Positions 1-64,000 of a stretch of 64,000 nucleotides of DNA are shown piece by piece (positions within the stretch are counted from its first letter, which is position 1; the number at the start of each line of letters is the position of its first letter). The stretch is taken from positions 1,696,001 to 1,760,000 of the forward strand of contig OZ242029.1 of the NCBI GenBank assembly GCA_965205015.1, read 5' to 3'. Below the pieces are notes generated by a model. The model was given only the letters and a program-made list of their open reading frames with translations, had not been told where the DNA came from and made no database searches. A program made the translations under genes and the position numbers. The stretch is from Candidatus Poribacteria bacterium. Its GTDB lineage: Bacteria > Poribacteria > WGA-4E > WGA-3G.

Positions 1-759
1 GTGGTCGAGACCGATCAGGATAGATTTAACATCGTCTCGGTTCGCATAGTTAGCGACGGCTTGCGCATCAATCTTTTTATCATCCTTTTTGCCTGTTTTG
101 GAGATGGCGGTGAACTCCTGTTTTCTTTTACCAATGAAGTCAGTAGGGGTCGTGAGGTCAGTAGGTGTAGGCGGCTTAATATCAAGTTTGTCTATTGTTT
201 CTGTTGTGCCATCAATCTTTTTAAAAATAATTGTTTCGTCATCCGGGGTGTCTCGTTCGATCTGACCAATTTTCCTGTCGTCAAACGTGACAAGAGTGGA
301 AAGGGATTTAGGAAGTTCCCGTTCTCCGTTACCAGTCTTGAGCGTAACGGTCGTTGGGGTTTCCGCAATGATTTCGCCATTTATTTTCTCATTCGTAGGA
401 TCGACTGTTAATTCAGCGTAACCGCGCGCCATCAGATTGGCGAGGTCTTCCACCGGTTCATCGGATGCTGCCCAATGGAGGATTCTGTAAACCGTTGTGG
501 TGTATGGGGAAAGCAGTTTTGGTTCTTCGAGTATGCCGCAAATCAGCTGCGATTTGCCGACCCCCGGTTTTCCACTGGTAACAACGAGGTTGAATTGCTG
601 GAAATCATAGTCGTCCTTAATTTCCTTAATGCGGTCGGCTGTTTCTGGCACTTCGCTCACGAGGTTTACAAATTTCTGTGCGTAATCGCTGATTATTACC
701 CGAAAATTTTTCGGCGACTTTTCCTGTGGCTTCTCTTCTTGTGGATTTGAGTGTATCAT
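1..759 (-). CDS. Dynamin-like GTPase, N-terminal part; runs off the window start and is missing from the ORF track
   Basis: Manual translation from ATG at 759 is open to position 1: MIHSNPQEEKPQEK...FNLVVTSGKPGVGKSQLICGILEEPKLLSPYTTTVYRI. This has a P-loop (GKPGVGKS) followed by an LL.P..TT G2-like segment typical of bacterial dynamin-like proteins. Confidence 0.7.
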   Translation of the reverse strand, partial: MIHSNPQEEKPQEKSPKNFRVIISDYAQKFVNLVSEVPETADRIKEIKDDYDFQQFNLVVTSGKPGVGKSQLICGILEEPKLLSPYTTTVYRILHWAASDEPVEDLANLMARGYAELTVDPTNEKINGEIIAETPTTVTLKTGNGERELPKSLSTLVTFDDRKIGQIERDTPDDETIIFKKIDGTTETIDKLDIKPPTPTDLTTPTDFIGKRKQEFTAISKTGKKDDKKIDAQAVANYANRDDVKSILIGLDH

Positions 760-874
760 AGCGTTTCCTGATGATCACAGAAGGGTTGGTGTGTCGTGGA
801 TGTACTATAACATTCACGACACACAACCGCTATTGAAAAGTTTTAAGAATTTACGCTGTCAATAGATAGTAACT

Positions 875-2059
875 TTATCTGTTTCGGAAACGCTCGTTTC
901 GCTCCTGTTCCGTCATCGTCGATGGCGACCTTTCGGATTCGTGCGACGGCGCGGCATGCCTTGTGACGACAGCAGAACGTCCGGAATCTTCCCAGGCATC
1001 CATAAATTGTGCCATCGGGATTTTTCGCTCGACTCCAGAATCATTGACGACGGCCATCACATTGTCGGGGGCACTCCGATCAACGCCGACAAATACCACA
1101 ACGTAATTCGCACCCCGTCCGGCATCGAAATCGTCATCATAATCTGTTATCAAAGGCACCAACTCATCTCTGTCTATTATAAGTATTGAAACACGTCCTT
1201 CTTGTCTGAGAACCTCCAGTTCATTTACCGTTAACTCCGACATGCGGTCGATCGGAATTTCGAATCTCTCTAAAATATTTCCCACCTGTACAGAAGTTAC
1301 CTCATACGGAGGAAGTACCCCAAACGATGATCCCTGAAACGAACCGTCGACAAGGGCACGAATGGTGAGCCCAGTTTCCGAGACATCTCTCCCATACTCA
1401 GCAAGCACCATCTTTTCTGTAGCTACGATGGGGTCTTCTGACATTTGGCATTTGACGTCATTAAAAGTCCCAGATTCGATGGCTTGGTCAATGCGATTCA
1501 AAAATATGGAGTGCACTTCTGGCGAGAGCGGAATGTTCTGAAGAACCCCAGCTTCTACAATATTCAGTTTTTTATCTGCAACTATCTCATGAAGCACCTT
1601 GACTGCTGTATCAAGGTCAACATTGCGATTAATCTCGCTATCCCTATTTGGGTAGGTGGGCCCCGATTTATCCGAGGTCATCTCCCCAGCCCCATTTCGG
1701 CCAAAGATTTTCTCGCGGACTTCGTCCCCAGTAACCTGCCCATCGTTATTGAGGTCGAAAAGTACCCGGGAGACTTCGTTGAGAGTAACCACTCCATTTT
1801 CGTCTAAGTCGTATTCCTTGTATTTCTGTGTAAGATAGGCAATGCCCTCAATGACGGCTCTGATAATGTTATCGATTGCTATCGATGACCACCTAACATT
1901 CGCCAACGGAGCCGTATGCCCGGAGCCAGTCGAAGTGTGCCCGTTTTCCATTGCGCCGCTACCCATGTGTTGATTCTGTGTGATGGCTATCTGATCTTCC
2001 TTCTCACGTGAGTCTTCATTCTCAGAGTCTTCGGCATTTTCTAATATTTCTTCTAACAT
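875..2059 (-). CDS. EF-hand + C39-like peptidase-domain protein, predicted catalytically inactive paralog
   Basis: EF-hand loops DLDENGVVTLNE and DLNNDGQVTGDE. Co-linear with 2355..3626, but the NC segment is deleted and the catalytic His is replaced by Tyr (GANYVVV). Start placed at MLEEILE (2059) rather than 2326. Confidence 0.65.
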   Translation of the reverse strand: MLEEILENAEDSENEDSREKEDQIAITQNQHMGSGAMENGHTSTGSGHTAPLANVRWSSIAIDNIIRAVIEGIAYLTQKYKEYDLDENGVVTLNEVSRVLFDLNNDGQVTGDEVREKIFGRNGAGEMTSDKSGPTYPNRDSEINRNVDLDTAVKVLHEIVADKKLNIVEAGVLQNIPLSPEVHSIFLNRIDQAIESGTFNDVKCQMSEDPIVATEKMVLAEYGRDVSETGLTIRALVDGSFQGSSFGVLPPYEVTSVQVGNILERFEIPIDRMSELTVNELEVLRQEGRVSILIIDRDELVPLITDYDDDFDAGRGANYVVVFVGVDRSAPDNVMAVVNDSGVERKIPMAQFMDAWEDSGRSAVVTRHAAPSHESERSPSTMTEQERNERFRNR

Positions 2060-2354
2060 TTTTTGGGTCTCCAGATTTGTAACGATAGAAGTTAGGGGGG
2101 CTGTTCCCAGTCCTACTGGTGCTAAACTTGTATTGCACAGCATCCATTGGAAACACAGCAACAAATTTCGGAAACATAAGCTGCATAAATAAAGTTGTGG
2201 AGCATCAGGATAATGGGTATGCTTTAATGAAACCACCCATATAAGGCATACCCGATGTATTATCCTGACAGAAAAGCGTATATCACATTTCTGTTTTCTT
2301 TGCTTGATGGGTTTGCAAAAAAACAAACGCCTATCAGCAGAGGGAGACCGAACT

Positions 2355-3626
2355 TTACCTGTTTCGGAAACGCTCGTTTCGCTCCTGTTCCGTCATCGTC
2401 GATGGCGACATTTCGCATTGGAGCGGCGGAACAGGTTCTGTTGTCACGACAGCATAATTCCCAGCGTCTGCCCAGGCATCCATAAACCGATCGAGCGGAA
2501 TAGCACTTTCTTTTCCGTCCTTAGTGCCGGAATCATTAACGATGACCATGGGGTTATCGGGATCGCTGCGATCGACTCGGATAAATACAACTACGTGATT
2601 GTCACCCCGTCCCTTATCTTCATTGTCATCATATACCCATTTTTCATCTTTCCGCCAGATCTCATCTGCGTCTAACCCAATTATGGGGACACGTCCTTCT
2701 TTTCTGAGATTCTCAAGTTGTTCTATTGTCGCATATGGTAGCTCGACAGTCGGAATACCAAATCGCTCTAAAATTTTTCCGACAAAGAGCGGATTCATCC
2801 CTTCCTGTGGACCTTCGAGCGTTCCGTCTATAAGCGCACGGATGGTGAGAGCAGCTTCCGAGACATATATTCCATACTCAGCAAGCACCATTTTTTGCAC
2901 AACGACGACACAGTTCTCCAACATTTGGTTTTTATAAATCTGGCATTTGACATCATCAAAGACACCAGATTTGATGTCTTGGTCAATTTGAGCCAAAACG
3001 ACTACTCTCGCTGATGGCGAGAGATAAATGGACTGAAGAACAAAAGCCTCTGCAATATCCAGTTCTTTATCTGCAGCGAGGTCATGAATGACCTTGACGA
3101 CTGTATCAACATCAGGATTGAGGTCTCTTACTGATGTTAACGTGTCTTTGAACGCTTTTAAATGCGCCTTAAACAACGCATCCGCCTTGGTCTTAAATGC
3201 CTGATTGTATTCGTCTTTAGTAACATGCCCATCCTCATTTAAATCTGCGACCTTTTTTCTTTCCTCTTCAGTAATCTCCCCATTCTTATTTAGGTCGAAA
3301 ATTGCTTGGCGGCGTTCCTCAGGAGTAGCCTCCCCATCCTTATTTAGGTCGAAAGCTGCCAACCAGATGTCGTTATTAGTAATACGCCCGTTCTTATCTC
3401 TGTCGTATTTCCGAATCTCACGAATTGCTTCTTTGATAACGTCCTCATCCGACATTCTGGCTTCACCGTTACCGGTAGACGAACGCGTATGCCCGGAGGC
3501 ATCCCGAGTTTGCACGCGTTGTGCCGCATGGTTATCCATGGGTGGATCCGATGGGGGTATCACGAGTTCATCACGGGGGTCTTCATGTTCACCTGGGTCT
3601 GTATGTTCAAAAGGGTCGAACGACAT
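2355..3626 (-). CDS. EF-hand + C39-like (papain-fold) cysteine peptidase
   Basis: Four EF-hand-like loops (DRDKNGRIT, DLNKDGEAT, DLNKNGEIT, DLNEDGHVT). Catalytic pattern Q-MLEN-C ... DN-H-VVV ... VN-D-SG ... FMDAW. GGAGG RBS upstream. Confidence 0.75.
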   Translation of the reverse strand: MSFDPFEHTDPGEHEDPRDELVIPPSDPPMDNHAAQRVQTRDASGHTRSSTGNGEARMSDEDVIKEAIREIRKYDRDKNGRITNNDIWLAAFDLNKDGEATPEERRQAIFDLNKNGEITEEERKKVADLNEDGHVTKDEYNQAFKTKADALFKAHLKAFKDTLTSVRDLNPDVDTVVKVIHDLAADKELDIAEAFVLQSIYLSPSARVVVLAQIDQDIKSGVFDDVKCQIYKNQMLENCVVVVQKMVLAEYGIYVSEAALTIRALIDGTLEGPQEGMNPLFVGKILERFGIPTVELPYATIEQLENLRKEGRVPIIGLDADEIWRKDEKWVYDDNEDKGRGDNHVVVFIRVDRSDPDNPMVIVNDSGTKDGKESAIPLDRFMDAWADAGNYAVVTTEPVPPLQCEMSPSTMTEQERNERFRNR

Positions 3627-4341
3627 TTTTTTGCCTCCATATATTGTAATTATAGAAGTTACCGTTGGTTTGTCAAGTTCAAATAATAGAACACTCTATT
3701 TTAGCAATATTTTCATCAGGAAAATATGCATCCATTCAATATATTGTAATTGTTGTAGCAAGTTTCATGCCAATTATCTATTTTAAGAAACATAGGTGGA
3801 CCCTACGTTTGGAAAATTTTCGGATGCGTTCCAAGTCGTTCCAAGTCGATTGCGAGTCTCGACTCTTATCATATTTATGACATTGACCGAGATGGCGACA
3901 CCAAACTTCGGCATCTTCAAAAATCTGCTGTTTCTATAATGTTACTAAATTTGTAATTTTAAGTCAAGTTAAGCAGTGGAAAAAATACAACTTGGCGGAG
4001 ACTCCAAGATGCTACCGAAGACCCCTAAATTGACACCTATGGTGCGGTTTCTCAACCCCACCTACCGGGCCGGGGCTCAAAACGCGTAAAAACGGAAAAC
4101 TAAACAGCCCTATATCGAATTCACATTCGTATAGATTGTCCACTACTTAATTAACCTTCCAAAAGCAAGGTACAATATTCCTATTATCATCACCGTACAC
4201 AAAATCCCGTAAAAGATTTCCATGATTTTTCTCCTGATATAGGGGGAAATCTCCCCGGTTGGTTCTGGTTAAGGATGTGCCCCCGGTCGCTGTGATGGGG
4301 CTAACGTGATTTAAAACCGCCATAGGATTCTTACCCTGTCA

Positions 4342-4449
4342 TTATAGAGTCGGCGGTAAGTCGCCATTTTTTTCAAGACACTTTTTCGTAAAGTAGTATT
4401 TGCCCCACCAGACTGCTATGATGAGAACAACGCAGATAACGAGTTGCAT
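4342..4449 (-). CDS. Small 35-aa membrane peptide (not in the ORF track)
   Basis: Strong RBS GAAAGGAAAGGAGG 8 nt before ATG; MQLVICVVLIIAVWWGKYYFTKKCLEKNGDLPPTL*. Confidence 0.5.
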   Translation of the reverse strand: MQLVICVVLIIAVWWGKYYFTKKCLEKNGDLPPTL

Positions 4450-4559
4450 CGCTGATGCCTCCTTTCCTTTCGGTGAGTTAACGACTGTTAGATGCTTGTG
4501 AGCCAACTACCTGTCGATTCTGCCCCTGCCAAAGAGATGAGTGCCGCAAAGGAATATCC

Positions 4560-5123
4560 TCATTTTGTCCTACCTTCTAAAATGCGCATATGATGTGCAT
4601 CTAAAACACGATGATCGATGTCACCGCAAACGTAGGTGTCGTCTTCAAATTCAATGAGAAGCCGCACAAACGGTACAGCGAGGCTATAGAAAACACATCC
4701 AGCGATGGCGATCCCTTTAAAAATCCACTCCCACGGTAGTGTTACTGAGACCGGAAACATCAGAATTATCAACGAAAAAGCCAGGGACATTGGCAACCGT
4801 GAAAAGTCAACCGCTACAGGTAATGTCCATGTGCGAAGTGCCTCTTTCAAACACTTGGATCTATCGCACAACATCACGTTCCGAATTGCCGGGGCGGTTT
4901 GGATTTGCTCTTCCGACTTAACCGGCAAGTCAAACCGAATCGTCTCATCTTCAATATGAAGGTGCCCGACCCCCTTACGGAATTGGTTGCTGTCGCCGTG
5001 TCGGACGTGGAATTTGAATGTATTGTAAGCCATTATTTCCTCCGCCTTGCGGGTTGTGTGAAGTGGAGGCGACATCGGGTCCCTCCACTTCAGCAGTATC
5101 AATAATAACCCCTTATGCTTCAT
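4560..5123 (-). CDS. Membrane-hairpin protein (beta domain interrupted by two TM helices), family member 1
   Basis: FHVRHGD N-terminal motif, two hydrophobic segments, C-terminal VRLLIEFEDDTYVCGDID. The start may be at MAYNTF. Confidence 0.6.
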   Translation of the reverse strand: MKHKGLLLILLKWRDPMSPPLHTTRKAEEIMAYNTFKFHVRHGDSNQFRKGVGHLHIEDETIRFDLPVKSEEQIQTAPAIRNVMLCDRSKCLKEALRTWTLPVAVDFSRLPMSLAFSLIILMFPVSVTLPWEWIFKGIAIAGCVFYSLAVPFVRLLIEFEDDTYVCGDIDHRVLDAHHMRILEGRTK

Positions 5124-5838
5124 CGGTGAGGAGTTCCGAAGTTTGTTCCTGCTCGGAGCTCACGGATTCAGACTGCCAGAAGGGTTGATGCATACAAGCA
5201 TCCAATAAAATAAAAGCGATTTCCGGTAGATCCGCGATGATAAAGGGCTGTTTTTGTTCTTCAGCCGCGTCGTCAGACTCGATGGGTTTGAATTCCATGA
5301 GGCATCGAACACGTTGCTGTAGTGACGATGCCGCAAGCCCGATGATCGCCGAAATTTCCGCCCATACCGGAATTAAATCGCTGATCACTGAAAACACGCT
5401 AAACGATACTGTGCTAATCGCACCACTGGTTGAGACTGAGACTGCCTTTTCGCAGCGTCTCAGGGTTTCAATATCGTCCAGTATAAAAGTCATCATGACC
5501 TCTTCGTCATGGAGCACCTCGCCGCTACGACAGCCGATAATAACATTTGGGGTGCCATCACAGGTGGTATCAAATACAATCGCACCGTCTGCCTCGCCAA
5601 CCCAACGAGAAAACAAGCGGTCAGGATAAGCGTCCCTATGGTCGTGTGCCTTATCAAAATAGCCACGATGAATCCGAATCGGTAGTGAGATGGGCTTTTC
5701 TTCGGATTGGATTTTTCGACGTAGCACGATCCATGTCCTTTTGAACACTTCGCTCGGGAGCAGGGAACCGTGGCTGACTCGGATCGGGTGCCCCTCAAAC
5801 TTAGAGGGGACAAACTTAGAGGGGACAAACTGTGTCAT
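5113..5838 (-). CDS. Membrane-hairpin protein, family member 2
   Basis: IRVSHGS/IRIHRGY motifs, hydrophobic hairpin, then RVRCLMEF...FIIADLP. A 15-bp tandem repeat at the 5' end encodes FVPSK twice. Confidence 0.6.
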   Translation of the reverse strand: MTQFVPSKFVPSKFEGHPIRVSHGSLLPSEVFKRTWIVLRRKIQSEEKPISLPIRIHRGYFDKAHDHRDAYPDRLFSRWVGEADGAIVFDTTCDGTPNVIIGCRSGEVLHDEEVMMTFILDDIETLRRCEKAVSVSTSGAISTVSFSVFSVISDLIPVWAEISAIIGLAASSLQQRVRCLMEFKPIESDDAAEEQKQPFIIADLPEIAFILLDACMHQPFWQSESVSSEQEQTSELLTDEA

Positions 5839-6021
5839 TTATTTTTTCCTCCTATTCCAGCTGTTGTAATGCTGGCGTTTGGTCATACGGTAAGTCTGCC
5901 GTTGATTGGTTAATGCTGGATCGCGATGCTGGCGTTTGGTCATTTTGACTATCTCGCGAACGAGACTTCTATGGAGGGCGCGCCATATCTCGATCGAAGG
6001 AGCGGCAATAAACTTTGTCAT
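5839..6021 (-). pseudogene. Short ORF, probable remnant of a membrane-hairpin family C-terminus with internal repeats
   Basis: SLVRE segment shares CTCGCGAACGAGAC with the end of 6055..6831; MTKRQH is encoded twice (ATGCTGGCGTTTGGTCAT repeat). Confidence 0.35.
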
Positions 6022-6054
6022 CTTTTTCTCCTGTAATGCTGGCGTGTAGTTTGG

Positions 6055-6831
6055 TTAATGCTGAAGGCACACTGAGACATCAGCACTCGACACTACTTTG
6101 TGGGTAGCCTCGCGAACGAGACGCTTAAATATATCGTAGTCGCGCTTCGGGGCAGAGCCGGTGAGGTGGAGTCCAGCGGTTTCTGCTTCAAAATGGACGG
6201 ACCTTCCCAAAGTTAACAACTTCCTTACCCCGATGGCAGCAGCGGCACTAATAATGGCAGCAGGTATTGAGGGCACAAACGGTGTGAGGAGGGCAGTCCC
6301 GCCAACGAGTGTAATCAGACCTGCTATCCCTCTGACGATTTTCCGCCACCGCGGTAGTTTTTCAACAAGGAGGAATCCCCACTTGGAGCGTCCTTCGCTC
6401 TCCACGCCAATCACGTCATGCGGGTAAACTGTATGTTCATAGATCACTTCCCCATATTTTTGCTCCCTTTCGGTGTCCCTTCCAGCCAAGATATAGGCAT
6501 AGTCCTCGCCAGTGTTGAGTTTTCCAATATGGAGGTCCTCAATTTTACAACGAGGCTTTACAGAAGACACACCAGAGGAATTCTTCGGTCGGCTCCCGAG
6601 GTCCGAGATTGAGGTATTGAGCGGCTCCCCTAACGGGTTTACCAACCCCGAATCTGTTTGGGAATCGCCACTCTTATTGTTTGGCATCGGGACACCTTCT
6701 GCTGCCGTAGGTGTCTGGATTGACTGGGATACAGTCTCTTTCTTCTTGGGGTCTTTGAAGAGCCATTGACCTATTTTATACGCTACCGCCATTTCTACAA
6801 TGGGGAAGCCCCCAGTAAACAGGGCAATCAT
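6055..6831 (-). CDS. Membrane-hairpin protein, family member 3, with a low-complexity N-terminal extension
   Basis: TM hairpin GIAGLITLVGGTALLTPFVPSIPAAIISAAAAIGV followed by SVHFEAETAGLHLTGSAPK. GAGGA RBS. Confidence 0.65.
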   Translation of the reverse strand: MIALFTGGFPIVEMAVAYKIGQWLFKDPKKKETVSQSIQTPTAAEGVPMPNNKSGDSQTDSGLVNPLGEPLNTSISDLGSRPKNSSGVSSVKPRCKIEDLHIGKLNTGEDYAYILAGRDTEREQKYGEVIYEHTVYPHDVIGVESEGRSKWGFLLVEKLPRWRKIVRGIAGLITLVGGTALLTPFVPSIPAAIISAAAAIGVRKLLTLGRSVHFEAETAGLHLTGSAPKRDYDIFKRLVREATHKVVSSADVSVCLQH

Positions 6832-7265
6832 TAATTAGTCTCCTCTGTAACCAAGTTACTATTTATAGGATTTTGGATATGTGGACCCATTTTTCATTGA
6901 AAGCGGTCCATTATCCGCGGAGTTTCGTAGCGCAAACTTTATGAGGTTCAAATAAATATTTCGGTAATTCCATCCCGAAAAATCACTGTAGGGGGTTTTG
7001 CTTGAGTGTTTCCCCAGGTCTTGTACCTACCCACGCATTACTGATATCTAAAAGAGAGGCATGCCACTTCTTGTGACCATAGACTTGGCTGTTTCACGTG
7101 CCCTTTCCTTTTCGAGTTCTGTATCCAATTTCTCTGTCCCTTCGTCCTTCATAGACTTATACGAAATTAACACAACAATTGATGGGTTCGAGTTGAAACT
7201 TTTTTGTTTATCATCGCTACCAATATCAAACAACTTTTCGCATAGGTGGCAACTTGGGTTATACC

Positions 7266-7301
7266 ATATAAAGAGTTGACAGATGTAACTTCGGACAAAA
7301 A
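7266..7301 (-). promoter_or_regulatory. Putative alternative-sigma promoter, motif TTTTGTCCG-N17-YCTT
   Basis: Minus strand reads TTTTTGTCCG aagttacatctgtcaac TCTTTATAT; same spacing as the copies at 8336, 14117 and 27680. Confidence 0.45.
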
Positions 7302-7502
7302 TGCAAATTCGGTGTCCGATTGTAATAACACAACGTTCACCAGTAAACACACCCATCCCTTGTTAGGTGAGTTCTCTGAGGCTCGCCTTTTCTCATTGCC
7401 AAATTAGCAAGAAAGTGTCCTCACTTACCCCCATTTTTTATCGAAGCCTTGTGTTAGCAGATATTTGATTGAAAATGTAGGGGAAAGGCAGTGGAATTAT
7501 AG

Positions 7503-7565
7503 TAAAATACCTCCTTACGACCCAATATTTATCAGCAACTGATAAAACTGTAAGGAGGTATTTTA
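7503..7565. promoter_or_regulatory. Long hairpin whose 3' arm contains a Shine-Dalgarno (anti-SD structure)
   Basis: Perfect 16-bp inverted repeat TAAAATACCTCCTTAC/GTAAGGAGGTATTTTA enclosing an 8-bp stem TTTATCAG-caa-CTGATAAA. ATG starts at 7565. Confidence 0.5.
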
Positions 7566-7596
7566 TGAAAAACAGATATGCCCCACACCACTATAA

Positions 7597-8262
7597 TTAC
7601 TGGTGAGAAGAAACGCCACATCGTGGTCTGCGGCGTTCCTTTTTTCGGTTGCGTGGTTCAAACTTCTCCTTTTTCGTGTGGGATCGTTTTCGGCTGTGCT
7701 GTTCTAACTGTTTCATTTTTCGCTTTGACTTTGGCTTCGCATTCGTCTTTGGCTGCACAGGATGTTCCGTTTTCTTATCCTCATGAATTTCCGCGTGCCC
7801 TCTATAGTAAATTACATAATGGAGGCTGCCACTGTGCAAACTCAGTTTTTTTAATCGCGGGCGGGCTATGCATTTAGAACAACTGCATAACGAACGAAAG
7901 AATGACGGGTGTGTGTCTATCCTCCATGATTCAAGGATAAGCAATCTACGCCTACCAGATGCGTTGCGGTGGTGCTTTGGATTCCCTCTGTGTTGAAAAT
8001 CGGAGCAGTACCTGTAGATGAATACGAGTACTTTTCCTCGGTACCGAACGCTGTGTTCGCCTAACGCTATCCATTTCCAGTGGTCCGAATTTTTTGGATG
8101 GAATTGACCTGCATAAACTAATCCACTCGTTTTTTCGATGGGACGAACGAAATAGTCGCTATCCTGATGGTGTCTCAACTGGCTATTATGGCTGTGGGCA
8201 TTCAATACTAGGACCGCCTGTAGCACACAAACAACAATGCCTATTGTATATCTAAGCTTCAT
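7597..8262 (-). CDS. Hypothetical exported protein, His/Lys/Arg-rich
   Basis: Signal-peptide-like N-terminus MKLRYTIGIVVCVLQAVLVLNAHS and a promoter motif about 75 nt upstream. The C-terminal half is low-complexity and may be degraded. Confidence 0.4.
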   Translation of the reverse strand: MKLRYTIGIVVCVLQAVLVLNAHSHNSQLRHHQDSDYFVRPIEKTSGLVYAGQFHPKNSDHWKWIALGEHSVRYRGKVLVFIYRYCSDFQHRGNPKHHRNASGRRRLLILESWRIDTHPSFFRSLCSCSKCIARPRLKKLSLHSGSLHYVIYYRGHAEIHEDKKTEHPVQPKTNAKPKSKRKMKQLEQHSRKRSHTKKEKFEPRNRKKERRRPRCGVSSHQ

Positions 8263-8300
8263 GATGTCTTCCCCTATTGTTGACTTTCATCGGTAGTGAG

Positions 8301-8394
8301 GTGATTTAGGGTTTCCTGTCTGATTAACGCCTACTATTATAAGGTGTGATGGCGTATAAAGCGGACAAAAGGGAAAAATATGCGAATTTTCATT
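8301..8394. repeat. ~94-bp dispersed repeat, copy 1 (contains the TGTCCG promoter motif on the minus strand)
   Basis: GTGATTTAGGGtTTCCTGTCTGATTAACGCCTaCTATTATAAGGTGTGATGGCGTATAAAGCGGACAAAAGGGaAAAATATGCGAATTTTCATT, near-identical to 27644..27737. Confidence 0.85.
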
Positions 8395-8482
8395 CAGTCC
8401 CAATGGACGAGACCGCCCGCCTCTGGGACCGGGAGACAGGGACCTGTCGTTGTGGTCGAGATCTGTGCCTGCTTTCTGCAGA

Positions 8483-8519
8483 TTTCGCGATGGAATTATT
8501 GATCGCTCTCGTCTATATT
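8483..8519 (+). promoter_or_regulatory. Putative ECF-type promoter upstream of the dynamin gene
   Basis: TTTCGCGATGGAATT-N12-CGTCT; identical spacing to the copy at 11436. Confidence 0.55.
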
Positions 8520-8556
8520 TATACTTTACGTTAATTTTCTCAATAGGGAGTAAAAA

Positions 8557-10677
8557 ATGACTAACACTCACCCCTATCTTGAAGTTGCAGATAGGATGAA
8601 TACAATAGTCACTCTCGTGGGTAAGCGGACTGAGGGAGTTGTCTCACTGCCAGAGGGACCATCGATTGTCGATCCCGGACTCGGGCTTGAAAGTCGCGCC
8701 GCAGAACTTTCCGAGAATGCCGAAAACTTAAAGACGGGAACGACCCGTATTGCCGTGGTTGGGGGCGTATCGGCAGGCAAGACGACCCTCTTATGCGCGA
8801 TCACGGGGTTGGAGCTTCCCATGGGTGTGGACGCGAAGACGGGGGTCATTACCGAAATCGTGCCCGGAAACGACCCGAATACAGTAGAGGTCTTCTATAC
8901 CGGCCCCACGAAAAAAAACATGTCGATGGCGGAATTTAAAACGTTTTCTGCCTTGCCTGCAGGTTCTATCGAGAGTGGGAATCCGTTTCCTTTACCCCCA
9001 CATCTGATAAATGTGAGTTCGGCAAGAGTTCAATCGTCCTCAGCATTTTCTCGAGAGGGTGTTACCCTAATAGACACGCTCGGTTTCGGTGCTGGTCAAC
9101 TGACCGCAGATGTCACGCGAGAGAAACTGCGAACGACAGATATCGCTGTTTTGGTTCTCGGCACGCGGCCGCCGTTCAGTAATGATGATGTTACGTTCGT
9201 ACTGGAGCAGCTCGCCGAAGCGCAGATCAACGATTCAAAACTTCGGCATATCTTCTGGGTTTTCAACGATTTTAGCCTACGCGAAGAGGAGAAGGCTGAA
9301 GTATGGGACTCGGCACGTGTCAAACTTAAGGGGTTCCTTGATGAGGAAGACTTTGAAAAGCAGGTTTTCATGGTTGATGCCCTTAAAGCGTTAGCGGCAC
9401 GGCAAAATTCCGAGACGGGTGAAACGCTCGAACGCACAGGGCTACCCGCATTTGAACGCGAGATAAAAAAGGCGTTACAAGGAGGGAAGCAGCGAGTCAT
9501 GGAATCGGTTGTTGCCCGCCAAATTGCTCCGGTTATCCGGGTAGCGCGGGCGGAAATCCGAAAGCAGACAACGGCATTGGATCTCGGTGCTGAACCCTTA
9601 GAAAAAGCCGTCGCCGAAGGGCAAGAAGCCCTGAAAACCAGTAGAGAAAAGGCGAAGGTGCTGCTCCGTGAGCTGAATAGCACGCGCGACGCATTCATCG
9701 ATGTTGTTGTCTCTAATTACATGCATTACTTTTCCGGATTGTCCAATGAGGCGTGGGAGAAAGCATGGACTGAAGTCTCTCCGAAGATCGGCATGCTCGA
9801 ATTTGCGGTCAGTGTATTTTTTAAGGGACGGCGTGAACGGCTGGAAGCCCGTTTGAAGGAACCCCTTGAACGGCTAATTGGTGGAAAATTAGAGGAATGG
9901 GGTGACCAACTCCCAACAGTTGTATCATCGAAACTTCAAGCCTCGTTTCAAGAGTTTGAGGATCTTGCGATGGATTTCGCTGAGTCCCTTGTGGATGTCG
10001 ATGAAAACCTTGTTAAGAGTTTGAATATTGACCCCGAAGACTTGGATGTAACTGACAGAGAAGCGAATGCGAAACGGGTATTTCAAATGCTATTGGGTGT
10101 CTTGCTCTTAGATCCCTCTCAATTTGTAGGTACCCTGTATGCTTCCAATTGGGGGGCGTTCGTTAGACGAATGGTCGTTGAAATCATCGTTGTTGGGGGA
10201 GCAATGATTTTGTTCGGACCCGTGGGGCTAATTGCTGCTCTCGGCGTGCTGATTGCTGAATTTGTGCTAAATCTTCTTATGGATCAAGGGAGTCGCAAGG
10301 ATCGGCTCGCCACCCACGTGGCTCTTAAGATTCGTGAACAGTTCACAGCGGAAAGTGGCAAAATCACCGATCACATCAGGTCTCAGCTCATTGACCATTT
10401 TAAAGAGGTCTACAATAAACTTGATGCCCTGCTGAACCAGGAAATCTCCGAACGCGAACGACAACTTGACGAGCTTCTCTCCCGCAAGAACAGTGAGAGT
10501 TCCACTGCTGATGCGGAACGCGAACGCCTGCATGGAATAAATGCCGCTATCACCCACCAGTGGGAGGCTATCAGCAAACTCGTTTACGGCAAGGTCATTG
10601 ACGAGACCATTGACGAGACAGAGATTCGCGCCGGCATTGAAGATGCGGATGATCTGCTCGGCACACCCGTAGCGTGA
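8557..10677 (+). CDS. Bacterial dynamin-like protein (BDLP/LeoA/IniA-like)
   Basis: G1 RIAVVGGVSAGKTT, G2 region KTGVIT, G3 LIDTLG, degenerate G4 VFNDF, DALKAL and TGLPAFE motifs, long helical trunk and hydrophobic paddle (GAMILFGPVGLIAALGVL). Confidence 0.85.
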   Translation: MTNTHPYLEVADRMNTIVTLVGKRTEGVVSLPEGPSIVDPGLGLESRAAELSENAENLKTGTTRIAVVGGVSAGKTTLLCAITGLELPMGVDAKTGVITEIVPGNDPNTVEVFYTGPTKKNMSMAEFKTFSALPAGSIESGNPFPLPPHLINVSSARVQSSSAFSREGVTLIDTLGFGAGQLTADVTREKLRTTDIAVLVLGTRPPFSNDDVTFVLEQLAEAQINDSKLRHIFWVFNDFSLREEEKAEVWDSARVKLKGFLDEEDFEKQVFMVDALKALAARQNSETGETLERTGLPAFEREIKKALQGGKQRVMESVVARQIAPVIRVARAEIRKQTTALDLGAEPLEKAVAEGQEALKTSREKAKVLLRELNSTRDAFIDVVVSNYMHYFSGLSNEAWEKAWTEVSPKIGMLEFAVSVFFKGRRERLEARLKEPLERLIGGKLEEWGDQLPTVVSSKLQASFQEFEDLAMDFAESLVDVDENLVKSLNIDPEDLDVTDREANAKRVFQMLLGVLLLDPSQFVGTLYASNWGAFVRRMVVEIIVVGGAMILFGPVGLIAALGVLIAEFVLNLLMDQGSRKDRLATHVALKIREQFTAESGKITDHIRSQLIDHFKEVYNKLDALLNQEISERERQLDELLSRKNSESSTADAERERLHGINAAITHQWEAISKLVYGKVIDETIDETEIRAGIEDADDLLGTPVA

Positions 10678-10749
10678 CACCGAGACTGAAATACATTCAA
10701 AGGCGGCGGTTGCAAACGCAGTGTCGTCCATACACTCAGGACCCTCTAT

Positions 10750-11388
10750 ATGATGTTTGCATTTAATGAAGGGTTGGCAGAAAGGATTCTCGGTTTTAGG
10801 GCATCCGACGCGCAACTCCTCGAAATGATTACCTTTGATAACGACGGAGATGATAAAAGCATGAAAAAATCGGAGATTGCCTTTAGAGTTCTCATCTCGC
10901 GGCATCGCCATGCTATACAGGCTGCTATTCGTGCCGCTGGCGCACGGGGTGCCGAAGACATGGAAGAAGCCTTCTCTGAAGTCTGCCTCAGAATCGCCAA
11001 GGAGCTTGAAAAGCACGGATTGGATCGCATTGGTGAGAGAGAAGCACCTGTAAAGTGGATCTACACAACCGCTAAGAACGCAACTATTGATTATTTACGC
11101 AGCGTTGGTGCCAAAAGACCCCAGGAAGGAGAGAAAGATACCCGCCCTCCAGAACCCGTCGATCCCCAGGACGCGGTCCTTCAAGACGAGAAAGCCGATG
11201 AGATCAGAAAGGATATTGAGGGACTCCCAGAGCACTTGAGAGAGGTCGCTCTTCTACAGATTGGAGGATACACCCGTTCCGAGATTGCAGAAATACTGGG
11301 AATAAAACTCGGAACTGTTGATAGTCGTATTGGAGAAATCCGCAGGAGACTTCGACACCACAGAGAGAAAGACAATGGTAAAAGTTAA
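10750..11388 (+). CDS. ECF-type RNA polymerase sigma factor
   Basis: Region 2 (AF..LISRH, AEDMEEAF, WIYTTAKNATIDYLR) and region 4 (LPEHLREV...YTRSEIAEILGIKLGTVDSRIGEIRRRLR). Confidence 0.85.
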   Translation: MMFAFNEGLAERILGFRASDAQLLEMITFDNDGDDKSMKKSEIAFRVLISRHRHAIQAAIRAAGARGAEDMEEAFSEVCLRIAKELEKHGLDRIGEREAPVKWIYTTAKNATIDYLRSVGAKRPQEGEKDTRPPEPVDPQDAVLQDEKADEIRKDIEGLPEHLREVALLQIGGYTRSEIAEILGIKLGTVDSRIGEIRRRLRHHREKDNGKS

Positions 11389-11435
11389 GGGTTCTCAGTA
11401 ACGCGTTGTGGCAGTAACTGACAATTCGACTCAAG

Positions 11436-11472
11436 TTTCGCGATGGGATTTGGCGCGCCGTCCGTCTTATAT
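11436..11472 (+). promoter_or_regulatory. Putative ECF-type promoter upstream of the sigma-like gene array
   Basis: TTTCGCGATGGGATT-N12-CGTCT, matching 8483. Confidence 0.55.
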
Positions 11473-11522
11473 TGTAAACGAATCACAGGATTTGGGGACC
11501 TCCGACAAGGAAAGAGAATTAG

Positions 11523-12026
11523 ATGACAAAAGAGCAGTACAACACATGCTATAACACAGGCACCTATCGGACCGCGCCCTACGGTGAGCTCGTTGAAGCT
11601 TATGCGCTCGGGCTATTAGCACATAAAGACGCAGCACAAACGGTGCGGGAATCGGTTTATGAACAAGCGTTTGAACTCGCTGCCGATCTTGACATGACAG
11701 CCTCGACGAAATTGTGGGTCCTGTTTCGGGATCTTACACGGGAGTTGTGTATGAAAATGTTGCAGTTGCCTGAAGCGGAAAATCCACTGGCGCGCCTTGA
11801 TTCCGGGGATTCTGCAGTGCCTACCACCAAACTGGAGGTGTTTTATCAATTGCTACGAGAGGTGCCTTTCGACTGTAAGCGCGTTCTGCTCTTGACTTAC
11901 CTATTTGAAGAAAGGCCGGAACAGATTGCCTCTATCCTAAGTAAACCGCTTGAAGAAGTGCGTGATCTCATGGATAGAGGGAATGCTGAGTTAGGTGTGG
12001 CGTTTCTTCGTGTGCCTATGCGTTAG
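11523..12026 (+). CDS. Degenerate ECF sigma-like protein
   Basis: Region-4-like KRVLLLTYLFEERPEQIASILSKPLEEVRDLMDRG; region-2-like AYALGLL...AAQTVRESVY...W; paralog of 12129. Confidence 0.6.
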   Translation: MTKEQYNTCYNTGTYRTAPYGELVEAYALGLLAHKDAAQTVRESVYEQAFELAADLDMTASTKLWVLFRDLTRELCMKMLQLPEAENPLARLDSGDSAVPTTKLEVFYQLLREVPFDCKRVLLLTYLFEERPEQIASILSKPLEEVRDLMDRGNAELGVAFLRVPMR

Positions 12027-12128
12027 TACCTGCTACGGATGCTGCATGAGGTGTTCACTATAGTGCGTATTTTACTGGATGTGTCGTGTGCTACGGATGG
12101 AAAGTGAATGCTACGAAAAGGTGAATAA

Positions 12129-12671
12129 ATGACCAAAGACGATTTCCACTTGTCCTATAACAAAAACACGAAAGATCGTAAAGCTTTGGGGGCGTCCGTC
12201 TTGGCATTTGCCTACCGGATCATTCCAGATGCCGACGCAGCGTGGGAAATTCGGGATGAGGTGATGGGAATTGGTCTCAAGCGGTGTGCCGAATTTGAAG
12301 TAGAGACTGCTTGGGAGGGGAAAAGGCACTGGCCTGGCTTAAAAAAAATAACACGGCACCGCTGCGAACGCATGATCTTGCGTCCAGAGGCGGAGAATCC
12401 ACTGGCGAAAGCGACGTTAAAGCAGTGGATGGAGGATCCGTGGGCAGCCGCGATCGCGAAGTTATCTTTCAATCATCGACAAATCTTTCTTTTATGCACG
12501 GGATTCGGCGGCAATTCGCGAAGCATACACAGTCTCCTCAATAAGCACAGAGCCAAAAACGGGAAAAAACTCACACAAAAAGAGGTTAAAAACCTTCAGG
12601 CAGAAGCATTAGCACTTATAGTAGCAGGTTTCACGGAATCTTATTTCCCTGAATTTTTAAAGGACTGCTAA
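12129..12671 (+). CDS. Degenerate ECF sigma-like protein
   Basis: AFAYRII.DADAAWEI, W..LKKITRHRC, AIAKLSFNHRQIFLL; shares MTK..Y/F...YN and PEAENPLA with 11523. Confidence 0.55.
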   Translation: MTKDDFHLSYNKNTKDRKALGASVLAFAYRIIPDADAAWEIRDEVMGIGLKRCAEFEVETAWEGKRHWPGLKKITRHRCERMILRPEAENPLAKATLKQWMEDPWAAAIAKLSFNHRQIFLLCTGFGGNSRSIHSLLNKHRAKNGKKLTQKEVKNLQAEALALIVAGFTESYFPEFLKDC

Positions 12672-12683
12672 AAGGAGAATCCC

Positions 12684-14078
12684 TTGGACGGAATTAAATA
12701 TCCTATCGTGTTGCGCGAATGCAGACGCTTAATTCACGATGATATAGATGCGAACGAAGTCGCAGCTGCTCTCTATAAACGTGGTATCCCTACCGAAAAT
12801 GTGAGTCAACACATATACAATTCCCTGGTGGCATGCTGGGATACCACACCAGACTGGGACGATCCCGCATTTATGAAAATTATCAAAGCAGTGGTGAATC
12901 CAACTGCCCGAAAAGTCGCTGGTTTTGAAGCCGCAAAGACCGCCTATGATTTGCTTGAATATCCAGAGCAGGATCTTTTGAAATTCAAAGGTATCGAGGG
13001 TTTATCGGAGAAAACCATTGCCCAAGTCTCCAGGACACCGCTTGACCAGGTTAAACGGGATGCCACATCAGCGAAGGACACGTTTTGGAAACTTTTCACG
13101 CGTGAGCGGTGGTCCACGCTGGCGTACTTTATCGAAAAACTTTGTGAAGATGCTGATTCATCTTCTCCTGACGTCCTCAAGGTTGAAGCAGAGTACCTCG
13201 CGGCTAAAGGCGCTTATGATTCCCTGGATGCGATAGAGAGAGAAGTCTTGAGACAGCGGTGCGTGCAAGGACGCTCTGTAGAAGCGATCGCGTCCGAACA
13301 GCAGACTTCACTTCTTGAGATTTCTGAAATCTTGGCAAATGCCCGTGAAGCATTCTATGATAAATTTTTGACCGAAATTTATCACCGATGGGTTCTGGAT
13401 AAAGCGTATAAGATCCGAGCCGATGAGGATGCTATAGAAGATGCCTTGACGAATCTGCAAGAGCGACTTTACAAATTCGTCCCAGAAAACTACCAGGGAT
13501 GGTTAACCAAGTCTGCCAAAAGTTTGAGCCTCGATTCGAAAAAAAAAGAGAATCGCCACGGATATATCGCCCAAAAGCGCGGGCGCGTCTATGTAAATGC
13601 TGAAGGTGAATCTGTCTATGTTCTCAGCACGACCGCGGATTCGTTAGAGCCGCATGAAGAAATAGAGAAAGCAGAAGCGGAAAAGAAGGAGTTACGGTTT
13701 TGGGAGCGTGAAAGGAAACGTTGGCACCAATTGCTAACAAAGACCGCTAGGGCGATTTTAAGGTCTAAAAAACCGGAAAAAAAGTTGTTTCTTTTGACAC
13801 ATTACATTCTACAGCCGAAACTCAACGGGTTAAGAACAACTAAACCGGGTGCTATTTACGAATGTCAGTATCCCGGGGAAGCCATGGCAATCGCCCACGT
13901 CCTTGACCAATATCGGTCAAAAGCCACGCAGGCGTGGGCCGGTGAAGTCATAGACGCCACGGATAGAAGCATCCGCCGCTACCTTGACGAAATCATCCCG
14001 CTTGTGAAGAGATATGCAGAAGAGGTCGGTATCAGCGCATCAGAACTCGTGAAAGGGTGTGCCCCGATAAAAGAATAG
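12684..14078 (+). CDS. Multi-domain sigma-like protein with repeated region-4 HTHs
   Basis: Two region-4-like units (AYDLLEYPEQDLLKFKGIEGLSEKTIAQ; AYDSLDAIEREVLRQRCVQGRSVEAIAS), a region-2-like segment (IEDALTNL...QGWLTKSAKSLSLD) and a C-terminal HTH (TQAWAGEVIDATDRSIRRYL). Confidence 0.6.
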   Translation: MDGIKYPIVLRECRRLIHDDIDANEVAAALYKRGIPTENVSQHIYNSLVACWDTTPDWDDPAFMKIIKAVVNPTARKVAGFEAAKTAYDLLEYPEQDLLKFKGIEGLSEKTIAQVSRTPLDQVKRDATSAKDTFWKLFTRERWSTLAYFIEKLCEDADSSSPDVLKVEAEYLAAKGAYDSLDAIEREVLRQRCVQGRSVEAIASEQQTSLLEISEILANAREAFYDKFLTEIYHRWVLDKAYKIRADEDAIEDALTNLQERLYKFVPENYQGWLTKSAKSLSLDSKKKENRHGYIAQKRGRVYVNAEGESVYVLSTTADSLEPHEEIEKAEAEKKELRFWERERKRWHQLLTKTARAILRSKKPEKKLFLLTHYILQPKLNGLRTTKPGAIYECQYPGEAMAIAHVLDQYRSKATQAWAGEVIDATDRSIRRYLDEIIPLVKRYAEEVGISASELVKGCAPIKE

Positions 14079-14116
14079 GACGCCTAAATGTGTCCCTAAA
14101 CCCCAGCCAGATTTAC

Positions 14117-14150
14117 CTTTTTGTCCGATTCCTACCCGGTTATCCCTTAA
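14117..14150 (+). promoter_or_regulatory. Putative promoter TTTTTGTCCG-N17-CCTTA
   Basis: Upstream of 14292; same spacing as the copies at 7266 and 8336. Confidence 0.45.
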
Positions 14151-14291
14151 GGGTCTTGAGAGGCATCAGTCTACAGTTTTCAGTCGAGAGATCGTTGTAG
14201 TATTTACAAACGGTTGCACAATTACACGATTCACTGGCGACTGACAACTCTTAAAACTGACAACTGATAATCATAAAAAGGAGAAAATAAG

Positions 14292-14861
14292 ATGAGTACG
14301 AAAGTACAAAACCACGCGACCGAATGCAATATCCGCGTGAAGTCTGGAGATTTAGCAGCTCAAGGCAAAGGAACGATGGCTATTCTGCCCCTGACTGGCA
14401 ATCAAGTCTCCGTCAAAGTACTACTTCCAACGGAGACAGGTGTCCCGGAACCTTTGGATTTGACAGCCGTAGAACGTGTCGAGCTGGTGGCAAAAAAAAA
14501 CGGCTGGTTCAGCAAGAACCAGTGGGGAACACCGCTGTTTACCACGGTTGGTGCTTTTATTGGTGTTCCAGTCGTAATTTTCGCATTGGTAGAGGTGACA
14601 GAGGCTACTGCTTTACTTATCGGCGGAACTTGGCTCGGTGCCACCTACGCTTCCGGAGTTTACACAGGGTCGAAACTCACACGCTTGGCGAGATTCGTTG
14701 TGACGACAAAAGATGGCAAGCATGCTGTGCTTGAGGCACCCGAGCCTGTGTTTGGTTTTTTGAATGGTGTCTATACTGCGCCAAACATCCAGCTGGACGA
14801 CGCAACGGTACCTGAAACCTCGGCAGCACCTGCGGCAGATCCTGCACCCGCAGCGGCTTAA
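14292..14861 (+). CDS. Membrane-hairpin protein, family member 4
   Basis: IRVKSGDL..GKG start, LDLTAVERVELV, glycine-rich TM hairpin, then ARFVVTTKDGKHAVLEAP. AAGGAG RBS. Confidence 0.75.
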   Translation: MSTKVQNHATECNIRVKSGDLAAQGKGTMAILPLTGNQVSVKVLLPTETGVPEPLDLTAVERVELVAKKNGWFSKNQWGTPLFTTVGAFIGVPVVIFALVEVTEATALLIGGTWLGATYASGVYTGSKLTRLARFVVTTKDGKHAVLEAPEPVFGFLNGVYTAPNIQLDDATVPETSAAPAADPAPAAA

Positions 14862-14873
14862 AGGACATAACAG

Positions 14874-14904
14874 ACGAGTGGGGCTTCCCGCCTCACTCGT
14901 TTTC
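14874..14904 (+). terminator. Rho-independent terminator
   Basis: ACGAGTGGGGC-ttccc-GCCTCACTCGT followed by TTT, right after the stop of 14292..14861. Confidence 0.7.
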
Positions 14905-14908
14905 AACG

Positions 14909-15148
14909 GGAATTTCAGGGGCGACCCTCCATGACATTATTATCACGGAAGGTATTCGGAATGCCGATGCTGTGATGTTTATCGTAAACCCGAAGCGGAT
15001 TGGTCAGTCAGATAAAGCCGTGTTAGTAGAACGGATTCGGGAGGCGATCAGTCTCGAGAGTATCCTCAAAGACACACCCGATTTTGTTGTGCGTCAGGAG
15101 ATTAACACACTTAATATGAAAATTGCAGAGCTCTCTGAAATTCGGTAA
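14909..15148 (+). pseudogene. Dynamin-like GTPase fragment
   Basis: Manual translation GISGATLHDIIITEGIRNADAVMFIVNPKRIGQSDKAVL... resembles the segment after the G3 (DTPG) motif of dynamin-like proteins; the P-loop and an upstream start are absent. Confidence 0.5.
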
Positions 15149-15200
15149 CACCGGTGTACACCGTTATACATCCGTTGACAAACACCTAAAGAGAGCGTAA

Positions 15201-15389
15201 GTCAGTTGTAGTGACGACGAGAGTATCCTGATCTGGGACGCAGAGACGGGCAGCCTCCTGCAGCAGGTCATAGGGCATACGGGACACGTGTGGAGAATCG
15301 CGTTCAGTCCGGATGGTAAAACCCTCGCCAGCTCAAGTAGTGATGGGACACTGCTGATCTGGGACCTCACCCATCTCAACGGCGAATAA
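15201..15389 (+). pseudogene. WD40-repeat C-terminal fragment
   Basis: VSCSDDESILIWDAETGSLLQQVIGHTGHVWRIAFSPDGKTLASSSSDGTLLIWDL; preceded by an in-frame TAA at 15198-15200. Confidence 0.75.
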
Positions 15390-15409
15390 CGTGAAGCGGC
15401 ACTTCAATA

Positions 15410-17842
15410 TTAGTTTGCCGATCGCTCTGTGATAGACTGGCAGAGTTTCTCAGCGGTAGTTATGAAAGCTTTGACAACTGTATACCGGATGTAAGCCTTA
15501 AACTCATTTCTTGATACTACATTGGATACTACATTGGAGGAACTTATAGCAGTGGGGGTCACCAATTCCTCGGCTCTCGCCTTGAACTTATTCTGCTCCC
15601 TCTCAAAACGAGTCATGTCAAACCCACTCGGGTCAGCCCCGTGTGCAAGCAATACTTCTACCGCGTCTAACGGATACGGATTAAACTCATCCGGATACGA
15701 CTGATGCCCATAACGCCAGGAGAAGTTGCCGGGGTCAGCCCCGTGTGCAAGCAATACCTCTATCGCCTCGGCTGCATTCTCCACTGCTGCACTATGCAAG
15801 GGGGGGTAGCCAAATGCAGTCTCAGCATTGGGGTCAGCCCCGTGTGCAAGCAATGCTTCTACCATCTCGGCTGCATTCTCTTCCGCTGCCCTATGCAAAG
15901 CGGTCCTACCAGATTCCTCCTTAGCGTTGAGGTCAGCCCATAACTGCCCACGCCATCTTTCTACCATTTCAAATGCATTCTCTGATGTCTCCGGATACAG
16001 GAGAAGTGGGGTAATGTCATGTGCAGTATCAGGTGTGAAGTACTTCCGCATCGGCTTGAAGAACTCCGTCAATGCGTCATGGATCTCGCTCCGTACCTCC
16101 TTTCGCCTTGACTCGGCTTTCCTCTGTAGCCTGGACCTTTTCTTGTCGAAGCCTGCTACGATGATTGGTATTATTTCCGATGCAGCACCAGCAGCAACAC
16201 CTCTCATAATTCGGCGAAACTTTACTGTATCCTTAATCTTCTTCCTTATATCAATTTGAATTAGTGTTTCATCTAGTAGGCTCCGAACAACTTGCTTCAC
16301 ATCTTTCTTATAGGTGTCATGAACTTGAAGGGCTTCTCTCCCTAATTCTCTGTAGAAACCAGAAAATTCTTCTTGAAAAAATTCAGAAACTTCGTCAACC
16401 TTCCAGAATATAGAATCGAGTTCCTCAACAAAGTAGGAAATGATGTTCTGTCTTACTGTCTCATGATCCCATCCAGCCTCATCAGACCCCTTTTTCGGCA
16501 CATAGCACGAGTCGGCTCCTCCTATGTCCAAATTCCAGTTGTAACGCTCCCCAGACAATAACTCCATAAGACAAGACATCACGTCGTTGGCGATTGTGGC
16601 ACCAATCTTTTTGCCGAATGTGTCAAATGTCTCTTTAATAGCGGTTATCTCTTCATGCTTAGCGGTTCCTATACGTTCACTTTGCTGGGTTTGCATGTGC
16701 TCAGAAAGTTTACTTCTAACTTTCTCAGAGAGAGGGACAGCCCCAAGCACTGTAGCGTACTCAAAGTCGAGCATTGTAATGCAGTCGAGTCCAAATTTTT
16801 CATTCAGGGCAGTCGCGAAACTTTCAATTTGTGCACAACCGCCTGTTAGCACGAGTGCTGGTTTTCTGCCCGTCTCCTTAACAACATTGTTTATGTAGGG
16901 TTCAACTACGTCGCACGCAGGTGTAATATAATTTTTCTCAATGGCTGATTCAATTTCGCGTGCACTCAATGGCACTGAAAAATTCTCCTCAATTTCTATG
17001 GGACGCGGTTGATCATTCGGGTTTCGGCAAAGTGCCTCTTTACGTAATTTGGCTTCGTGACACAAAAACTCAAAGTCATCTTCTGTTATTCTGGTTCCCT
17101 CCTTCATCCTGTTCCTCAATCGATTTTGGAGCGTGCGTGCCAAGTCGACTTCGATATTTCTTCCGCCAACAGTTCGGGTTCCACCCGCCTTAAGTTTACC
17201 CGATTCGCCTTCTTCTCGCATGTACTTCGGCTTACTACGATAGATATACTGCCGATGCATATATGTCCAATGCAGTGTCCCCGCTCCACAGTCCAGAAGA
17301 ATAATATCTGCCGGCAGGTCCTCCTTCCATCTCTCAACGAATTGGGCTGCTGCTATAGGTTCTTCTATCAATTCGACCGAAAACCCGGCTGCCTGAGCAG
17401 AAGCCTTCAATATATTATCTCGTTCGTTCTTTGTGAAGGTACAGGGATGCGTGAGATAGGCTATCTCAGGTTCACTCTCAAAAGCAGAACATTTTCCTGC
17501 TTCTTTCTTGAGGTGTGTGAAAAGTGCTGTCAGCAATTCCTGAGGCGTTTTTTTAACGCGTCTAAAACGAGGCAACCGGAACAGTATAAACTTCTCAGAA
17601 ATTAGACCTTTAATATTGCTAATATTGCTTACAGCTTGTTGGCGGGTTTCTTCAGACTCAAACATCTTTTGAGCATCATAGCCAAGGAGGATTTCCTCAT
17701 CTTCGTTAAGAGCAAAGTATGATGGGAGGTAATTCTCGACACCATGGCGCATCAACTCTGCTTTTTCCGTTTTTGGATCGAAGTAGGCGAGTTTGGTTCT
17801 GCTGGTTCCAAAATCTATCGCCACGACAGAGTTCTTACGCAT
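15410..17842 (-). CDS. Hsp70-family nucleotide-binding domain fused to a helical region and ankyrin repeats
   Basis: VAIDFGTSRT, IEEPIAAA, LLDCGAGT, GGRNIE, LVLTGGCAQI. Ankyrin repeats GRTALHRAAEENAAEMVEALLAHGADPN and GYPPLHSAAVENAAEAIEVLLAHGADP. No DnaK substrate-binding domain visible. Confidence 0.85.
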   Translation of the reverse strand: MRKNSVVAIDFGTSRTKLAYFDPKTEKAELMRHGVENYLPSYFALNEDEEILLGYDAQKMFESEETRQQAVSNISNIKGLISEKFILFRLPRFRRVKKTPQELLTALFTHLKKEAGKCSAFESEPEIAYLTHPCTFTKNERDNILKASAQAAGFSVELIEEPIAAAQFVERWKEDLPADIILLDCGAGTLHWTYMHRQYIYRSKPKYMREEGESGKLKAGGTRTVGGRNIEVDLARTLQNRLRNRMKEGTRITEDDFEFLCHEAKLRKEALCRNPNDQPRPIEIEENFSVPLSAREIESAIEKNYITPACDVVEPYINNVVKETGRKPALVLTGGCAQIESFATALNEKFGLDCITMLDFEYATVLGAVPLSEKVRSKLSEHMQTQQSERIGTAKHEEITAIKETFDTFGKKIGATIANDVMSCLMELLSGERYNWNLDIGGADSCYVPKKGSDEAGWDHETVRQNIISYFVEELDSIFWKVDEVSEFFQEEFSGFYRELGREALQVHDTYKKDVKQVVRSLLDETLIQIDIRKKIKDTVKFRRIMRGVAAGAASEIIPIIVAGFDKKRSRLQRKAESRRKEVRSEIHDALTEFFKPMRKYFTPDTAHDITPLLLYPETSENAFEMVERWRGQLWADLNAKEESGRTALHRAAEENAAEMVEALLAHGADPNAETAFGYPPLHSAAVENAAEAIEVLLAHGADPGNFSWRYGHQSYPDEFNPYPLDAVEVLLAHGADPSGFDMTRFEREQNKFKARAEELVTPTAISSSNVVSNVVSRNEFKAYIRYTVVKAFITTAEKLCQSITERSAN

Positions 17843-19196
17843 TCATTTTCTCCATTAAGTAGGTATCAATATGTTCAAGCCGAGTAGCCGCGTGCTCGGA
17901 GATCCAATCAATTTCATCCCTGATTATCAAAATACGGTTACAGCGTTTCTTGATTTCAGAGAAACGCTCCCATATTTTCTCTGCGTTTTCAGGTATACTC
18001 AGGTCTTCAGGTTTACAATTAAGGCGGGCAAAAACACCGGTTCCATTATCTCCGAACAGATGCTTGAGAATTTTTACTTCTTCAGGATCGATCCCTTGGT
18101 CCTGCTCGTGCCTTTTAAGGGCATCCAGACACTTGAGGTCTTCACGAAAACTCTCACAACTGTCTCTTATATCTTTTGGGAGTTGGAAGAAGTCCTCAAT
18201 AAATGCTGCCGTCCGGGTATGCCAATCCGTAAGACCTTCATTAATTTCCTTCAGATGATGCTCGGCAGAAATGAATAGGGCCAAATACGGAGAAACTTGT
18301 TGGATTTGAGGACGAATGTCCGATTCTAACATCTCATGAAATTTTTCTTCCAGGGAGTCAAGAGCTGCTTTTATTTGTTTATCCATATTGGATTGTGAGC
18401 GATAAATGAAGTCCTTAATGTCCTGCTTTGACGCTTCCAAGTGATTGTCTAAATCCGAACGAAACCTTTCGTTCCCAATTGACCCCAGTTTTGCTACGAT
18501 GTCAGGTATGATTTTGTTGCTAATTTTTTTCACATCCCGAAAAATGTCATCCGTCTCATCACTTTTGGCGATGTAATTCAACTCTTCACGGAACGTTTTC
18601 TGTAGGTTCTGTAAGTCTATCTCTTTGGAATATACATCTGGAAGTCCTTCTGGTTGGTCCATTTGGGTATCGGCCTCAAGGTGTACATCTTGCCCCATGA
18701 TCCGAGCGAGATCGGGATCTGCTTTCATCCGTGCAACGAAACTGCTGTCTTCTTTCCAGACTTTCATTTGATCTCTAAGGGTCGAACCTATTTTCCGCAT
18801 GCAATTCTGTTCTGTAGGATTCATGTCGAACGAATGACTACCTAATGTGTATAGACACAACGTATTCAAAGCATCAATGAGGTAAACGAGAGGCTGCTCC
18901 GAAGCGGTAAGCAAGTTTCTGGCTCTGAGTCGCTGGATGAGAGCATCGATGCTTTCGCTGTGCTTTGCTACATTTTCGGAGATTTTGTGCCAATCGGCGA
19001 TGAGATCCCCACACGGAGGTTCCTCGCCTGTGAGTGCCTCCACTAATTTATTCAGATTTTCTTCCCCTTTATGTATATATATACAGGCTCGTATTGTGGG
19101 AGCCCAAACGGGAAGGGAACGGGCACACTCACGAAGCCTGGCCCTAAAGGTTTTGTACTCAAAAATTACAAGATCGTTGTTTTCGTTCGACATCAT
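17835..19196 (-). CDS. IniC-like dynamin helical protein lacking a recognisable GTPase domain
   Basis: The C-terminus EDLKCLDALKR...EEVKILKHLFGDNGTGVFARLN resembles the ELRLL..LR...LLG..G.....RLG tail of IniC-type dynamins (recalled pattern). No P-loop seen. Confidence 0.5.
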   Translation of the reverse strand: MMSNENNDLVIFEYKTFRARLRECARSLPVWAPTIRACIYIHKGEENLNKLVEALTGEEPPCGDLIADWHKISENVAKHSESIDALIQRLRARNLLTASEQPLVYLIDALNTLCLYTLGSHSFDMNPTEQNCMRKIGSTLRDQMKVWKEDSSFVARMKADPDLARIMGQDVHLEADTQMDQPEGLPDVYSKEIDLQNLQKTFREELNYIAKSDETDDIFRDVKKISNKIIPDIVAKLGSIGNERFRSDLDNHLEASKQDIKDFIYRSQSNMDKQIKAALDSLEEKFHEMLESDIRPQIQQVSPYLALFISAEHHLKEINEGLTDWHTRTAAFIEDFFQLPKDIRDSCESFREDLKCLDALKRHEQDQGIDPEEVKILKHLFGDNGTGVFARLNCKPEDLSIPENAEKIWERFSEIKKRCNRILIIRDEIDWISEHAATRLEHIDTYLMEKMNA

Positions 19197-19201
19197 TCAC
19201 C

Positions 19202-20929
19202 TCACGGATGTACAGAAGGGATCGCTTGCATACTTACGGACGCTATTGACGTGCGATTTTCGCTAATTTTTTCTAATAGAGAATCCTCGGTAATTGCCTT
19301 GATTGTCGGATAAAAGTTATTTAGGGTTACCCGCTTTCGCTCAGCTTTGCGAATCTCTTTAAAGATATCTTGCAAAGCATCTTGAGAGAAATGTATAATC
19401 TCCTCACAGTCCATTCTTATTGTCTGTGCTATATAGTAATTGAACGGTCTCATATTTTTTTCACTTTCAGCAAGCATCTCGTTCTGTTGCTGCTTTTTCC
19501 GATCTTCGGAACTAGCCCACGTGTTCACAGCTATGATCACAGCAGCAATAGTAATACCAGCAACAATTGCCCATCCAACCGGATTTGATGCTAGGCCTGC
19601 TATTGCGGCACCTATGAAGTAACCTGGAAGGATTCCAGAGGGGAGTATTCGTAGGTATTGACTTATTGCGTTTGTCCTAAAAAGATACAAACTAAAGTCA
19701 CTCATTACTTGGAGTTCTATTTTTCGATTCAAAGGAATAGGCGACCTATAAGAGATGCCACCAAATTCAGAGATTCTCTCACTCAATTCGCGGCTGATGT
19801 CCCGAAGATATTTCGCTATTATATCCTCCAAATATCTCGTCCAGTCTTCAAGGAGTTCCTTTGTGTTGGATTCAAGCAGTCTGGATACGTCTGATTCTGT
19901 TTTAATTTTACCTTCAGAAAGCAGCTGAGCGATTCGTTTCATCTCAGCGCGAATATCACTGGAATAATTTGCTTCAATAGGAAAGTCTCGAACGATTTCG
20001 TCAATAAACCTTTTGTTAATCCGATCAACTGCCTTGGTCGTTTGATTTTCAATCTCCTGTAGATCACGCTGAAATCTGTCGAGTGTGGTAAGCGACTCTA
20101 AATACCCTTCTACTCTCGTTTCAAATTGCCGGTAATATTGAAGCATGTAGTTTCGGATTTTCCGGAGCAGCAAGCCACGCCATTTTTCAGAAGTATCCAC
20201 AGCGAAGTACCGGGCGATCTCCCTACTTTTGGGTGATGAAAGGTAAGGAATATCCAATTTTTTCTTAACAGCCAATATATCAGCAATCGTGTTTAAATTA
20301 TCGAGAGTATCTTCTTTGTCTCCCTGTCCTTTCGCGCCTTGCACGAGAAAGAGAAAATCGCTGTCAACCAGATACTTGATTTCATTTAAACACCTTTTTT
20401 CGGCCTGATTTATCTTATTCCCGGAAATTAAAAAAACGACCGCCTCTGTGTGCCATTCTCCCATACCCATAATCTGATTGACATCACGCCAGTTGCTAAA
20501 GCTCGGTGTGTTAAGGAAGACGAACCGGATGCCATCTGCTTTCTCGCGATAAGCGTAGTACTCAATGCCTGATGCAACTCCAAGAAAATTTTCAACTTGA
20601 AGGGGGACAGCCTGCGGGAAAGCATCCTCAATGAATTTGCGTTTTTCGGAGGCAGAGGCCTCACCGACGACGGTAATCCGGATGCCCTTCCTATAAACAT
20701 CTTCTAAAGTTTCTGCACTTTCGGTGGGATGCCTGCAGTAGCGCAGGCGGTGTTCCAAGTCGCTGATTATTTCGTACGCTTCAAATTCTCGAAGGTCTCG
20801 AGCAATGTCACGAAAATTATCAAAGTGATCTAACCAAAAAGATTGACCTGAACCATCCTGTTTTTCATCCATGTCTATTCCCTTCTGTTGCAAGAGTGGA
20901 CCGACTCTCCCTCTATCCATAACATCCAC
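19202..20929 (-). CDS. IniA-like dynamin with a degenerate GTPase site
   Basis: IRITVVGEASASEKRKFI (corrupted G1), FVFLNTPSF (corrupted G3 DTPG), AVVFLI...AEKRCL, helical trunk, TM paddle GAAIAGLASNPVGWAIVAGITIAAV. Confidence 0.65.
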   Translation of the reverse strand: MDVMDRGRVGPLLQQKGIDMDEKQDGSGQSFWLDHFDNFRDIARDLREFEAYEIISDLEHRLRYCRHPTESAETLEDVYRKGIRITVVGEASASEKRKFIEDAFPQAVPLQVENFLGVASGIEYYAYREKADGIRFVFLNTPSFSNWRDVNQIMGMGEWHTEAVVFLISGNKINQAEKRCLNEIKYLVDSDFLFLVQGAKGQGDKEDTLDNLNTIADILAVKKKLDIPYLSSPKSREIARYFAVDTSEKWRGLLLRKIRNYMLQYYRQFETRVEGYLESLTTLDRFQRDLQEIENQTTKAVDRINKRFIDEIVRDFPIEANYSSDIRAEMKRIAQLLSEGKIKTESDVSRLLESNTKELLEDWTRYLEDIIAKYLRDISRELSERISEFGGISYRSPIPLNRKIELQVMSDFSLYLFRTNAISQYLRILPSGILPGYFIGAAIAGLASNPVGWAIVAGITIAAVIIAVNTWASSEDRKKQQQNEMLAESEKNMRPFNYYIAQTIRMDCEEIIHFSQDALQDIFKEIRKAERKRVTLNNFYPTIKAITEDSLLEKISENRTSIASVSMQAIPSVHP

Positions 20930-21019
20930 AGTAGATAGAATAGATGAAGAGTCGGAAGATTTTTCAGTCAGCGTTGTTCTGTTCAGAAACAGGAAACGCT
21001 TTGCGTAAACGATAGAGAC

Positions 21020-22750
21020 TTAGGAGCCTGAGACATCTGCGTCTCCATCATTCTGACCCTCAACACCAGGCGACACCCGGGAGGCGGAATTCGCATTGTT
21101 GTCTGGGACATACCCCGCGGATGGGACTTCAGCGGTGGACTCCGATATTTCCTCTACATTATTCTTAGATGGGTTGCCTTCATCGGATTTAGCACTCAGG
21201 GCATTGTTCAGAGTCGCATCGGTCATGGCACCCTCAGATCCATCTACCCTATCAGTTTCATCCGGTTCGCTTTCGCTCTCTGGAGGTGAATACGCATTAA
21301 ACAGGCGGGTGAGTTCCACGTCATCTTCACCCAATTCACCTCCCATGGAGGTTTGCGAAATATCACCCGTTGCTGGGGTGCTTTCGGAAACTTCTGCATT
21401 CGGTTCTTCACGCGCCGTGCTCGGGGGACTCTCCCGGGTAAATATCACCTCTTGGCCTCTCATAGCTTCCTGAAATTGCTCAAGATCATACGCTATGTGG
21501 TTACCGTTGGGTCTCCCGAGATTATCTCGGACACCGGTATCAATTACGGTAACTGTGCCTTTCTCCCAGTCTATATCCACGAGCTGAACCACGTGACCGC
21601 CTTCCTGACCATCCCATGGCGCAAGGGGTTTCACGTTCAAGCCGACCATCACTAGCTTACCTTCGGCAAGTTTCGCCGCAGCACCTTCAAGGGTAGCATC
21701 GTAGTCGATATCGACCGGAATCCCCAGATCTTCCAGTGTGAGCGTCAATTGTAAAGGATACGTACCAATGGGTGTGTAGGGACAGTACTTCGCAACAATC
21801 AAGTCTACACACTTACCATATAACAAGTCTATGGATGGCAATCTTCCCTCAAGGAGTGCGTGTAGCGTGATAACACCCTCCGGAGCATGTCTCCCGAATT
21901 GGGCAGCGATAACTTTTGAAAGTGCCTGCACACAATTATCACCCAAATCCTGAGGATCGAAAGCTTCACGCGGTGTGTGGGGGGGACCAGGCGTGACTTC
22001 TTGTTTAAGGGCTTCTATAATATCGTGAGGGTCAAGATCAAATTCCCGAATCTTAGAGACGATCTCACGGATTTCTGCAGCGTTGGTTCCATCTGAAACC
22101 GCGTCTATAATCTCACGTATGATTGAGTCATCGCTAACAGCACCAGAAGCACTGTTGGAAATGCTGCTTTCAGCGGAAACATTAGCAGCATCTAACTCGC
22201 GGAACTGATCGAAGATACGTTCAACTGCGGCTAATTCGTCTGTGAGGCTCCTATCAACTTCGGCTAATTGTTCAGAGTAACCATTGACATATTGCTGGAC
22301 CTTAGTTTGGATTTCCTCATCCGTGAGACCTTCAAGATTCCAAAAGGATGCCGGATCCTCGCGAAAGAGACCAGCATTAGATTCAGCGAAGCTAGGCAAA
22401 TCGGATGAGAATGCCTCGATTTCCTGGAATTCGGAGAGGATTTCCTTTAAGTCCTCGGACACGTTGGCAGTATCGATCCGATCCGACAGATAATTTTCCC
22501 AGTAATTCTCTTGGCGAACATCAACATCAGACCTCATCAAATCAAGCAAGGACTTCTTATCTTCTGTCCCGTTCAATTCGATCCGCCTTGACAGCCGTTC
22601 CATCTCACTTTTAACGAGTGCCTCTACCTCTGTAGGCAATAGATTCGGATGGAACTTCTCGACGAATTGCTTGAACTCTTCATTACGCGACAAATGCTTA
22701 GACAGTATGATCGCTCCACGATGCACAAGACGTGCAGTTACTGCGTTCAT
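21020..22750 (-). CDS. C39-like cysteine peptidase with acidic N- and C-terminal extensions
   Basis: PQDLGDN-C-VQAL, GG-H-VVQL, VI-D-TG; homologous to 2355..3626 (EGVITLHALLEG vs EAALTIRALIDG; LEDLGIPV vs LERFGIPT). Confidence 0.7.
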   Translation of the reverse strand: MNAVTARLVHRGAIILSKHLSRNEEFKQFVEKFHPNLLPTEVEALVKSEMERLSRRIELNGTEDKKSLLDLMRSDVDVRQENYWENYLSDRIDTANVSEDLKEILSEFQEIEAFSSDLPSFAESNAGLFREDPASFWNLEGLTDEEIQTKVQQYVNGYSEQLAEVDRSLTDELAAVERIFDQFRELDAANVSAESSISNSASGAVSDDSIIREIIDAVSDGTNAAEIREIVSKIREFDLDPHDIIEALKQEVTPGPPHTPREAFDPQDLGDNCVQALSKVIAAQFGRHAPEGVITLHALLEGRLPSIDLLYGKCVDLIVAKYCPYTPIGTYPLQLTLTLEDLGIPVDIDYDATLEGAAAKLAEGKLVMVGLNVKPLAPWDGQEGGHVVQLVDIDWEKGTVTVIDTGVRDNLGRPNGNHIAYDLEQFQEAMRGQEVIFTRESPPSTAREEPNAEVSESTPATGDISQTSMGGELGEDDVELTRLFNAYSPPESESEPDETDRVDGSEGAMTDATLNNALSAKSDEGNPSKNNVEEISESTAEVPSAGYVPDNNANSASRVSPGVEGQNDGDADVSGS

Positions 22751-22924
22751 TTTTACGCCTCCCTTTGACGGGTATCAAGGTATTTATATACCTGCTAAAA
22801 CCCATCGTGATAAAGAGATACCCAAAACGGGTTCGTTTAGTATACCGGTTTTTAAATTTAATGTCAAAAAAATGCTAATATCTTCTCATTTACCACCATT
22901 CTAACAGTGAACTCTCTGAATAAT

Positions 22925-23185
22925 TTACTCGGAACGTTGGGAGAGTTTGGTAGCCGCGCAGAGAAGTCCGCACACAGCGACGCCTCCTACAATACCGAGA
23001 CCAATCGGACCCAGTCCGGTCGCCGCAACTAACGCACCCGCTTTCCCAAAGACCGCCCCTATGCCGCCACCGATACCGGCTCCTGTGGCAGTTAAACCCA
23101 CACCCACATTGGCAGCAGTGGCCCCAGTAGCGGCAATCCCTGCCCCGGCTTTTGTTCCAAAACATGCTGAAGCACGATAACTCAT
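22925..23185 (-). CDS. Small Gly/Ala-rich glycine-zipper membrane protein
   Basis: AGGAGG RBS; GAGIGGGIGAVFG...TGLGPIGLGIVGGVAVCG. Confidence 0.7.
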   Translation of the reverse strand: MSYRASACFGTKAGAGIAATGATAANVGVGLTATGAGIGGGIGAVFGKAGALVAATGLGPIGLGIVGGVAVCGLLCAATKLSQRSE

Positions 23186-23437
23186 TTCTTTCTAACCTCC
23201 TATTTTGGGCATTCGCAATAAATGGCTCTCCGACGGTTCCATTTTCATAAATTGTCCAAATTTGATACGACTTACGCGGGGTGCTCTTTTGTAACATAAC
23301 CTGTTAGATTGTACCACAGATCACCTATGTTTTTTATACGATCCCTTTCTCATCACACGGGCGATGCTCAAAATTGCGTAAGTCCTACTTGAGTATTTCT
23401 TTAATATTTAAAAGTTGACCGAATTCAATGCGGCCAT

Positions 23438-23868
23438 GCAAACCTGATTTTTATCTCGATATCTGCAATTGGGACGATTTAAGCGCAGAATACCGCAGTG
23501 GAGATGGAGGTGGCGGGACTCGAACCCGCGTCCGAAGATATTTCAATAGAGGTGTCTACATGCTTATCACAGGTTTCAGATTCGCCTATCAGACTCCCCT
23601 GTGCGGGATTTGTAAAGAATAGACTATCTCAAAAGGTGTTTCACAGCACGCCCCTTGAGAATGGGCGAACGGCTAGCCTGTATGGTAACGCATACGCTTT
23701 CCTGACAGGCGAGAGGATTAAGAAGCGAATGCGATTTTTGAGTGTTGTTTGAATGTTCCGCCTATTTAACGAGGCCTGCGGAGACCTCGGCATGCAACCT
23801 ATATCTTATTACCTTCGTCGAAACCTTAACACCCCCGGATTGTAATTTCAGCCGTATCACTTAGTTAT
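23438..23868. repeat. Tandem duplication core, copy 1 (tmRNA plus flanks; similarity continues into the PcfJ-like 3' end)
   Basis: Near-identical to 25368..25798 at an offset of 1930 bp. Confidence 0.9.
23505..23836 (-). ncRNA. ssrA: tmRNA, copy 1
   Basis: 5' GGGGGTGTTAAGGTTTCGAC; 3' GACGCGGGTTCGAGTCCCGCCACCTCCA; acceptor stem with a G3-U pair; PK1 CCGAGG..CTCG/TCCGC..GCGGA; tag frame ending KIAFAS*. Confidence 0.93.
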
Positions 23869-25273
23869 TATAATCAGTTCTTATATATGAGGGGATCCTG
23901 AGGTTTTCCTTCGCTGCCCATCTTTCTAAAATACTTTTCTCTTCCTGGGTTGGAAACCGGTTGAATCTGCCACGGACTTGCGTGATCCGTCTTGAGGGAA
24001 GTTCCACCTCAATTGTCACAGCTTTTTTCCAAACGGTTTCTCCTTCGTCTTTAATCGCCATTGCCCACATGGATATCTCGCCTGCTATACAGAAGGACAA
24101 GTAAGTTGAAGCGCAATGCCCCATCGCTTTCCCTTCGGCATAAAGTTCCTTCTTGTTGGTCAGTTCCATAATATCCCAGATGCGATGCTCTTGTTGGAAA
24201 CGAAATCCGCCGATACCTGAACCTGCCCATCTACCCGGGGTCCCTTTCTTTTCTTTTTTTTCTCCTGCTCTATGAAGTTCTTGATACCATGCTTCAACTT
24301 GGCGGAGTAAAGTCTCAGGCGTTCTACCGTTCATGCTGAAGTTGGGACGTGCTGGGGGTTGACCAATGTATTTTTGGTGCTGAATGTAATCAATAATCGG
24401 ATTGGCATGACGGGGGTTCAACATCGGGTTGAGAAGAAAAAAGCGAATGACACTGATCCAGAAATCATCTTCGACGAACCAAAAGTCCCGAGGGTTGGTA
24501 TCGTGGGTGTTAAGAGCGCGAACCAGGTATGTTCCCCGAAGTGCTTCCGCCAACTGTCTGTTGCCACCGAGGGCGTGGACTTGTCCCCACCGGAGTGCCT
24601 CGGCAACGGTGTAATCTTCGGGAGCTGTCAGAAAGTGGTGCGCCATCTTTTTGGTGAGCATGAAAGGCAATCCGGATGCGGTTCGGATATTCCTGCCCCC
24701 ACCGATGTGTTTAAACCAGTTCTGATGTGTTGGGTTTCCATCAAGCCACACACTATCCATAAAGCGCGGAACATCATAAGCGGCAAACAAGTGGCGAGTG
24801 AGTTTGGAAAACTGTTCACCTCGGTCATCCGTTTCGGCATGCCACGTTTCAAGGGGGCGAATCCAACTGCCGTTATCTTCCGCAAGGGCGATGAGTCCCT
24901 GAATATAGGTGGTATCTTCTAACAACTCAGACTTATGGGCGATATCCACCAAGAATTCCAAAAGATCGTCGGCGGGCTCGCTCTCCTCAAATGCCCGCGT
25001 GACAGCTACATAGACGCGATAGTCTAATGTTGGCATTCCTAAACGCGCAAGGTTTTCGGTGTGGAGGTGTGTCTCGCCCTCCGCAAATCCGATCTCTCTG
25101 GATTTTCTGCGGCGTTGCCTACTCACTTTCTTTTTGTTGTAGCGACGTCTCTCTGGGCTAGTGAAATCATCCGATCCTCCGGGCTTACCATTCGCAAGTC
25201 CATAGTGACCGTAGTCCTTAATAAACCGGCGATGATTACCACCCCGGCGGCCATCTTTCTTAGAGCGTGACAT
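23861..25273 (-). CDS. PcfJ-like domain protein with a basic N-terminal tail
   Basis: HLFAAYDVPRFMD, LTKKMAHHF, ALRWGQVHALGG, IIDYI, FSMNGRT, ELYAEGKAMGHCASTY, TIEV...QVRGRFNR. Confidence 0.8.
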   Translation of the reverse strand: MSRSKKDGRRGGNHRRFIKDYGHYGLANGKPGGSDDFTSPERRRYNKKKVSRQRRRKSREIGFAEGETHLHTENLARLGMPTLDYRVYVAVTRAFEESEPADDLLEFLVDIAHKSELLEDTTYIQGLIALAEDNGSWIRPLETWHAETDDRGEQFSKLTRHLFAAYDVPRFMDSVWLDGNPTHQNWFKHIGGGRNIRTASGLPFMLTKKMAHHFLTAPEDYTVAEALRWGQVHALGGNRQLAEALRGTYLVRALNTHDTNPRDFWFVEDDFWISVIRFFLLNPMLNPRHANPIIDYIQHQKYIGQPPARPNFSMNGRTPETLLRQVEAWYQELHRAGEKKEKKGTPGRWAGSGIGGFRFQQEHRIWDIMELTNKKELYAEGKAMGHCASTYLSFCIAGEISMWAMAIKDEGETVWKKAVTIEVELPSRRITQVRGRFNRFPTQEEKSILERWAAKENLRIPSYIRTDYNN

Positions 25274-25367
25274 AAAATCCTCCTCAATGCTTAAGCATTA
25301 CTCAGATTTGGGCAATTGTTGTAAGAATTGCAGAATAAGGATTAACCGAATCCATGCGGCCAAAATT

Positions 25368-25798
25368 GCAAACCTGATTTTTATCTCGATATCTGCAATT
25401 GGGACGATTTAAGCGCAGAATACCGCAGTGGAGATGGAGGTGGCGGGACTCGAACCCGCGTCCGAAGATATTTCAATAGAGGTGTCTACATGCTTATCAC
25501 AGGTTTCAGATTCGCCTATCAGACTCCCCTGTGCGGGATTTGTAAAGAATAGACTATCTCAAAAGGTGTTTCACAGCACGCCCCTTGAGAATGGGCGAAC
25601 GGCTAGCCTGTATGGTAACGCATACGCTTCCCTGACAGGCGACAGGATTAAGAAGCGAATGCGATTTTTGAGTGTTGTTTGAATGTTCCGCCTATTTAAC
25701 GAGGCCTGCGGAGACCTCGGCATGCAACCTATATCTTATTACCTTCGTCGAAACCTTAACACCCCCGGATTGTAATTTCAGCCGTATCACTTAGTTAT
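25368..25798. repeat. Tandem duplication core, copy 2
   Basis: Near-identical to 23438..23868. Confidence 0.9.
25435..25766 (-). ncRNA. ssrA: tmRNA, copy 2
   Basis: Same as copy 1 apart from two substitutions seen (GCTTT/GCTTC and GAGAGG/GACAGG on the + strand). Confidence 0.93.
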
Positions 25799-27168
25799 TG
25801 ACAATCAATTCTTATATATGAGGGAATCTCGAGGTTTTCCTTCGCTGCCCATCTTTCTAAAATACTTTTCTCTTCCTGGGTTGGAAGCCGGTTGGATCTG
25901 CCACGGACCTCCGTGATTTGTCTTGAGCGAGGATCCACCGCGATTGTCACAGCTTTTTTCCAAACGGTTTCTCCTTCGTCTTTAATCGCCATTGCCCAAA
26001 TGGATGTCTCGCCAGACATGCATAATCTCAAGTAAGTTCGAACGCAATGCCTCATATCCTTCCCTTCGGTATAGAGTTCGGCCTCGTTGGTGAGTTCCAT
26101 AATATCCCAAGTACGACTCCCTTGTTGGAAGCGGAATGCCCCGATCCCTGCACCTTTCCATCTACACCGCCTCATTTCTTTTTCGGCTGGTCGATAAAGT
26201 TCTTGATGCCATGCTTCCACCTCTCGGAGTAAAGCCTCAGGCGTTCTCCCTTTCATACTGAAGTTGGGGTGGGCAGGCTCGATATTCCTTTGCGGATCCC
26301 CGTATTTCTGGTGCCGAATGTAATCAATAATCGGACTGATGTGACGGGTATTCAACCTCGGGTTCTGAATAAAAAAGCGAATCACACTGATCCAGAAATC
26401 ATCTTCGACGAACCAAAAGTCCCGAGGGTCGGTATCGTTGGTGTCAAGAGCGCTGACAAGGTATGTTCCGCGAAGGGCTTCCGCCAAATGTCTGTTCCCC
26501 CCGAGCGCATGGACTTGTCCCCAACGGAGTGCCTCGTTAATGGTGTAATCTTCGGGCGCTGTCAGAAAGTGGTGTGCCATCTTTTTGGTGAGCACGAAAG
26601 GCAACCCGGCTGCCGTTCGAATGTTTTGACCGGCAGCGATATGTTTGAACCAACGCAGATGGACTGGGTTTCTATGAAACCCCACCCTATCCCTGTAGTA
26701 AAACCACGCCTTATCCATGAAGCGCGGTACGTCATAAGCAGCGAGCAGGTGTCGAAAAAGTTCGGAAAATTGATTGTGTCGGAAATGCGTTTCGACACAC
26801 CACGTTTCAATTGGGCGAATCCAACTCTCCTTGTCTTCGACGAGGTCGAAGATTCCCCAAATCCAACCCGCCCCGGAGTCATCGAAGTCGAAGATGTCCG
26901 TATAATATGTTAACAAGTAAGACTTATCGGCGATATTCTCCAGGAATTTCGAAAGGAACTCGACCGGGACGCGCTTGAGGGCACGCGTGATGTGTCCATG
27001 GAACCCCCATTCATAGAGGAACGATAATTCATCGGACTGGAAATGTTTCTCGACTGCCTCAAATTCAATTTGTTTTGATGTTCTGCGGCGGTCCCCGATC
27101 GCTTTCCTTTTCAGATTCAAAGATTTGTGTCCACCGCCACGGCGTCCGTCTTTTCTGGAGCGTGCCAT
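25795..27168 (-). CDS. PcfJ-like domain protein, paralog 2
   Basis: Same motifs as 23861 (ELYTEGKDMRHCVRTY, EVRGRSNR); N-terminus MARSRKDGRRGGGHK. Confidence 0.8.
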   Translation of the reverse strand: MARSRKDGRRGGGHKSLNLKRKAIGDRRRTSKQIEFEAVEKHFQSDELSFLYEWGFHGHITRALKRVPVEFLSKFLENIADKSYLLTYYTDIFDFDDSGAGWIWGIFDLVEDKESWIRPIETWCVETHFRHNQFSELFRHLLAAYDVPRFMDKAWFYYRDRVGFHRNPVHLRWFKHIAAGQNIRTAAGLPFVLTKKMAHHFLTAPEDYTINEALRWGQVHALGGNRHLAEALRGTYLVSALDTNDTDPRDFWFVEDDFWISVIRFFIQNPRLNTRHISPIIDYIRHQKYGDPQRNIEPAHPNFSMKGRTPEALLREVEAWHQELYRPAEKEMRRCRWKGAGIGAFRFQQGSRTWDIMELTNEAELYTEGKDMRHCVRTYLRLCMSGETSIWAMAIKDEGETVWKKAVTIAVDPRSRQITEVRGRSNRLPTQEEKSILERWAAKENLEIPSYIRIDCQ

Positions 27169-27643
27169 AAAAACTTCCTCTTTTTAATCTCGTGAGACAT
27201 CTAGGTCAGGATTAAATTTTCATCTCGGATAATGTTTTGAATTTTGGTTCTCCTGGTTATATAGTATTCAGACAGTCTTTTAGACGATGCATATTGTTTG
27301 TAAATACGGAATAACACTTTGGTATCATCTTGAATCTCTTTTCTGATTCGTTTAATGTATAAGACGGAATGCCAGTCAGATTCCATCGCGAAAAATGAAG
27401 GAAGCCGCATAAATCCTGATTATGAATATATAATTAGGTAGCAAATTACGTGCCAACACTAAAGAAATCCTAAAATCACTGGATACCTATATCCGGTGAT
27501 TCAGGGGATGCTTTTCAACTCATCCCAAGTTACTTCCAAGTTGTTCATTGTGGTCATCCGTGTTGATGGATCAGTTCTCGGGGGTGGCACTGCTACGACC
27601 CTTATTTTACACGTCTTTCCAAAATGTATATGTTGGTAGGGAC

Positions 27644-27737
27644 GTGATTTAGGGCTTCCTGTCTGATTAACGCCTCCTATTATAAGGTGTGATGGCGTAT
27701 AAAGCGGACAAAAGGGTAAAATATGCGAATTTTCATT
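27644..27737. repeat. ~94-bp dispersed repeat, copy 2
   Basis: Matches 8301..8394 with about three substitutions. Confidence 0.85.
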
Positions 27738-27834
27738 TGCCTTTTCGCTGGTTGGTGTTGTATTATATGGAAGGACCTGGCAGGGTTTCTGCTGAAAGTT
27801 AAAGATACGAAATAAAAAAGAAAAAGGAAAGATA

Positions 27835-28827
27835 ATGCTCAGAAATTTATTCAAAGGTGGTGATAAAAGCCACGATGAATCCGATGCTATAGATAAGCAA
27901 GGGAACTGGTTTGATCGGCTCAAGTCCGGCTTGACGAAAACCCGGGACCAGTTCCTGTCCCAATTATCAGGACTCCTACGGGTTGGAAGAAGAATCGACG
28001 AGGATTTGATGGAAGAGATTGAGGAGATTTTAATCCAGTCAGATGTGGGGGTTGATACAACCCTGACCCTCATGGATAACGTTAGGGAGCGGGTGAAGTC
28101 AGAAGGCTTAAGCGATTCTTCAGAGCTGGCATCCGTCCTAAAATCGGAAATTCTCAATTTGCTTGGAACGGATGTACCGTTGCAAATTAAAGATGAGAAA
28201 CCGTATACGATTTTAGTGTTGGGTGTGAATGGTGCGGGGAAAACGACAACTATCGGCAAACTCGCCAGTCGCTTTATCGCCGACGGACACCGCGTGCTTG
28301 TTGCCGCGGGGGATACGTTCCGCGCAGCAGCGGAGGATCAGCTCGGTATTTGGTGTGAGCGTGCTGGAGCAGAACTCATCCGGGGCGGCGAAAATGCTGA
28401 ACCCGCCTCTGTCGTCTTCGATGCGATTCACGCCGCGAAGCATCGCGATGCCGATGTACTCATCGTAGACACTGCTGGTAGACTGCATACGAAAAAACCG
28501 CTGATGGATGAATTGTCGAAAATCGGACGTGTGATGGGACGGGCGCATACCGGTGCACCCCATGAAGTTCTGCTTGTCGTTGATGGGACGGTTGGTCAGA
28601 ATGCTCTCATGCAGGCGAAGATTTTTAATGAGGCGGTGCCGATTACAGGGGTCGTCGTTACAAAACTTGATGGTACTGCCAAAGGGGGTATCGTTATCGC
28701 CGTGAATGCGGAAATCGGCGCGCCTGTCAAACTCATCGGCATTGGTGAGAAGCTCGACGATTTGCGAGATTTCGCGGGTGCGGATTTCGTTGAGGCACTC
28801 TTTGCAGAGGAGACAGCAGACGCTTAA
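27835..28827 (+). CDS. ftsY: Signal recognition particle receptor FtsY
   Basis: GVNGAGKTTTIGKLA, AGDTFRAAA, DTAGRLHTK, TKLDGTAKGG. Confidence 0.97.
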   Translation: MLRNLFKGGDKSHDESDAIDKQGNWFDRLKSGLTKTRDQFLSQLSGLLRVGRRIDEDLMEEIEEILIQSDVGVDTTLTLMDNVRERVKSEGLSDSSELASVLKSEILNLLGTDVPLQIKDEKPYTILVLGVNGAGKTTTIGKLASRFIADGHRVLVAAGDTFRAAAEDQLGIWCERAGAELIRGGENAEPASVVFDAIHAAKHRDADVLIVDTAGRLHTKKPLMDELSKIGRVMGRAHTGAPHEVLLVVDGTVGQNALMQAKIFNEAVPITGVVVTKLDGTAKGGIVIAVNAEIGAPVKLIGIGEKLDDLRDFAGADFVEALFAEETADA

Positions 28828-28887
28828 AGAAACGCCGAGGGCTATCGTCTACGTATGAGACGTTTTGAAACCTGACGTCTTACCTAT

Positions 28888-28916
28888 GGGATGCGCGCTT
28901 ACCTAACGCGCATCCC
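28888..28916. terminator. Hairpin between convergent genes
   Basis: GGGATGCGCG-cttacctaa-CGCGCATCCC followed by TTTG. Confidence 0.6.
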
Positions 28917-28923
28917 TTTGTTC

Positions 28924-29538
28924 TTAGGAATCTGTTTCTCGCAGGTAAGGACGGAGGTGTTTGCGCAGGTTACGATGCGCGTGGAGCAGATGGGCTTTCA
29001 CTGTTCCATCGGAGCGTCCAACGGTAGCCGCAATATCTTTAAGCGATAGCCCGTCCCAGTGTCGTAAAATAAAGATTTGCCGCTGTTTTGGCGGGAGCCG
29101 ACGGACTGCTTTCCGAATGTGGGCTCTCAATTCCTTATTTTCGATGGCTTTTGCGGGTGATTCTGAGCGGGGATCCGGAATATTGGACATCGGCAGTTCG
29201 TCGGAGTCGTCGGAGTCGTACAGGAGGACTTCCGATCTTGCTTTTTTCCGTAGGAAATCGATACAGAGATTTACCGTGATTCGATAAAGCCAACTGTAAA
29301 ACTGACACTGACTCTTGAAGTCGCCTAATCCTTGGTATGCGCGTATAAAGGCATCTTGTGTCAGGTCCGATGCGTCTTCTGGGTTTGGGACGAAGCGTTG
29401 CACCAACCGGTAGGTGCGTTTTTGGTAGCGGGTAAAGAGCATATCAAATGCGGCGGTGTCGCCTTGTTGAAATCGCTCAATTAATTCAACATCCTCGTTA
29501 CATTCTGGAGGGATGCTTTCTGGGCTTTGGGACTGCAT
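28924..29538 (-). CDS. ECF sigma factor (RpoE-like)
   Basis: GDTAAFDML, DASDLTQDAFIRAY, FYSWLYRITVNLCIDFLR, LSLKDIAATVGRSDGTVKAHL. Confidence 0.93.
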   Translation of the reverse strand: MQSQSPESIPPECNEDVELIERFQQGDTAAFDMLFTRYQKRTYRLVQRFVPNPEDASDLTQDAFIRAYQGLGDFKSQCQFYSWLYRITVNLCIDFLRKKARSEVLLYDSDDSDELPMSNIPDPRSESPAKAIENKELRAHIRKAVRRLPPKQRQIFILRHWDGLSLKDIAATVGRSDGTVKAHLLHAHRNLRKHLRPYLRETDS

Positions 29539-29676
29539 GTTCTCCTCTTAAGCATCATTGACCGGGAAAGCGGTTTCTGACTTTGTTAGGTTCTGGCAGC
29601 GAAGTTTGCTATACAAATGTCGCTAAACCCCATCATTGGCAGCCAGAAACGTAAGTGGTCATTGATAAAATGGAAG

Positions 29677-30555
29677 TCACTGATTCGTTTGTTTGTAGAC
29701 ACTGCGAAACCAACGTTTATATCTTTGGCTGTCTTGAACCATCTGTTGTAGAACGCCTAATTCCTCGTCTTCTTCGGCATGGGGGTTCGTCTCGAGCAAG
29801 GATAGCAATTCCTCATACACCAAGGAATCTTCATGGACGAGTGATGAGAGGAGCCTCTCGAAGTTCTCACCATGTCCGAGCATTGCCAACAATTGGTTCG
29901 TATGACGTATCTCCTCAGAAGCAGCTTGGTTCAAGTAGGCTGCAAGTTCATGTTCATTACGTTTTTCGGCGATTTGTGCGAGAATCAATCGCATCCCGAC
30001 AAGTTTGAGTTTTGCTTGTGCAAGTTCATCCAGATCCACTTCATACCGTTTTTGTAGGTGGTCGGCGTCCCGTGGATGTAACTGTGCATAACTGGGCCAC
30101 ACCGGCTTCGCCATCACCTGTTTCAACCGTTTGAGGCTTTCAATCAGGGTTTCCTGCTCTTGTGGGGATAATTGTCCAAAGGTACTCTCCCAAAAGTTTG
30201 TCTCGTGTACGACGCGCTCTCGGAAAAGTTGTTCGGACTGTGGCGTGAGTCTAATCCGCGCACGTCTCCGATCCTGATCACATTTACGACGGACGACCCA
30301 ACCGTGCCGTTCAAGGCGACTGACTAAGGCGGATGTTGTATTATGTGCAAGCCCCAGGTGCTCGCCGAGTTCACTCACTGACATACCCGCCTCACGCCCA
30401 TACCAATGAAGATGTTGGAGGGCGTTAAATTGGACAATCGTCAGGCGATTGGGAACGACTTCCTGAATAAACCTGGATTTGACAGCCGCTTGCGCATGAC
30501 GCATCACACGTATCACGACATCAATTTCATTATGGAATTCCTGGTCTTTAGACAT
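29677..30555 (-). CDS. MarR-family regulator fused to a ferritin/rubrerythrin-like domain
   Basis: LTIVQFNALQHL, SVSELGEHLGL, DQDRRRARIRLT; C-terminal helical domain with AASEEIRH (ExxH). Start placed at MSKDQEF. Confidence 0.8.
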   Translation of the reverse strand: MSKDQEFHNEIDVVIRVMRHAQAAVKSRFIQEVVPNRLTIVQFNALQHLHWYGREAGMSVSELGEHLGLAHNTTSALVSRLERHGWVVRRKCDQDRRRARIRLTPQSEQLFRERVVHETNFWESTFGQLSPQEQETLIESLKRLKQVMAKPVWPSYAQLHPRDADHLQKRYEVDLDELAQAKLKLVGMRLILAQIAEKRNEHELAAYLNQAASEEIRHTNQLLAMLGHGENFERLLSSLVHEDSLVYEELLSLLETNPHAEEDEELGVLQQMVQDSQRYKRWFRSVYKQTNQ

Positions 30556-30651
30556 TTTTTGGCGATACTTGCAAGCCAAACTTACTGTTGAGTGAAAGTC
30601 GGCGGTGTAGGGTGTTGCTTTCAAACCCCCTGCTAAATCACAAAGAGTTAT

Positions 30652-30688
30652 TATATCCTATATCGGATATATTTTCCGTCGTATACGA
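30652..30688. promoter_or_regulatory. Putative MarR operator palindromes
   Basis: TATATCC-N6-GGATATA and TCGTATACGA upstream of the MarR gene. Confidence 0.45.
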
Positions 30689-30820
30689 TATAATATAATT
30701 ATACACCGACTTTCTCCAGATGTCAAATTAAACTGAAAAAAATAGTAATTTTCGGTTTTTTTTCGTGCAAACTCGGTGTTTGGCTAAAATTATCTGCATT
30801 TTTTACGAAATCGGCGGTTT

Positions 30821-32554
30821 TTAGTTGCTGCCGACGAGGCGTTGTGCCTTCATTTTTCGTTTTCGTTTCGCTTTCGACTTAGGTTTCGGTGAATTGGTTT
30901 GAATGTGTTGCGTGTCCTGGTTGTTTTCGCTCGACGGATCCACTTGAAGTGTCTGTTGCTGCTGTGCCACATACTCGGCATAGTTACCATCGAAAAGCTC
31001 CGCGGTCCCTCCCGGTTTACCGTCGAAAATTAACAGTTTTGTTGCGAGGTTGTTTAGCAAGTATCGGTCGTGAGAAATAATAAAAAGCGTTGCCGGGTAT
31101 TCCGCCAGTGCTGCTTCCAACGCTTCACGCGCCGGAATGTCGAGATGGTTCGTCGGTTCATCAAGGAGTAAGACATTCGCGTTCGCTAATAACAACTTCG
31201 CGAGTAGCACACGGCTCTGCTCCCCGCCGCTTAGGTTTCCAATCCTATTGAACACATCATCACCGAAAAATAGAAACTTGCTCAGGAAACTGCGTATTTC
31301 GCCTTGTGTATGCTTCGGTCGCAGTGCCCAGATTTCGTCGATAATCTCGTTGTTCAGGTTGAGTCCTTCCAATTCTTGGGCGTAGTACCCAAACTTGAGC
31401 GTCGGACCTACCCACATTTCGCCTTCGGTTGGGGCTTCGTCGCCTAAAATCATCCGGAAAAACGTTGTTTTTCCGGTGCCGTTCGCCCCAATAATTCCGA
31501 TAACATCGCGACGGTATACCTCAAAATTCAAATCCGTGAAAATGACCTTGTCGCCGAATGCTTTGCCAACGTTTTGGCATCGGAGGATGTCATTTCCCCC
31601 ACGGGTTTCCGGCGTGAAACTCAGGTTGAGAGTGGGTGCATCGGATTTCGGCTTTTCGACTCTTTCCAAGCGGTTCAGTTTTTTCTGTCTCCCTTGTGCC
31701 TCTCGTGTGCGTTGCCCCGCAATATTGCGGCGAATAAAGTCCTCTTCGTGTTCAATGAACGCCTGTTGTTTTTTGAATGCGCGTTCCGCGACTAATTGTT
31801 CAACCCTTTTCGTTTCGATGTACTTGGCGTAGTTTCCTCGATAGATTTTTATCTGATGCGCTTCGAGTTCCCACACCTTTCGGACGACCTTATCTAAGAA
31901 ATACCGGTCGTGAGACACAACAAGGACTGCGCCGCTATATTCGATGTTGAGGTAGTTTTCAAGCCACTGAATCCCGTTGATGTCAAGATGATTCGTGGGT
32001 TCGTCAAAAAGCAGGAGGTCCGGCTTTTCAAGAAGTAGTTTTGCGAGTGTCGCTCGGCTTTTCTGTCCACCGCTCAGGACACGAATCGGGAGGTTGAAAT
32101 CCAGTTCGCTAAAACCTAAGCCCCCGAGGATACGGTTAATCTCGTACTCATAATCGTAGCCCCCGAGTCGTTCGTGCTGTTCTTGAATCCGAGCGTACGC
32201 TGCTAAGAGGTCTGGTGCCTCTTCTGTTTCCATCTCCTCTGCGAGTACGAGCATCTTATCTTCAAGCACCCGCCGTTTTTCAAAAACCTTGAGCATCTCT
32301 TGCCTTAGGGTGCAGTCATGTGCGAGATCCGGTTCTTGACTGAGGTAACCGATGCGTAAACCCTTCGCTGAAACAACTTTCCCTTTAAAATTAGCAAGCA
32401 AACCGTTTATAATTTTAAGTAACGTTGTTTTTCCGGTGCCGTTACGCCCAATTAATCCGATTCGGTCTCCATGTTCAATGGAAACCGAAATATCGTCAAG
32501 AATCAGGTCTGGATCGTACAATTTGGTGACGTGTTCTAATCGTATTAAGGACAT
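30821..32554 (-). CDS. ABC-F family ATP-binding protein
   Basis: Two ABC domains (GRNGTGKT, LSGGQ, DEPTNHLD; GANGTGKT, LSGGE, DEPTNHLD), linker YRGNY, no TM segments. Confidence 0.93.
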   Translation of the reverse strand: MSLIRLEHVTKLYDPDLILDDISVSIEHGDRIGLIGRNGTGKTTLLKIINGLLANFKGKVVSAKGLRIGYLSQEPDLAHDCTLRQEMLKVFEKRRVLEDKMLVLAEEMETEEAPDLLAAYARIQEQHERLGGYDYEYEINRILGGLGFSELDFNLPIRVLSGGQKSRATLAKLLLEKPDLLLFDEPTNHLDINGIQWLENYLNIEYSGAVLVVSHDRYFLDKVVRKVWELEAHQIKIYRGNYAKYIETKRVEQLVAERAFKKQQAFIEHEEDFIRRNIAGQRTREAQGRQKKLNRLERVEKPKSDAPTLNLSFTPETRGGNDILRCQNVGKAFGDKVIFTDLNFEVYRRDVIGIIGANGTGKTTFFRMILGDEAPTEGEMWVGPTLKFGYYAQELEGLNLNNEIIDEIWALRPKHTQGEIRSFLSKFLFFGDDVFNRIGNLSGGEQSRVLLAKLLLANANVLLLDEPTNHLDIPAREALEAALAEYPATLFIISHDRYLLNNLATKLLIFDGKPGGTAELFDGNYAEYVAQQQQTLQVDPSSENNQDTQHIQTNSPKPKSKAKRKRKMKAQRLVGSN

Positions 32555-32571
32555 TTTTTTCTGACTGACCG

Positions 32572-33534
32572 CTAATTGCTATTTCTGTGACGAGTTTCTG
32601 TCAACAGATCGTTCTTATGCAGTGTAAATTGAGTACTGCGGGTAATCATTTCCTGGTATGTGTTGGCGCGATGTGCGTCTGGACGACGAATGTTAAATTG
32701 CCTGAATCGCCAGAACGCTATGGAGAGGGCAGCATACTGAACGAAGCAGTCTAAGCACTGCCACTCATTTTCTGTCAAAGGACGCAATGTGTTGTAAGCG
32801 TCTAAAAATCGCTGGGCAGCCTCAAGATTTAGCCGATCCTCCGATGTATAGCAACACCCAATAAGCGTCATGCTAACATCGATGAGCAATGTATCATGAC
32901 ATCCCTCCTCGAAATCGAGAATCGCGACCATCTGACTGCCCTCGAAAAGGGTATTATCCAAAAAAAGGTCTCCGTGTAGAAGTCCCATCGGAAGGGGGGC
33001 ACCGAGTTGTGGTTTCATCGATTCCAATTGCGATTTCAACGATTCAACGAACGGATGCGTAGCGAATTGTGTGCCTTTGACCTCCTCGAAAAAAGGGGTC
33101 ATTTGTGAAATCCCCATTGCAAAATGGGGAAGTCCAGCGATGGGTGGAATACAATGCAGTTTTGCCAGCGCCTCACCGAGTTTTGCCAGCGTATCTGGTG
33201 AGGATTGTGGGTGTTCCCCTTTCAGGAAGGGATAGAGCATCACATTGCCAAATGTCTCCTGTGTGAGGGGTCTTTGGTCTTTCGTTGAAATAGGGTATAC
33301 CGTCGGATAAGCATGCTGATGGAGGTGTTGCAACAGTGCGATTTGCATGTTAAGTTCTGCTAAGTCTTTTTCATCGCAAATCTTGAGCAGAAACTCGCCC
33401 TTTGTGGTCGTCAGTTTAAAATTACTGTTCCCAAATCCGCCGGGAATCTCCTCGAGTTTCAGTGCCGTACCGATTGGATATTGTGATACGATGCCGTCGA
33501 GTTCTGTGGATGAAAGGGTTGTGTAACGTGCCAT
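32572..33534 (-). CDS. thrB: Homoserine kinase type II (APH-like phosphotransferase)
   Basis: MARYTTLS, GFGNSNF, HGDLFLDN, ILDFEE. Confidence 0.75.
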   Translation of the reverse strand: MARYTTLSSTELDGIVSQYPIGTALKLEEIPGGFGNSNFKLTTTKGEFLLKICDEKDLAELNMQIALLQHLHQHAYPTVYPISTKDQRPLTQETFGNVMLYPFLKGEHPQSSPDTLAKLGEALAKLHCIPPIAGLPHFAMGISQMTPFFEEVKGTQFATHPFVESLKSQLESMKPQLGAPLPMGLLHGDLFLDNTLFEGSQMVAILDFEEGCHDTLLIDVSMTLIGCCYTSEDRLNLEAAQRFLDAYNTLRPLTENEWQCLDCFVQYAALSIAFWRFRQFNIRRPDAHRANTYQEMITRSTQFTLHKNDLLTETRHRNSN

Positions 33535-33614
33535 TTTGGTTTTAGCGATTCACCAGGGAAACGCGCAACTGCGTCAGAAACGGGCTTTTGACGACAGAAA
33601 AGCGGCGCGAGAAC

Positions 33615-34139
33615 CTAATTTGTTAAAAGATCTTGGAATTCTGGGGAATTGCGAATGTTGTCAAATGCGGGTTCCGTTTTCGCGGCGGAAAGTGCCGCCT
33701 TGTCTACGCGAATCGCCTCACGCAATGAGGCAATTGAGAGCCCTTTCTCTGCCTTGTGTGAATAGGCGACCGCGAGGTTATAATGTGCTTTCGCGAAGTC
33801 AGTATCTAACTGAGTGGCGCGCTCCCACGCTTGAATGGCTTTATCAAGTTCTCCCAAGTTTCCATAGACAACACCTAATGTGAAAAATGGCATTACCCAT
33901 CCCGGTTCATTCTCGATTGCCAAACTGAGTTCCGTGATAGCTTGCCCAAAATTGCCGTCCTTGGCATACGCCATGCCCCAATTATAGTGCGCGATGGCAA
34001 CATCGTTCGGTTCAGGGGCGTCCGTGCTTTGTGAATACGGGATCGCTTTCGGACCGCATGCCGTAAGACAGAGCAACAAGCCGGTAATTAATAGTAACCC
34101 ACTGAGGCGTAGTTTGTTCACTCTATATAGAAAAGCCAT
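33615..34139 (-). CDS. TPR-repeat lipoprotein
   Basis: Lipobox LTAC; TPR motifs AHYNWGMAY, FFTLGVVY, AHYNLAVAY. Confidence 0.85.
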   Translation of the reverse strand: MAFLYRVNKLRLSGLLLITGLLLCLTACGPKAIPYSQSTDAPEPNDVAIAHYNWGMAYAKDGNFGQAITELSLAIENEPGWVMPFFTLGVVYGNLGELDKAIQAWERATQLDTDFAKAHYNLAVAYSHKAEKGLSIASLREAIRVDKAALSAAKTEPAFDNIRNSPEFQDLLTN

Positions 34140-34188
34140 AATTTTCCTCCATCTCTCCGTTAAATTTTAGCAGAAGATAGGATTGGAA

Positions 34189-35646
34189 TCAAGGGATCCG
34201 TGTTTTTTTAACATAAATGGCGTAGACTTTCGGGTCTTCTGGACGAATACCGGTGTAATTCAGCCTGATTCGGATTGCGCCGTTTCTCTTGTCAATCTGT
34301 TCTCCGTTTTTCCACGCCACCGTCTGATGAAAGCCCGATGTGAGAGGAAGACAATCTTCTCTGGTATATCCTTCAATGGGTTGGAAGTGCTCGTCCAAAA
34401 TGTCAAGTGGAACCTGACTATACGTTGACAAACCATCAACATTCAGTGCCACTGTGCAAGGCTGTCCCTCAAGGTCAATGGGTGCCGAAATCACGTGGCG
34501 AGGTTGTTCTGTTTTTCGATTCATGTCTGCCGCTTGGAGGTAGCCGAGTCGGTCGCGTTTCCATGTTGCGATCCGGACCCCATTACTCAGCTGCTCTGGC
34601 CACGGGGCATACCAGAAAAGGGTCTCATCACCAATGTTCTCAAAACCTTGTCCCTGCATAAGTGCGGCGTGTTTGAAATTCATTGGCGTTGGGAGATGTT
34701 CAAAGTCGTCTTCCGCCGCTTCTACCATCTGAAAATCCGGAATCGGCTCGCGGTAGTGCAAGGCGTCGTTGCTGACGACGAAGCCGAGGTCCATCGTCAC
34801 ATGCCGACGGTCATTATTTTCCGGTCCGTGCCACTGTCCATAGAAGCCGAGGATCACATTCCCACGGTTCCATAGTGCTGCACCGAGATGGACCTGCTCG
34901 CCTTGGTGTGCTCCGGGCACCACGGGTCTTGGTGGGATGTTACCCCTCCTGAACCCCAAGCACGAGGCTTCGATCCAATGTTCAAAGTCGTAAGATGCAT
35001 ACGTTACCATCTGCCGTGTAGGACCGATGTGGCTGCCGCCATGCGCGCTGAGATAGTAGCATCCGTTGAATTTCGTAACACCCGACATCTCGCAGGACGG
35101 TGGATTCGGGTACCGTTCGGCTTCGTGCCATTGAAGTCCATCTTCGCTAAACATGACTGCGAATTTTGGAGAATATTTGGATGTTTCAATAATCGCTTTG
35201 AACCGACGCGCAGGATCGGGGTCGTCTGGTTCATAATACACGACACACGCCTGAATGTGATAGTGTCCACCTTGAATATCGACGAGATTGTTTCGGGTGG
35301 AGCCGTTATATGCTACCAGTCCGAGTTCCGGTTTTTCCCAGTTGTAACCATCACGGCTTTTTGCGAAACACACCCGTTGGTGCCAACTCTCGTCGTCTCC
35401 GTGTCCGAGATACCACATCCAGAGTTCATCACCGACGCGATGGACAGACCCGTAGTAGATGACGCAGGCACTGTCTGGCGCGCCGGGTGGACCGGGGCGT
35501 ACTACAATTTGGGTCCGATCAACCCCGGCTCTGTAAGGCACCAGTTGTAGACGGACACCGTGTTGAAACGGGATGCTGTAGTCATCGAAAGGGAACAGCA
35601 CTATCTGATCGGTGCTGACGTGTTCAGGATTGTTTTTGATGATCAT
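34189..35646 (-). CDS. Hypothetical beta-propeller protein (GH32/43-like)
   Basis: Asp-box-like repeats SRDGYNW, SEDGLQW, SYDFEHW; WEKPELG motif. Confidence 0.6.
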   Translation of the reverse strand: MIIKNNPEHVSTDQIVLFPFDDYSIPFQHGVRLQLVPYRAGVDRTQIVVRPGPPGAPDSACVIYYGSVHRVGDELWMWYLGHGDDESWHQRVCFAKSRDGYNWEKPELGLVAYNGSTRNNLVDIQGGHYHIQACVVYYEPDDPDPARRFKAIIETSKYSPKFAVMFSEDGLQWHEAERYPNPPSCEMSGVTKFNGCYYLSAHGGSHIGPTRQMVTYASYDFEHWIEASCLGFRRGNIPPRPVVPGAHQGEQVHLGAALWNRGNVILGFYGQWHGPENNDRRHVTMDLGFVVSNDALHYREPIPDFQMVEAAEDDFEHLPTPMNFKHAALMQGQGFENIGDETLFWYAPWPEQLSNGVRIATWKRDRLGYLQAADMNRKTEQPRHVISAPIDLEGQPCTVALNVDGLSTYSQVPLDILDEHFQPIEGYTREDCLPLTSGFHQTVAWKNGEQIDKRNGAIRIRLNYTGIRPEDPKVYAIYVKKTRIP

Positions 35647-35700
35647 TGTAGTAGTAACCGCAAAAGCGACTGTTGTAGGAAGTTAACCGTTAACTAACAA

Positions 35701-36957
35701 CTATTCCTTTAAGATTGCTCCGTAGATGAGCGGTTTAAGGGTCTGGCTCAATTCGGAAAATGGGATATGTTGTGCGAGCGTGATCGCTACCAATTCATCT
35801 CGCGGTGAAATCCAGAATTCGGTGCTTGTCCCGCCAATCCAGCCGTATTCATCCACTTGGGAAGCGGGTATCCAGTCCGTCTGCTGGACGCGAACGGAGA
35901 CACCGAGTCCGAAACCGAGTCCAGCATAACGTTCATCCGGTTTTTTATCCAGTGGTATCAAATGCTCCGGTAAATGGTTGTGTGTCATCAATTCGACGGA
36001 TTCCGGTTTCATCAACTGTTTTTCCTCAAGTGTGCCCCTGCCTGAGAGCATCAGACAAAAGCGAGCAAAATCAGCAGCGGTAGAGACCAAGCCACCACCG
36101 GCAGATAGGAATTTCGGTTTCTGTATAAAACTACTTTTGGATACATGACCTGTTCCGCCCTCTGGGGCATCAATAGTCTGCAGACCTCCTCCCGGTTTTG
36201 GACCGTGCATACTCGCGAACCGGTCTATTTTCTCCTCCGGTACATAAAATCCGGTATCGTGCATGCCTAACGGTTGGAAGATCCTATCGGCTAAAAACAC
36301 ATCAAAGGGCTGATCGGAAACCACCTCAATCAATCTACCCAAAACATCTGCAGCGATGCTATAGTGCCATTTCGTTCCGGGTTGGTACAACAACGGAATC
36401 CTGCCAAGCCTCTCAACCATTTCCTGTAGGTCGCATTCATGCAGGCGGTGGAGACCCACCTCGCGATAGCGTTTATCGACTGCGGTGTGTCCTGCCATAT
36501 ATCGGGCGGCACCAGGCAATCCAGCGGTGTGACGCATTAAGTCACGGACGGTCATGTCCCGGTCTGCTTCAACCAATGTGAGTGATGCTCCATCTGTATC
36601 CACCGCGACTTTCAATCCACCTAATTCTGGTAGGTACATTGAAGCGGGGGCATCCAAGTACAGTTTCCCTTCCTCACAGAGCAGCATGACTGCAGCGGCG
36701 GCGATCGGTTTGGTCATTGAATAGACGCGGAAGATCGTATCTGTTTGCATCGGCTTATTCGCTGCAATGTCCATCATGCCCGATGCCTTGAAATGTGCTA
36801 CTTTACCGCGCCGTGCCACAACTGTGACCGCACCCGCGAGTCGCTCTTCGTCAATAAACTTTTGCGAGGTCGTAGATATACACGCAAGTTGTTTCGCTGA
36901 GAGTCCCACCTCGTGCGGTGCAGCGATTCGGTTGGGGTTTAATTTTTCGGTGTCCAT
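35701..36957 (-). CDS. Serine hydrolase, beta-lactamase class C-like
   Basis: FRVYSMTK (SxxK), LMRHTAG, PGTKWHYS, YGWIGG. Start placed at MDTEK. Confidence 0.9.
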   Translation of the reverse strand: MDTEKLNPNRIAAPHEVGLSAKQLACISTTSQKFIDEERLAGAVTVVARRGKVAHFKASGMMDIAANKPMQTDTIFRVYSMTKPIAAAAVMLLCEEGKLYLDAPASMYLPELGGLKVAVDTDGASLTLVEADRDMTVRDLMRHTAGLPGAARYMAGHTAVDKRYREVGLHRLHECDLQEMVERLGRIPLLYQPGTKWHYSIAADVLGRLIEVVSDQPFDVFLADRIFQPLGMHDTGFYVPEEKIDRFASMHGPKPGGGLQTIDAPEGGTGHVSKSSFIQKPKFLSAGGGLVSTAADFARFCLMLSGRGTLEEKQLMKPESVELMTHNHLPEHLIPLDKKPDERYAGLGFGLGVSVRVQQTDWIPASQVDEYGWIGGTSTEFWISPRDELVAITLAQHIPFSELSQTLKPLIYGAILKE

Positions 36958-37074
36958 GATGGCGTTCTTCTTTTTGCGGAGAGTTTCGAGTGCTAAGGAT
37001 TTACGGGTTTCTCCTGTTAAGGATACCACATCAGTGACAGAATGTCACATTTTTTGGTGATGTGCTTTGTGAGG

Positions 37075-38340
37075 CTACACAAGTGCGTTCAGGATTGGGA
37101 GCAAGGTGCGTATGGTTGGGACATCTCGAAATGTGAAACCGAACTCTGAGAAATATGCAGATGCCGCGAGCGCTTCCGCGATAAGTGGCTTTTTTTCCAA
37201 CTCCCTTGAGACACCGAGGATCAGGCACACATCTCTCTGTTCAGCGAGCGTGTTGAGTCGAGCAATGAGATGTCCTTGATGCCATGGGTGAAATAGCTCA
37301 ATGGCGGTTTCTACACCACTTTTGTGAACGAGTTGATAGTCGGGGAAGCAGTAGAAATCGCCCGGTAAAGGGATGAACCGGCTTCCGGGACGGATCTGCC
37401 AGTCGTCAGTTTTGTTGTGGAGCATTGTCTGAAAGAGTTGAATGTCTTCAGGAATATAGGCGAGGAACTGCTGTGAAATCGGTTTAATCCCGCACGATTC
37501 ATCGAGGGATAACCGATGACGCTGGTTATTTCGGAACTGGATCTCCGCAGTGAGTTCCCATTTGGACTGATGCAGCACCGCAACGAAAAAATTCGCCAAA
37601 TTCATGCCGTACCGTTTTGTTTTATAAAAGAGATTGAGCGGTCCATCCACTGAAATTTGATAGCGTTCTTCTTCTTTCCGAATTGTGGAAAGGAGTTGGT
37701 TGAATCTGAGGTACTTGAACAGTTGACGGAGTTCGGCTGTCATGGCGTCAACGAGCTTTAGCGTGAGACTGTTGCTATGGAGAAGTAACCCTTGGACCTG
37801 TGCGGTATTGTAGCGGTGGAGCAAATGCTCAGCAGAAAGCGTCTTGAATCCCAAAACCGGTTGACAACTCGGCAGATCTGCGTAGAGTTTGGCAGCCAGG
37901 TCTTCCCTCTCTGTGGGAACAGGCTCTGGTCGCGGTCCCGCTTCCACCGTCCCGACCCCTTTACATTGTCCCGCAAGTCCACACGCGGCTTGCGCATAAT
38001 CGACGTAATTCTCAAACTGTTCTTCTGAAAGCAGCCGGCTCGTCTCTGTGAAGAGTTTTTGCCGAAACGCGATCAATTCTTCGTTGGGCGTCGTATCAAA
38101 CTCTGTCCGATCTAACAGGAGTTTTTCGAGTCCACGCTTGATGATGGGTATTCCCGGTGTGCTATCAATAATGTGCTTGCTGGTTTCCAAGAGCGTCGCG
38201 CGTGGCGTATCTGGTGATTCTTCAAAAACAGCGATTAATTCCTCAGCGATTGCCAATAACTTCGTATCGGTAGGCTTTACAAATTGTGGATGGATTTCCC
38301 CGTTCTGAGTTTTGTAACGGAGTAAGTCTTTGGTCAGCAT
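37075..38340 (-). CDS. DUF790 family (Bax1-like) endonuclease
   Basis: MLTKDLLRY, LYADL, HRYNTAQVQGLL, VDGPLNLF...RYG, FPDY; directly downstream of an XPB-like helicase. Confidence 0.85.
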   Translation of the reverse strand: MLTKDLLRYKTQNGEIHPQFVKPTDTKLLAIAEELIAVFEESPDTPRATLLETSKHIIDSTPGIPIIKRGLEKLLLDRTEFDTTPNEELIAFRQKLFTETSRLLSEEQFENYVDYAQAACGLAGQCKGVGTVEAGPRPEPVPTEREDLAAKLYADLPSCQPVLGFKTLSAEHLLHRYNTAQVQGLLLHSNSLTLKLVDAMTAELRQLFKYLRFNQLLSTIRKEEERYQISVDGPLNLFYKTKRYGMNLANFFVAVLHQSKWELTAEIQFRNNQRHRLSLDESCGIKPISQQFLAYIPEDIQLFQTMLHNKTDDWQIRPGSRFIPLPGDFYCFPDYQLVHKSGVETAIELFHPWHQGHLIARLNTLAEQRDVCLILGVSRELEKKPLIAEALAASAYFSEFGFTFRDVPTIRTLLPILNALV

Positions 38341-38462
38341 TTTTTAATCATACCTTGCGGTTAAATGGCGTGGTTTTGGACTTTAGCACTGTTTTCCCGA
38401 ATCTGAAGAAATACCCTATCAAAAACACCCCTCCATTTCATTACGAGCTACGCGATTTTAGA

Positions 38463-39872
38463 TTATACGAATTTTAAATTTTTACCTTTCCGTTGAGAAG
38501 ACTGGTAAGCGTGGTGTTGTCTGCGCCGCTTGTTGACGTAGTGTTCACCCGTCTGTTTGGAGATGAGTTCGTAGAGCACTGCCTGTTTGCCTTCCTGTTT
38601 GCGGAGGATGCGTCCTAACCGTTGGACGTGTTCCCGAACGCTCCCACTGCCAGAAACGATGATACCAACATTCGCTTCTGGGACATCTACGCCTTCGTTT
38701 AGGACTTTAGAAGTGACGAGAATAGAGTAGGTGCCATCGCGAAATTTGTTCAAAAAATCATTCCGTTCCTTGAGTTTCGTCTGATGCGTTAGCACTGGCA
38801 GGAAGAAACGCGTGCCGAGCTGATATGCCGTATCGTTATCCTGTGTAAAGATAAGGATCCGATCGCCGCGGTGCCTCTGAATGAGTTTCCACACCCACTC
38901 CTGTTTTGTCGTTGAGGCAAAACTGAGGTGTTTCTGGGCGAGATACGCTTTAAAGACAGCACGTCCTTCCTCCGTTCGAGAGGCTTTCCAGAGAAAAGTG
39001 TGCCAGCCGCGCGGTGTCCCCATGTTAATGCGCTCCTCTTTAAGGAAGTCTAAATAGGTGCGGCGGGCTTCTTCGTACTGAACCCGTTCCGTGTCCTCCA
39101 TCTCAACTGCAATCGTCACAACGCGGTACTCGGAAAGTGTTTTCCCGGAAAGTTCTTGTACCTTCGCCTCATAACACGGGTCACCGACGAGCCTATAGAG
39201 TCGGTTTTCTTTTCCATCGGTACGTTCTGGGGTGGCTGTCAATCCCAATCGAAAAGGGGCGATGCTGCTGATTGCGGCATACTGATACTGATCGCTCGGT
39301 AGATGGTGGCATTCGTCGAAAATGGCGAAACCGAACCGATTTCCGTAGTAAGGGGCATGCATGACAGCGGATTGATACGTCGTCACAGTGAGGTCTCGCA
39401 ATTCATGATAGCCGCCGCCATAAAGCCCTACCTCTTGTCCGAAGTGTTCTTTCAACACGGTGTACCATTGATGCATCAAGTCGATTGTCGGCACATGCAC
39501 GAGTGTGGGACGCTGCGTGTCGGCGATCAGCAGAATCGCGATAAAGGTTTTACCCGCACCGGTAGGCAAGCTCACGACGCCGCGTTTGCCGTTAGCGTGC
39601 CATGCGTCGATTGCCTCGGTCTGGTAAGGATACGGAGGCATCGTTTTTTGGTGTGTGAAGGGTTCGACTGTAAACTGCCGTGCTGTGTCCTGATACGCGA
39701 TGTCGTGTGCGCGTAGCTGCGAAACGATGTGCCGGTAGCGGTAGGCGGGGGCGCGGAAGGTAAGCGTGCGTTCATCCCAACGGAGGTCTGGCAATCGGGT
39801 TTCGAGTGTCTCTGGAACGTTCTGGAGGATGAGAGTGCCTTTGTCAAAGTTGATCTTAAGTGGTGAAGACAT
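38463..39872 (-). CDS. XPB/Rad25-like superfamily 2 helicase
   Basis: LPTGAGKT, DECHH, GLTATPER, NEGVDVP, QRLGRILR. Confidence 0.92.
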   Translation of the reverse strand: MSSPLKINFDKGTLILQNVPETLETRLPDLRWDERTLTFRAPAYRYRHIVSQLRAHDIAYQDTARQFTVEPFTHQKTMPPYPYQTEAIDAWHANGKRGVVSLPTGAGKTFIAILLIADTQRPTLVHVPTIDLMHQWYTVLKEHFGQEVGLYGGGYHELRDLTVTTYQSAVMHAPYYGNRFGFAIFDECHHLPSDQYQYAAISSIAPFRLGLTATPERTDGKENRLYRLVGDPCYEAKVQELSGKTLSEYRVVTIAVEMEDTERVQYEEARRTYLDFLKEERINMGTPRGWHTFLWKASRTEEGRAVFKAYLAQKHLSFASTTKQEWVWKLIQRHRGDRILIFTQDNDTAYQLGTRFFLPVLTHQTKLKERNDFLNKFRDGTYSILVTSKVLNEGVDVPEANVGIIVSGSGSVREHVQRLGRILRKQEGKQAVLYELISKQTGEHYVNKRRRQHHAYQSSQRKGKNLKFV

Positions 39873-40040
39873 AATGCTTTCTCAACTTAAATTGGAGTTT
39901 TCTATTCGCTGCTAATGCCTCTATTATACCGAAATCCGGTGAGTATTCAAGCGTTTTTTTTATAAGTCTTGACCTTCTGATGTGACTCTGCTAAAATGCC
40001 TTTACCTTAAACATAAAATCTACAGAGAGGAACAGAACCC

Positions 40041-41006
40041 GTGCCAAAACTCATAATCATGCCGCCACAGGACGCGGAATTATACGAATGGGCTGAACGT
40101 CTCCAGAGCGAATTGCCCGCATACACCGTCGTTTTACCGGAGACAGATGAAGCAGTAAAGGAACACCTTCCCGATGCAGATGCTGTCTACGGCTGGGTGT
40201 CACCGGAACAGCTGCCGTTGGCGAAAAATCTGCGATGGCTCCAGAATCCCGCTGCAGGTCCCTTCCCCGGTTACTATTACCCTGCGTTGATCGAACATCC
40301 CGTCGTCGCCTGTAATCCACGCGGTATTTACAATGACCATATTTCGCAACATATCATGATGTTCGTGCTCGCGCTTTCTCGTGGACTCCCTTACTATATG
40401 AATGCACAACGTGAAGGGGTTTGGGAGAAAGATGCCCGTAAAAGTGGATACATCGACCTCGCAGAAGCGACGGCGTTAATCGTCGGCGTTGGCGGTATCG
40501 GACATGAAACCGCGCGGCTCTGCGATCAATTCGGGATGAGAGTGATCGGTGTCGATCCGCGGTGGGAGTATGAAGTGCCGTTTGTAGAGAAACACGAACC
40601 CGCAGAACTCGACACACTCCTTCCACTCGCCGATTTTGTAATAACTACAACACCACACACACCTGAAACCGAGGGAATGTGGGATAAAGACCGCTTTGCG
40701 TTGATGAAGCAAACGGCTTACTTTATTAACATCGGGCGCGGTAAGACGACAAAACTTGCCGACCTTGTTGAGGCACTTGAGCAGCAGATCATTGCCGGAT
40801 GTGGCTTAGATGTGTTTGAAATTGAACCTTTGCCTGCTGAAAGTCCGTTATGGCATCTGCCCAATGTGTTGATAACACCACATATTGCTGTAAAAGATGC
40901 GGAAAACCTTCTGGGACGGCGGTTCGAGATTCTTTTGGAAAACGCACGTCGGTTCGCCGAAGGGGCACCGTTGCAGAACGTCGTCAATAAGGCGGCATGG
41001 TATTAA
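40041..41006 (+). CDS. D-2-hydroxyacid dehydrogenase
   Basis: GVGGIG, NIGRG, LDVFEIEPL, ITPHIA. Confidence 0.92.
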   Translation: MPKLIIMPPQDAELYEWAERLQSELPAYTVVLPETDEAVKEHLPDADAVYGWVSPEQLPLAKNLRWLQNPAAGPFPGYYYPALIEHPVVACNPRGIYNDHISQHIMMFVLALSRGLPYYMNAQREGVWEKDARKSGYIDLAEATALIVGVGGIGHETARLCDQFGMRVIGVDPRWEYEVPFVEKHEPAELDTLLPLADFVITTTPHTPETEGMWDKDRFALMKQTAYFINIGRGKTTKLADLVEALEQQIIAGCGLDVFEIEPLPAESPLWHLPNVLITPHIAVKDAENLLGRRFEILLENARRFAEGAPLQNVVNKAAWY

Positions 41007-41058
41007 AGCATTTCAGAAGGTAGTAGGCACACGCCGTTGTGCCGTGAGAAAAAGAGGT

Positions 41059-43008
41059 ATGAAATTGACAAACAGCACCTTTACATCTCAATATTTGCTT
41101 GCGGATGAACAGATTCGCCATTTTATTGTGAATGGATATATCAACGTCACCGCTGACGTACCGACGCGTATCCACGAAACTATCTACGACAAAACCGATG
41201 AACTCTTTGCCGGCGCGACGGATTTCCGAGGCGATAGGCAACACAACCCGCTCAATAACATTTTACCGTTGGTGCCGGAACTTCAGGTCGTCTTGGAGTC
41301 TCCAGAGGTGCGCGGCGCGCTTACCAGCATTTTGGGGAACGGGTACGTCATGCACCCGCATCGGCATTGCCACCCCAATTTCGCGGGAAGCACACCGAGC
41401 AGGAAGGAAGACAGCGAAGAGCGATTGATGATGCCGCTTCATAAAGATGGACACGCCGGTGGGAAGCGCCCACGGCATCGAACACCTCGCTGGGCGATTC
41501 TCTTCTATTATCCGCAACCTTGTCTTGCCGAGCAGGGACCGACCTGTATCATTCCCGGGACGCAATACCTCCGAGAATTTATGCTGGGGGGTGAACGTCA
41601 ACGGCACGAGATACATGCCGAGGGTGGAAACGGGACACGACGCCTTTCCGAAGATTTCCTGAATCGCAATCTTGTCCCGATGTCCGGTGAACTCGGCACG
41701 GTGTGGATTATGCACTTTGATATGGTGCATTCGTTCCTGCAGAACTATGTTCCTCTGAATCGCTACGGCATGAAATTCGTCTTTATGCGGACCGAGCAGC
41801 CGACAGTCCCTTCATGGAACAGTGATACCTCTATGTGGCAACCGCCTGAAGTCAACCACGTCCCTTACGATGCGGAGATCCTCTGGACGTATATCTGGAA
41901 TTGGATGTACGGCAAGACGGATCTATATGAAACCAACCGTTCAGATACCACGATGGAGATAGCATCAGCGGTTGCGGCATTGAAAGCAGACGATCCGAAC
42001 GAGCGTATGAAAGCCGCCAACGAATTGGGTTTTTGGCACAGCTTGCAAGCCAAAACGTGCTCTAAAAATGCACGAACGGACGCCGCGGCGGCTGTCCCTG
42101 CACTTGTAGATGCGCTTGAAGATAGTTATGAACCCGTCCGTCGGAACGCCATCTATGCACTGGGTGCGATCGGTGAACCCGCCGTTGAACCCCTCGTTGG
42201 TGCGCTTAATTCAGAAAAAGAGGCGTTTGATATGGAGCCGATTCTCCATATCTGTGATGCCGCCCACGGACTCGCCGCAACGGGTACATCGGAAGCCGTG
42301 CCCGCCCTCGTAACGGCTTTACAGGACGAACGCGAGAACGTACGCGCTTCGGCGGCGTATGCGTTAGGCGAGATGGGACCTGTCGCCGCAGAGGCAGTTG
42401 ATGGGCTGATTGCGTTGCTAACGGATGAATCGGAAGAGGTGAGACGGCATGCGATCTCTGCACTCGGTATGATTAAGGTGCCAGTATCCAAGACGGTTCC
42501 CGCGTTGGTAGAAGTGCTGGAGGATCGCGAAGACACGGATTTAGCGTTCTTTGCGGCGCAGGCATTGACCCGTATTGGACCGGATGCAACGGCGGCTATT
42601 CCTGCGTTAGGAGAGGCATTAATGAGCGAATCGGCGTATGTGCGTGGGTTCTCCTCTGAGGCGTTGAGTCGGATTGGCACCGCTGAAGCACTGCAGGCTC
42701 TCGTGCCGTTCCTGCGGACTGCGCGTTGGTTTAACTACGTTAAGAAAACCATGCCAGCTTTCAGCATTGAATTGAAGGACGCAAAATCCGCACCGAGTGA
42801 CGCCGATTCGCTCACGCAATTAATTCAAGAGTGGGCGGAACAGAAAGACATTCCTTTGCCGAAGACGGAGGCGATCTCAAAGGACTCGGATACACAATTT
42901 CAGGTGACCTTCAGCGATGGCAGACGGGTGACTGCACGGGTTGAAGGGGACGTGCTAAACCTCTATCGTAAAACGCGGGTCGAGGCTGGATTTAAGACAT
43001 ATCGTTAG
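41059..43008 (+). CDS. Phytanoyl-CoA dioxygenase (PhyH)-like domain fused to HEAT repeats
   Basis: FIVNGY, LHKDG (HxD), IIPGT, DMVH, followed by several AVPALV.AL.D...VR..AA.ALG repeats. Start placed at MKLTN. Confidence 0.85.
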   Translation: MKLTNSTFTSQYLLADEQIRHFIVNGYINVTADVPTRIHETIYDKTDELFAGATDFRGDRQHNPLNNILPLVPELQVVLESPEVRGALTSILGNGYVMHPHRHCHPNFAGSTPSRKEDSEERLMMPLHKDGHAGGKRPRHRTPRWAILFYYPQPCLAEQGPTCIIPGTQYLREFMLGGERQRHEIHAEGGNGTRRLSEDFLNRNLVPMSGELGTVWIMHFDMVHSFLQNYVPLNRYGMKFVFMRTEQPTVPSWNSDTSMWQPPEVNHVPYDAEILWTYIWNWMYGKTDLYETNRSDTTMEIASAVAALKADDPNERMKAANELGFWHSLQAKTCSKNARTDAAAAVPALVDALEDSYEPVRRNAIYALGAIGEPAVEPLVGALNSEKEAFDMEPILHICDAAHGLAATGTSEAVPALVTALQDERENVRASAAYALGEMGPVAAEAVDGLIALLTDESEEVRRHAISALGMIKVPVSKTVPALVEVLEDREDTDLAFFAAQALTRIGPDATAAIPALGEALMSESAYVRGFSSEALSRIGTAEALQALVPFLRTARWFNYVKKTMPAFSIELKDAKSAPSDADSLTQLIQEWAEQKDIPLPKTEAISKDSDTQFQVTFSDGRRVTARVEGDVLNLYRKTRVEAGFKTYR

Positions 43009-43067
43009 GGAAAGTGAAGCACGCCAAGCCCGCGGGCATTAAACGATATGAAAGGGACATTAAAAAA

Positions 43068-43475
43068 ATGGATTGTATCTTTTGTGCGATTGTTGCCGGT
43101 GATATTCCAGCAGCTAAGGTGTATGAAGATGAACATGTCTTCGCATTCATGGATATTGCTCCTGCAAACCCGGGGCATACCCTCGTTATACCGAAGCAAC
43201 ACTATCGAAATATCTATGATATGCCTGCGGAAGTAGGCGGTAAAATTATGCAAGCCGCGGTTTCACTCGCAAATGCGATCCGGACGGCATTGAACCCTGA
43301 CGGGCTTAACCTCTTTCAATCGAATGAAGCCGCAGGATTTCAGACCGTTTTCCATTTCCATCTCCACCTGATCCCGCGATGGGAAGGCGATCCGCTCCGG
43401 TTACCATGGCGACCGAGCGAGGGAGATATGGCAGAAATCGGCAACATTGCAGCAAAAATTCGGGAGGTTCTGTAG
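43068..43475 (+). CDS. HIT family protein
   Basis: CIFC, GHTLVIPK, HFHLHLIPR. Confidence 0.93.
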   Translation: MDCIFCAIVAGDIPAAKVYEDEHVFAFMDIAPANPGHTLVIPKQHYRNIYDMPAEVGGKIMQAAVSLANAIRTALNPDGLNLFQSNEAAGFQTVFHFHLHLIPRWEGDPLRLPWRPSEGDMAEIGNIAAKIREVL

Positions 43476-43478
43476 AAA

Positions 43479-44192
43479 ATGAATATCTTGATTACCTCCG
43501 CTGGTTCTGAACTGGCGCGCAACGTCGCGGGAACATTAGCGGAAGAACACACCCTCCGCTTGACGGAGCTGTATCCTGTTGACACTGTTGAAGGAACGTT
43601 CGTGCAAAGCGAACTTGGACACGACGAGTCAACCAACGAACTCGTCCGCGGCATGGATACCATTATCCACATCGCTGAAATGCCGCCTGATCTCCTGGGG
43701 TCCGAAGCTGACGAACCCGACAATTACGCTATCGATTATCAGACGCGCTGCACTTATAACCTCCTGATGGCAGCATCGGAGGAAGGCGTGAAACATGCCA
43801 TTTACGCAAGTACGCTCCGCCTCTTTGAGCAGCACGGTGAAGACTGGACGGTTACAGAGAGTTGGCGACCTCGTCCTTCTGTTGATAGTTTCGTGCTTTC
43901 AAAGCATCTCGGTGAGTTCACATGTAGAGAATTCGGTCGCGAGGGCAAACTCAATGTGACGTGCCTCCGTCTCGGGAACCTCATTACTGCTGATGCTGCA
44001 GCAACCGCTGAGCCGGATGCAATGTGGCTTGAGATGAGCGATGCGGTCGCTGCCTTCCAAGGGGCGCTTGAATCGCCTTCGCCGTGGCGAGTCTTTCACA
44101 TCCAGTCAGAGTTCCCCGGCTCCCGTTTTTCGATCGGGAAAGCCAAAGGGCATCTGAAGTTCGATCCACAATTCGTGCCATCATCTCAGTAG
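43479..44192 (+). CDS. NAD-dependent epimerase/dehydratase family protein (degenerate motifs)
   Basis: ILITSAGS, TYNLLMAA, F..SK. Confidence 0.75.
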   Translation: MNILITSAGSELARNVAGTLAEEHTLRLTELYPVDTVEGTFVQSELGHDESTNELVRGMDTIIHIAEMPPDLLGSEADEPDNYAIDYQTRCTYNLLMAASEEGVKHAIYASTLRLFEQHGEDWTVTESWRPRPSVDSFVLSKHLGEFTCREFGREGKLNVTCLRLGNLITADAAATAEPDAMWLEMSDAVAAFQGALESPSPWRVFHIQSEFPGSRFSIGKAKGHLKFDPQFVPSSQ

Positions 44193-44220
44193 GAGCGACG
44201 TTTTCTCAAGGAGGAATACA

Positions 44221-44946
44221 ATGAAAGTTCTCATTTTGGGTGGTAATGGGTATCTTGGACCGCATGTCGTCAAGGCGTTGGAGCCTTACTATACTTTGCG
44301 TGTTACAGACATCAACGAGATTGAAACGAAACACGAATCGATGCACATTGATGTCGGTTCACTGGATCAGGTGATGCGAGCGGCTGAGGGGATGGACGCG
44401 ATTCTCAATTGTTCCGTCCTACGACACGATCGACAGCTGGCTTTTGATGTGAGTACACGTGGCTGTTACAATACGATGCGCGCCGCCGTCGAACACGGTA
44501 TCCGTCGCGTTATCAACACGGGACCCCATTTCACCATCCAAGGCGATGACTATACCACCTACGATTACGAGATTAACCCGGATGTTCCACCACATACAAG
44601 CACCGGACTCTATCCGTTAACCAAGGGATTAGGACAGGAAATCTGTAAAGTCTTCACTGAACATTACGACATCTATGTTCTCTGCTATCTGTTCCTGAGT
44701 TTCCGGGAACACGACGATCCTGCGGAAGGCACCGATCTCAATCCATTTTCCGTCAGTTGGCGGGACGCAGGTGAAGCCTTCCGGCTGGGTCTGGAGATCG
44801 ATTTGGAGGACCTCCCATCACGCTGTGAGATTTTCAACATCTTCGCAGATTTACCGCATCAGCAGTTCTCGAACCTCAAAACGAAGCGGATTTTAGGTTT
44901 TGCGCCTCAAGATAACTTTGAACGAATGTGGCATAAGAAGGATTGA
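44221..44946 (+). CDS. NAD-dependent epimerase/dehydratase (uronate dehydrogenase-like)
   Basis: GGNGYLG, YPLTK (YxxxK). Confidence 0.85.
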   Translation: MKVLILGGNGYLGPHVVKALEPYYTLRVTDINEIETKHESMHIDVGSLDQVMRAAEGMDAILNCSVLRHDRQLAFDVSTRGCYNTMRAAVEHGIRRVINTGPHFTIQGDDYTTYDYEINPDVPPHTSTGLYPLTKGLGQEICKVFTEHYDIYVLCYLFLSFREHDDPAEGTDLNPFSVSWRDAGEAFRLGLEIDLEDLPSRCEIFNIFADLPHQQFSNLKTKRILGFAPQDNFERMWHKKD

Positions 44947-45078
44947 GTTACGGTCGCATCCACGCGCACAGCACCTTGCATCCGATAGAAATCTGTGTTA
45001 AACTTATAGCATTCAGAAATTATAGATAGGCGCGAGTTAGACCAGAAACGTCTATCAAACATCCAAGGAGGCGTATGG

Positions 45079-45567
45079 ATGGCACACATTGAGAACTCAG
45101 CGGAACTAAGGGTTGAACATTTGCTGCATAGCGTTAAACAGTTATCGCCTGTCGAATTAGATGAATTCACTCGAAAGTTAACAGAATGGCAGCAACGGCA
45201 GGAAGCAGCGATAGGCAAAGATGTGGATCCTAATGCCTCGGATGCTACAATTGTAGCATTCATAAGGAAAAATTCGCAATTGCCTGAAAAGAAGAATCGA
45301 CGTTATTGGCAGTTACGGCACAAACGTGAAGATGAAACTTTAAGCGATAATGAAATGTCAGAGTATGAAGAATTGATCAGACAGTTGGAGACTATGAACG
45401 TCAAACGTCTTGAAGCCTTAACTATCTTAGTGCAACGTTGGGACAAACCTGTAAGGGAAATTATGGCGGAATTGGGACTATACGTGTCTCATTTTGATGA
45501 GCCCCAATTCTCTGAGGCGTCTGTGCAAGGAGTTCGTTCTGAGATCCCAAGACGAGGAGAAGGTTAG
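45079..45567 (+). CDS. Hypothetical protein, putative antitoxin partner of the HNH nuclease
   Basis: RYWQLRHKREDETLS..E..EYEEL...RLEAL pattern; 6 bp upstream of the HNH gene. Confidence 0.55.
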   Translation: MAHIENSAELRVEHLLHSVKQLSPVELDEFTRKLTEWQQRQEAAIGKDVDPNASDATIVAFIRKNSQLPEKKNRRYWQLRHKREDETLSDNEMSEYEELIRQLETMNVKRLEALTILVQRWDKPVREIMAELGLYVSHFDEPQFSEASVQGVRSEIPRRGEG

Positions 45568-45573
45568 AAAGCA

Positions 45574-46005
45574 ATGCCTTCTGATCCGATCTCTCTGACT
45601 TTACGCCGCCGGGTTCAAGAGCGTGCCGGAGGATTTTGCGAATACTGCCGAGCCTCTGATAGTTTTGCCACCTCTCCTTTTCATTGTGAGCATATCATTC
45701 CTCAAAGTGCTGGAGGCGAGAGTATACTGGATAATTTGGCGTGGGCATGCCCGCGGTGCAACAATCATAAACACGCTAAAACGCATGCTCGCGATCCGCA
45801 GACAGGACGACGTGTTCCGCTCTTTAACCCACGTCTGAAAAAGTGGAAACGGCATTTTATATGGAGCGAAAACTCTTTATCTATCATTGGACGGACACAA
45901 ATAGGCAGAGCGACAATTGAAGCGTTGCATATGAATCTTCCTCAGCGGATAAACCTACGAAGAGCGTTGCTAAGTTTAGGGGAACATCCAGCAGAAATTG
46001 ATTGA
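45574..46005 (+). CDS. HNH endonuclease
   Basis: CEYC, EHIIP, NLAWACPRCN, LFNPR, IGRATI. Confidence 0.9.
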   Translation: MPSDPISLTLRRRVQERAGGFCEYCRASDSFATSPFHCEHIIPQSAGGESILDNLAWACPRCNNHKHAKTHARDPQTGRRVPLFNPRLKKWKRHFIWSENSLSIIGRTQIGRATIEALHMNLPQRINLRRALLSLGEHPAEID

Positions 46006-46014
46006 GTAATAACT

Positions 46015-46785
46015 ATGCGGATTAAACTCTTAGCACACCGGGGAGGCATGGGGCGTGCCCCCGAAAACACCCTTGCTTCCTTCAGGCAGGCATTGGCGGA
46101 CGGGGCTGATGGATATGAGTGTGATGTCTGTCTCACCCAGGATAAACAACCCGTCCTAATTCACGTTGGCTTCAACCGACACAGTATTCGGGAAGCGACG
46201 GGATGCTCTGAATCCCTCAGTGAACTGACTTGGAAAGAGGTCCAGCAACTAACCATGGAGGCATCTAATGAACCTGTTGCCCACCTTGATGATGCCCTCC
46301 GTTTCACACGAGAAAACCAAATGCCGTGCTTCCTTGAACCGAAGACGGACACACCAGAATTACTCCCAATCCTCGTAGAACGGATCCGCCATTTTGAAGT
46401 CGTTCATCTTGTCAATATTCTCACGTTTTACTTCCGAAAGCATCTGCTTGTGGAAGCGAAGCGTTTAGAACCGAAGTTGCAGACGAGTGCCATTCTCATT
46501 AATCCGGCGGCGAACTTCCTCAAGGCGAGGACGGCTATTGATGCAGATCGCATCATCTTAGGCTGGAGTGGGATTAATCACTTCGGGCTTTATAACACGT
46601 TCACACGGACGGTTACGCGCCAAGTCAAGCAGCTCCAGGCACATGGGATCGCTGTAGATGCCGGGTTTATTCTGACAGCGCAGGATGTCGCTTGGGCGGT
46701 TTCGCCGCAGAAAGCAGGGGGTGTTGATGGCTTGTGGGCGGACGATGTGCCTTACATCAGACGGTGTCTCCAAGAGATTTTTTAA
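46015..46785 (+). CDS. Glycerophosphodiester phosphodiesterase
   Basis: AHRG, PENTLASF, ECDV.LT.D...VLIH. Confidence 0.88.
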   Translation: MRIKLLAHRGGMGRAPENTLASFRQALADGADGYECDVCLTQDKQPVLIHVGFNRHSIREATGCSESLSELTWKEVQQLTMEASNEPVAHLDDALRFTRENQMPCFLEPKTDTPELLPILVERIRHFEVVHLVNILTFYFRKHLLVEAKRLEPKLQTSAILINPAANFLKARTAIDADRIILGWSGINHFGLYNTFTRTVTRQVKQLQAHGIAVDAGFILTAQDVAWAVSPQKAGGVDGLWADDVPYIRRCLQEIF

Positions 46786-47411
46786 GTTTCCGTGTACCAT
46801 GCAATAGATTCGTTTTGGAGGTAGGGAAGCAGCAGACTCTGGAGTTTCCGACGTGCGTGGTGCAGGTATGTTTTAACCGTGCTCTCCGACTTGCCCAAGC
46901 GTGATGCAATCTCCTTTATCGGGAGTCCCTCCCAGTGACGCAAGTAAAAGGCACTGCGTTGAATAAGAGGCAGCTGGTAGACGGCTTTACGGATGATGTG
47001 TTCGAGTTCTTTCCTTTCGAGAAGTGTACAAGGCGAAGGTTGCACCTCGGCCATTTGAAGTGTATCGTCTGCGTTCTGAGGTAATTCCTCGAATCCTATA
47101 ATATGTTGTTTATTTCGTTTGCGGAGAAAGTCAATGCTACGATTGACGGCAATTTGGTAAAGCCAACTGTAAAATACGCATTGTCCCTTGAAGTTAGGCA
47201 ATGCCTGCCACGCCTTCAGGAAGACCTCTTGGCAGAGGTCTTTCGCTGTTTCTCGATCCCGAACTTTGCGATAAATCAGATTATAGATTTTTTGTTGATA
47301 TTTGTAAACGAGTGGGTTAAACGCCTCTGTATCGCCATTTTGGGCGCGCGCGACAAGTTCCGCCTCGTCGAAATCGTTGAGTTCAGTGTGTGTTGTTAAA
47401 GCACTTCTCAT
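46782..47411 (-). CDS. ECF sigma factor
   Basis: GDTEAF, AKDLCQEVFLKAW, FYSWLYQIAVN, LPIKEIASRLG; paralog of 28924. Start placed at MRSALT. Confidence 0.92.
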   Translation of the reverse strand: MRSALTTHTELNDFDEAELVARAQNGDTEAFNPLVYKYQQKIYNLIYRKVRDRETAKDLCQEVFLKAWQALPNFKGQCVFYSWLYQIAVNRSIDFLRKRNKQHIIGFEELPQNADDTLQMAEVQPSPCTLLERKELEHIIRKAVYQLPLIQRSAFYLRHWEGLPIKEIASRLGKSESTVKTYLHHARRKLQSLLLPYLQNESIAWYTET

Positions 47412-47445
47412 ATTTTTCTCCTTATGGATATCTTTGGTGCGTATC

Positions 47446-48855
47446 CTATTCGATCCATTGCATTGTTTCTCGAAGGTGTTCCTTTGCTTTCGCATAATCT
47501 CGGCGAGCTTGATAAAAGACACGTTGTGCCACTGTAAATTGTGCTTGTGTTTCAAACGCATCGTTATAAGTCATATTTTGATATCCGGGTATTTCAACCG
47601 TGACTTCATCGAGCACGCGTTCTATGGTTCGTAGCCTTTGCTCAAAAATTCTCACGCGTGTTTCTTCGATCTCCGCCCGTTCTTTGGCATTCGCCACGGC
47701 ACGGTAAGCACGTCGCACCTCTACACGGATTGACTTTGTTTTTTCGACGTACTCCAACTGAAGTCGTTCAAGTTCTGCGAGTTCTACGGCGCGAAGATTT
47801 TTCGTTTTGTTCCCATCGTATAACGGAATGTTGAAGTTGAAACGCAGTTCCCACCCATCTTGTGTCCGCGGACGGGTTTGAAAAAGACTTGATGCATCTC
47901 GCTCACGGTCGAGTATCACCGGATCGTAGAGTGCCTTTGCGTCCCAGGTCTGGTTCTGTTGGTGTTGTTCCAGCAGCACATGAAGGTCCTTGTAACGGGC
48001 TTCAGCGGAGAGTTCGGGAAATCGATTCCAGATTGTCTCCGCGGCGAGCCGCTCTTGACGCACGATAGTGCCCTGTAAGTCGTGTAAATCCAGGTTGTTT
48101 GCGAGTGCGAGTTCAACTGCCTTCTCTAATGTCATGTCGTCCTCAGAAAGAGGGTGTGAGAGCATAACTTGTGCCAGTGGATCGAGTCCGGTGAGACGAA
48201 TGAGTTCCGCGGTGTCTACATCAAGCCTACGCTGCAGCTCATTGAGAGCAAGCTGCTGCTCGGAGAGTTCAAGTTCCGTGTTGAGGCGACTGAGGAAAGG
48301 GATCCGTTTTTCTGCGTGCCTGATTTGTGTGCCTTTCAGTTTTTTATTGAGTTCTACCTCAATCGCACGCCGTTCCTGAATCTCTTCCTGTGTAAGGATG
48401 ATATTGTTCCAGAGATTACGAACATCGTGAACGCTCTGCTTTTTGGCGCGTTCGTATTCAATCTCTGCCTTGCGGACCTCCTCCTGTGTGGCATCAAGGG
48501 CTTCGGGGATCTCACCGAATTGGGCGAGCAGCATACTTGCTTGTGCGCGGGTGAGGTAGTCTCTTTCATCAATATCGCCATTTTTTTGGCGTTGATATTC
48601 ACCCGTGACGCCCACTTGTGGGAGGTAAATGGCTTTGGACACACGGAGGTTTGCCTTGGCGCGTTCCACCACTTTTTCCGCCTTTTTCACCGTTTCATTG
48701 TTTTGTAGCGCGAGTTCGATTGCACGTGCCGGCTGAAGTACGACCATCCGCTGTGCTGAGACGGTGCTCCCAATGGTAAAGAATAGGCAGATCGCTAATA
48801 CTTTTGTTAACTTCTTATTCACTACTATCTCCATATATTGGTTATCGGAAACCAC
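47446..48855 (-). CDS. TolC-family outer membrane protein
   Basis: Signal peptide; AIELALQNN, YLPQV, LEKAVELALANN, NIPLYDG. Confidence 0.85.
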   Translation of the reverse strand: MVSDNQYMEIVVNKKLTKVLAICLFFTIGSTVSAQRMVVLQPARAIELALQNNETVKKAEKVVERAKANLRVSKAIYLPQVGVTGEYQRQKNGDIDERDYLTRAQASMLLAQFGEIPEALDATQEEVRKAEIEYERAKKQSVHDVRNLWNNIILTQEEIQERRAIEVELNKKLKGTQIRHAEKRIPFLSRLNTELELSEQQLALNELQRRLDVDTAELIRLTGLDPLAQVMLSHPLSEDDMTLEKAVELALANNLDLHDLQGTIVRQERLAAETIWNRFPELSAEARYKDLHVLLEQHQQNQTWDAKALYDPVILDRERDASSLFQTRPRTQDGWELRFNFNIPLYDGNKTKNLRAVELAELERLQLEYVEKTKSIRVEVRRAYRAVANAKERAEIEETRVRIFEQRLRTIERVLDEVTVEIPGYQNMTYNDAFETQAQFTVAQRVFYQARRDYAKAKEHLRETMQWIE

Positions 48856-48861
48856 TATTTC

Positions 48862-51102
48862 TCAACGTCTGCTGATACGGATTGTAACGATAACAATTCC
48901 AATCATCAGGAGTATTAACGCACCGAACAGCAACGTCGTCACCGACATTTGCGTCTGAGACTCCACTTGCACTGTGATTGATCGGTCGCGTGCCTCAAAC
49001 TTACGGTTATCCACGGTGACTTCGGCGTTCAACTTCGCTTGATATTCCCCCACGCCGATGTCCGCAGGTGGACTCAACGTCAGTTGGATCTCTGTCTCCT
49101 CGTTCCGGCTGAGTGAACCGATGACTTCAGGGATAACCGTGTATTTCCAATCCGTGTTGACATCGACGAGCATACGAATGTCCACGAGATCCCGGGTGCC
49201 GATATTCTTGAGCGTCGCTGTCATGTTCACCTCTTCGCCGATTTTAATCGTCTGGAAGGCGTTCGGCACGAATACCTCAATCTCCGGGACACCCTTTGGA
49301 ATTAATTCGAACCGTTCGACACCGCCTTGGATACTCGCAATCCTATCGGCAGGTAAATCCAAGCGATTGTTGACACCCCCGAGCTCATTTGCCTCGGCGT
49401 CATCGAGCACAGCGACGTAGAACTCAAGCGTGCTATCGAGGTAGGACGCATCCAATTCTTCTGGAAGATAGACAATCAACGATAGATTCCGTTTTGACTG
49501 TTCCTGCGTAAATTTTACCTGAGACTGCCGGGATTTCGTCTCTGGGTCTTGGAATTCAAAGTTGATGCGGTTGAGGAGGTTAATGACGCGGAGTTGGAAG
49601 GTGTTCTCCGTTTCTGCCAACCGGTCGAGCGTCAAATCGTAGGTGACGCTGCTTCCCAAGTTCCCTTCCTGCGAAAAGCGGAGCGAACTGACGTTTACCA
49701 CATCCAACGCCGACTCTTTTTGCAGATAGATAAGGCGTGTATCGGGTTCGACAAGTTCGGGGTACTTCAGCGATACCTTCAGACTTTCCACATCTTTCTG
49801 GAGTTGGAAGGTCAAATCCACGGTTTCGTTGTAACCGAGCACCGGGATCTTCTCTTCGTAGGGTTTGACGATGTTCGTGTCATCCGTAACGTCGAGTAAA
49901 GAGACATAGATAGCGCGGATCTCATTTGCTGCTGCAATCTCCTCAGGGGTCGCATCACTCGGCATTGCCTCAGTCGTGGACGTATTTTTCAGTTGGATCG
50001 TCACCATCATTTGGTTGTCAACGCGAAACTTCTTCGCACTCAGGATGGAGATATGGCGAGTATCCTCCTCAAGATGGATTTTATAGGGGATTTCCCGATC
50101 AAGGTAGTTCAGACTCACAGTGAGGTTATCCACATTGCGTCTCAGTTCAAAATCGAGCGTTTTCTCCTGTCCATCTCTCAATGCCGGAATGCGGTGTTCG
50201 TAAGGAAAACCGATGATAGATTCCGTGTCGTCTTTGATAGAGACGTAGACGTTGTTGATTTCCTGTGCGGTGTTGGTGTCTATTTCCTCTGTTTCACCTG
50301 TAATCACCCCGTACGTAAGGACGACTTCCAAACGCCGCCGGTCCCCCTGTTTGTAACGTCTCGCAGAGACCACAGAAATATACGGATCCTCCTGTTTGAG
50401 GTGGATGTTCTTCTGTTCCTCACGTCCCGAGTACTTCAACTCGACGACGACATCCCGCACGTTCTCTTTTATGAGTTCAAACTCCAGTGTGACAGACTCC
50501 CCTTCTTTGAGCGTCTCAATCCGTTGCTCGTAAGGTTCGGTGATAGTTGCCCCGCTTGTGCCATAACCTTCCTGCTCTTTAATCTCGACGAAGATGTCGT
50601 CAATCTGGGCACTAATGATAATTTCTCGTCCCAGCACTTTCGAGCTTTCAACGAGTTTGACGGGAGACGAACTATTCCGCAAGGTAATTGAGAACAGCTC
50701 CCGACCATCGGCGGATTCATAGAGCCTTGTTTTTTCAACGGTGATGTGCCACTCATCTTTCAGGGAATCAAGTTCCGTCTGTTGCAGCGTCAGCTTTGCC
50801 TGTTCATATTCATCGACGGCGCGTTCGTAAGCCTCCTCTGCGATATTCACTTCGGAGACGGTGACGATGTTATTTTCCTCCATCATCATCGCCTTGAGAT
50901 TTTCGAGGTCCACCTGCTTCTTATCCATTAGCTTTTTTGCCAATTCCATCTTCAGGCGATCGATTTCTATCAGGATTTGACGGTTTTGTTCCTCTTTCGT
51001 TTTCGGGCTGTTATCGTCAACAGGTGGAATCTCTTCTGACGCTGCTGCCAATGGAACAGGCAGTGATACCCCTATTGCACTCATAAATATCAGTGCAAAC
51101 AT
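48862..51102 (-). CDS. Large exported protein with repeated Ig-like units, a NEW3-like domain and a C-terminal TM anchor
   Basis: Three repeats of ..EI..IYVS....PYE.RI..L......L.FEL; LKNIGTRDL, PPADIGVGEY; C-terminal TM. Start uncertain (51102 or 51201). Confidence 0.7.
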   Translation of the reverse strand: MFALIFMSAIGVSLPVPLAAASEEIPPVDDNSPKTKEEQNRQILIEIDRLKMELAKKLMDKKQVDLENLKAMMMEENNIVTVSEVNIAEEAYERAVDEYEQAKLTLQQTELDSLKDEWHITVEKTRLYESADGRELFSITLRNSSSPVKLVESSKVLGREIIISAQIDDIFVEIKEQEGYGTSGATITEPYEQRIETLKEGESVTLEFELIKENVRDVVVELKYSGREEQKNIHLKQEDPYISVVSARRYKQGDRRRLEVVLTYGVITGETEEIDTNTAQEINNVYVSIKDDTESIIGFPYEHRIPALRDGQEKTLDFELRRNVDNLTVSLNYLDREIPYKIHLEEDTRHISILSAKKFRVDNQMMVTIQLKNTSTTEAMPSDATPEEIAAANEIRAIYVSLLDVTDDTNIVKPYEEKIPVLGYNETVDLTFQLQKDVESLKVSLKYPELVEPDTRLIYLQKESALDVVNVSSLRFSQEGNLGSSVTYDLTLDRLAETENTFQLRVINLLNRINFEFQDPETKSRQSQVKFTQEQSKRNLSLIVYLPEELDASYLDSTLEFYVAVLDDAEANELGGVNNRLDLPADRIASIQGGVERFELIPKGVPEIEVFVPNAFQTIKIGEEVNMTATLKNIGTRDLVDIRMLVDVNTDWKYTVIPEVIGSLSRNEETEIQLTLSPPADIGVGEYQAKLNAEVTVDNRKFEARDRSITVQVESQTQMSVTTLLFGALILLMIGIVIVTIRISRR

Positions 51103-51198
51103 CAAAGATTGAAAGATTGGAAAGTTGAAAGATTGGAAGGGTGGGGACCCTATCTTTCCATCCTTCCATCTGTCCTTTCCATACTTTTTCCATCCATC
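51103..51198. repeat. GGAAG/TTCCA-rich repetitive imperfect palindrome
   Basis: AAGATTGAAAGATTGGAAAGTTGAAAGATTGGAAGG followed by TTTCCATCCTTCCATC...TTTCCATCCATCC. Confidence 0.6.
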
Positions 51199-51228
51199 CA
51201 TATTTTTACCCTTCTAACCCAGTTCGGT

Positions 51229-51954
51229 TTAAGCTTCTTCAGGTTCGTATCCGGCAACATAGTGCAAATACAATGCCTCAAGATCCTCTTGTTGAATCTC
51301 TTCGCGCGTCAACTCACGTTCAAGGTTGCCTTCCACGAGGATGCCGATCCTGTCGGCGATCTCTTTCGCACGGAAAATGTCGTGCGTTGACATGAAGATG
51401 GCTTTCCCTTCCTCCTTCAACTCGCGGAGCAGATTCAGGAAATCCGCACCCCCCTTCGGATCCAAGCCCGAAGTCGGTTCATCGAGAAGGACGGCTTGTG
51501 CGTTTTTCATAATCGCAATGGCAATACCCAAGCGTTGACGCATCCCTTTGGAGAAGGTCTTAACACGCCGTGTAAAGGCTTCCTCCGGTAGACCGACACG
51601 TCCAAGTGTCGCATCGAGCTCCTCGTTCGATACCTTCTTGCGTCCACCGAGTTTTGCGAAAAAAGACAGATTTTGCCGCGCCGTAAAGTTGCGATAGAGT
51701 TCGACGTTCTCCGAGACGTAAGCGAGATGCTTCTTTGCCTCCAGTGGGAACTTCGGAATCTCAATATCGCCTATCAGTGCGGTGCCGCTTGTGGGTTCGA
51801 TGAAGTTCAGGAGCATAGAGATGGTTGTGCTTTTCCCAGCACCGTTCGCGCCGAGGACAACATAGATTTCGCCATCGTCTACTTTCAGGTTCAACTTGTT
51901 GACGGCTAAAACACTTTCGTTATAGACTTTCGTGAGCTCACGAGTTTCTAACAT
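51229..51954 (-). CDS. ABC transporter ATP-binding protein
   Basis: GANGAGKST, FSKGMRQR, LLDEPTSGLD. Confidence 0.95.
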   Translation of the reverse strand: MLETRELTKVYNESVLAVNKLNLKVDDGEIYVVLGANGAGKSTTISMLLNFIEPTSGTALIGDIEIPKFPLEAKKHLAYVSENVELYRNFTARQNLSFFAKLGGRKKVSNEELDATLGRVGLPEEAFTRRVKTFSKGMRQRLGIAIAIMKNAQAVLLDEPTSGLDPKGGADFLNLLRELKEEGKAIFMSTHDIFRAKEIADRIGILVEGNLERELTREEIQQEDLEALYLHYVAGYEPEEA

Positions 51955-52263
51955 GAGGTTCCTCCTACGGTTGATTTTCTACTATAGTATATGGTATCGG
52001 AAATCTAATTCAAGCAAGACTTGCACCGATTCACTTCTTTAGTTGGTTGCTTGACCTTTAATACGGTTCGTGCCCTTTTATAATTTAATGATACACATTT
52101 GGACTGAAAAGGGTGCATATAGAGAATCGAGCAGTACTCCAACGTAATGCTCGGGTTGAACGATCAACCTATAGTGGATCTTAGCATCCGCCATAATATT
52201 CTGCCCCTAATTGCCCTATTTTTTGAATATAGCCATCAAATCACATTTTGGCTTATGTCATAG

Positions 52264-52458
52264 TGACGCTATTTAGGTGTGAAAAGGTTGCATAATTTGA
52301 AAAAAGTCGTAGAAAATTTGAAAAAATGTAGCTATTCCAGATAGAAGCAGTCTCCTTTTCCTGCAGGAGAGGTTCGTAATTTCGCCTATCTACGATGTTC
52401 AGGTAATTGCGTACTTTGCTGTGATCTAAAGGTTGGAGGTTTTGTTTATTAGAGACCC
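52264..52458 (-). promoter_or_regulatory. ECF-type promoter (TGCAACCTTTT-N13-CGTC) plus a REP-like module
   Basis: Homologous to 60963..61171; a further promoter-like copy lies at about 52090-52118. Confidence 0.5.
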
Positions 52459-52611
52459 TTCATACGGAAAAAGATAGTAAAAACTGCCTGGTTTAACTTA
52501 ACCTACGTGTTTAAGCCGAACTCACGTTAATTACACACCATCTTTTCAGAGAAGTTCCTAAATCGGTATTGCATAGAATGGATTCACACTGTCTGGTGGG
52601 ATTTTATAGGA

Positions 52612-54195
52612 TCACACATCTGAACGGATGAAGACTAAGAAGGCACCTGAAAGAAACACACCAAGCAATAAAACGAGTAGCAGCATATCCACTATCGCTG
52701 CATTGAAGGTATCACTAAAGGTGATCTTATCCTCAAAACTTGGAAGTGCCTGAGGTGAAATCGGCTTTTTAGACATTCCCTCAGGGACTCCGATGATATG
52801 GGGGCTCTCTGTATCAGCGCGATCGGTTTCAGTGATGAAGTTTCGGAACTGTCTGATATGAAGATGCACACCTTCAAGGAATTGCAAGTGCCGATTTAAT
52901 CCGGTACCTGTCATTGATTCAAGAGCATATTGGACGATCGCTGCGGGCGAGAACCGGGTCACCATCCTTGCGCGCTGTACCTGCGCGAGTTGTGCCGTTA
53001 AATGTTCACGGTTCAGCCGTTCCCGAATCTCAACATCTTTGTTGACGAGTTCAGCCCTGATGTGCAATTCCTCCACATCTGCCTTTTGGGATTCCAATTC
53101 TGCTATCGCCAATCTGATTTCTTCCTCGTTCTCCTTCGCCAGTTTTTCCGCCGCTTCAGGCGAGGTTTTCCAAAGTTCCTGAAGTCTATGGAGAAGGCTA
53201 CCCGCTGGTAACTGTGCCTCCTGTTTGTTCTGCATTCGCTCGTCAAAATTTGCGTTAATCTGCTCAAGCGCGCTCCTTTTTGCCATTTCTCGTTGGTGAG
53301 CGGTCTGAACGGGTGGCGTCCATTTCGTGGCAAGCGTGCCGAGGGTAGAAGGCATAAAGACGACGAGTGCTACCCAGACAATCAATAACACGACAAGACT
53401 GATTCGGCTATCGCGCGTGCTGGCGGAGACCATTAACCCTACTGCGATGAAGATACTGGCGTATCCTGAAGCAATTAGCATAATCATTCCCAAACGTCCC
53501 CAGTCCGCCGCCCCGAGTTGTGTCCAACTATCTAAAGAGATCACCGCCAGATTCAACAGTACGGCGAAATAGAATGGGATGAGAATGGTTATCAGGGCGC
53601 CTAAGAACTTTCCGACTAACAACGCCGGGCGGGAAATTGGGTTCGCGAGACATAACCGAAGCGTCCCCCTTTCTCTTTCGCCGGAGAGCGCATCAAACGT
53701 GAACAAAAGTGGGATGAAAGAGAGCAGATAGGTGATGATAAATACCCAGTCTATCTTTGTTGCTTTCGGACGCAGGTCCCGCGCATTCGGGTTGGCAGTA
53801 GGATAGTCCACCGACCAGATGCTTTTTACCTGGCCACCGGGTCCCGCCGTTCTACTCCAAGACCCCCAATTTGTTGTTCCCGATCCCGGCAGAAACGCAT
53901 CGCCCCGGTCTGCAATGAAAGTCAGCGCGGAGGGACGTTTGTAAAGTCTACCGGGTCCTTTTTTCAGGAGCTGATAGAGTTCCGTTTGGGACTGCAATTT
54001 GTTTTGGTCGGTGGTAACTTTCTCAGAATACCGTCGGACCTTGTCTGGGTGGTTCTGAAGATGCACCACAGCGTTAGTTACCATGAGTGCCACCAGAATA
54101 AGGGTAGTTAAGGCAAAGCGGAGACTGTTGAGATGGTCAAAGAATTCTCTTTTAACGATATGTCCGATCATCATATTTCTCCTTTTACACTTCAA
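52612..54195 (-). CDS. ABC-2 type transporter permease
   Basis: FDALSGERERGTLRLCLANPISRPALLVGK; multiple TM segments. Confidence 0.88.
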   Translation of the reverse strand: MKCKRRNMMIGHIVKREFFDHLNSLRFALTTLILVALMVTNAVVHLQNHPDKVRRYSEKVTTDQNKLQSQTELYQLLKKGPGRLYKRPSALTFIADRGDAFLPGSGTTNWGSWSRTAGPGGQVKSIWSVDYPTANPNARDLRPKATKIDWVFIITYLLSFIPLLFTFDALSGERERGTLRLCLANPISRPALLVGKFLGALITILIPFYFAVLLNLAVISLDSWTQLGAADWGRLGMIMLIASGYASIFIAVGLMVSASTRDSRISLVVLLIVWVALVVFMPSTLGTLATKWTPPVQTAHQREMAKRSALEQINANFDERMQNKQEAQLPAGSLLHRLQELWKTSPEAAEKLAKENEEEIRLAIAELESQKADVEELHIRAELVNKDVEIRERLNREHLTAQLAQVQRARMVTRFSPAAIVQYALESMTGTGLNRHLQFLEGVHLHIRQFRNFITETDRADTESPHIIGVPEGMSKKPISPQALPSFEDKITFSDTFNAAIVDMLLLVLLLGVFLSGAFLVFIRSDV

Positions 54196-55660
54196 CTTTG
54201 ATAAAAATCAGAAATGTCACCATAAACAGGATCAGATTCATAAGGAAAAGAAGGGACACATCCGTAAGGGCGCGTTGTGCGTTCTCCGAGACATCCGCCC
54301 GCGCAAAGCGAAACCTTGGCAAATCCCACCAATCCACTGGCCCTTGGTCAGAGGCAAACCACTGTCGACTCGCAAACGCATCTTTGTCGCGGAAATAGTT
54401 AATGAGTGTTTGACGGTATCCTTGCGTGGCGTGGATAAAGTCTAACATACCATTTAGATCCGTGCCTGCCCAGGCGGATGTTGAAAATGCATATAAACTT
54501 GCGGGACTGAACTTCATCAACCGTTTATCCCACGTTGCTTGCCGGATGTCTGTCCGCGCCAAGCGTTGTTCGCGTATCAACGCAGCTTTTTCTGCCAGAC
54601 GGATGTGCGTCGCACCGATGAATGCCTGATACTTTTGGAAATGCGGGACGGACGGCTCCGAATCCGCGTTCACTTTGGTCATATTGAACCCATACCTTCT
54701 GCCACTACGAGCGCTTGACCCTGAATATCCTATGTTAAACCTGGGGGGCTCCCCCGCAAGCGGACTATTTGCTAAGAACCGCTGTTCTTCCCGATCGGCT
54801 TCTTCCCAAATCTGTTCAATCTGTTGACTTGCCGACTGTCTTTCGGCGCGCATATCGCCCACCGGATTGATGGCGAACCGACTCCAGTTCGGATAAACGA
54901 GGACCAAACCGACCCATAAGAACATGCAGAGCATCAAAGATGTAGCCGTGCGGCGGGTTGTCGTGGAAATCAATAGTCCGATGAGGTAGAAAACGGATAA
55001 GTAGACAGTGGTCGTCCAGACTATCCCCCCGATCCGGAGCAAATCCGCTGTGCTGAGCTGTATTGAACTGGCAAGGGAGCACAAAATCAGCACCATCAGC
55101 AGACTCATTAGCACGGGCAGCAGCAAGCATATCATGGCGGCGATATATTTCGCAAATAGAATGGACCCGCGTCGCACTGGATGTGAGATAACCAGACGTA
55201 AGGTACCGCTTTCCCAATCGCCTGCAATCGCATCGTAAGCGAAGAGTAAGGCGAGTAGGCTTAATATAACTTGAAAGATGGACACCAGATCAATCTGTGA
55301 AAAAAGATTGAGATACGGGTTCTCCAGGTTTCGTGCGGAGACACTTGAGAGCACCGGCACTTCCCCGTGATAAATTTCGACGGTCGTTCCGAGTCGCTTA
55401 TCTAATCCTGCACTAAAGAGAGTTAGGGGGTTCGGAGGGCGTTCAACAAAGATTTCTAATCGCGAATAGGTTTCCGCTGCCACCGCTTTCTCACGATGAA
55501 CTTTCTCTTGCTGGCTATAGCTCGCCACTCGGTTTTCGTGCGCATCAATCAGCACAACGGTATTGGCGACGACAAGCAGGAGCGTAATCACGACTGCGGT
55601 AAAGAATCGCGCGCTCATCAGATGCGTGAGCAGTTCTTGGCGTATCAGGGTGCGTAACAT
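54185..55660 (-). CDS. ABC-2 type transporter permease
   Basis: YDAIAGDWESGTLRLVISHPVRRGSILFAK; multiple TM segments. Confidence 0.88.
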   Translation of the reverse strand: MLRTLIRQELLTHLMSARFFTAVVITLLLVVANTVVLIDAHENRVASYSQQEKVHREKAVAAETYSRLEIFVERPPNPLTLFSAGLDKRLGTTVEIYHGEVPVLSSVSARNLENPYLNLFSQIDLVSIFQVILSLLALLFAYDAIAGDWESGTLRLVISHPVRRGSILFAKYIAAMICLLLPVLMSLLMVLILCSLASSIQLSTADLLRIGGIVWTTTVYLSVFYLIGLLISTTTRRTATSLMLCMFLWVGLVLVYPNWSRFAINPVGDMRAERQSASQQIEQIWEEADREEQRFLANSPLAGEPPRFNIGYSGSSARSGRRYGFNMTKVNADSEPSVPHFQKYQAFIGATHIRLAEKAALIREQRLARTDIRQATWDKRLMKFSPASLYAFSTSAWAGTDLNGMLDFIHATQGYRQTLINYFRDKDAFASRQWFASDQGPVDWWDLPRFRFARADVSENAQRALTDVSLLFLMNLILFMVTFLIFIKVEV

Positions 55661-55708
55661 GTTTCAACCTCAATGTAATGTACATAACTGTTTCGTTTAA
55701 TTGATGGA

Positions 55709-57382
55709 TCACCGGATGGAGATATGTGCTCGAAAAGCGTTGATACTTTCCTGCTCATCAACCCAACCCCCAGTCGCTCTCAATTGAAAAACCTGTCCTT
55801 TGTCAAATTGATATATGATTGTTCCTGTTTCACCGGGTTGGATCCCCCATACATGTGCGAGCGCGCCTTTAGATATTCCTTTTGTCGAGAATTCGCTATT
55901 ACCATCGAAGAGATCAAACGAACCTATAAGGGCTGCCCTCCCGACTTGAATATCAATGGTGAGCACGCCACCGTTTTCAAATGCTGTGGCATCAATTTCT
56001 ACAACGGTGTGATCTTGAGAGCCTGCCTCAGCGGTGCGGAAAGTGTCTAATATCTCTATTGAAGGTTGCACAGGATTGAGGGAAATATTGCGACTGCTTG
56101 ATAAAGAGACCCGATCTTTCTCACCCAATCCGGGACGTTTTCCTGTTAAGGCTTCTACAAGGAACAACTGATAGTGTTCTGCTTTCTTGTGCCACTTGTG
56201 CGGGGAGAGTTCATTGACGGCTTGCCTGCCCATGAGTTCAAGTTCGGACGAGATAACCAAACAATCTGTAGGTGAATGTCTCTTCCACGCCCGAACGATT
56301 GTTTGGAGCAAGGAAGACATTTCGTCAATACCTTTTGCATCGCGCAAACGTCTTATATCGGTGTTAAGTACCCATGTGTTGACAAAATTTTCATTCAAGA
56401 ATTTGATGTTCCCATCATCAGAGAGAGCGACTGCCCTCAAATTTTTGCCGCTCGCGCCACAGGCTTCGTCATCAAGCGGACCATTGATTGAAATAACATG
56501 AATGGGCTTCTGTTGTGTCTTTGCTATTTCCAACACTTCGTCTACCGATACCCAATTGATTTGTTGTGATTTGTAGAAACGTAGTATCAGGACACGCTCG
56601 GCTTCTTCTACAGTTATTGCTTCGGAAAATTGCGTGTCTTGAATTATATCTTCTGAACCGGTACGGAGTTCGATTTGTGGACAAAAGCCGGTATCCGCCC
56701 CAAAAGAGGGACCGGCACCATGGTATCGGTTGACATCGAAGTTGAGTGTTCCCTCAGGAACGTACATCTGGAAGAAGGCGATTTTCTTTTCTACTCGATC
56801 GATAACGAGATTCCCAGTAAATTGTGAGGGTGTGAACCAGCCGTTCGCTAACCTGAACTCCGCATGAATACGGAATACGATGTCGGCAAATTCAGCATTG
56901 TAAGCGCGCAAGCACGCCCACATTCCGCGTGAATCTCCGTGATTGATGTGCATATCCAGATTGGGATTGGGGTGAAGTTGTCTCAACAGCTCCAGTACCC
57001 CGTTTTGTTCAATCTGCCAGACTTCGCCGACAGAAACACTGTTTCCTCGGTTTGGAGGATTTTCGCGAAAAAGTCTCTTCAATCCCGGCAAGAACGGTTT
57101 TTCTTTTCCCTTCTGCAGGCGGGCTTCAGTCGGGAGAAACGCCTGAAACACTGAAGTAGGATGGTGCTTTTCAGGCTCAGCGACTCGCAGATGTGCCAAT
57201 GTATCCCACGTCACATGGAAGTTGTCTCGGGTGTACTCGATTGGGGCAATGAAGCCTTTAACCAACACTTTGGCGTTGTTGTCAAGCGTGAGAACAATTC
57301 TGTTAGAAGTAGATACTTCATCCGCGAACCCATGTTGCAAAGACAAGATAAAAATCAGGCAACCGATACCGAATGTTTTCAT
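55709..57382 (-). CDS. Selenoprotein N-like exported protein, non-Sec paralog (C-G-A-S-G)
   Basis: Signal peptide; FQAFLP, GMWACLRAY, FRIHAEF, WFTPSQFTG, GPLDDEACGASGKNLRAVALS, LNENFVNTW match SELENON motifs; C-terminal shared beta domain. Confidence 0.8.
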   Translation of the reverse strand: MKTFGIGCLIFILSLQHGFADEVSTSNRIVLTLDNNAKVLVKGFIAPIEYTRDNFHVTWDTLAHLRVAEPEKHHPTSVFQAFLPTEARLQKGKEKPFLPGLKRLFRENPPNRGNSVSVGEVWQIEQNGVLELLRQLHPNPNLDMHINHGDSRGMWACLRAYNAEFADIVFRIHAEFRLANGWFTPSQFTGNLVIDRVEKKIAFFQMYVPEGTLNFDVNRYHGAGPSFGADTGFCPQIELRTGSEDIIQDTQFSEAITVEEAERVLILRFYKSQQINWVSVDEVLEIAKTQQKPIHVISINGPLDDEACGASGKNLRAVALSDDGNIKFLNENFVNTWVLNTDIRRLRDAKGIDEMSSLLQTIVRAWKRHSPTDCLVISSELELMGRQAVNELSPHKWHKKAEHYQLFLVEALTGKRPGLGEKDRVSLSSSRNISLNPVQPSIEILDTFRTAEAGSQDHTVVEIDATAFENGGVLTIDIQVGRAALIGSFDLFDGNSEFSTKGISKGALAHVWGIQPGETGTIIYQFDKGQVFQLRATGGWVDEQESINAFRAHISIR

Positions 57383-57503
57383 TTTGAGAGATCCAAAAAA
57401 AATGAACAGGATTTACACACCCTTTGCTGGCGAGGTTTGAAACCTCACCCGGCGTTGGGCAGTCCGTAGGTCCTATTGGAAATAAAGTGTACCTGCTGGG
57501 GGG

Positions 57504-58826
57504 TTACCGAATGGAAATTCGTGCGTGAAAAGCATTGACGCTCCCTTTCTCACTAAACCAATCGCCGGTAGCCCCTAATTGAAAGACTTGGGCTTGATCG
57601 AACCGATAAGCGATTATTCCTGTTCCACCGGGCGGAATTCCCCATTCATGCGCGAGGGCTTTGTTAGGGAAGCCTTCAGTCGTAAGTTCACTGTCTCCCC
57701 TAAATAGATCGAATGAACCCGAGGCTTTGCCACTGCCGACCCGGATATCAATGGTTAACATGCCGCCAGCTTCAAACGCCGTGGCATCAATTTTGACAAC
57801 AGTATAATCCTGATGCCCTCTTTCGGGTGTCCGAAAAAAGTCTAATATTTCTGTTTGAATTTGCTGTGCTTTTTCTATTTGTGCTTGTGTCTCCTGCGTT
57901 TGCGGGCCTGTTACCCGCAGGATGTCTGCTTGCGGATTGGATCTGCTATTCTTTCCCGACATGTCCATCTTTCCCAGTTGTGTTCTCACAGCAGGTTTGG
58001 CTTTAATGATGGGTTCCAGCGTTGCCTCTACAATGTCAACCTTTATAGCAGGGATTGTCTCTAAACTGTAGGGGTGCTGGAAACGGGATAGGTATTCATT
58101 GCTTACGCCAAGCATGAGTGTCGCCAAAATAGCGATTGACGCCGCTATCGCCCATGGCACTACAGGTTTGCCATTTGTAGGAGGAACAGGTTTGATGCGG
58201 TTGGCTTCTCGTATAATATTCTCAGTTAGGTTGGCTGGCAATTGTACACTACTGAGTACTTCACTAACCAAAAGTTCTTCGCCTTGTGTCTGCAAACGCT
58301 TTCGCGCACGGCTAAGCCTACTTTTAATTGTGTTCGCCGATACACCCAAAAATTTGCTAATATCCTTCACTTTCATTTCGCCAAGGTAGTGGAGCGTCAC
58401 GACCGTACGTTCGCTCTCCGGCAGCCTTTGCAGAAGTCTTTTGACGATTTCATGTCGTTGTTCAGTCGTTTCCACGTCGAGCTGCTCCGATACATGATGG
58501 GTATAAGAGGCTTCTTCTATTTCTTCCACAGGTGTGTCCTCCAGCGATTGCATCATATATCTGTTCCTTTGAATCCAATTAATACAGAGTCGATCTACAA
58601 TGACATAAAGCCATCCAGCGAACTGATTGGGATCTTTTAGTGTTGAGAGTTTTTTGTGTACTTGAAGGAAAGCATCTTGCGTAATTTCTTCAGCGAGATG
58701 AAAGTCCCCAAGCTTGCGCCACGCCAGCGCGTGAACGCTCTTCTGATGTTTTCGGACCAATGCACCGAATGCCTCTTCATCCCCTGACAAAATTTTATGA
58801 ATCAGTTGAACATCGTTTTCTTCCAT
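57504..58826 (-). CDS. ECF sigma factor with a TM segment and an extracytoplasmic C-terminal domain
   Basis: Regions 2 and 4 (AEEITQDAF, FAGWLY, ISKFLGVSANTIKSRLSRAR), TM PWAIAASIAILATLMLG, and a ~115-aa C-terminal domain shared with both SelN-like proteins. Confidence 0.9.
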   Translation of the reverse strand: MEENDVQLIHKILSGDEEAFGALVRKHQKSVHALAWRKLGDFHLAEEITQDAFLQVHKKLSTLKDPNQFAGWLYVIVDRLCINWIQRNRYMMQSLEDTPVEEIEEASYTHHVSEQLDVETTEQRHEIVKRLLQRLPESERTVVTLHYLGEMKVKDISKFLGVSANTIKSRLSRARKRLQTQGEELLVSEVLSSVQLPANLTENIIREANRIKPVPPTNGKPVVPWAIAASIAILATLMLGVSNEYLSRFQHPYSLETIPAIKVDIVEATLEPIIKAKPAVRTQLGKMDMSGKNSRSNPQADILRVTGPQTQETQAQIEKAQQIQTEILDFFRTPERGHQDYTVVKIDATAFEAGGMLTIDIRVGSGKASGSFDLFRGDSELTTEGFPNKALAHEWGIPPGGTGIIAYRFDQAQVFQLGATGDWFSEKGSVNAFHARISIR

Positions 58827-58931
58827 CGGAATACTTCCTTTATGCTGTGCGTTCTTCTATCTGTTCAGATTGCGGGTTGCGAAATTTTCCCAGTCGCCAC
58901 CCTCAATAAATTACCCATTCTGCGGTTTGAA

Positions 58932-60836
58932 TCACTTGTTATCATAAATGAACCACACACCCTCCACTTTTCGCATCTTAACAGATATCTCCGGCGGCTG
59001 CGCCATCGGCATTTTTAATCGAAAGTGGAATTCATCACCCACATATTCGCTGCTCAACACCTCCATCTGACTTAACATTTGACGCACCTGAGGACGCATA
59101 TCCGCTGGCACATCCTCAAAATCATTTTCAAATGTTTCTCTGGCATCTCCTGTAAGCATCGAGCGTAGTGTCTCTGAATCGAGATTCTTAAATGCTTCCA
59201 CGAAAGCGTTCATCGTATCTTCCGCAGATTGCTCCGGGCGCGCTGATGACGCTTTTCTCGGCTCTGGTTTCCGATTCGGTTCGACAGAGATTTTTGCCCA
59301 AAAAGCGTTGACCAACCCTTTCTCACTGGACCAATTGCCGGTTACCCCCAACTTAAAGGGCTGCCCTCGGTCAAAAGGATGAACGATGTGTCCGCTCATG
59401 CCCGGCTCAATTTCCCACGCGGAAACCAGCGCATTATCAGGTATACCTGTCGTGGGAAGTTCCGTGTCTCCGGCGAACAGATCGAACGAACCCGGCACCT
59501 CGCCGTTGCCCACCCAGGTATCAATGGTAAGTGTACCGCCGTCTTCAAACAGTGTGGTGTCAATCTCAACGGTTGTGTAATCCTGATTGCCATGACCGGG
59601 CGCGCGAAAAATGTTCAGGATCTCCATTGAGGTTCGCTGAGCGTTGAGGGCGACGTGTCGGCTACTACCCAATCCGGGACGTTTCCCTTCTAATGATTCC
59701 ACGAGAAACCGTTGGTAAGCCTCGTCTATGTAGCGCATCGCATTGAATAGGTCATTGACCGGTTGACGTCCCATCAGTTCCAGATCGGGCGATATCACCA
59801 AACAATCTACCGGAGAATACCGCTTCCACCCACTAATAATTGTTCGTGCCAAGGGCTGCATTCCGTCAATTCCCTTTGCTTCACGTAATCTTTTCATATC
59901 GGTGTTCAGCACCCAGGTGTTGACAAACTTTTCGTTGAGCGATTCGATGATTCGGTCATTGGAGAGGACAACTGCCCTCAAGGTTTTTCCACTCCCTCAG
60001 CACGCCTCGTCGGTGAGGGGTCCATTGATCGAAACCACATGAATCGGCTTTCGCAGCGATCTTGCTATCTCTAACGCTTTGTCCATCGCTACCCATTTGA
60101 TTTGTTCCGACTTATAGAAACGGTGTATCAGTCTACGTTCCGCTTCTTCTTGGGTGATGGCTTGGGTGAATTGCGTGTCTGACGTGATAGCCTGTGTACC
60201 AGCAAGGAGTGATATTTGAGGACAAAAGCCGGCATCCGTACCGAAGTAGCGACTATTCTCGTGTTTCCGGTTCACATCGAAGTTGAGGGTGCCTTCAGGG
60301 ACGTACATCTCAAAGAAGGCGACTTTCGCCTGCGGACGGTCAATAACCAAACGACCGGCAAACTGGGACGGGGTGAACCAACCGTCCGCTAAGGCAAATT
60401 CTGCATGGATGCGAAACACAATTTCGGCAAAGAGATCATTGTAAGCGCGAAGCGTTGCCCATAACCCTGAGGAATCCACAGGACTGTGCATCTCCACGTA
60501 TGGGTTGGGGTGAAGTTGCTTCAGCAATTCCAGAATGCCCTCCGGTTTAACGTGCCACAGTTCGCCCACGGAGACAGGCTGATGCGGAAGAAATGCTTGA
60601 AAAACCGACGCTGCATATCGCTTTTCTGGTTCAGCGACTTTCAAGTTCGCTAATGTGTCCCAATTCACATGAAAGTTGTCGACTGTATACGCAATCGGAG
60701 CGATGAAGCCTTCGACGGAGACTTCTGACGTGCTGTCAAGGGTAAGTGTGATTTTGTTAGGTGTGGTGTTCTCATCAGCGTGAAGTTGTCCACTCATCAT
60801 CACCAGAATGAGAAATCCAATCGTTAGTGTTTTCAT
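58932..60836 (-). CDS. Selenoprotein N-like exported protein with an in-frame UGA (predicted selenocysteine), 634 aa by readthrough
   Basis: ORFs 59997..60836 and 58932..59981 are in the same frame, separated only by TGA GGG AGT GGA AAA ACC. Readthrough gives GPLTDEAC-U-GSGKTLRAVVLS, co-linear with the uninterrupted paralog 55709 and with the SELENON [10 protein letters not shown] motif. Confidence 0.85.
59960..59996 (-). promoter_or_regulatory. Putative bacterial SECIS element
   Basis: Immediately 3' of the UGA: lower pairing UGGA/UCCA, upper stem GAGGGC/GUCCUC, apical loop AGUU with 23 nt between UGA and loop. Confidence 0.7.
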
Positions 60837-60962
60837 TTTCTATCTCCTTGGTCATAATTAACATTCTATACCAACAACACCTATATAGAAAGTTGTTGCT
60901 TGCGTAAATTTTATAGTGAAGCCCACAATTATTTAAACTTTGTCTCACCCTTTTATAATTAA

Positions 60963-61171
60963 AGACACAGTTTTAGACAAAAAGGTTGCATAATGTCAAA
61001 GAGTGGGAAAATTTCAATTTTATAGCAAAGTCGAAAAATAAGTTAACACCTCAGGGAGTAGCAGCACCATCCTGCATCCCGCTGGCGAGGTTTCTAACCT
61101 CGCCCCAGTGTCCACGTAATTGTGGGACTTACTATAATCTAAAAGTTGGGAATTTTACTTACGAGAGATCC
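60963..61171 (-). promoter_or_regulatory. ECF-type promoter (TGCAACCTTTT...TGTCT) plus a REP-like module upstream of the SelN-like gene
   Basis: AAAAGGTTGCATAAT shared with 52282; GGCGAGGTTT..AACCTCGCC palindrome also present at about 57429. Confidence 0.5.
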
Positions 61172-61205
61172 TAAATAGGTTGGTCAGTCTAAATTTTGTA
61201 GTATG

Positions 61206-61233
61206 GCAGGAGCGAGCTGGCGCTCGCTCCTGC
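61206..61233. terminator. GC-rich hairpin
   Basis: GCAGGAGCGAG-ctggcg-CTCGCTCCTGC. Confidence 0.5.
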
Positions 61234-61359
61234 AGAAGATCGGGCAGCGCAGAATCCAAATGCATTTTAAATAATTTTTACCCGTAATTTTAAGGTGGAC
61301 AATCCATTAGACTTGCATTAGGTAGGATTGTGGACACAAATCCCTATTAAAAAATTAGC

Positions 61360-62073
61360 CTACTGTCGCTTCAGACGAATTTTGCCGGCAGCGGAGGACA
61401 ATTTCAGTAGCGGTCCACCCCCGTTAAGTGTTCCCTTTAATCTATTTTCTATGGTGTCACCTTGAGGTTGGATAGGGAAGTCGCTTGAGATTTTCCCTTG
61501 GGTTTGCGCGTCTATGTCAACGGCAATATCGGGGTGGAGCGTGACATCTATCGCTCCATCCATGGATGTGTGCAAGGTCCACGGATGTTGCGGTTGTACT
61601 GTCATTTCCGCACGGATATCTCCACCAGAGGCAGTTTTGAGCGTGACATTATACGAACGCGGGACTGTCACGTGAACTTCAACCGTCAACCACTTCAATC
61701 CGTCTTGCCAATATTCCCGCCCCTGCTTGAAGTTTCCTTCAACTCGGACATCGGATTCGGTATCTGAATCGTTGTGTTCAATTGTGAACTCAAAATCCTC
61801 AAGCAGGTCATCAATCCATTTACCAAAATTGGGTTTCAATATTCTAAATTTTGAGCTCCAGTCTTTTCTGGCGGTAATATCTACATGATGCTGATCTGTG
61901 GTTTCTATAGTGATCGTACCGTACTCTATGTCAACTGTTAGATGCCCGATAGAATTAACGGGGTACCCTGTCTGTATGACGTGCGAAATTTCCTTAATGC
62001 GTATGATGTAGAGAAGGACAACCACTCCCAGACACAAGATGAGAAAAATGACGAACCGCTTAGATTTTGTCAT
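61360..62073 (-). CDS. DUF4097/adhesin-like beta-strand protein
   Basis: N-terminal TM; VTVPRSYNVTLKTASGGDI, GTLNGGGPLLKLSSAAGKIRL. Confidence 0.7.
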   Translation of the reverse strand: MTKSKRFVIFLILCLGVVVLLYIIRIKEISHVIQTGYPVNSIGHLTVDIEYGTITIETTDQHHVDITARKDWSSKFRILKPNFGKWIDDLLEDFEFTIEHNDSDTESDVRVEGNFKQGREYWQDGLKWLTVEVHVTVPRSYNVTLKTASGGDIRAEMTVQPQHPWTLHTSMDGAIDVTLHPDIAVDIDAQTQGKISSDFPIQPQGDTIENRLKGTLNGGGPLLKLSSAAGKIRLKRQ

Positions 62074-62099
62074 TTAAGGATCCTTTTGTCGGAAGCTGT

Positions 62100-62987
62100 T
62101 TATTTGTCCCCCGCATCAGCAGATTTGACTTCATACGTCTTTAATTCAAGGGTTTTGACGGTGGTTGAAACCTTAAATAGAGGATGTGGAGGTGGAGGAA
62201 GCGTTTTCAGAAGGGTATCCTCCCTTTTTTGGTGAAACTTGACGATGCCGACCTCGGGTGCTACCCACAGCGTCGTAACGGATTCGCCGGGCGGATTCAT
62301 GGTCTGGTCAGGAGGAGATGTTTCCACTTTTGTCTCTGTCTGGTATTCAATCTTCAAACAGTTTTCAAAAGTACCGGCGGGTGTCTCAACATCTTCCGTG
62401 CCTAACACTTTGCCTGTTTCAACAATAGTGATTTCAAATATGATTTCTTCAGGAGCTTGTGGTGGATCAGATCGCATCGTAATTTTGGCTTTTATCTGTG
62501 TTGCCTCCCACGCTTCGTCGAAGGTGATAGACGTTGGAAGCACATAGAAAGAGTCTTCCGTCTCTGCTTCGATCTCGTAGAGAAGATCAAATCCCTCCAT
62601 CATCAGCCGTAAAATCGTCCGGAGGGTTCCCATCTCTTTGGTAAGGCGCGCCTTGATCGCTTTCTGTGCCGCATCCCCGACCAAGAACGTAACCTTCTCT
62701 TCACCAACCTTGTAGAAATTCGGATGGATGTGATAGTCATAATTTATCCAATCCTCCAAGGTCGGTTCATAGCTGAAGCTGCTATACGTCTCACCCTCAA
62801 TTTCTCTTTTCTCTACAGCCGACCGTGTTAATTCATTTCCATCCTGATCCTCGTAAACCCAGTAACTTCCAGGTGTCTCTGGAAAATATTGGATAGTTTC
62901 CGATGCATTGCCCATCAGTGCTGCACTGAGTCCACAGACAAGTAAAAGTGTAAAAAAGGTGCGAAATCTTTTCAACATTATAATCAC
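62100..62987 (-). CDS. Hypothetical exported protein
   Basis: Signal peptide; YFP...GSYWVY, VETPAGTFENCLKI, WVAPEVGIVK. Confidence 0.75.
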   Translation of the reverse strand: MIIMLKRFRTFFTLLLVCGLSAALMGNASETIQYFPETPGSYWVYEDQDGNELTRSAVEKREIEGETYSSFSYEPTLEDWINYDYHIHPNFYKVGEEKVTFLVGDAAQKAIKARLTKEMGTLRTILRLMMEGFDLLYEIEAETEDSFYVLPTSITFDEAWEATQIKAKITMRSDPPQAPEEIIFEITIVETGKVLGTEDVETPAGTFENCLKIEYQTETKVETSPPDQTMNPPGESVTTLWVAPEVGIVKFHQKREDTLLKTLPPPPHPLFKVSTTVKTLELKTYEVKSADAGDK

Positions 62988-63081
62988 GGTTGTTTCTCCT
63001 TTTGTTTGGTGACGAGCCGTTGATGCTCATTAGTGTTGATAGATAAAGTGCCGGGTTCCTTTCAGTATCCTTCGTGGGTGT

Positions 63082-64000
63082 TCACACCTCCGAACGTATA
63101 AAGATAAGAAATGCCCCCGAAAAAAATACGCCGAGGAGTAGAACGAGTAGCAGCAGATCCAAAGTCGCGGTATGGAGCGTATCGCTGAAGGCGATCTTAT
63201 CCTCAAATTTCGGAATCGCCTCACTTGAGAACGGCTTCTCGGACATGCCTTCAGGGATGCCGATGAGATGGCGACTTTGTGTGTCTGCTCTATCGGTTTC
63301 TACGATGAATTGTCGAAATTGTCTTGTGTAATCGTGCACGTGTTCTAAGTATTGCAGATGGCGGTTGAAACCGGTGCCAGCCATTGATTCAAGGGCGTAT
63401 TGGACAATCGCCGCCGGTGAAAACCGGGTCACCCCCCTTGCGCGTTGGACCTGTGCGATTTGTGCGTCTAAATACTCGCGGTTAAAGCGTTCTCGGGTTT
63501 CTACATCTCTGTTGACGAGTTCCGCCTTGAGCACCAGTTCTTCGTCACCTTCGACTTCCCACGCTGCCATGAGTTTTTCTGCTTCGGCTCTGGCAGCTTC
63601 AGGGGACGTTTCAAAAAGCTTCTGAAGTTCATCTAAGTTTAAAAGGTTAGGGGTCTTTTTTTCCTTGATTGCGTTCAATCGGTCATTATAGTCTGTGTCA
63701 ATCTGCTTAAGGGCAGCGTCTCTTGCGGCATGAAATTGATCAATCGTTTGGAGCGGTGGCATCCATTTTGTGGAGAGGGTACCGAGGGTCGACGGCATAA
63801 AAACCACGGTGGCTACCCAAATCAGTAGCAGAATAACCAGACTCACCCGAGGTTCTCGCGTGCCAGCGGAGATCATCAGCCCCAATCCAACAAAGATACC
63901 GGCGTAACTGAAAGCAATTAACAGAATCAACCCCAAACGTCCCCAATCGGCTGCGCTCAGTTGTGTCCAACTGTCGACAGAGATCACCGTCAAATTCAGC
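63082..64000 (-). CDS. ABC-2 type permease, 3' part (gene begins beyond the window)
   Basis: Paralog of 52612 (VFMPSTLGTL, TRFSPAAIVQYALESM). Confidence 0.85.
   Translation of the reverse strand, partial: LNLTVISVDSWTQLSAADWGRLGLILLIAFSYAGIFVGLGLMISAGTREPRVSLVILLLIWVATVVFMPSTLGTLSTKWMPPLQTIDQFHAARDAALKQIDTDYNDRLNAIKEKKTPNLLNLDELQKLFETSPEAARAEAEKLMAAWEVEGDEELVLKAELVNRDVETRERFNREYLDAQIAQVQRARGVTRFSPAAIVQYALESMAGTGFNRHLQYLEHVHDYTRQFRQFIVETDRADTQSRHLIGIPEGMSEKPFSSEAIPKFEDKIAFSDTLHTATLDLLLLVLLLGVFFSGAFLIFIRSEV

Follow-up and report, generated by a model that had tools for sequence, protein, structure and literature searches.

The window, a 64,000-nucleotide stretch of a Candidatus Poribacteria contig, carries one minus-strand gene (60836..58932) whose product is homologous to selenoprotein N; it has 634 codons, a stop and one in-frame TGA (59997-59999). 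The ORF list presents this gene as two table-11 ORFs in one frame, 59997..60836 (279 aa, starting at ATG) and 58932..59981 (349 aa, starting at TTG). The read-through translation joins them by that single TGA, as an earlier note on this DNA had claimed. The note gave no strand; the plus strand of 58932-60836 gives stops only, and that reading was rejected. With the TGA read as U, we obtained a protein of 634 residues whose U280 (59997-59999) lies in the peptide ...INGPLTDEAC-U-GSGKTLRAVVLSNDRIIESLNEKFVNTW, in the context ...DEAC-U-GSGK..., and whose N-terminus agrees with those of homologues. A Shine-Dalgarno-like AAGGAG (60844..60849, minus strand) stands 7 nt upstream of the ATG (60834-60836), and the true stop codon at 58932..58934 (minus strand) is likewise a TGA. 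Scans for promoters and terminators performed no better than on shuffled sequences.

All features of the gene lie on the minus strand. Residues 1-20 (60777..60836) resemble a signal peptide, MKTLTIGFLILVMMSGQLHA followed by DEN, with a hydrophobic core whose Kyte-Doolittle means are 1.6-2.7, from which we infer that the protein is exported. According to BLASTP, a profile search and the alignment, residues of about 34-385 (59682..60737) form a core matching the ER-luminal part of animal SELENON. The two motifs named in the earlier note fall within it, FRIHAEF at residues 141-147 (60396-60416) and WFTPSQFAG at residues 153-161 (60354-60380), and so does the redox dyad (59997..60002) of Cys279 (TGC, 60000-60002) and Sec280 (TGA, 59997-59999), which is seen in the translation and in homologous segments. 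Just 3' of the TGA lies a bacterial SECIS-type hairpin, GAGGGC / AGUU / GUCCUC (59964..59979, loop 59970-59973), at +20..+35 counted from the U of UGA. A C-terminal domain without a Pfam match (residues 404-519, 59280..59627) also forms the extracytoplasmic end of a neighbouring ECF sigma fusion. The last domain (residues 538-634, 58935..59225) is present only in some family members, among them P0024, P0035, P0037, P0049 and P0061, and its sole match in NCBIfam is sub-threshold (Rv0361_Cterm, E 0.074).

The core is homologous to the luminal catalytic part of SELENON/SEPN1. A profile built from bacterial proteins alone and run against 1.84 billion proteins retrieved animal proteins from wombat (P0171, 5.6e-33) and Nematostella (P0157, 1.1e-34), and BLASTP with the window's protein matched P0157 over residues 34-363 (E 3e-34) and P0171 over residues 101-308 (E 7e-31). 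Relatives of P0171, Homo sapiens P0312 among them, bear the name Selenoprotein N. Pairwise alignments with animal proteins show 31% identity across 239 aa in one case and 26% across 396 aa in another. The alignment of bacterial and animal proteins runs end to end and covers the luminal core together with the C-U motif, where A-C-U-G (residues 278-281) is matched by DDQSC(U)G on the animal side. Codon 280 corresponds to the Sec of SCUG in SELENON, which bears out the proposal that the gene encodes a bacterial SelN homologue with Sec at the homologous column. The animal motifs given in the earlier note are present in the database as well: FRIHAEF and WFSPAQFTG both occur in human P0312, and the motif region is present in Callorhinchus P0265, whose gene model omits the U. 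Blocks common to both sides are FRIHAEF, WF(T/S)P(S/A)QF, KP/L-hH, GSG(K/R)TLR and LNExF(V/I)(N/S)TW, and the vicinal Cys-Sec at the same column reads [A/S]-C-U-G in bacteria and S-C-U-G in animals. The SCUG motif and a reductase role are reported for SELENON (PMC12839072, PMC10298544). At the position of human Arg466 the window's protein has a Lys; R466Q is reported to be pathogenic (PMC12839072).

Several features separate the bacterial protein from its animal counterpart. Whereas SELENON is a type II, ER-anchored glycoprotein, the window's protein has a short signal-peptide-like N-terminus, its gene has a Shine-Dalgarno site, and both the type II membrane anchor and the EF-hand (Pfam) are absent; EF-hand matches occur in 5 of the 18 rows of the family alignment, presumably within its seven animal rows. 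The animal gene uses a SECIS in the 3'UTR, while the window's gene has its hairpin within the ORF, and an Rfam scan of the window at gathering thresholds returned two tmRNAs only and no eukaryotic SECIS_1. Bacterial SelN also differs from animal SELENON in having two extra C-terminal domains, numerous gene copies within a genome and an association with ECF sigma factors. The SelN core matched no family in Pfam or NCBIfam, nor any PDB entry by sequence or by profile; Thioredoxin_7 of Pfam gave one weak match, in 1 of 18 family members. In the literature, the Sec region of SelN is predicted to be thioredoxin-like, and a review compares the SelN motif with the GCUG of thioredoxin reductase (PMC12839072), which also has adjacent Cys and Sec followed by Gly. 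That motif sits at the C-terminal tail of a flavoenzyme without sequence homology to SelN, in contrast to the internal motif of bacterial SelN.

Directly downstream on the same strand is a gene (57504..58826) that by Pfam and sequence encodes regions 2 and 4 of an ECF sigma factor, followed by a hydrophobic segment and the shared C-terminal domain; between P0002 and the paralogue P0005, this domain is 64% identical over 119 aa (E 5e-45). Beyond it lies a paralogue of 557 aa (55709..57382, minus strand), 59% identical to the window's protein over the searched region and 61% in the alignment. The earlier note had described an adjacent paralogue that is continuous across the site. Its continuity was confirmed; it is not directly adjacent, because the sigma fusion gene sits between, and the residue at the column is Gly (GGC, 56456-56458) rather than Cys. 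The hairpin is retained in this paralogue.

The link to the sigma factor extends beyond the window. A similar sigma gene adjoins SelN-like genes in 45 of 76 loci, and sigma-SelN domain fusions exist in other bacteria (P0072, P0154). Alternatively, in a protein that does contain Sec, the SelN-like domain may serve chiefly to sense redox state within envelope ECF sigma signalling rather than as an enzyme that turns over. The shared C-terminal domain and the persistence of paralogues lacking the redox residue fit such a role, and SELENON, too, has been characterised as a sensor with a coupled redox activity (PMC7474598, PMC10298544). On the other hand, 31 of the 76 loci have no sigma gene within their 3-kb flanks. 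Furthermore, Cys-Sec is kept in most copies, and Sec is costly and usually tied to catalysis. We consider a mainly sensory role unlikely and favour an oxidoreductase.

Genes of this kind form a large and mostly Sec-containing family, with a match in 116 of the 150 genomes sampled from the phylum to which the Poribacteria MAGs belong, and occur in other bacteria as well. Five Poribacteria genomes yielded 50 TGA-bearing matches, 7-15 in each, and the profile recovered 817 proteins at E<=0.001 from a library that keeps one representative per 50%-identity cluster. Most of the profile matches are only 33-45% identical to the Poribacteria loci, and some lie on high-GC contigs. The gene was found in Poribacteria MAGs and in sponge-metagenome runs, and among the sequencing runs listed as containing it there was no RNA run.

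Whether SelN arose in bacteria or passed between host and symbiont had been put forward as testable, should the host be a sponge symbiont, and our tree addresses this in part. Its 10 eukaryotic rows, out of 96, form one clade (100/100), while the placement of this clade among the bacteria has a bootstrap of 9%: the best maximum-likelihood tree sets it beside the clade with the window's protein, and holding the two together was not rejected (p-AU 0.72). A quick tree that had put the eukaryotic clade away from the window's clade was dropped, as the constrained search found a better tree. Capture of SELENON from a eukaryotic host by sponge symbionts, giving the bacterial genes as an 'eukaryote-like protein', would agree with the occurrence of the gene in Poribacteria MAGs and sponge metagenomes and with this best tree and its p-AU value. 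Against such a capture stand the low bootstrap of that very placement, the 817 divergent proteins with their high-GC contigs, the few eukaryotic rows forming a single clade, and the bacterial genes themselves, which have no EF-hand, no introns and a SECIS of bacterial type. We judge capture from the host to be quite improbable.

TGA is an ordinary stop codon in the window, where it ends 11 of the 39 long ORFs, one of these being the Sec codon. A genome-wide reassignment was ruled out, since TGA ends the 10 other long ORFs as well as the gene itself. Across 76 Poribacteria loci, the Sec column is TGA in 133 of the 137 homologous segments and a Gly codon in the other 4, which argues that the TGA is not there by chance. 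TGA is likewise present in 56/56 segments from 57 metagenome loci, and in both sets conserved residues flank it on both sides. Among database proteins covering the N-domain, 70 of 101 stop exactly at the Cys preceding the column. Four bacterial proteins (P0068, P0072, P0085 and P0122) are continuous Cys-Cys forms with Cys at the column, so that both kinds of homologue for which the earlier note had suggested a search, with TGA or with Cys, exist. Continuous relatives with neither Sec nor Cys have Gly (13), Trp (2; P0016 and P0018) or Thr (1), which fits a non-catalytic role, at least for those paralogues. In every case the halves on either side of the TGA neighbour each other and share one reading frame. 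A sequencing error had also been considered; contigs from three separate studies span the site, with no difference at 59997-59999 among those listed.

The hairpin at +20..+35 agrees with the SECIS-like element that had been proposed, and it is conserved across homologues. Pairing is kept in 97.6% of 714 cells (119 distinct sequences), compared to 46.9-82.4% when the pairing pattern is slid. Codon usage within it is nearly frozen: AGG accounts for 108 of 119 Arg codons (91%) vs 6.9% elsewhere in the same genes, GCA for 111/112 Ala codons (background 35.7%) and CTC for 116/118 Leu codons (background 19.6%). Covariation within the Poribacteria set is modest, with double changes in 2 of 6 pairs, the sequences being related, and by folding energy the hairpin does not stand out (z -0.19). 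Other bacterial subfamilies have a hairpin at the same place with another sequence, GAGRGCG-GGUC-CGCUCUC or CCCUC-CGUGC-GAGGG. Apical loops of the Poribacteria type read AGGU or AGUU; GGUC occurs in class B and also in a pair of divergent Poribacteria copies. Bacterial SECIS elements, such as that of E. coli fdhF, are in-ORF hairpins that follow the UGA closely and carry G/U in their apical loop, and the SelN hairpin is alike in these respects. Presumably it binds SelB. To check for a common SECIS shape, we took the selD hairpin of the same genomes as positive control; its spacing and sequence are different, so that it gave no support.

The machinery for selenocysteine was counted in five genomes related to that of the window. 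tRNA-Sec (about 78 bits, cut-off 47), the selB gene adjoining it and selD, which has an in-frame TGA of its own, are present in 5/5 of these genomes, and selA in 4/5. As to relatedness, sigma genes at six loci share 91.5-93.5% identity with the one in the window; two of these loci, L001 and L002, lie in the five genomes.

We also weighed other ways of reading the UGA. It might be recoded by near-cognate read-through as Trp, Cys or Gly, or act as a regulated stop that mostly yields the 279-residue fragment. Some variants at the column are indeed one base away from TGA (GGA for Gly, and the Trp of P0016 and P0018). Recoding of this kind is nevertheless very improbable, given that Sec and Cys alternate right behind a Cys that never varies, in agreement with SCUG in SELENON, that the hairpin is under selection at the RNA level, and that relatives possess the full Sec machinery. 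Finally, a real stop, marking a pseudogene, an assembly error or a pair of distinct genes of 279 aa and 349 aa, is barely credible, even though gene callers split the gene there, so that its C-terminal ORF is the 349-aa database protein P0019, as the earlier note foresaw for annotation, and many relatives are known as halves only: it is opposed by the fixed TGA with its conserved flanks, the adjacent in-frame halves, the continuous Cys forms, the spanning contigs and the frozen synonymous codons 3' of the TGA. Decoding of the UGA as selenocysteine by the bacterial route is thus strongly supported, albeit indirectly. Taken as a whole, we find it highly probable that the gene encodes a Sec-containing, exported bacterial SelN homologue, read by means of a SECIS hairpin, in a family that has expanded in Poribacteria.

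In the mechanism we propose, SelB with Sec-tRNA(Sec) would be recruited by the in-frame hairpin at +20..+35, and the UGA would be decoded as Sec. The protein, exported by its signal peptide, would then act outside the cytoplasm as a thiol/selenol oxidoreductase, judging from its sequence, and the vicinal Cys279-Sec280 would cycle through a selenenylsulfide. Its most likely substrate would be oxidised cysteines of envelope proteins, which it would reduce; the analogy is with SELENON, reported to reduce SERCA2. More speculatively, the C-terminal domain held in common with the adjoining ECF sigma fusion may wire the SelN homologue to envelope signalling.

The position of the hairpin may bear on the history of the eukaryotic gene. 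The mRNA of SELENON contains an element, the SRE, which is likewise a hairpin directly 3' of the Sec UGA and is said to 'resemble a bacterial SECIS'. The apex of the SRE lies at +25..+31 in eukaryote-type contigs; for the loops of the bacterial hairpins the corresponding positions are +26..+29 in the Poribacteria type and +27..+30 in class B. As these positions coincide, one set of homologous codons, R-(A/E)-(G/T)-x-L, underlies both the SRE and the bacterial hairpins. The SRE is longer than the bacterial hairpin of 6-7 bp, having an outer stem of +9..+19 with +37..+47 that is 95.5% paired with 4 compensatory pairs in 8 sequences, and it works together with a 3'UTR SECIS; SECIS_1 was found in the eukaryote-type contig L130. 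One possible, still tentative account is that SELENON descends from a bacterial periplasmic Cys-Sec oxidoreductase and that the SRE is the remnant of an ancestral bacterial SECIS, kept over the same codons after the 3'UTR SECIS took over. In the same tentative account, the expansion of the family in Poribacteria to 7-15 selenoprotein paralogues per genome, coupled to ECF sigma factors, would represent a system for redox sensing and repair of the envelope in the sponge host.

SelN has been treated as a eukaryotic, mainly animal, ER selenoprotein, and SELENON is a human disease gene (SEPN1-related myopathies). The earlier note could not say whether bacterial homologues had been reported; in the literature searched we found no paper on bacterial SelN, no Pfam or NCBIfam model and no solved structure. 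A 2026 inventory of prokaryotic selenoproteins counts 119 families/subfamilies (PMC13188914). The families it gives as shared with eukaryotes are SelD, GPX, deiodinase-like, SELENOW-like and MsrA; 'selenoprotein N', SELENON or SelN does not occur as a family in its text or table, although supplements of the selenoproteome papers it cites, and Table S9 of PMC4807772, might list the family under another name. Like most families catalogued there, bacterial SelN is predicted to be a redox selenoprotein, has homologues with Cys and carries its SECIS inside the ORF; it differs in being absent from the list and in having no NCBIfam model. SELENON is described as lacking a solved structure (PMC7474598), and our sequence and profile searches of PDB found no relative.

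These observations add to the prokaryotic selenoproteins a family absent from the 2026 inventory, whose genes annotation pipelines split systematically, and show that selenoproteins have undergone an unusually large expansion in sponge symbionts. The chemistry of SELENON is poorly defined, and hundreds of bacterial homologues, soluble, free of EF-hand and membrane anchor and in some cases natural Cys forms, offer tractable models for its structure, mechanism and substrates. With them, the origin of SelN and the reason why its mRNA carries an SRE that resembles a bacterial SECIS become testable.

Translation of the minus strand with TGA read as selenocysteine (U) joins two ORFs, an N-terminal one starting at ATG (59997..60836 (-), 279 aa) and a C-terminal one starting at TTG in the same frame (58932..59981 (-), 349 aa), into one 634-residue protein with U280 at 59997-59999. 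The peptide at the Sec site reads ...INGPLTDEAC-U-GSGKTLRAVVLSNDRIIESLNEKFVNTW; the two in-frame ORFs, the single TGA and the peptide described in the earlier note were thus borne out by this translation. AAGGAG lies 7 nt ahead of the ATG, and residues 1-20 resemble a signal peptide, from which we infer export. The true stop of the gene is TGA as well, and the 39 long ORFs of the window end in TGA (11, one being the Sec codon), TAA (20) or TAG (8); a genome-wide reassignment of TGA is therefore ruled out.

Pfam and NCBIfam searches gave no model covering the core of this protein. From 1.84 billion representatives, a profile built on 18 bacterial sequences retrieved 817 proteins at E<=0.001, including P0171 from wombat (5.6e-33) and P0157 from Nematostella (1.1e-34). 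Relatives of P0171 across vertebrates, the Homo sapiens protein P0312 among them, are named Selenoprotein N, SELN protein or EF-hand domain-containing protein. The window protein itself is 31% identical to P0171 over 239 residues (E 7e-31) and 26% identical to P0157 over 396 residues (E 3e-34). The joint bacterial/animal alignment runs from just past the animal EF-hand to the C-terminus, with FRIHAEF, WFxPxQF, the C-U column, GSG(K/R)TLR and LNExFxxTW as common blocks. The homology to SelN proposed earlier is upheld by these scores and by the aligned C-U column, and the assignment of the window gene to the SelN family, in bacteria, holds. SelN, for which no 3D structure is reported, has been described as a reductase that senses calcium and acts on SERCA2, with SCUG as redox site and a thioredoxin domain predicted around it (PMC12839072, PMC7474598, PMC10298544). 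Unlike animal SelN, the bacterial protein has neither an EF-hand nor a membrane anchor.

A pattern scan of species-representative genomes gave 245 relatives, and 76 loci were kept, titled Candidatus or uncultured Poribacteria (73) or "uncultured bacterium" (3). Probed with the 100 residues surrounding the Sec site, they gave 137 homologous segments; the Sec column is TGA in 133 and Gly in the other four (GGA in three, GGC in one), and Cys directly precedes it in 136, the exception being L009, in which Ser precedes the Gly. In a second scan, with a seed from a different, more distant subfamily, metagenome contigs contributed 57 loci with 56 segments, every one of which has TGA at this column. 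In the protein libraries, 70 of the 101 proteins spanning the N-terminal domain stop exactly at the Cys before the Sec column, many others start a few residues past that Cys, and four uninterrupted bacterial relatives (P0068, P0072, P0085 and P0122) have Cys-Cys at the site. The check for homologues with TGA or Cys at this column was thus positive for both. The Sec site is spanned by contigs assembled in runs from three separate studies and, among the differences listed, none falls at the TGA. Readings of the interrupted frame as a pseudogene, as a pair of genes or as an error of sequencing were set aside on the TGA conservation, the truncation pattern, the Cys forms and these bridging contigs. 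In three sponge-associated runs, summed contig depth at 59956-60019 was 4-5x that of neighbouring bins, a rise which is no copy-number measure and fits many paralogues with a common near-identical Sec/hairpin segment.

The SECIS-like hairpin claimed in the earlier note is present at 59979-59964 (-), +20..+35 from the UGA (GAGGGC-AGUU-GUCCUC). Its folding energy on its own is unremarkable. Across 119 distinct sequences, pairing holds in 97.6% of 714 cells, against 46.9-82.4% with the 3' arm slid, and in two of the six pairs both partners have changed. The fixed codon choice is stronger evidence than pairing. The Arg codon is AGG in 108/119, compared to 6.9% of Arg codons elsewhere in the same genes, the Ala codon is GCA in 111/112 (35.7% elsewhere in these genes), the Leu codon is CTC in 116/118 (vs 19.6%), and the codon after the Ala has T in third position in 118/118 Gly/Val codons (vs about 30%). 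Third positions immediately past the hairpin are mixed. Two other bacterial SelN-like subfamilies have a hairpin of other sequence at the same place: CCCUC-CGUGC-GAGGG, loop +21..+25, in class A (11 distinct sequences, plus L109), and GAGRGCG-GGUC-CGCUCUC, loop +27..+30, in class B (14 distinct sequences).

Sel genes were searched in five genomes with related loci (G001-G005), standing in for the window's genome; in two of them (with L001 and L002) the sigma genes are 92-93.5% identical to the window's. All five have tRNA-Sec (about 78 bits, cut-off 47), a full-length selB adjoining it and a selD with one in-frame TGA, and four have selA, the miss being G005, which is titled a WGA assembly and may be incomplete. 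The presence of Sec machinery is thereby established in five related genomes only. Their selD (loci L082-L085) is itself a selenoprotein gene (...VKCAG-U-ASKLAPGE...). As a control, the selD hairpin of the same genomes differs from the SelN-like one, so one SECIS shape common to both genes cannot be claimed. The reading of the window's SelN-like UGA as Sec-decoded via a bacterial-type element is strongly supported.

Among the matches listed, 50 with an in-frame TGA were found in five Poribacteria genomes (8, 15, 11, 7 and 9 per genome), and 116 of 150 sampled genomes of the same phylum have a match at E<=1e-15. Only 8 of the best matches listed for this sample have no internal stop, all of the full-length 557-aa class; the remaining ones have one in-frame TGA each, one of them with further stops. 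The window's SelN-like paralogue (55709-57382 (-), 557 aa; 59% identity across the region searched) carries at the Sec column a Gly codon, GGC (56456-56458), not Cys. It is uninterrupted, as previously stated, but not adjacent, as an ECF sigma fusion gene lies between. Within the 557-aa orthologue group, Gly replaces Sec in the window copy, L006, L009, L015 and L016; the hairpin is kept in all five Gly variants, and Sec loss therefore looks recent. In other relatives the residue at this column is Trp or Thr, and the Gly, Trp and Thr forms may be redox-dead paralogues. Judged by eye, the last ~250 residues of the window protein (58932-59700 (-)) closely resemble the C-terminal ends of P0035 and P0049, whose SelN cores form a divergent subfamily (...FVNVFVLLGDL...) that includes the syntenic gene in L001, L003, L006, L007 and L014. 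The window gene may be mosaic, drawn from two paralogues.

Downstream of the window's selenoprotein gene lies a gene that fuses an ECF sigma factor, via a hydrophobic stretch, to a 119-residue domain; this domain shares 64% identity with the C-terminal one in the SelN-like paralogue. A similar sigma gene occurs inside the 3-kb flanks of 45 of the 76 loci, and two database proteins, P0072 (Cys form) and P0154 (ending at the Cys), are direct ECF sigma/SelN-like fusions. Around the cluster (47446-55660, 63082-63993 (-)) are genes for ABC-2 permeases with DUF3526, for an ABC ATPase and for an outer-membrane efflux protein. Closest on the upstream side are a DUF3108-like protein (62100-62987) and, at 61360-62073, an unassigned ORF. 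The sigma and transporter context suggests a role in envelope redox sensing. Other fusions are seen in P0179, where leucine-rich repeats are joined to a SelN-like domain that stops at the Cys preceding the Sec column, and in P0137, where the fusion partner is an N-terminal region of 900 residues with weak TPR and squalene-cyclase-like matches. Elsewhere in the window, ~1.93 kb is duplicated in tandem (23437-27170 (-)). Each copy holds a tmRNA gene, at 23502-23836 and at 25432-25766 (-), which scores 150 bits and has the same tag peptide in both, and an upstream ORF (470 / 457 aa); identity is 99% in the tmRNA part and 74-89% in the ORF part. Two tmRNA genes per bacterial genome are unusual.

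Since most bacterial representatives share no more than 33-45% identity with the Poribacteria loci and some contigs with SelN-like genes have 64-72% G+C, the family is much wider than Poribacteria. Our unrooted N-domain tree (96 rows, 194 columns; sponges and algae absent) left out sequences >90% identical to a kept row and the misaligned P0314. It contains one eukaryotic clade of 10 rows (eight named animals, P0182 with EF-hand, and P0187) on a long stem. A quick tree placing this clade away from the window's was rejected, a constrained search having given a better tree (p-AU 0.72). In the careful tree it is sister to a 24-row clade with the window protein, with a bootstrap of only 9%. The phylogeny proposed earlier is thus firm for a single eukaryotic clade (100/100) but not for its placement. 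Algal SELENON and a sponge SelN have been reported (PMC7539508, PMC3473315).

Searches of the available full-text literature found SelN described neither in Poribacteria nor in other bacteria, though an earlier mention elsewhere is possible; the text and the first part of Table 1 of a 2026 inventory of 119 prokaryotic selenoprotein families do not name SelN, and NCBIfam release 20 has no model for bacterial SelN. The bacterial proteins have a different architecture and a large lineage-specific expansion; what is said of their fold, activity and export, of a sigma link and of the direction of any transfer is inferred.

The metagenome scan also gave eukaryote-type SelN contigs (8 distinct sequences), some showing exon-sized pieces 50-70% identical to animal SelN and three intronless and full length. 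One of the latter, L130, has a Rfam SECIS_1 match 3' of the ORF (40.6 bits, cut-off 35). These contigs carry a long hairpin from about 6 nt past the UGA, with its apex at +25..+31; in the outer stem, +9..+19 with +37..+47, 95.5% of 88 cells pair and compensatory changes occur in 4 of 11 pairs. The SELENON selenocysteine redefinition element (SRE), a hairpin 3' of the Sec UGA, has been likened to a bacterial SECIS element in a 2026 review (PMC12936836). As the peptide alignment has no indel in this stretch, the bacterial loops (+26..+29, +27..+30) and the SRE apex lie over the same homologous codons, a coincidence partly forced because both elements must be near the UGA. We hypothesize that bacterial SelN genes with an in-ORF SECIS could represent a concrete origin for the SRE.
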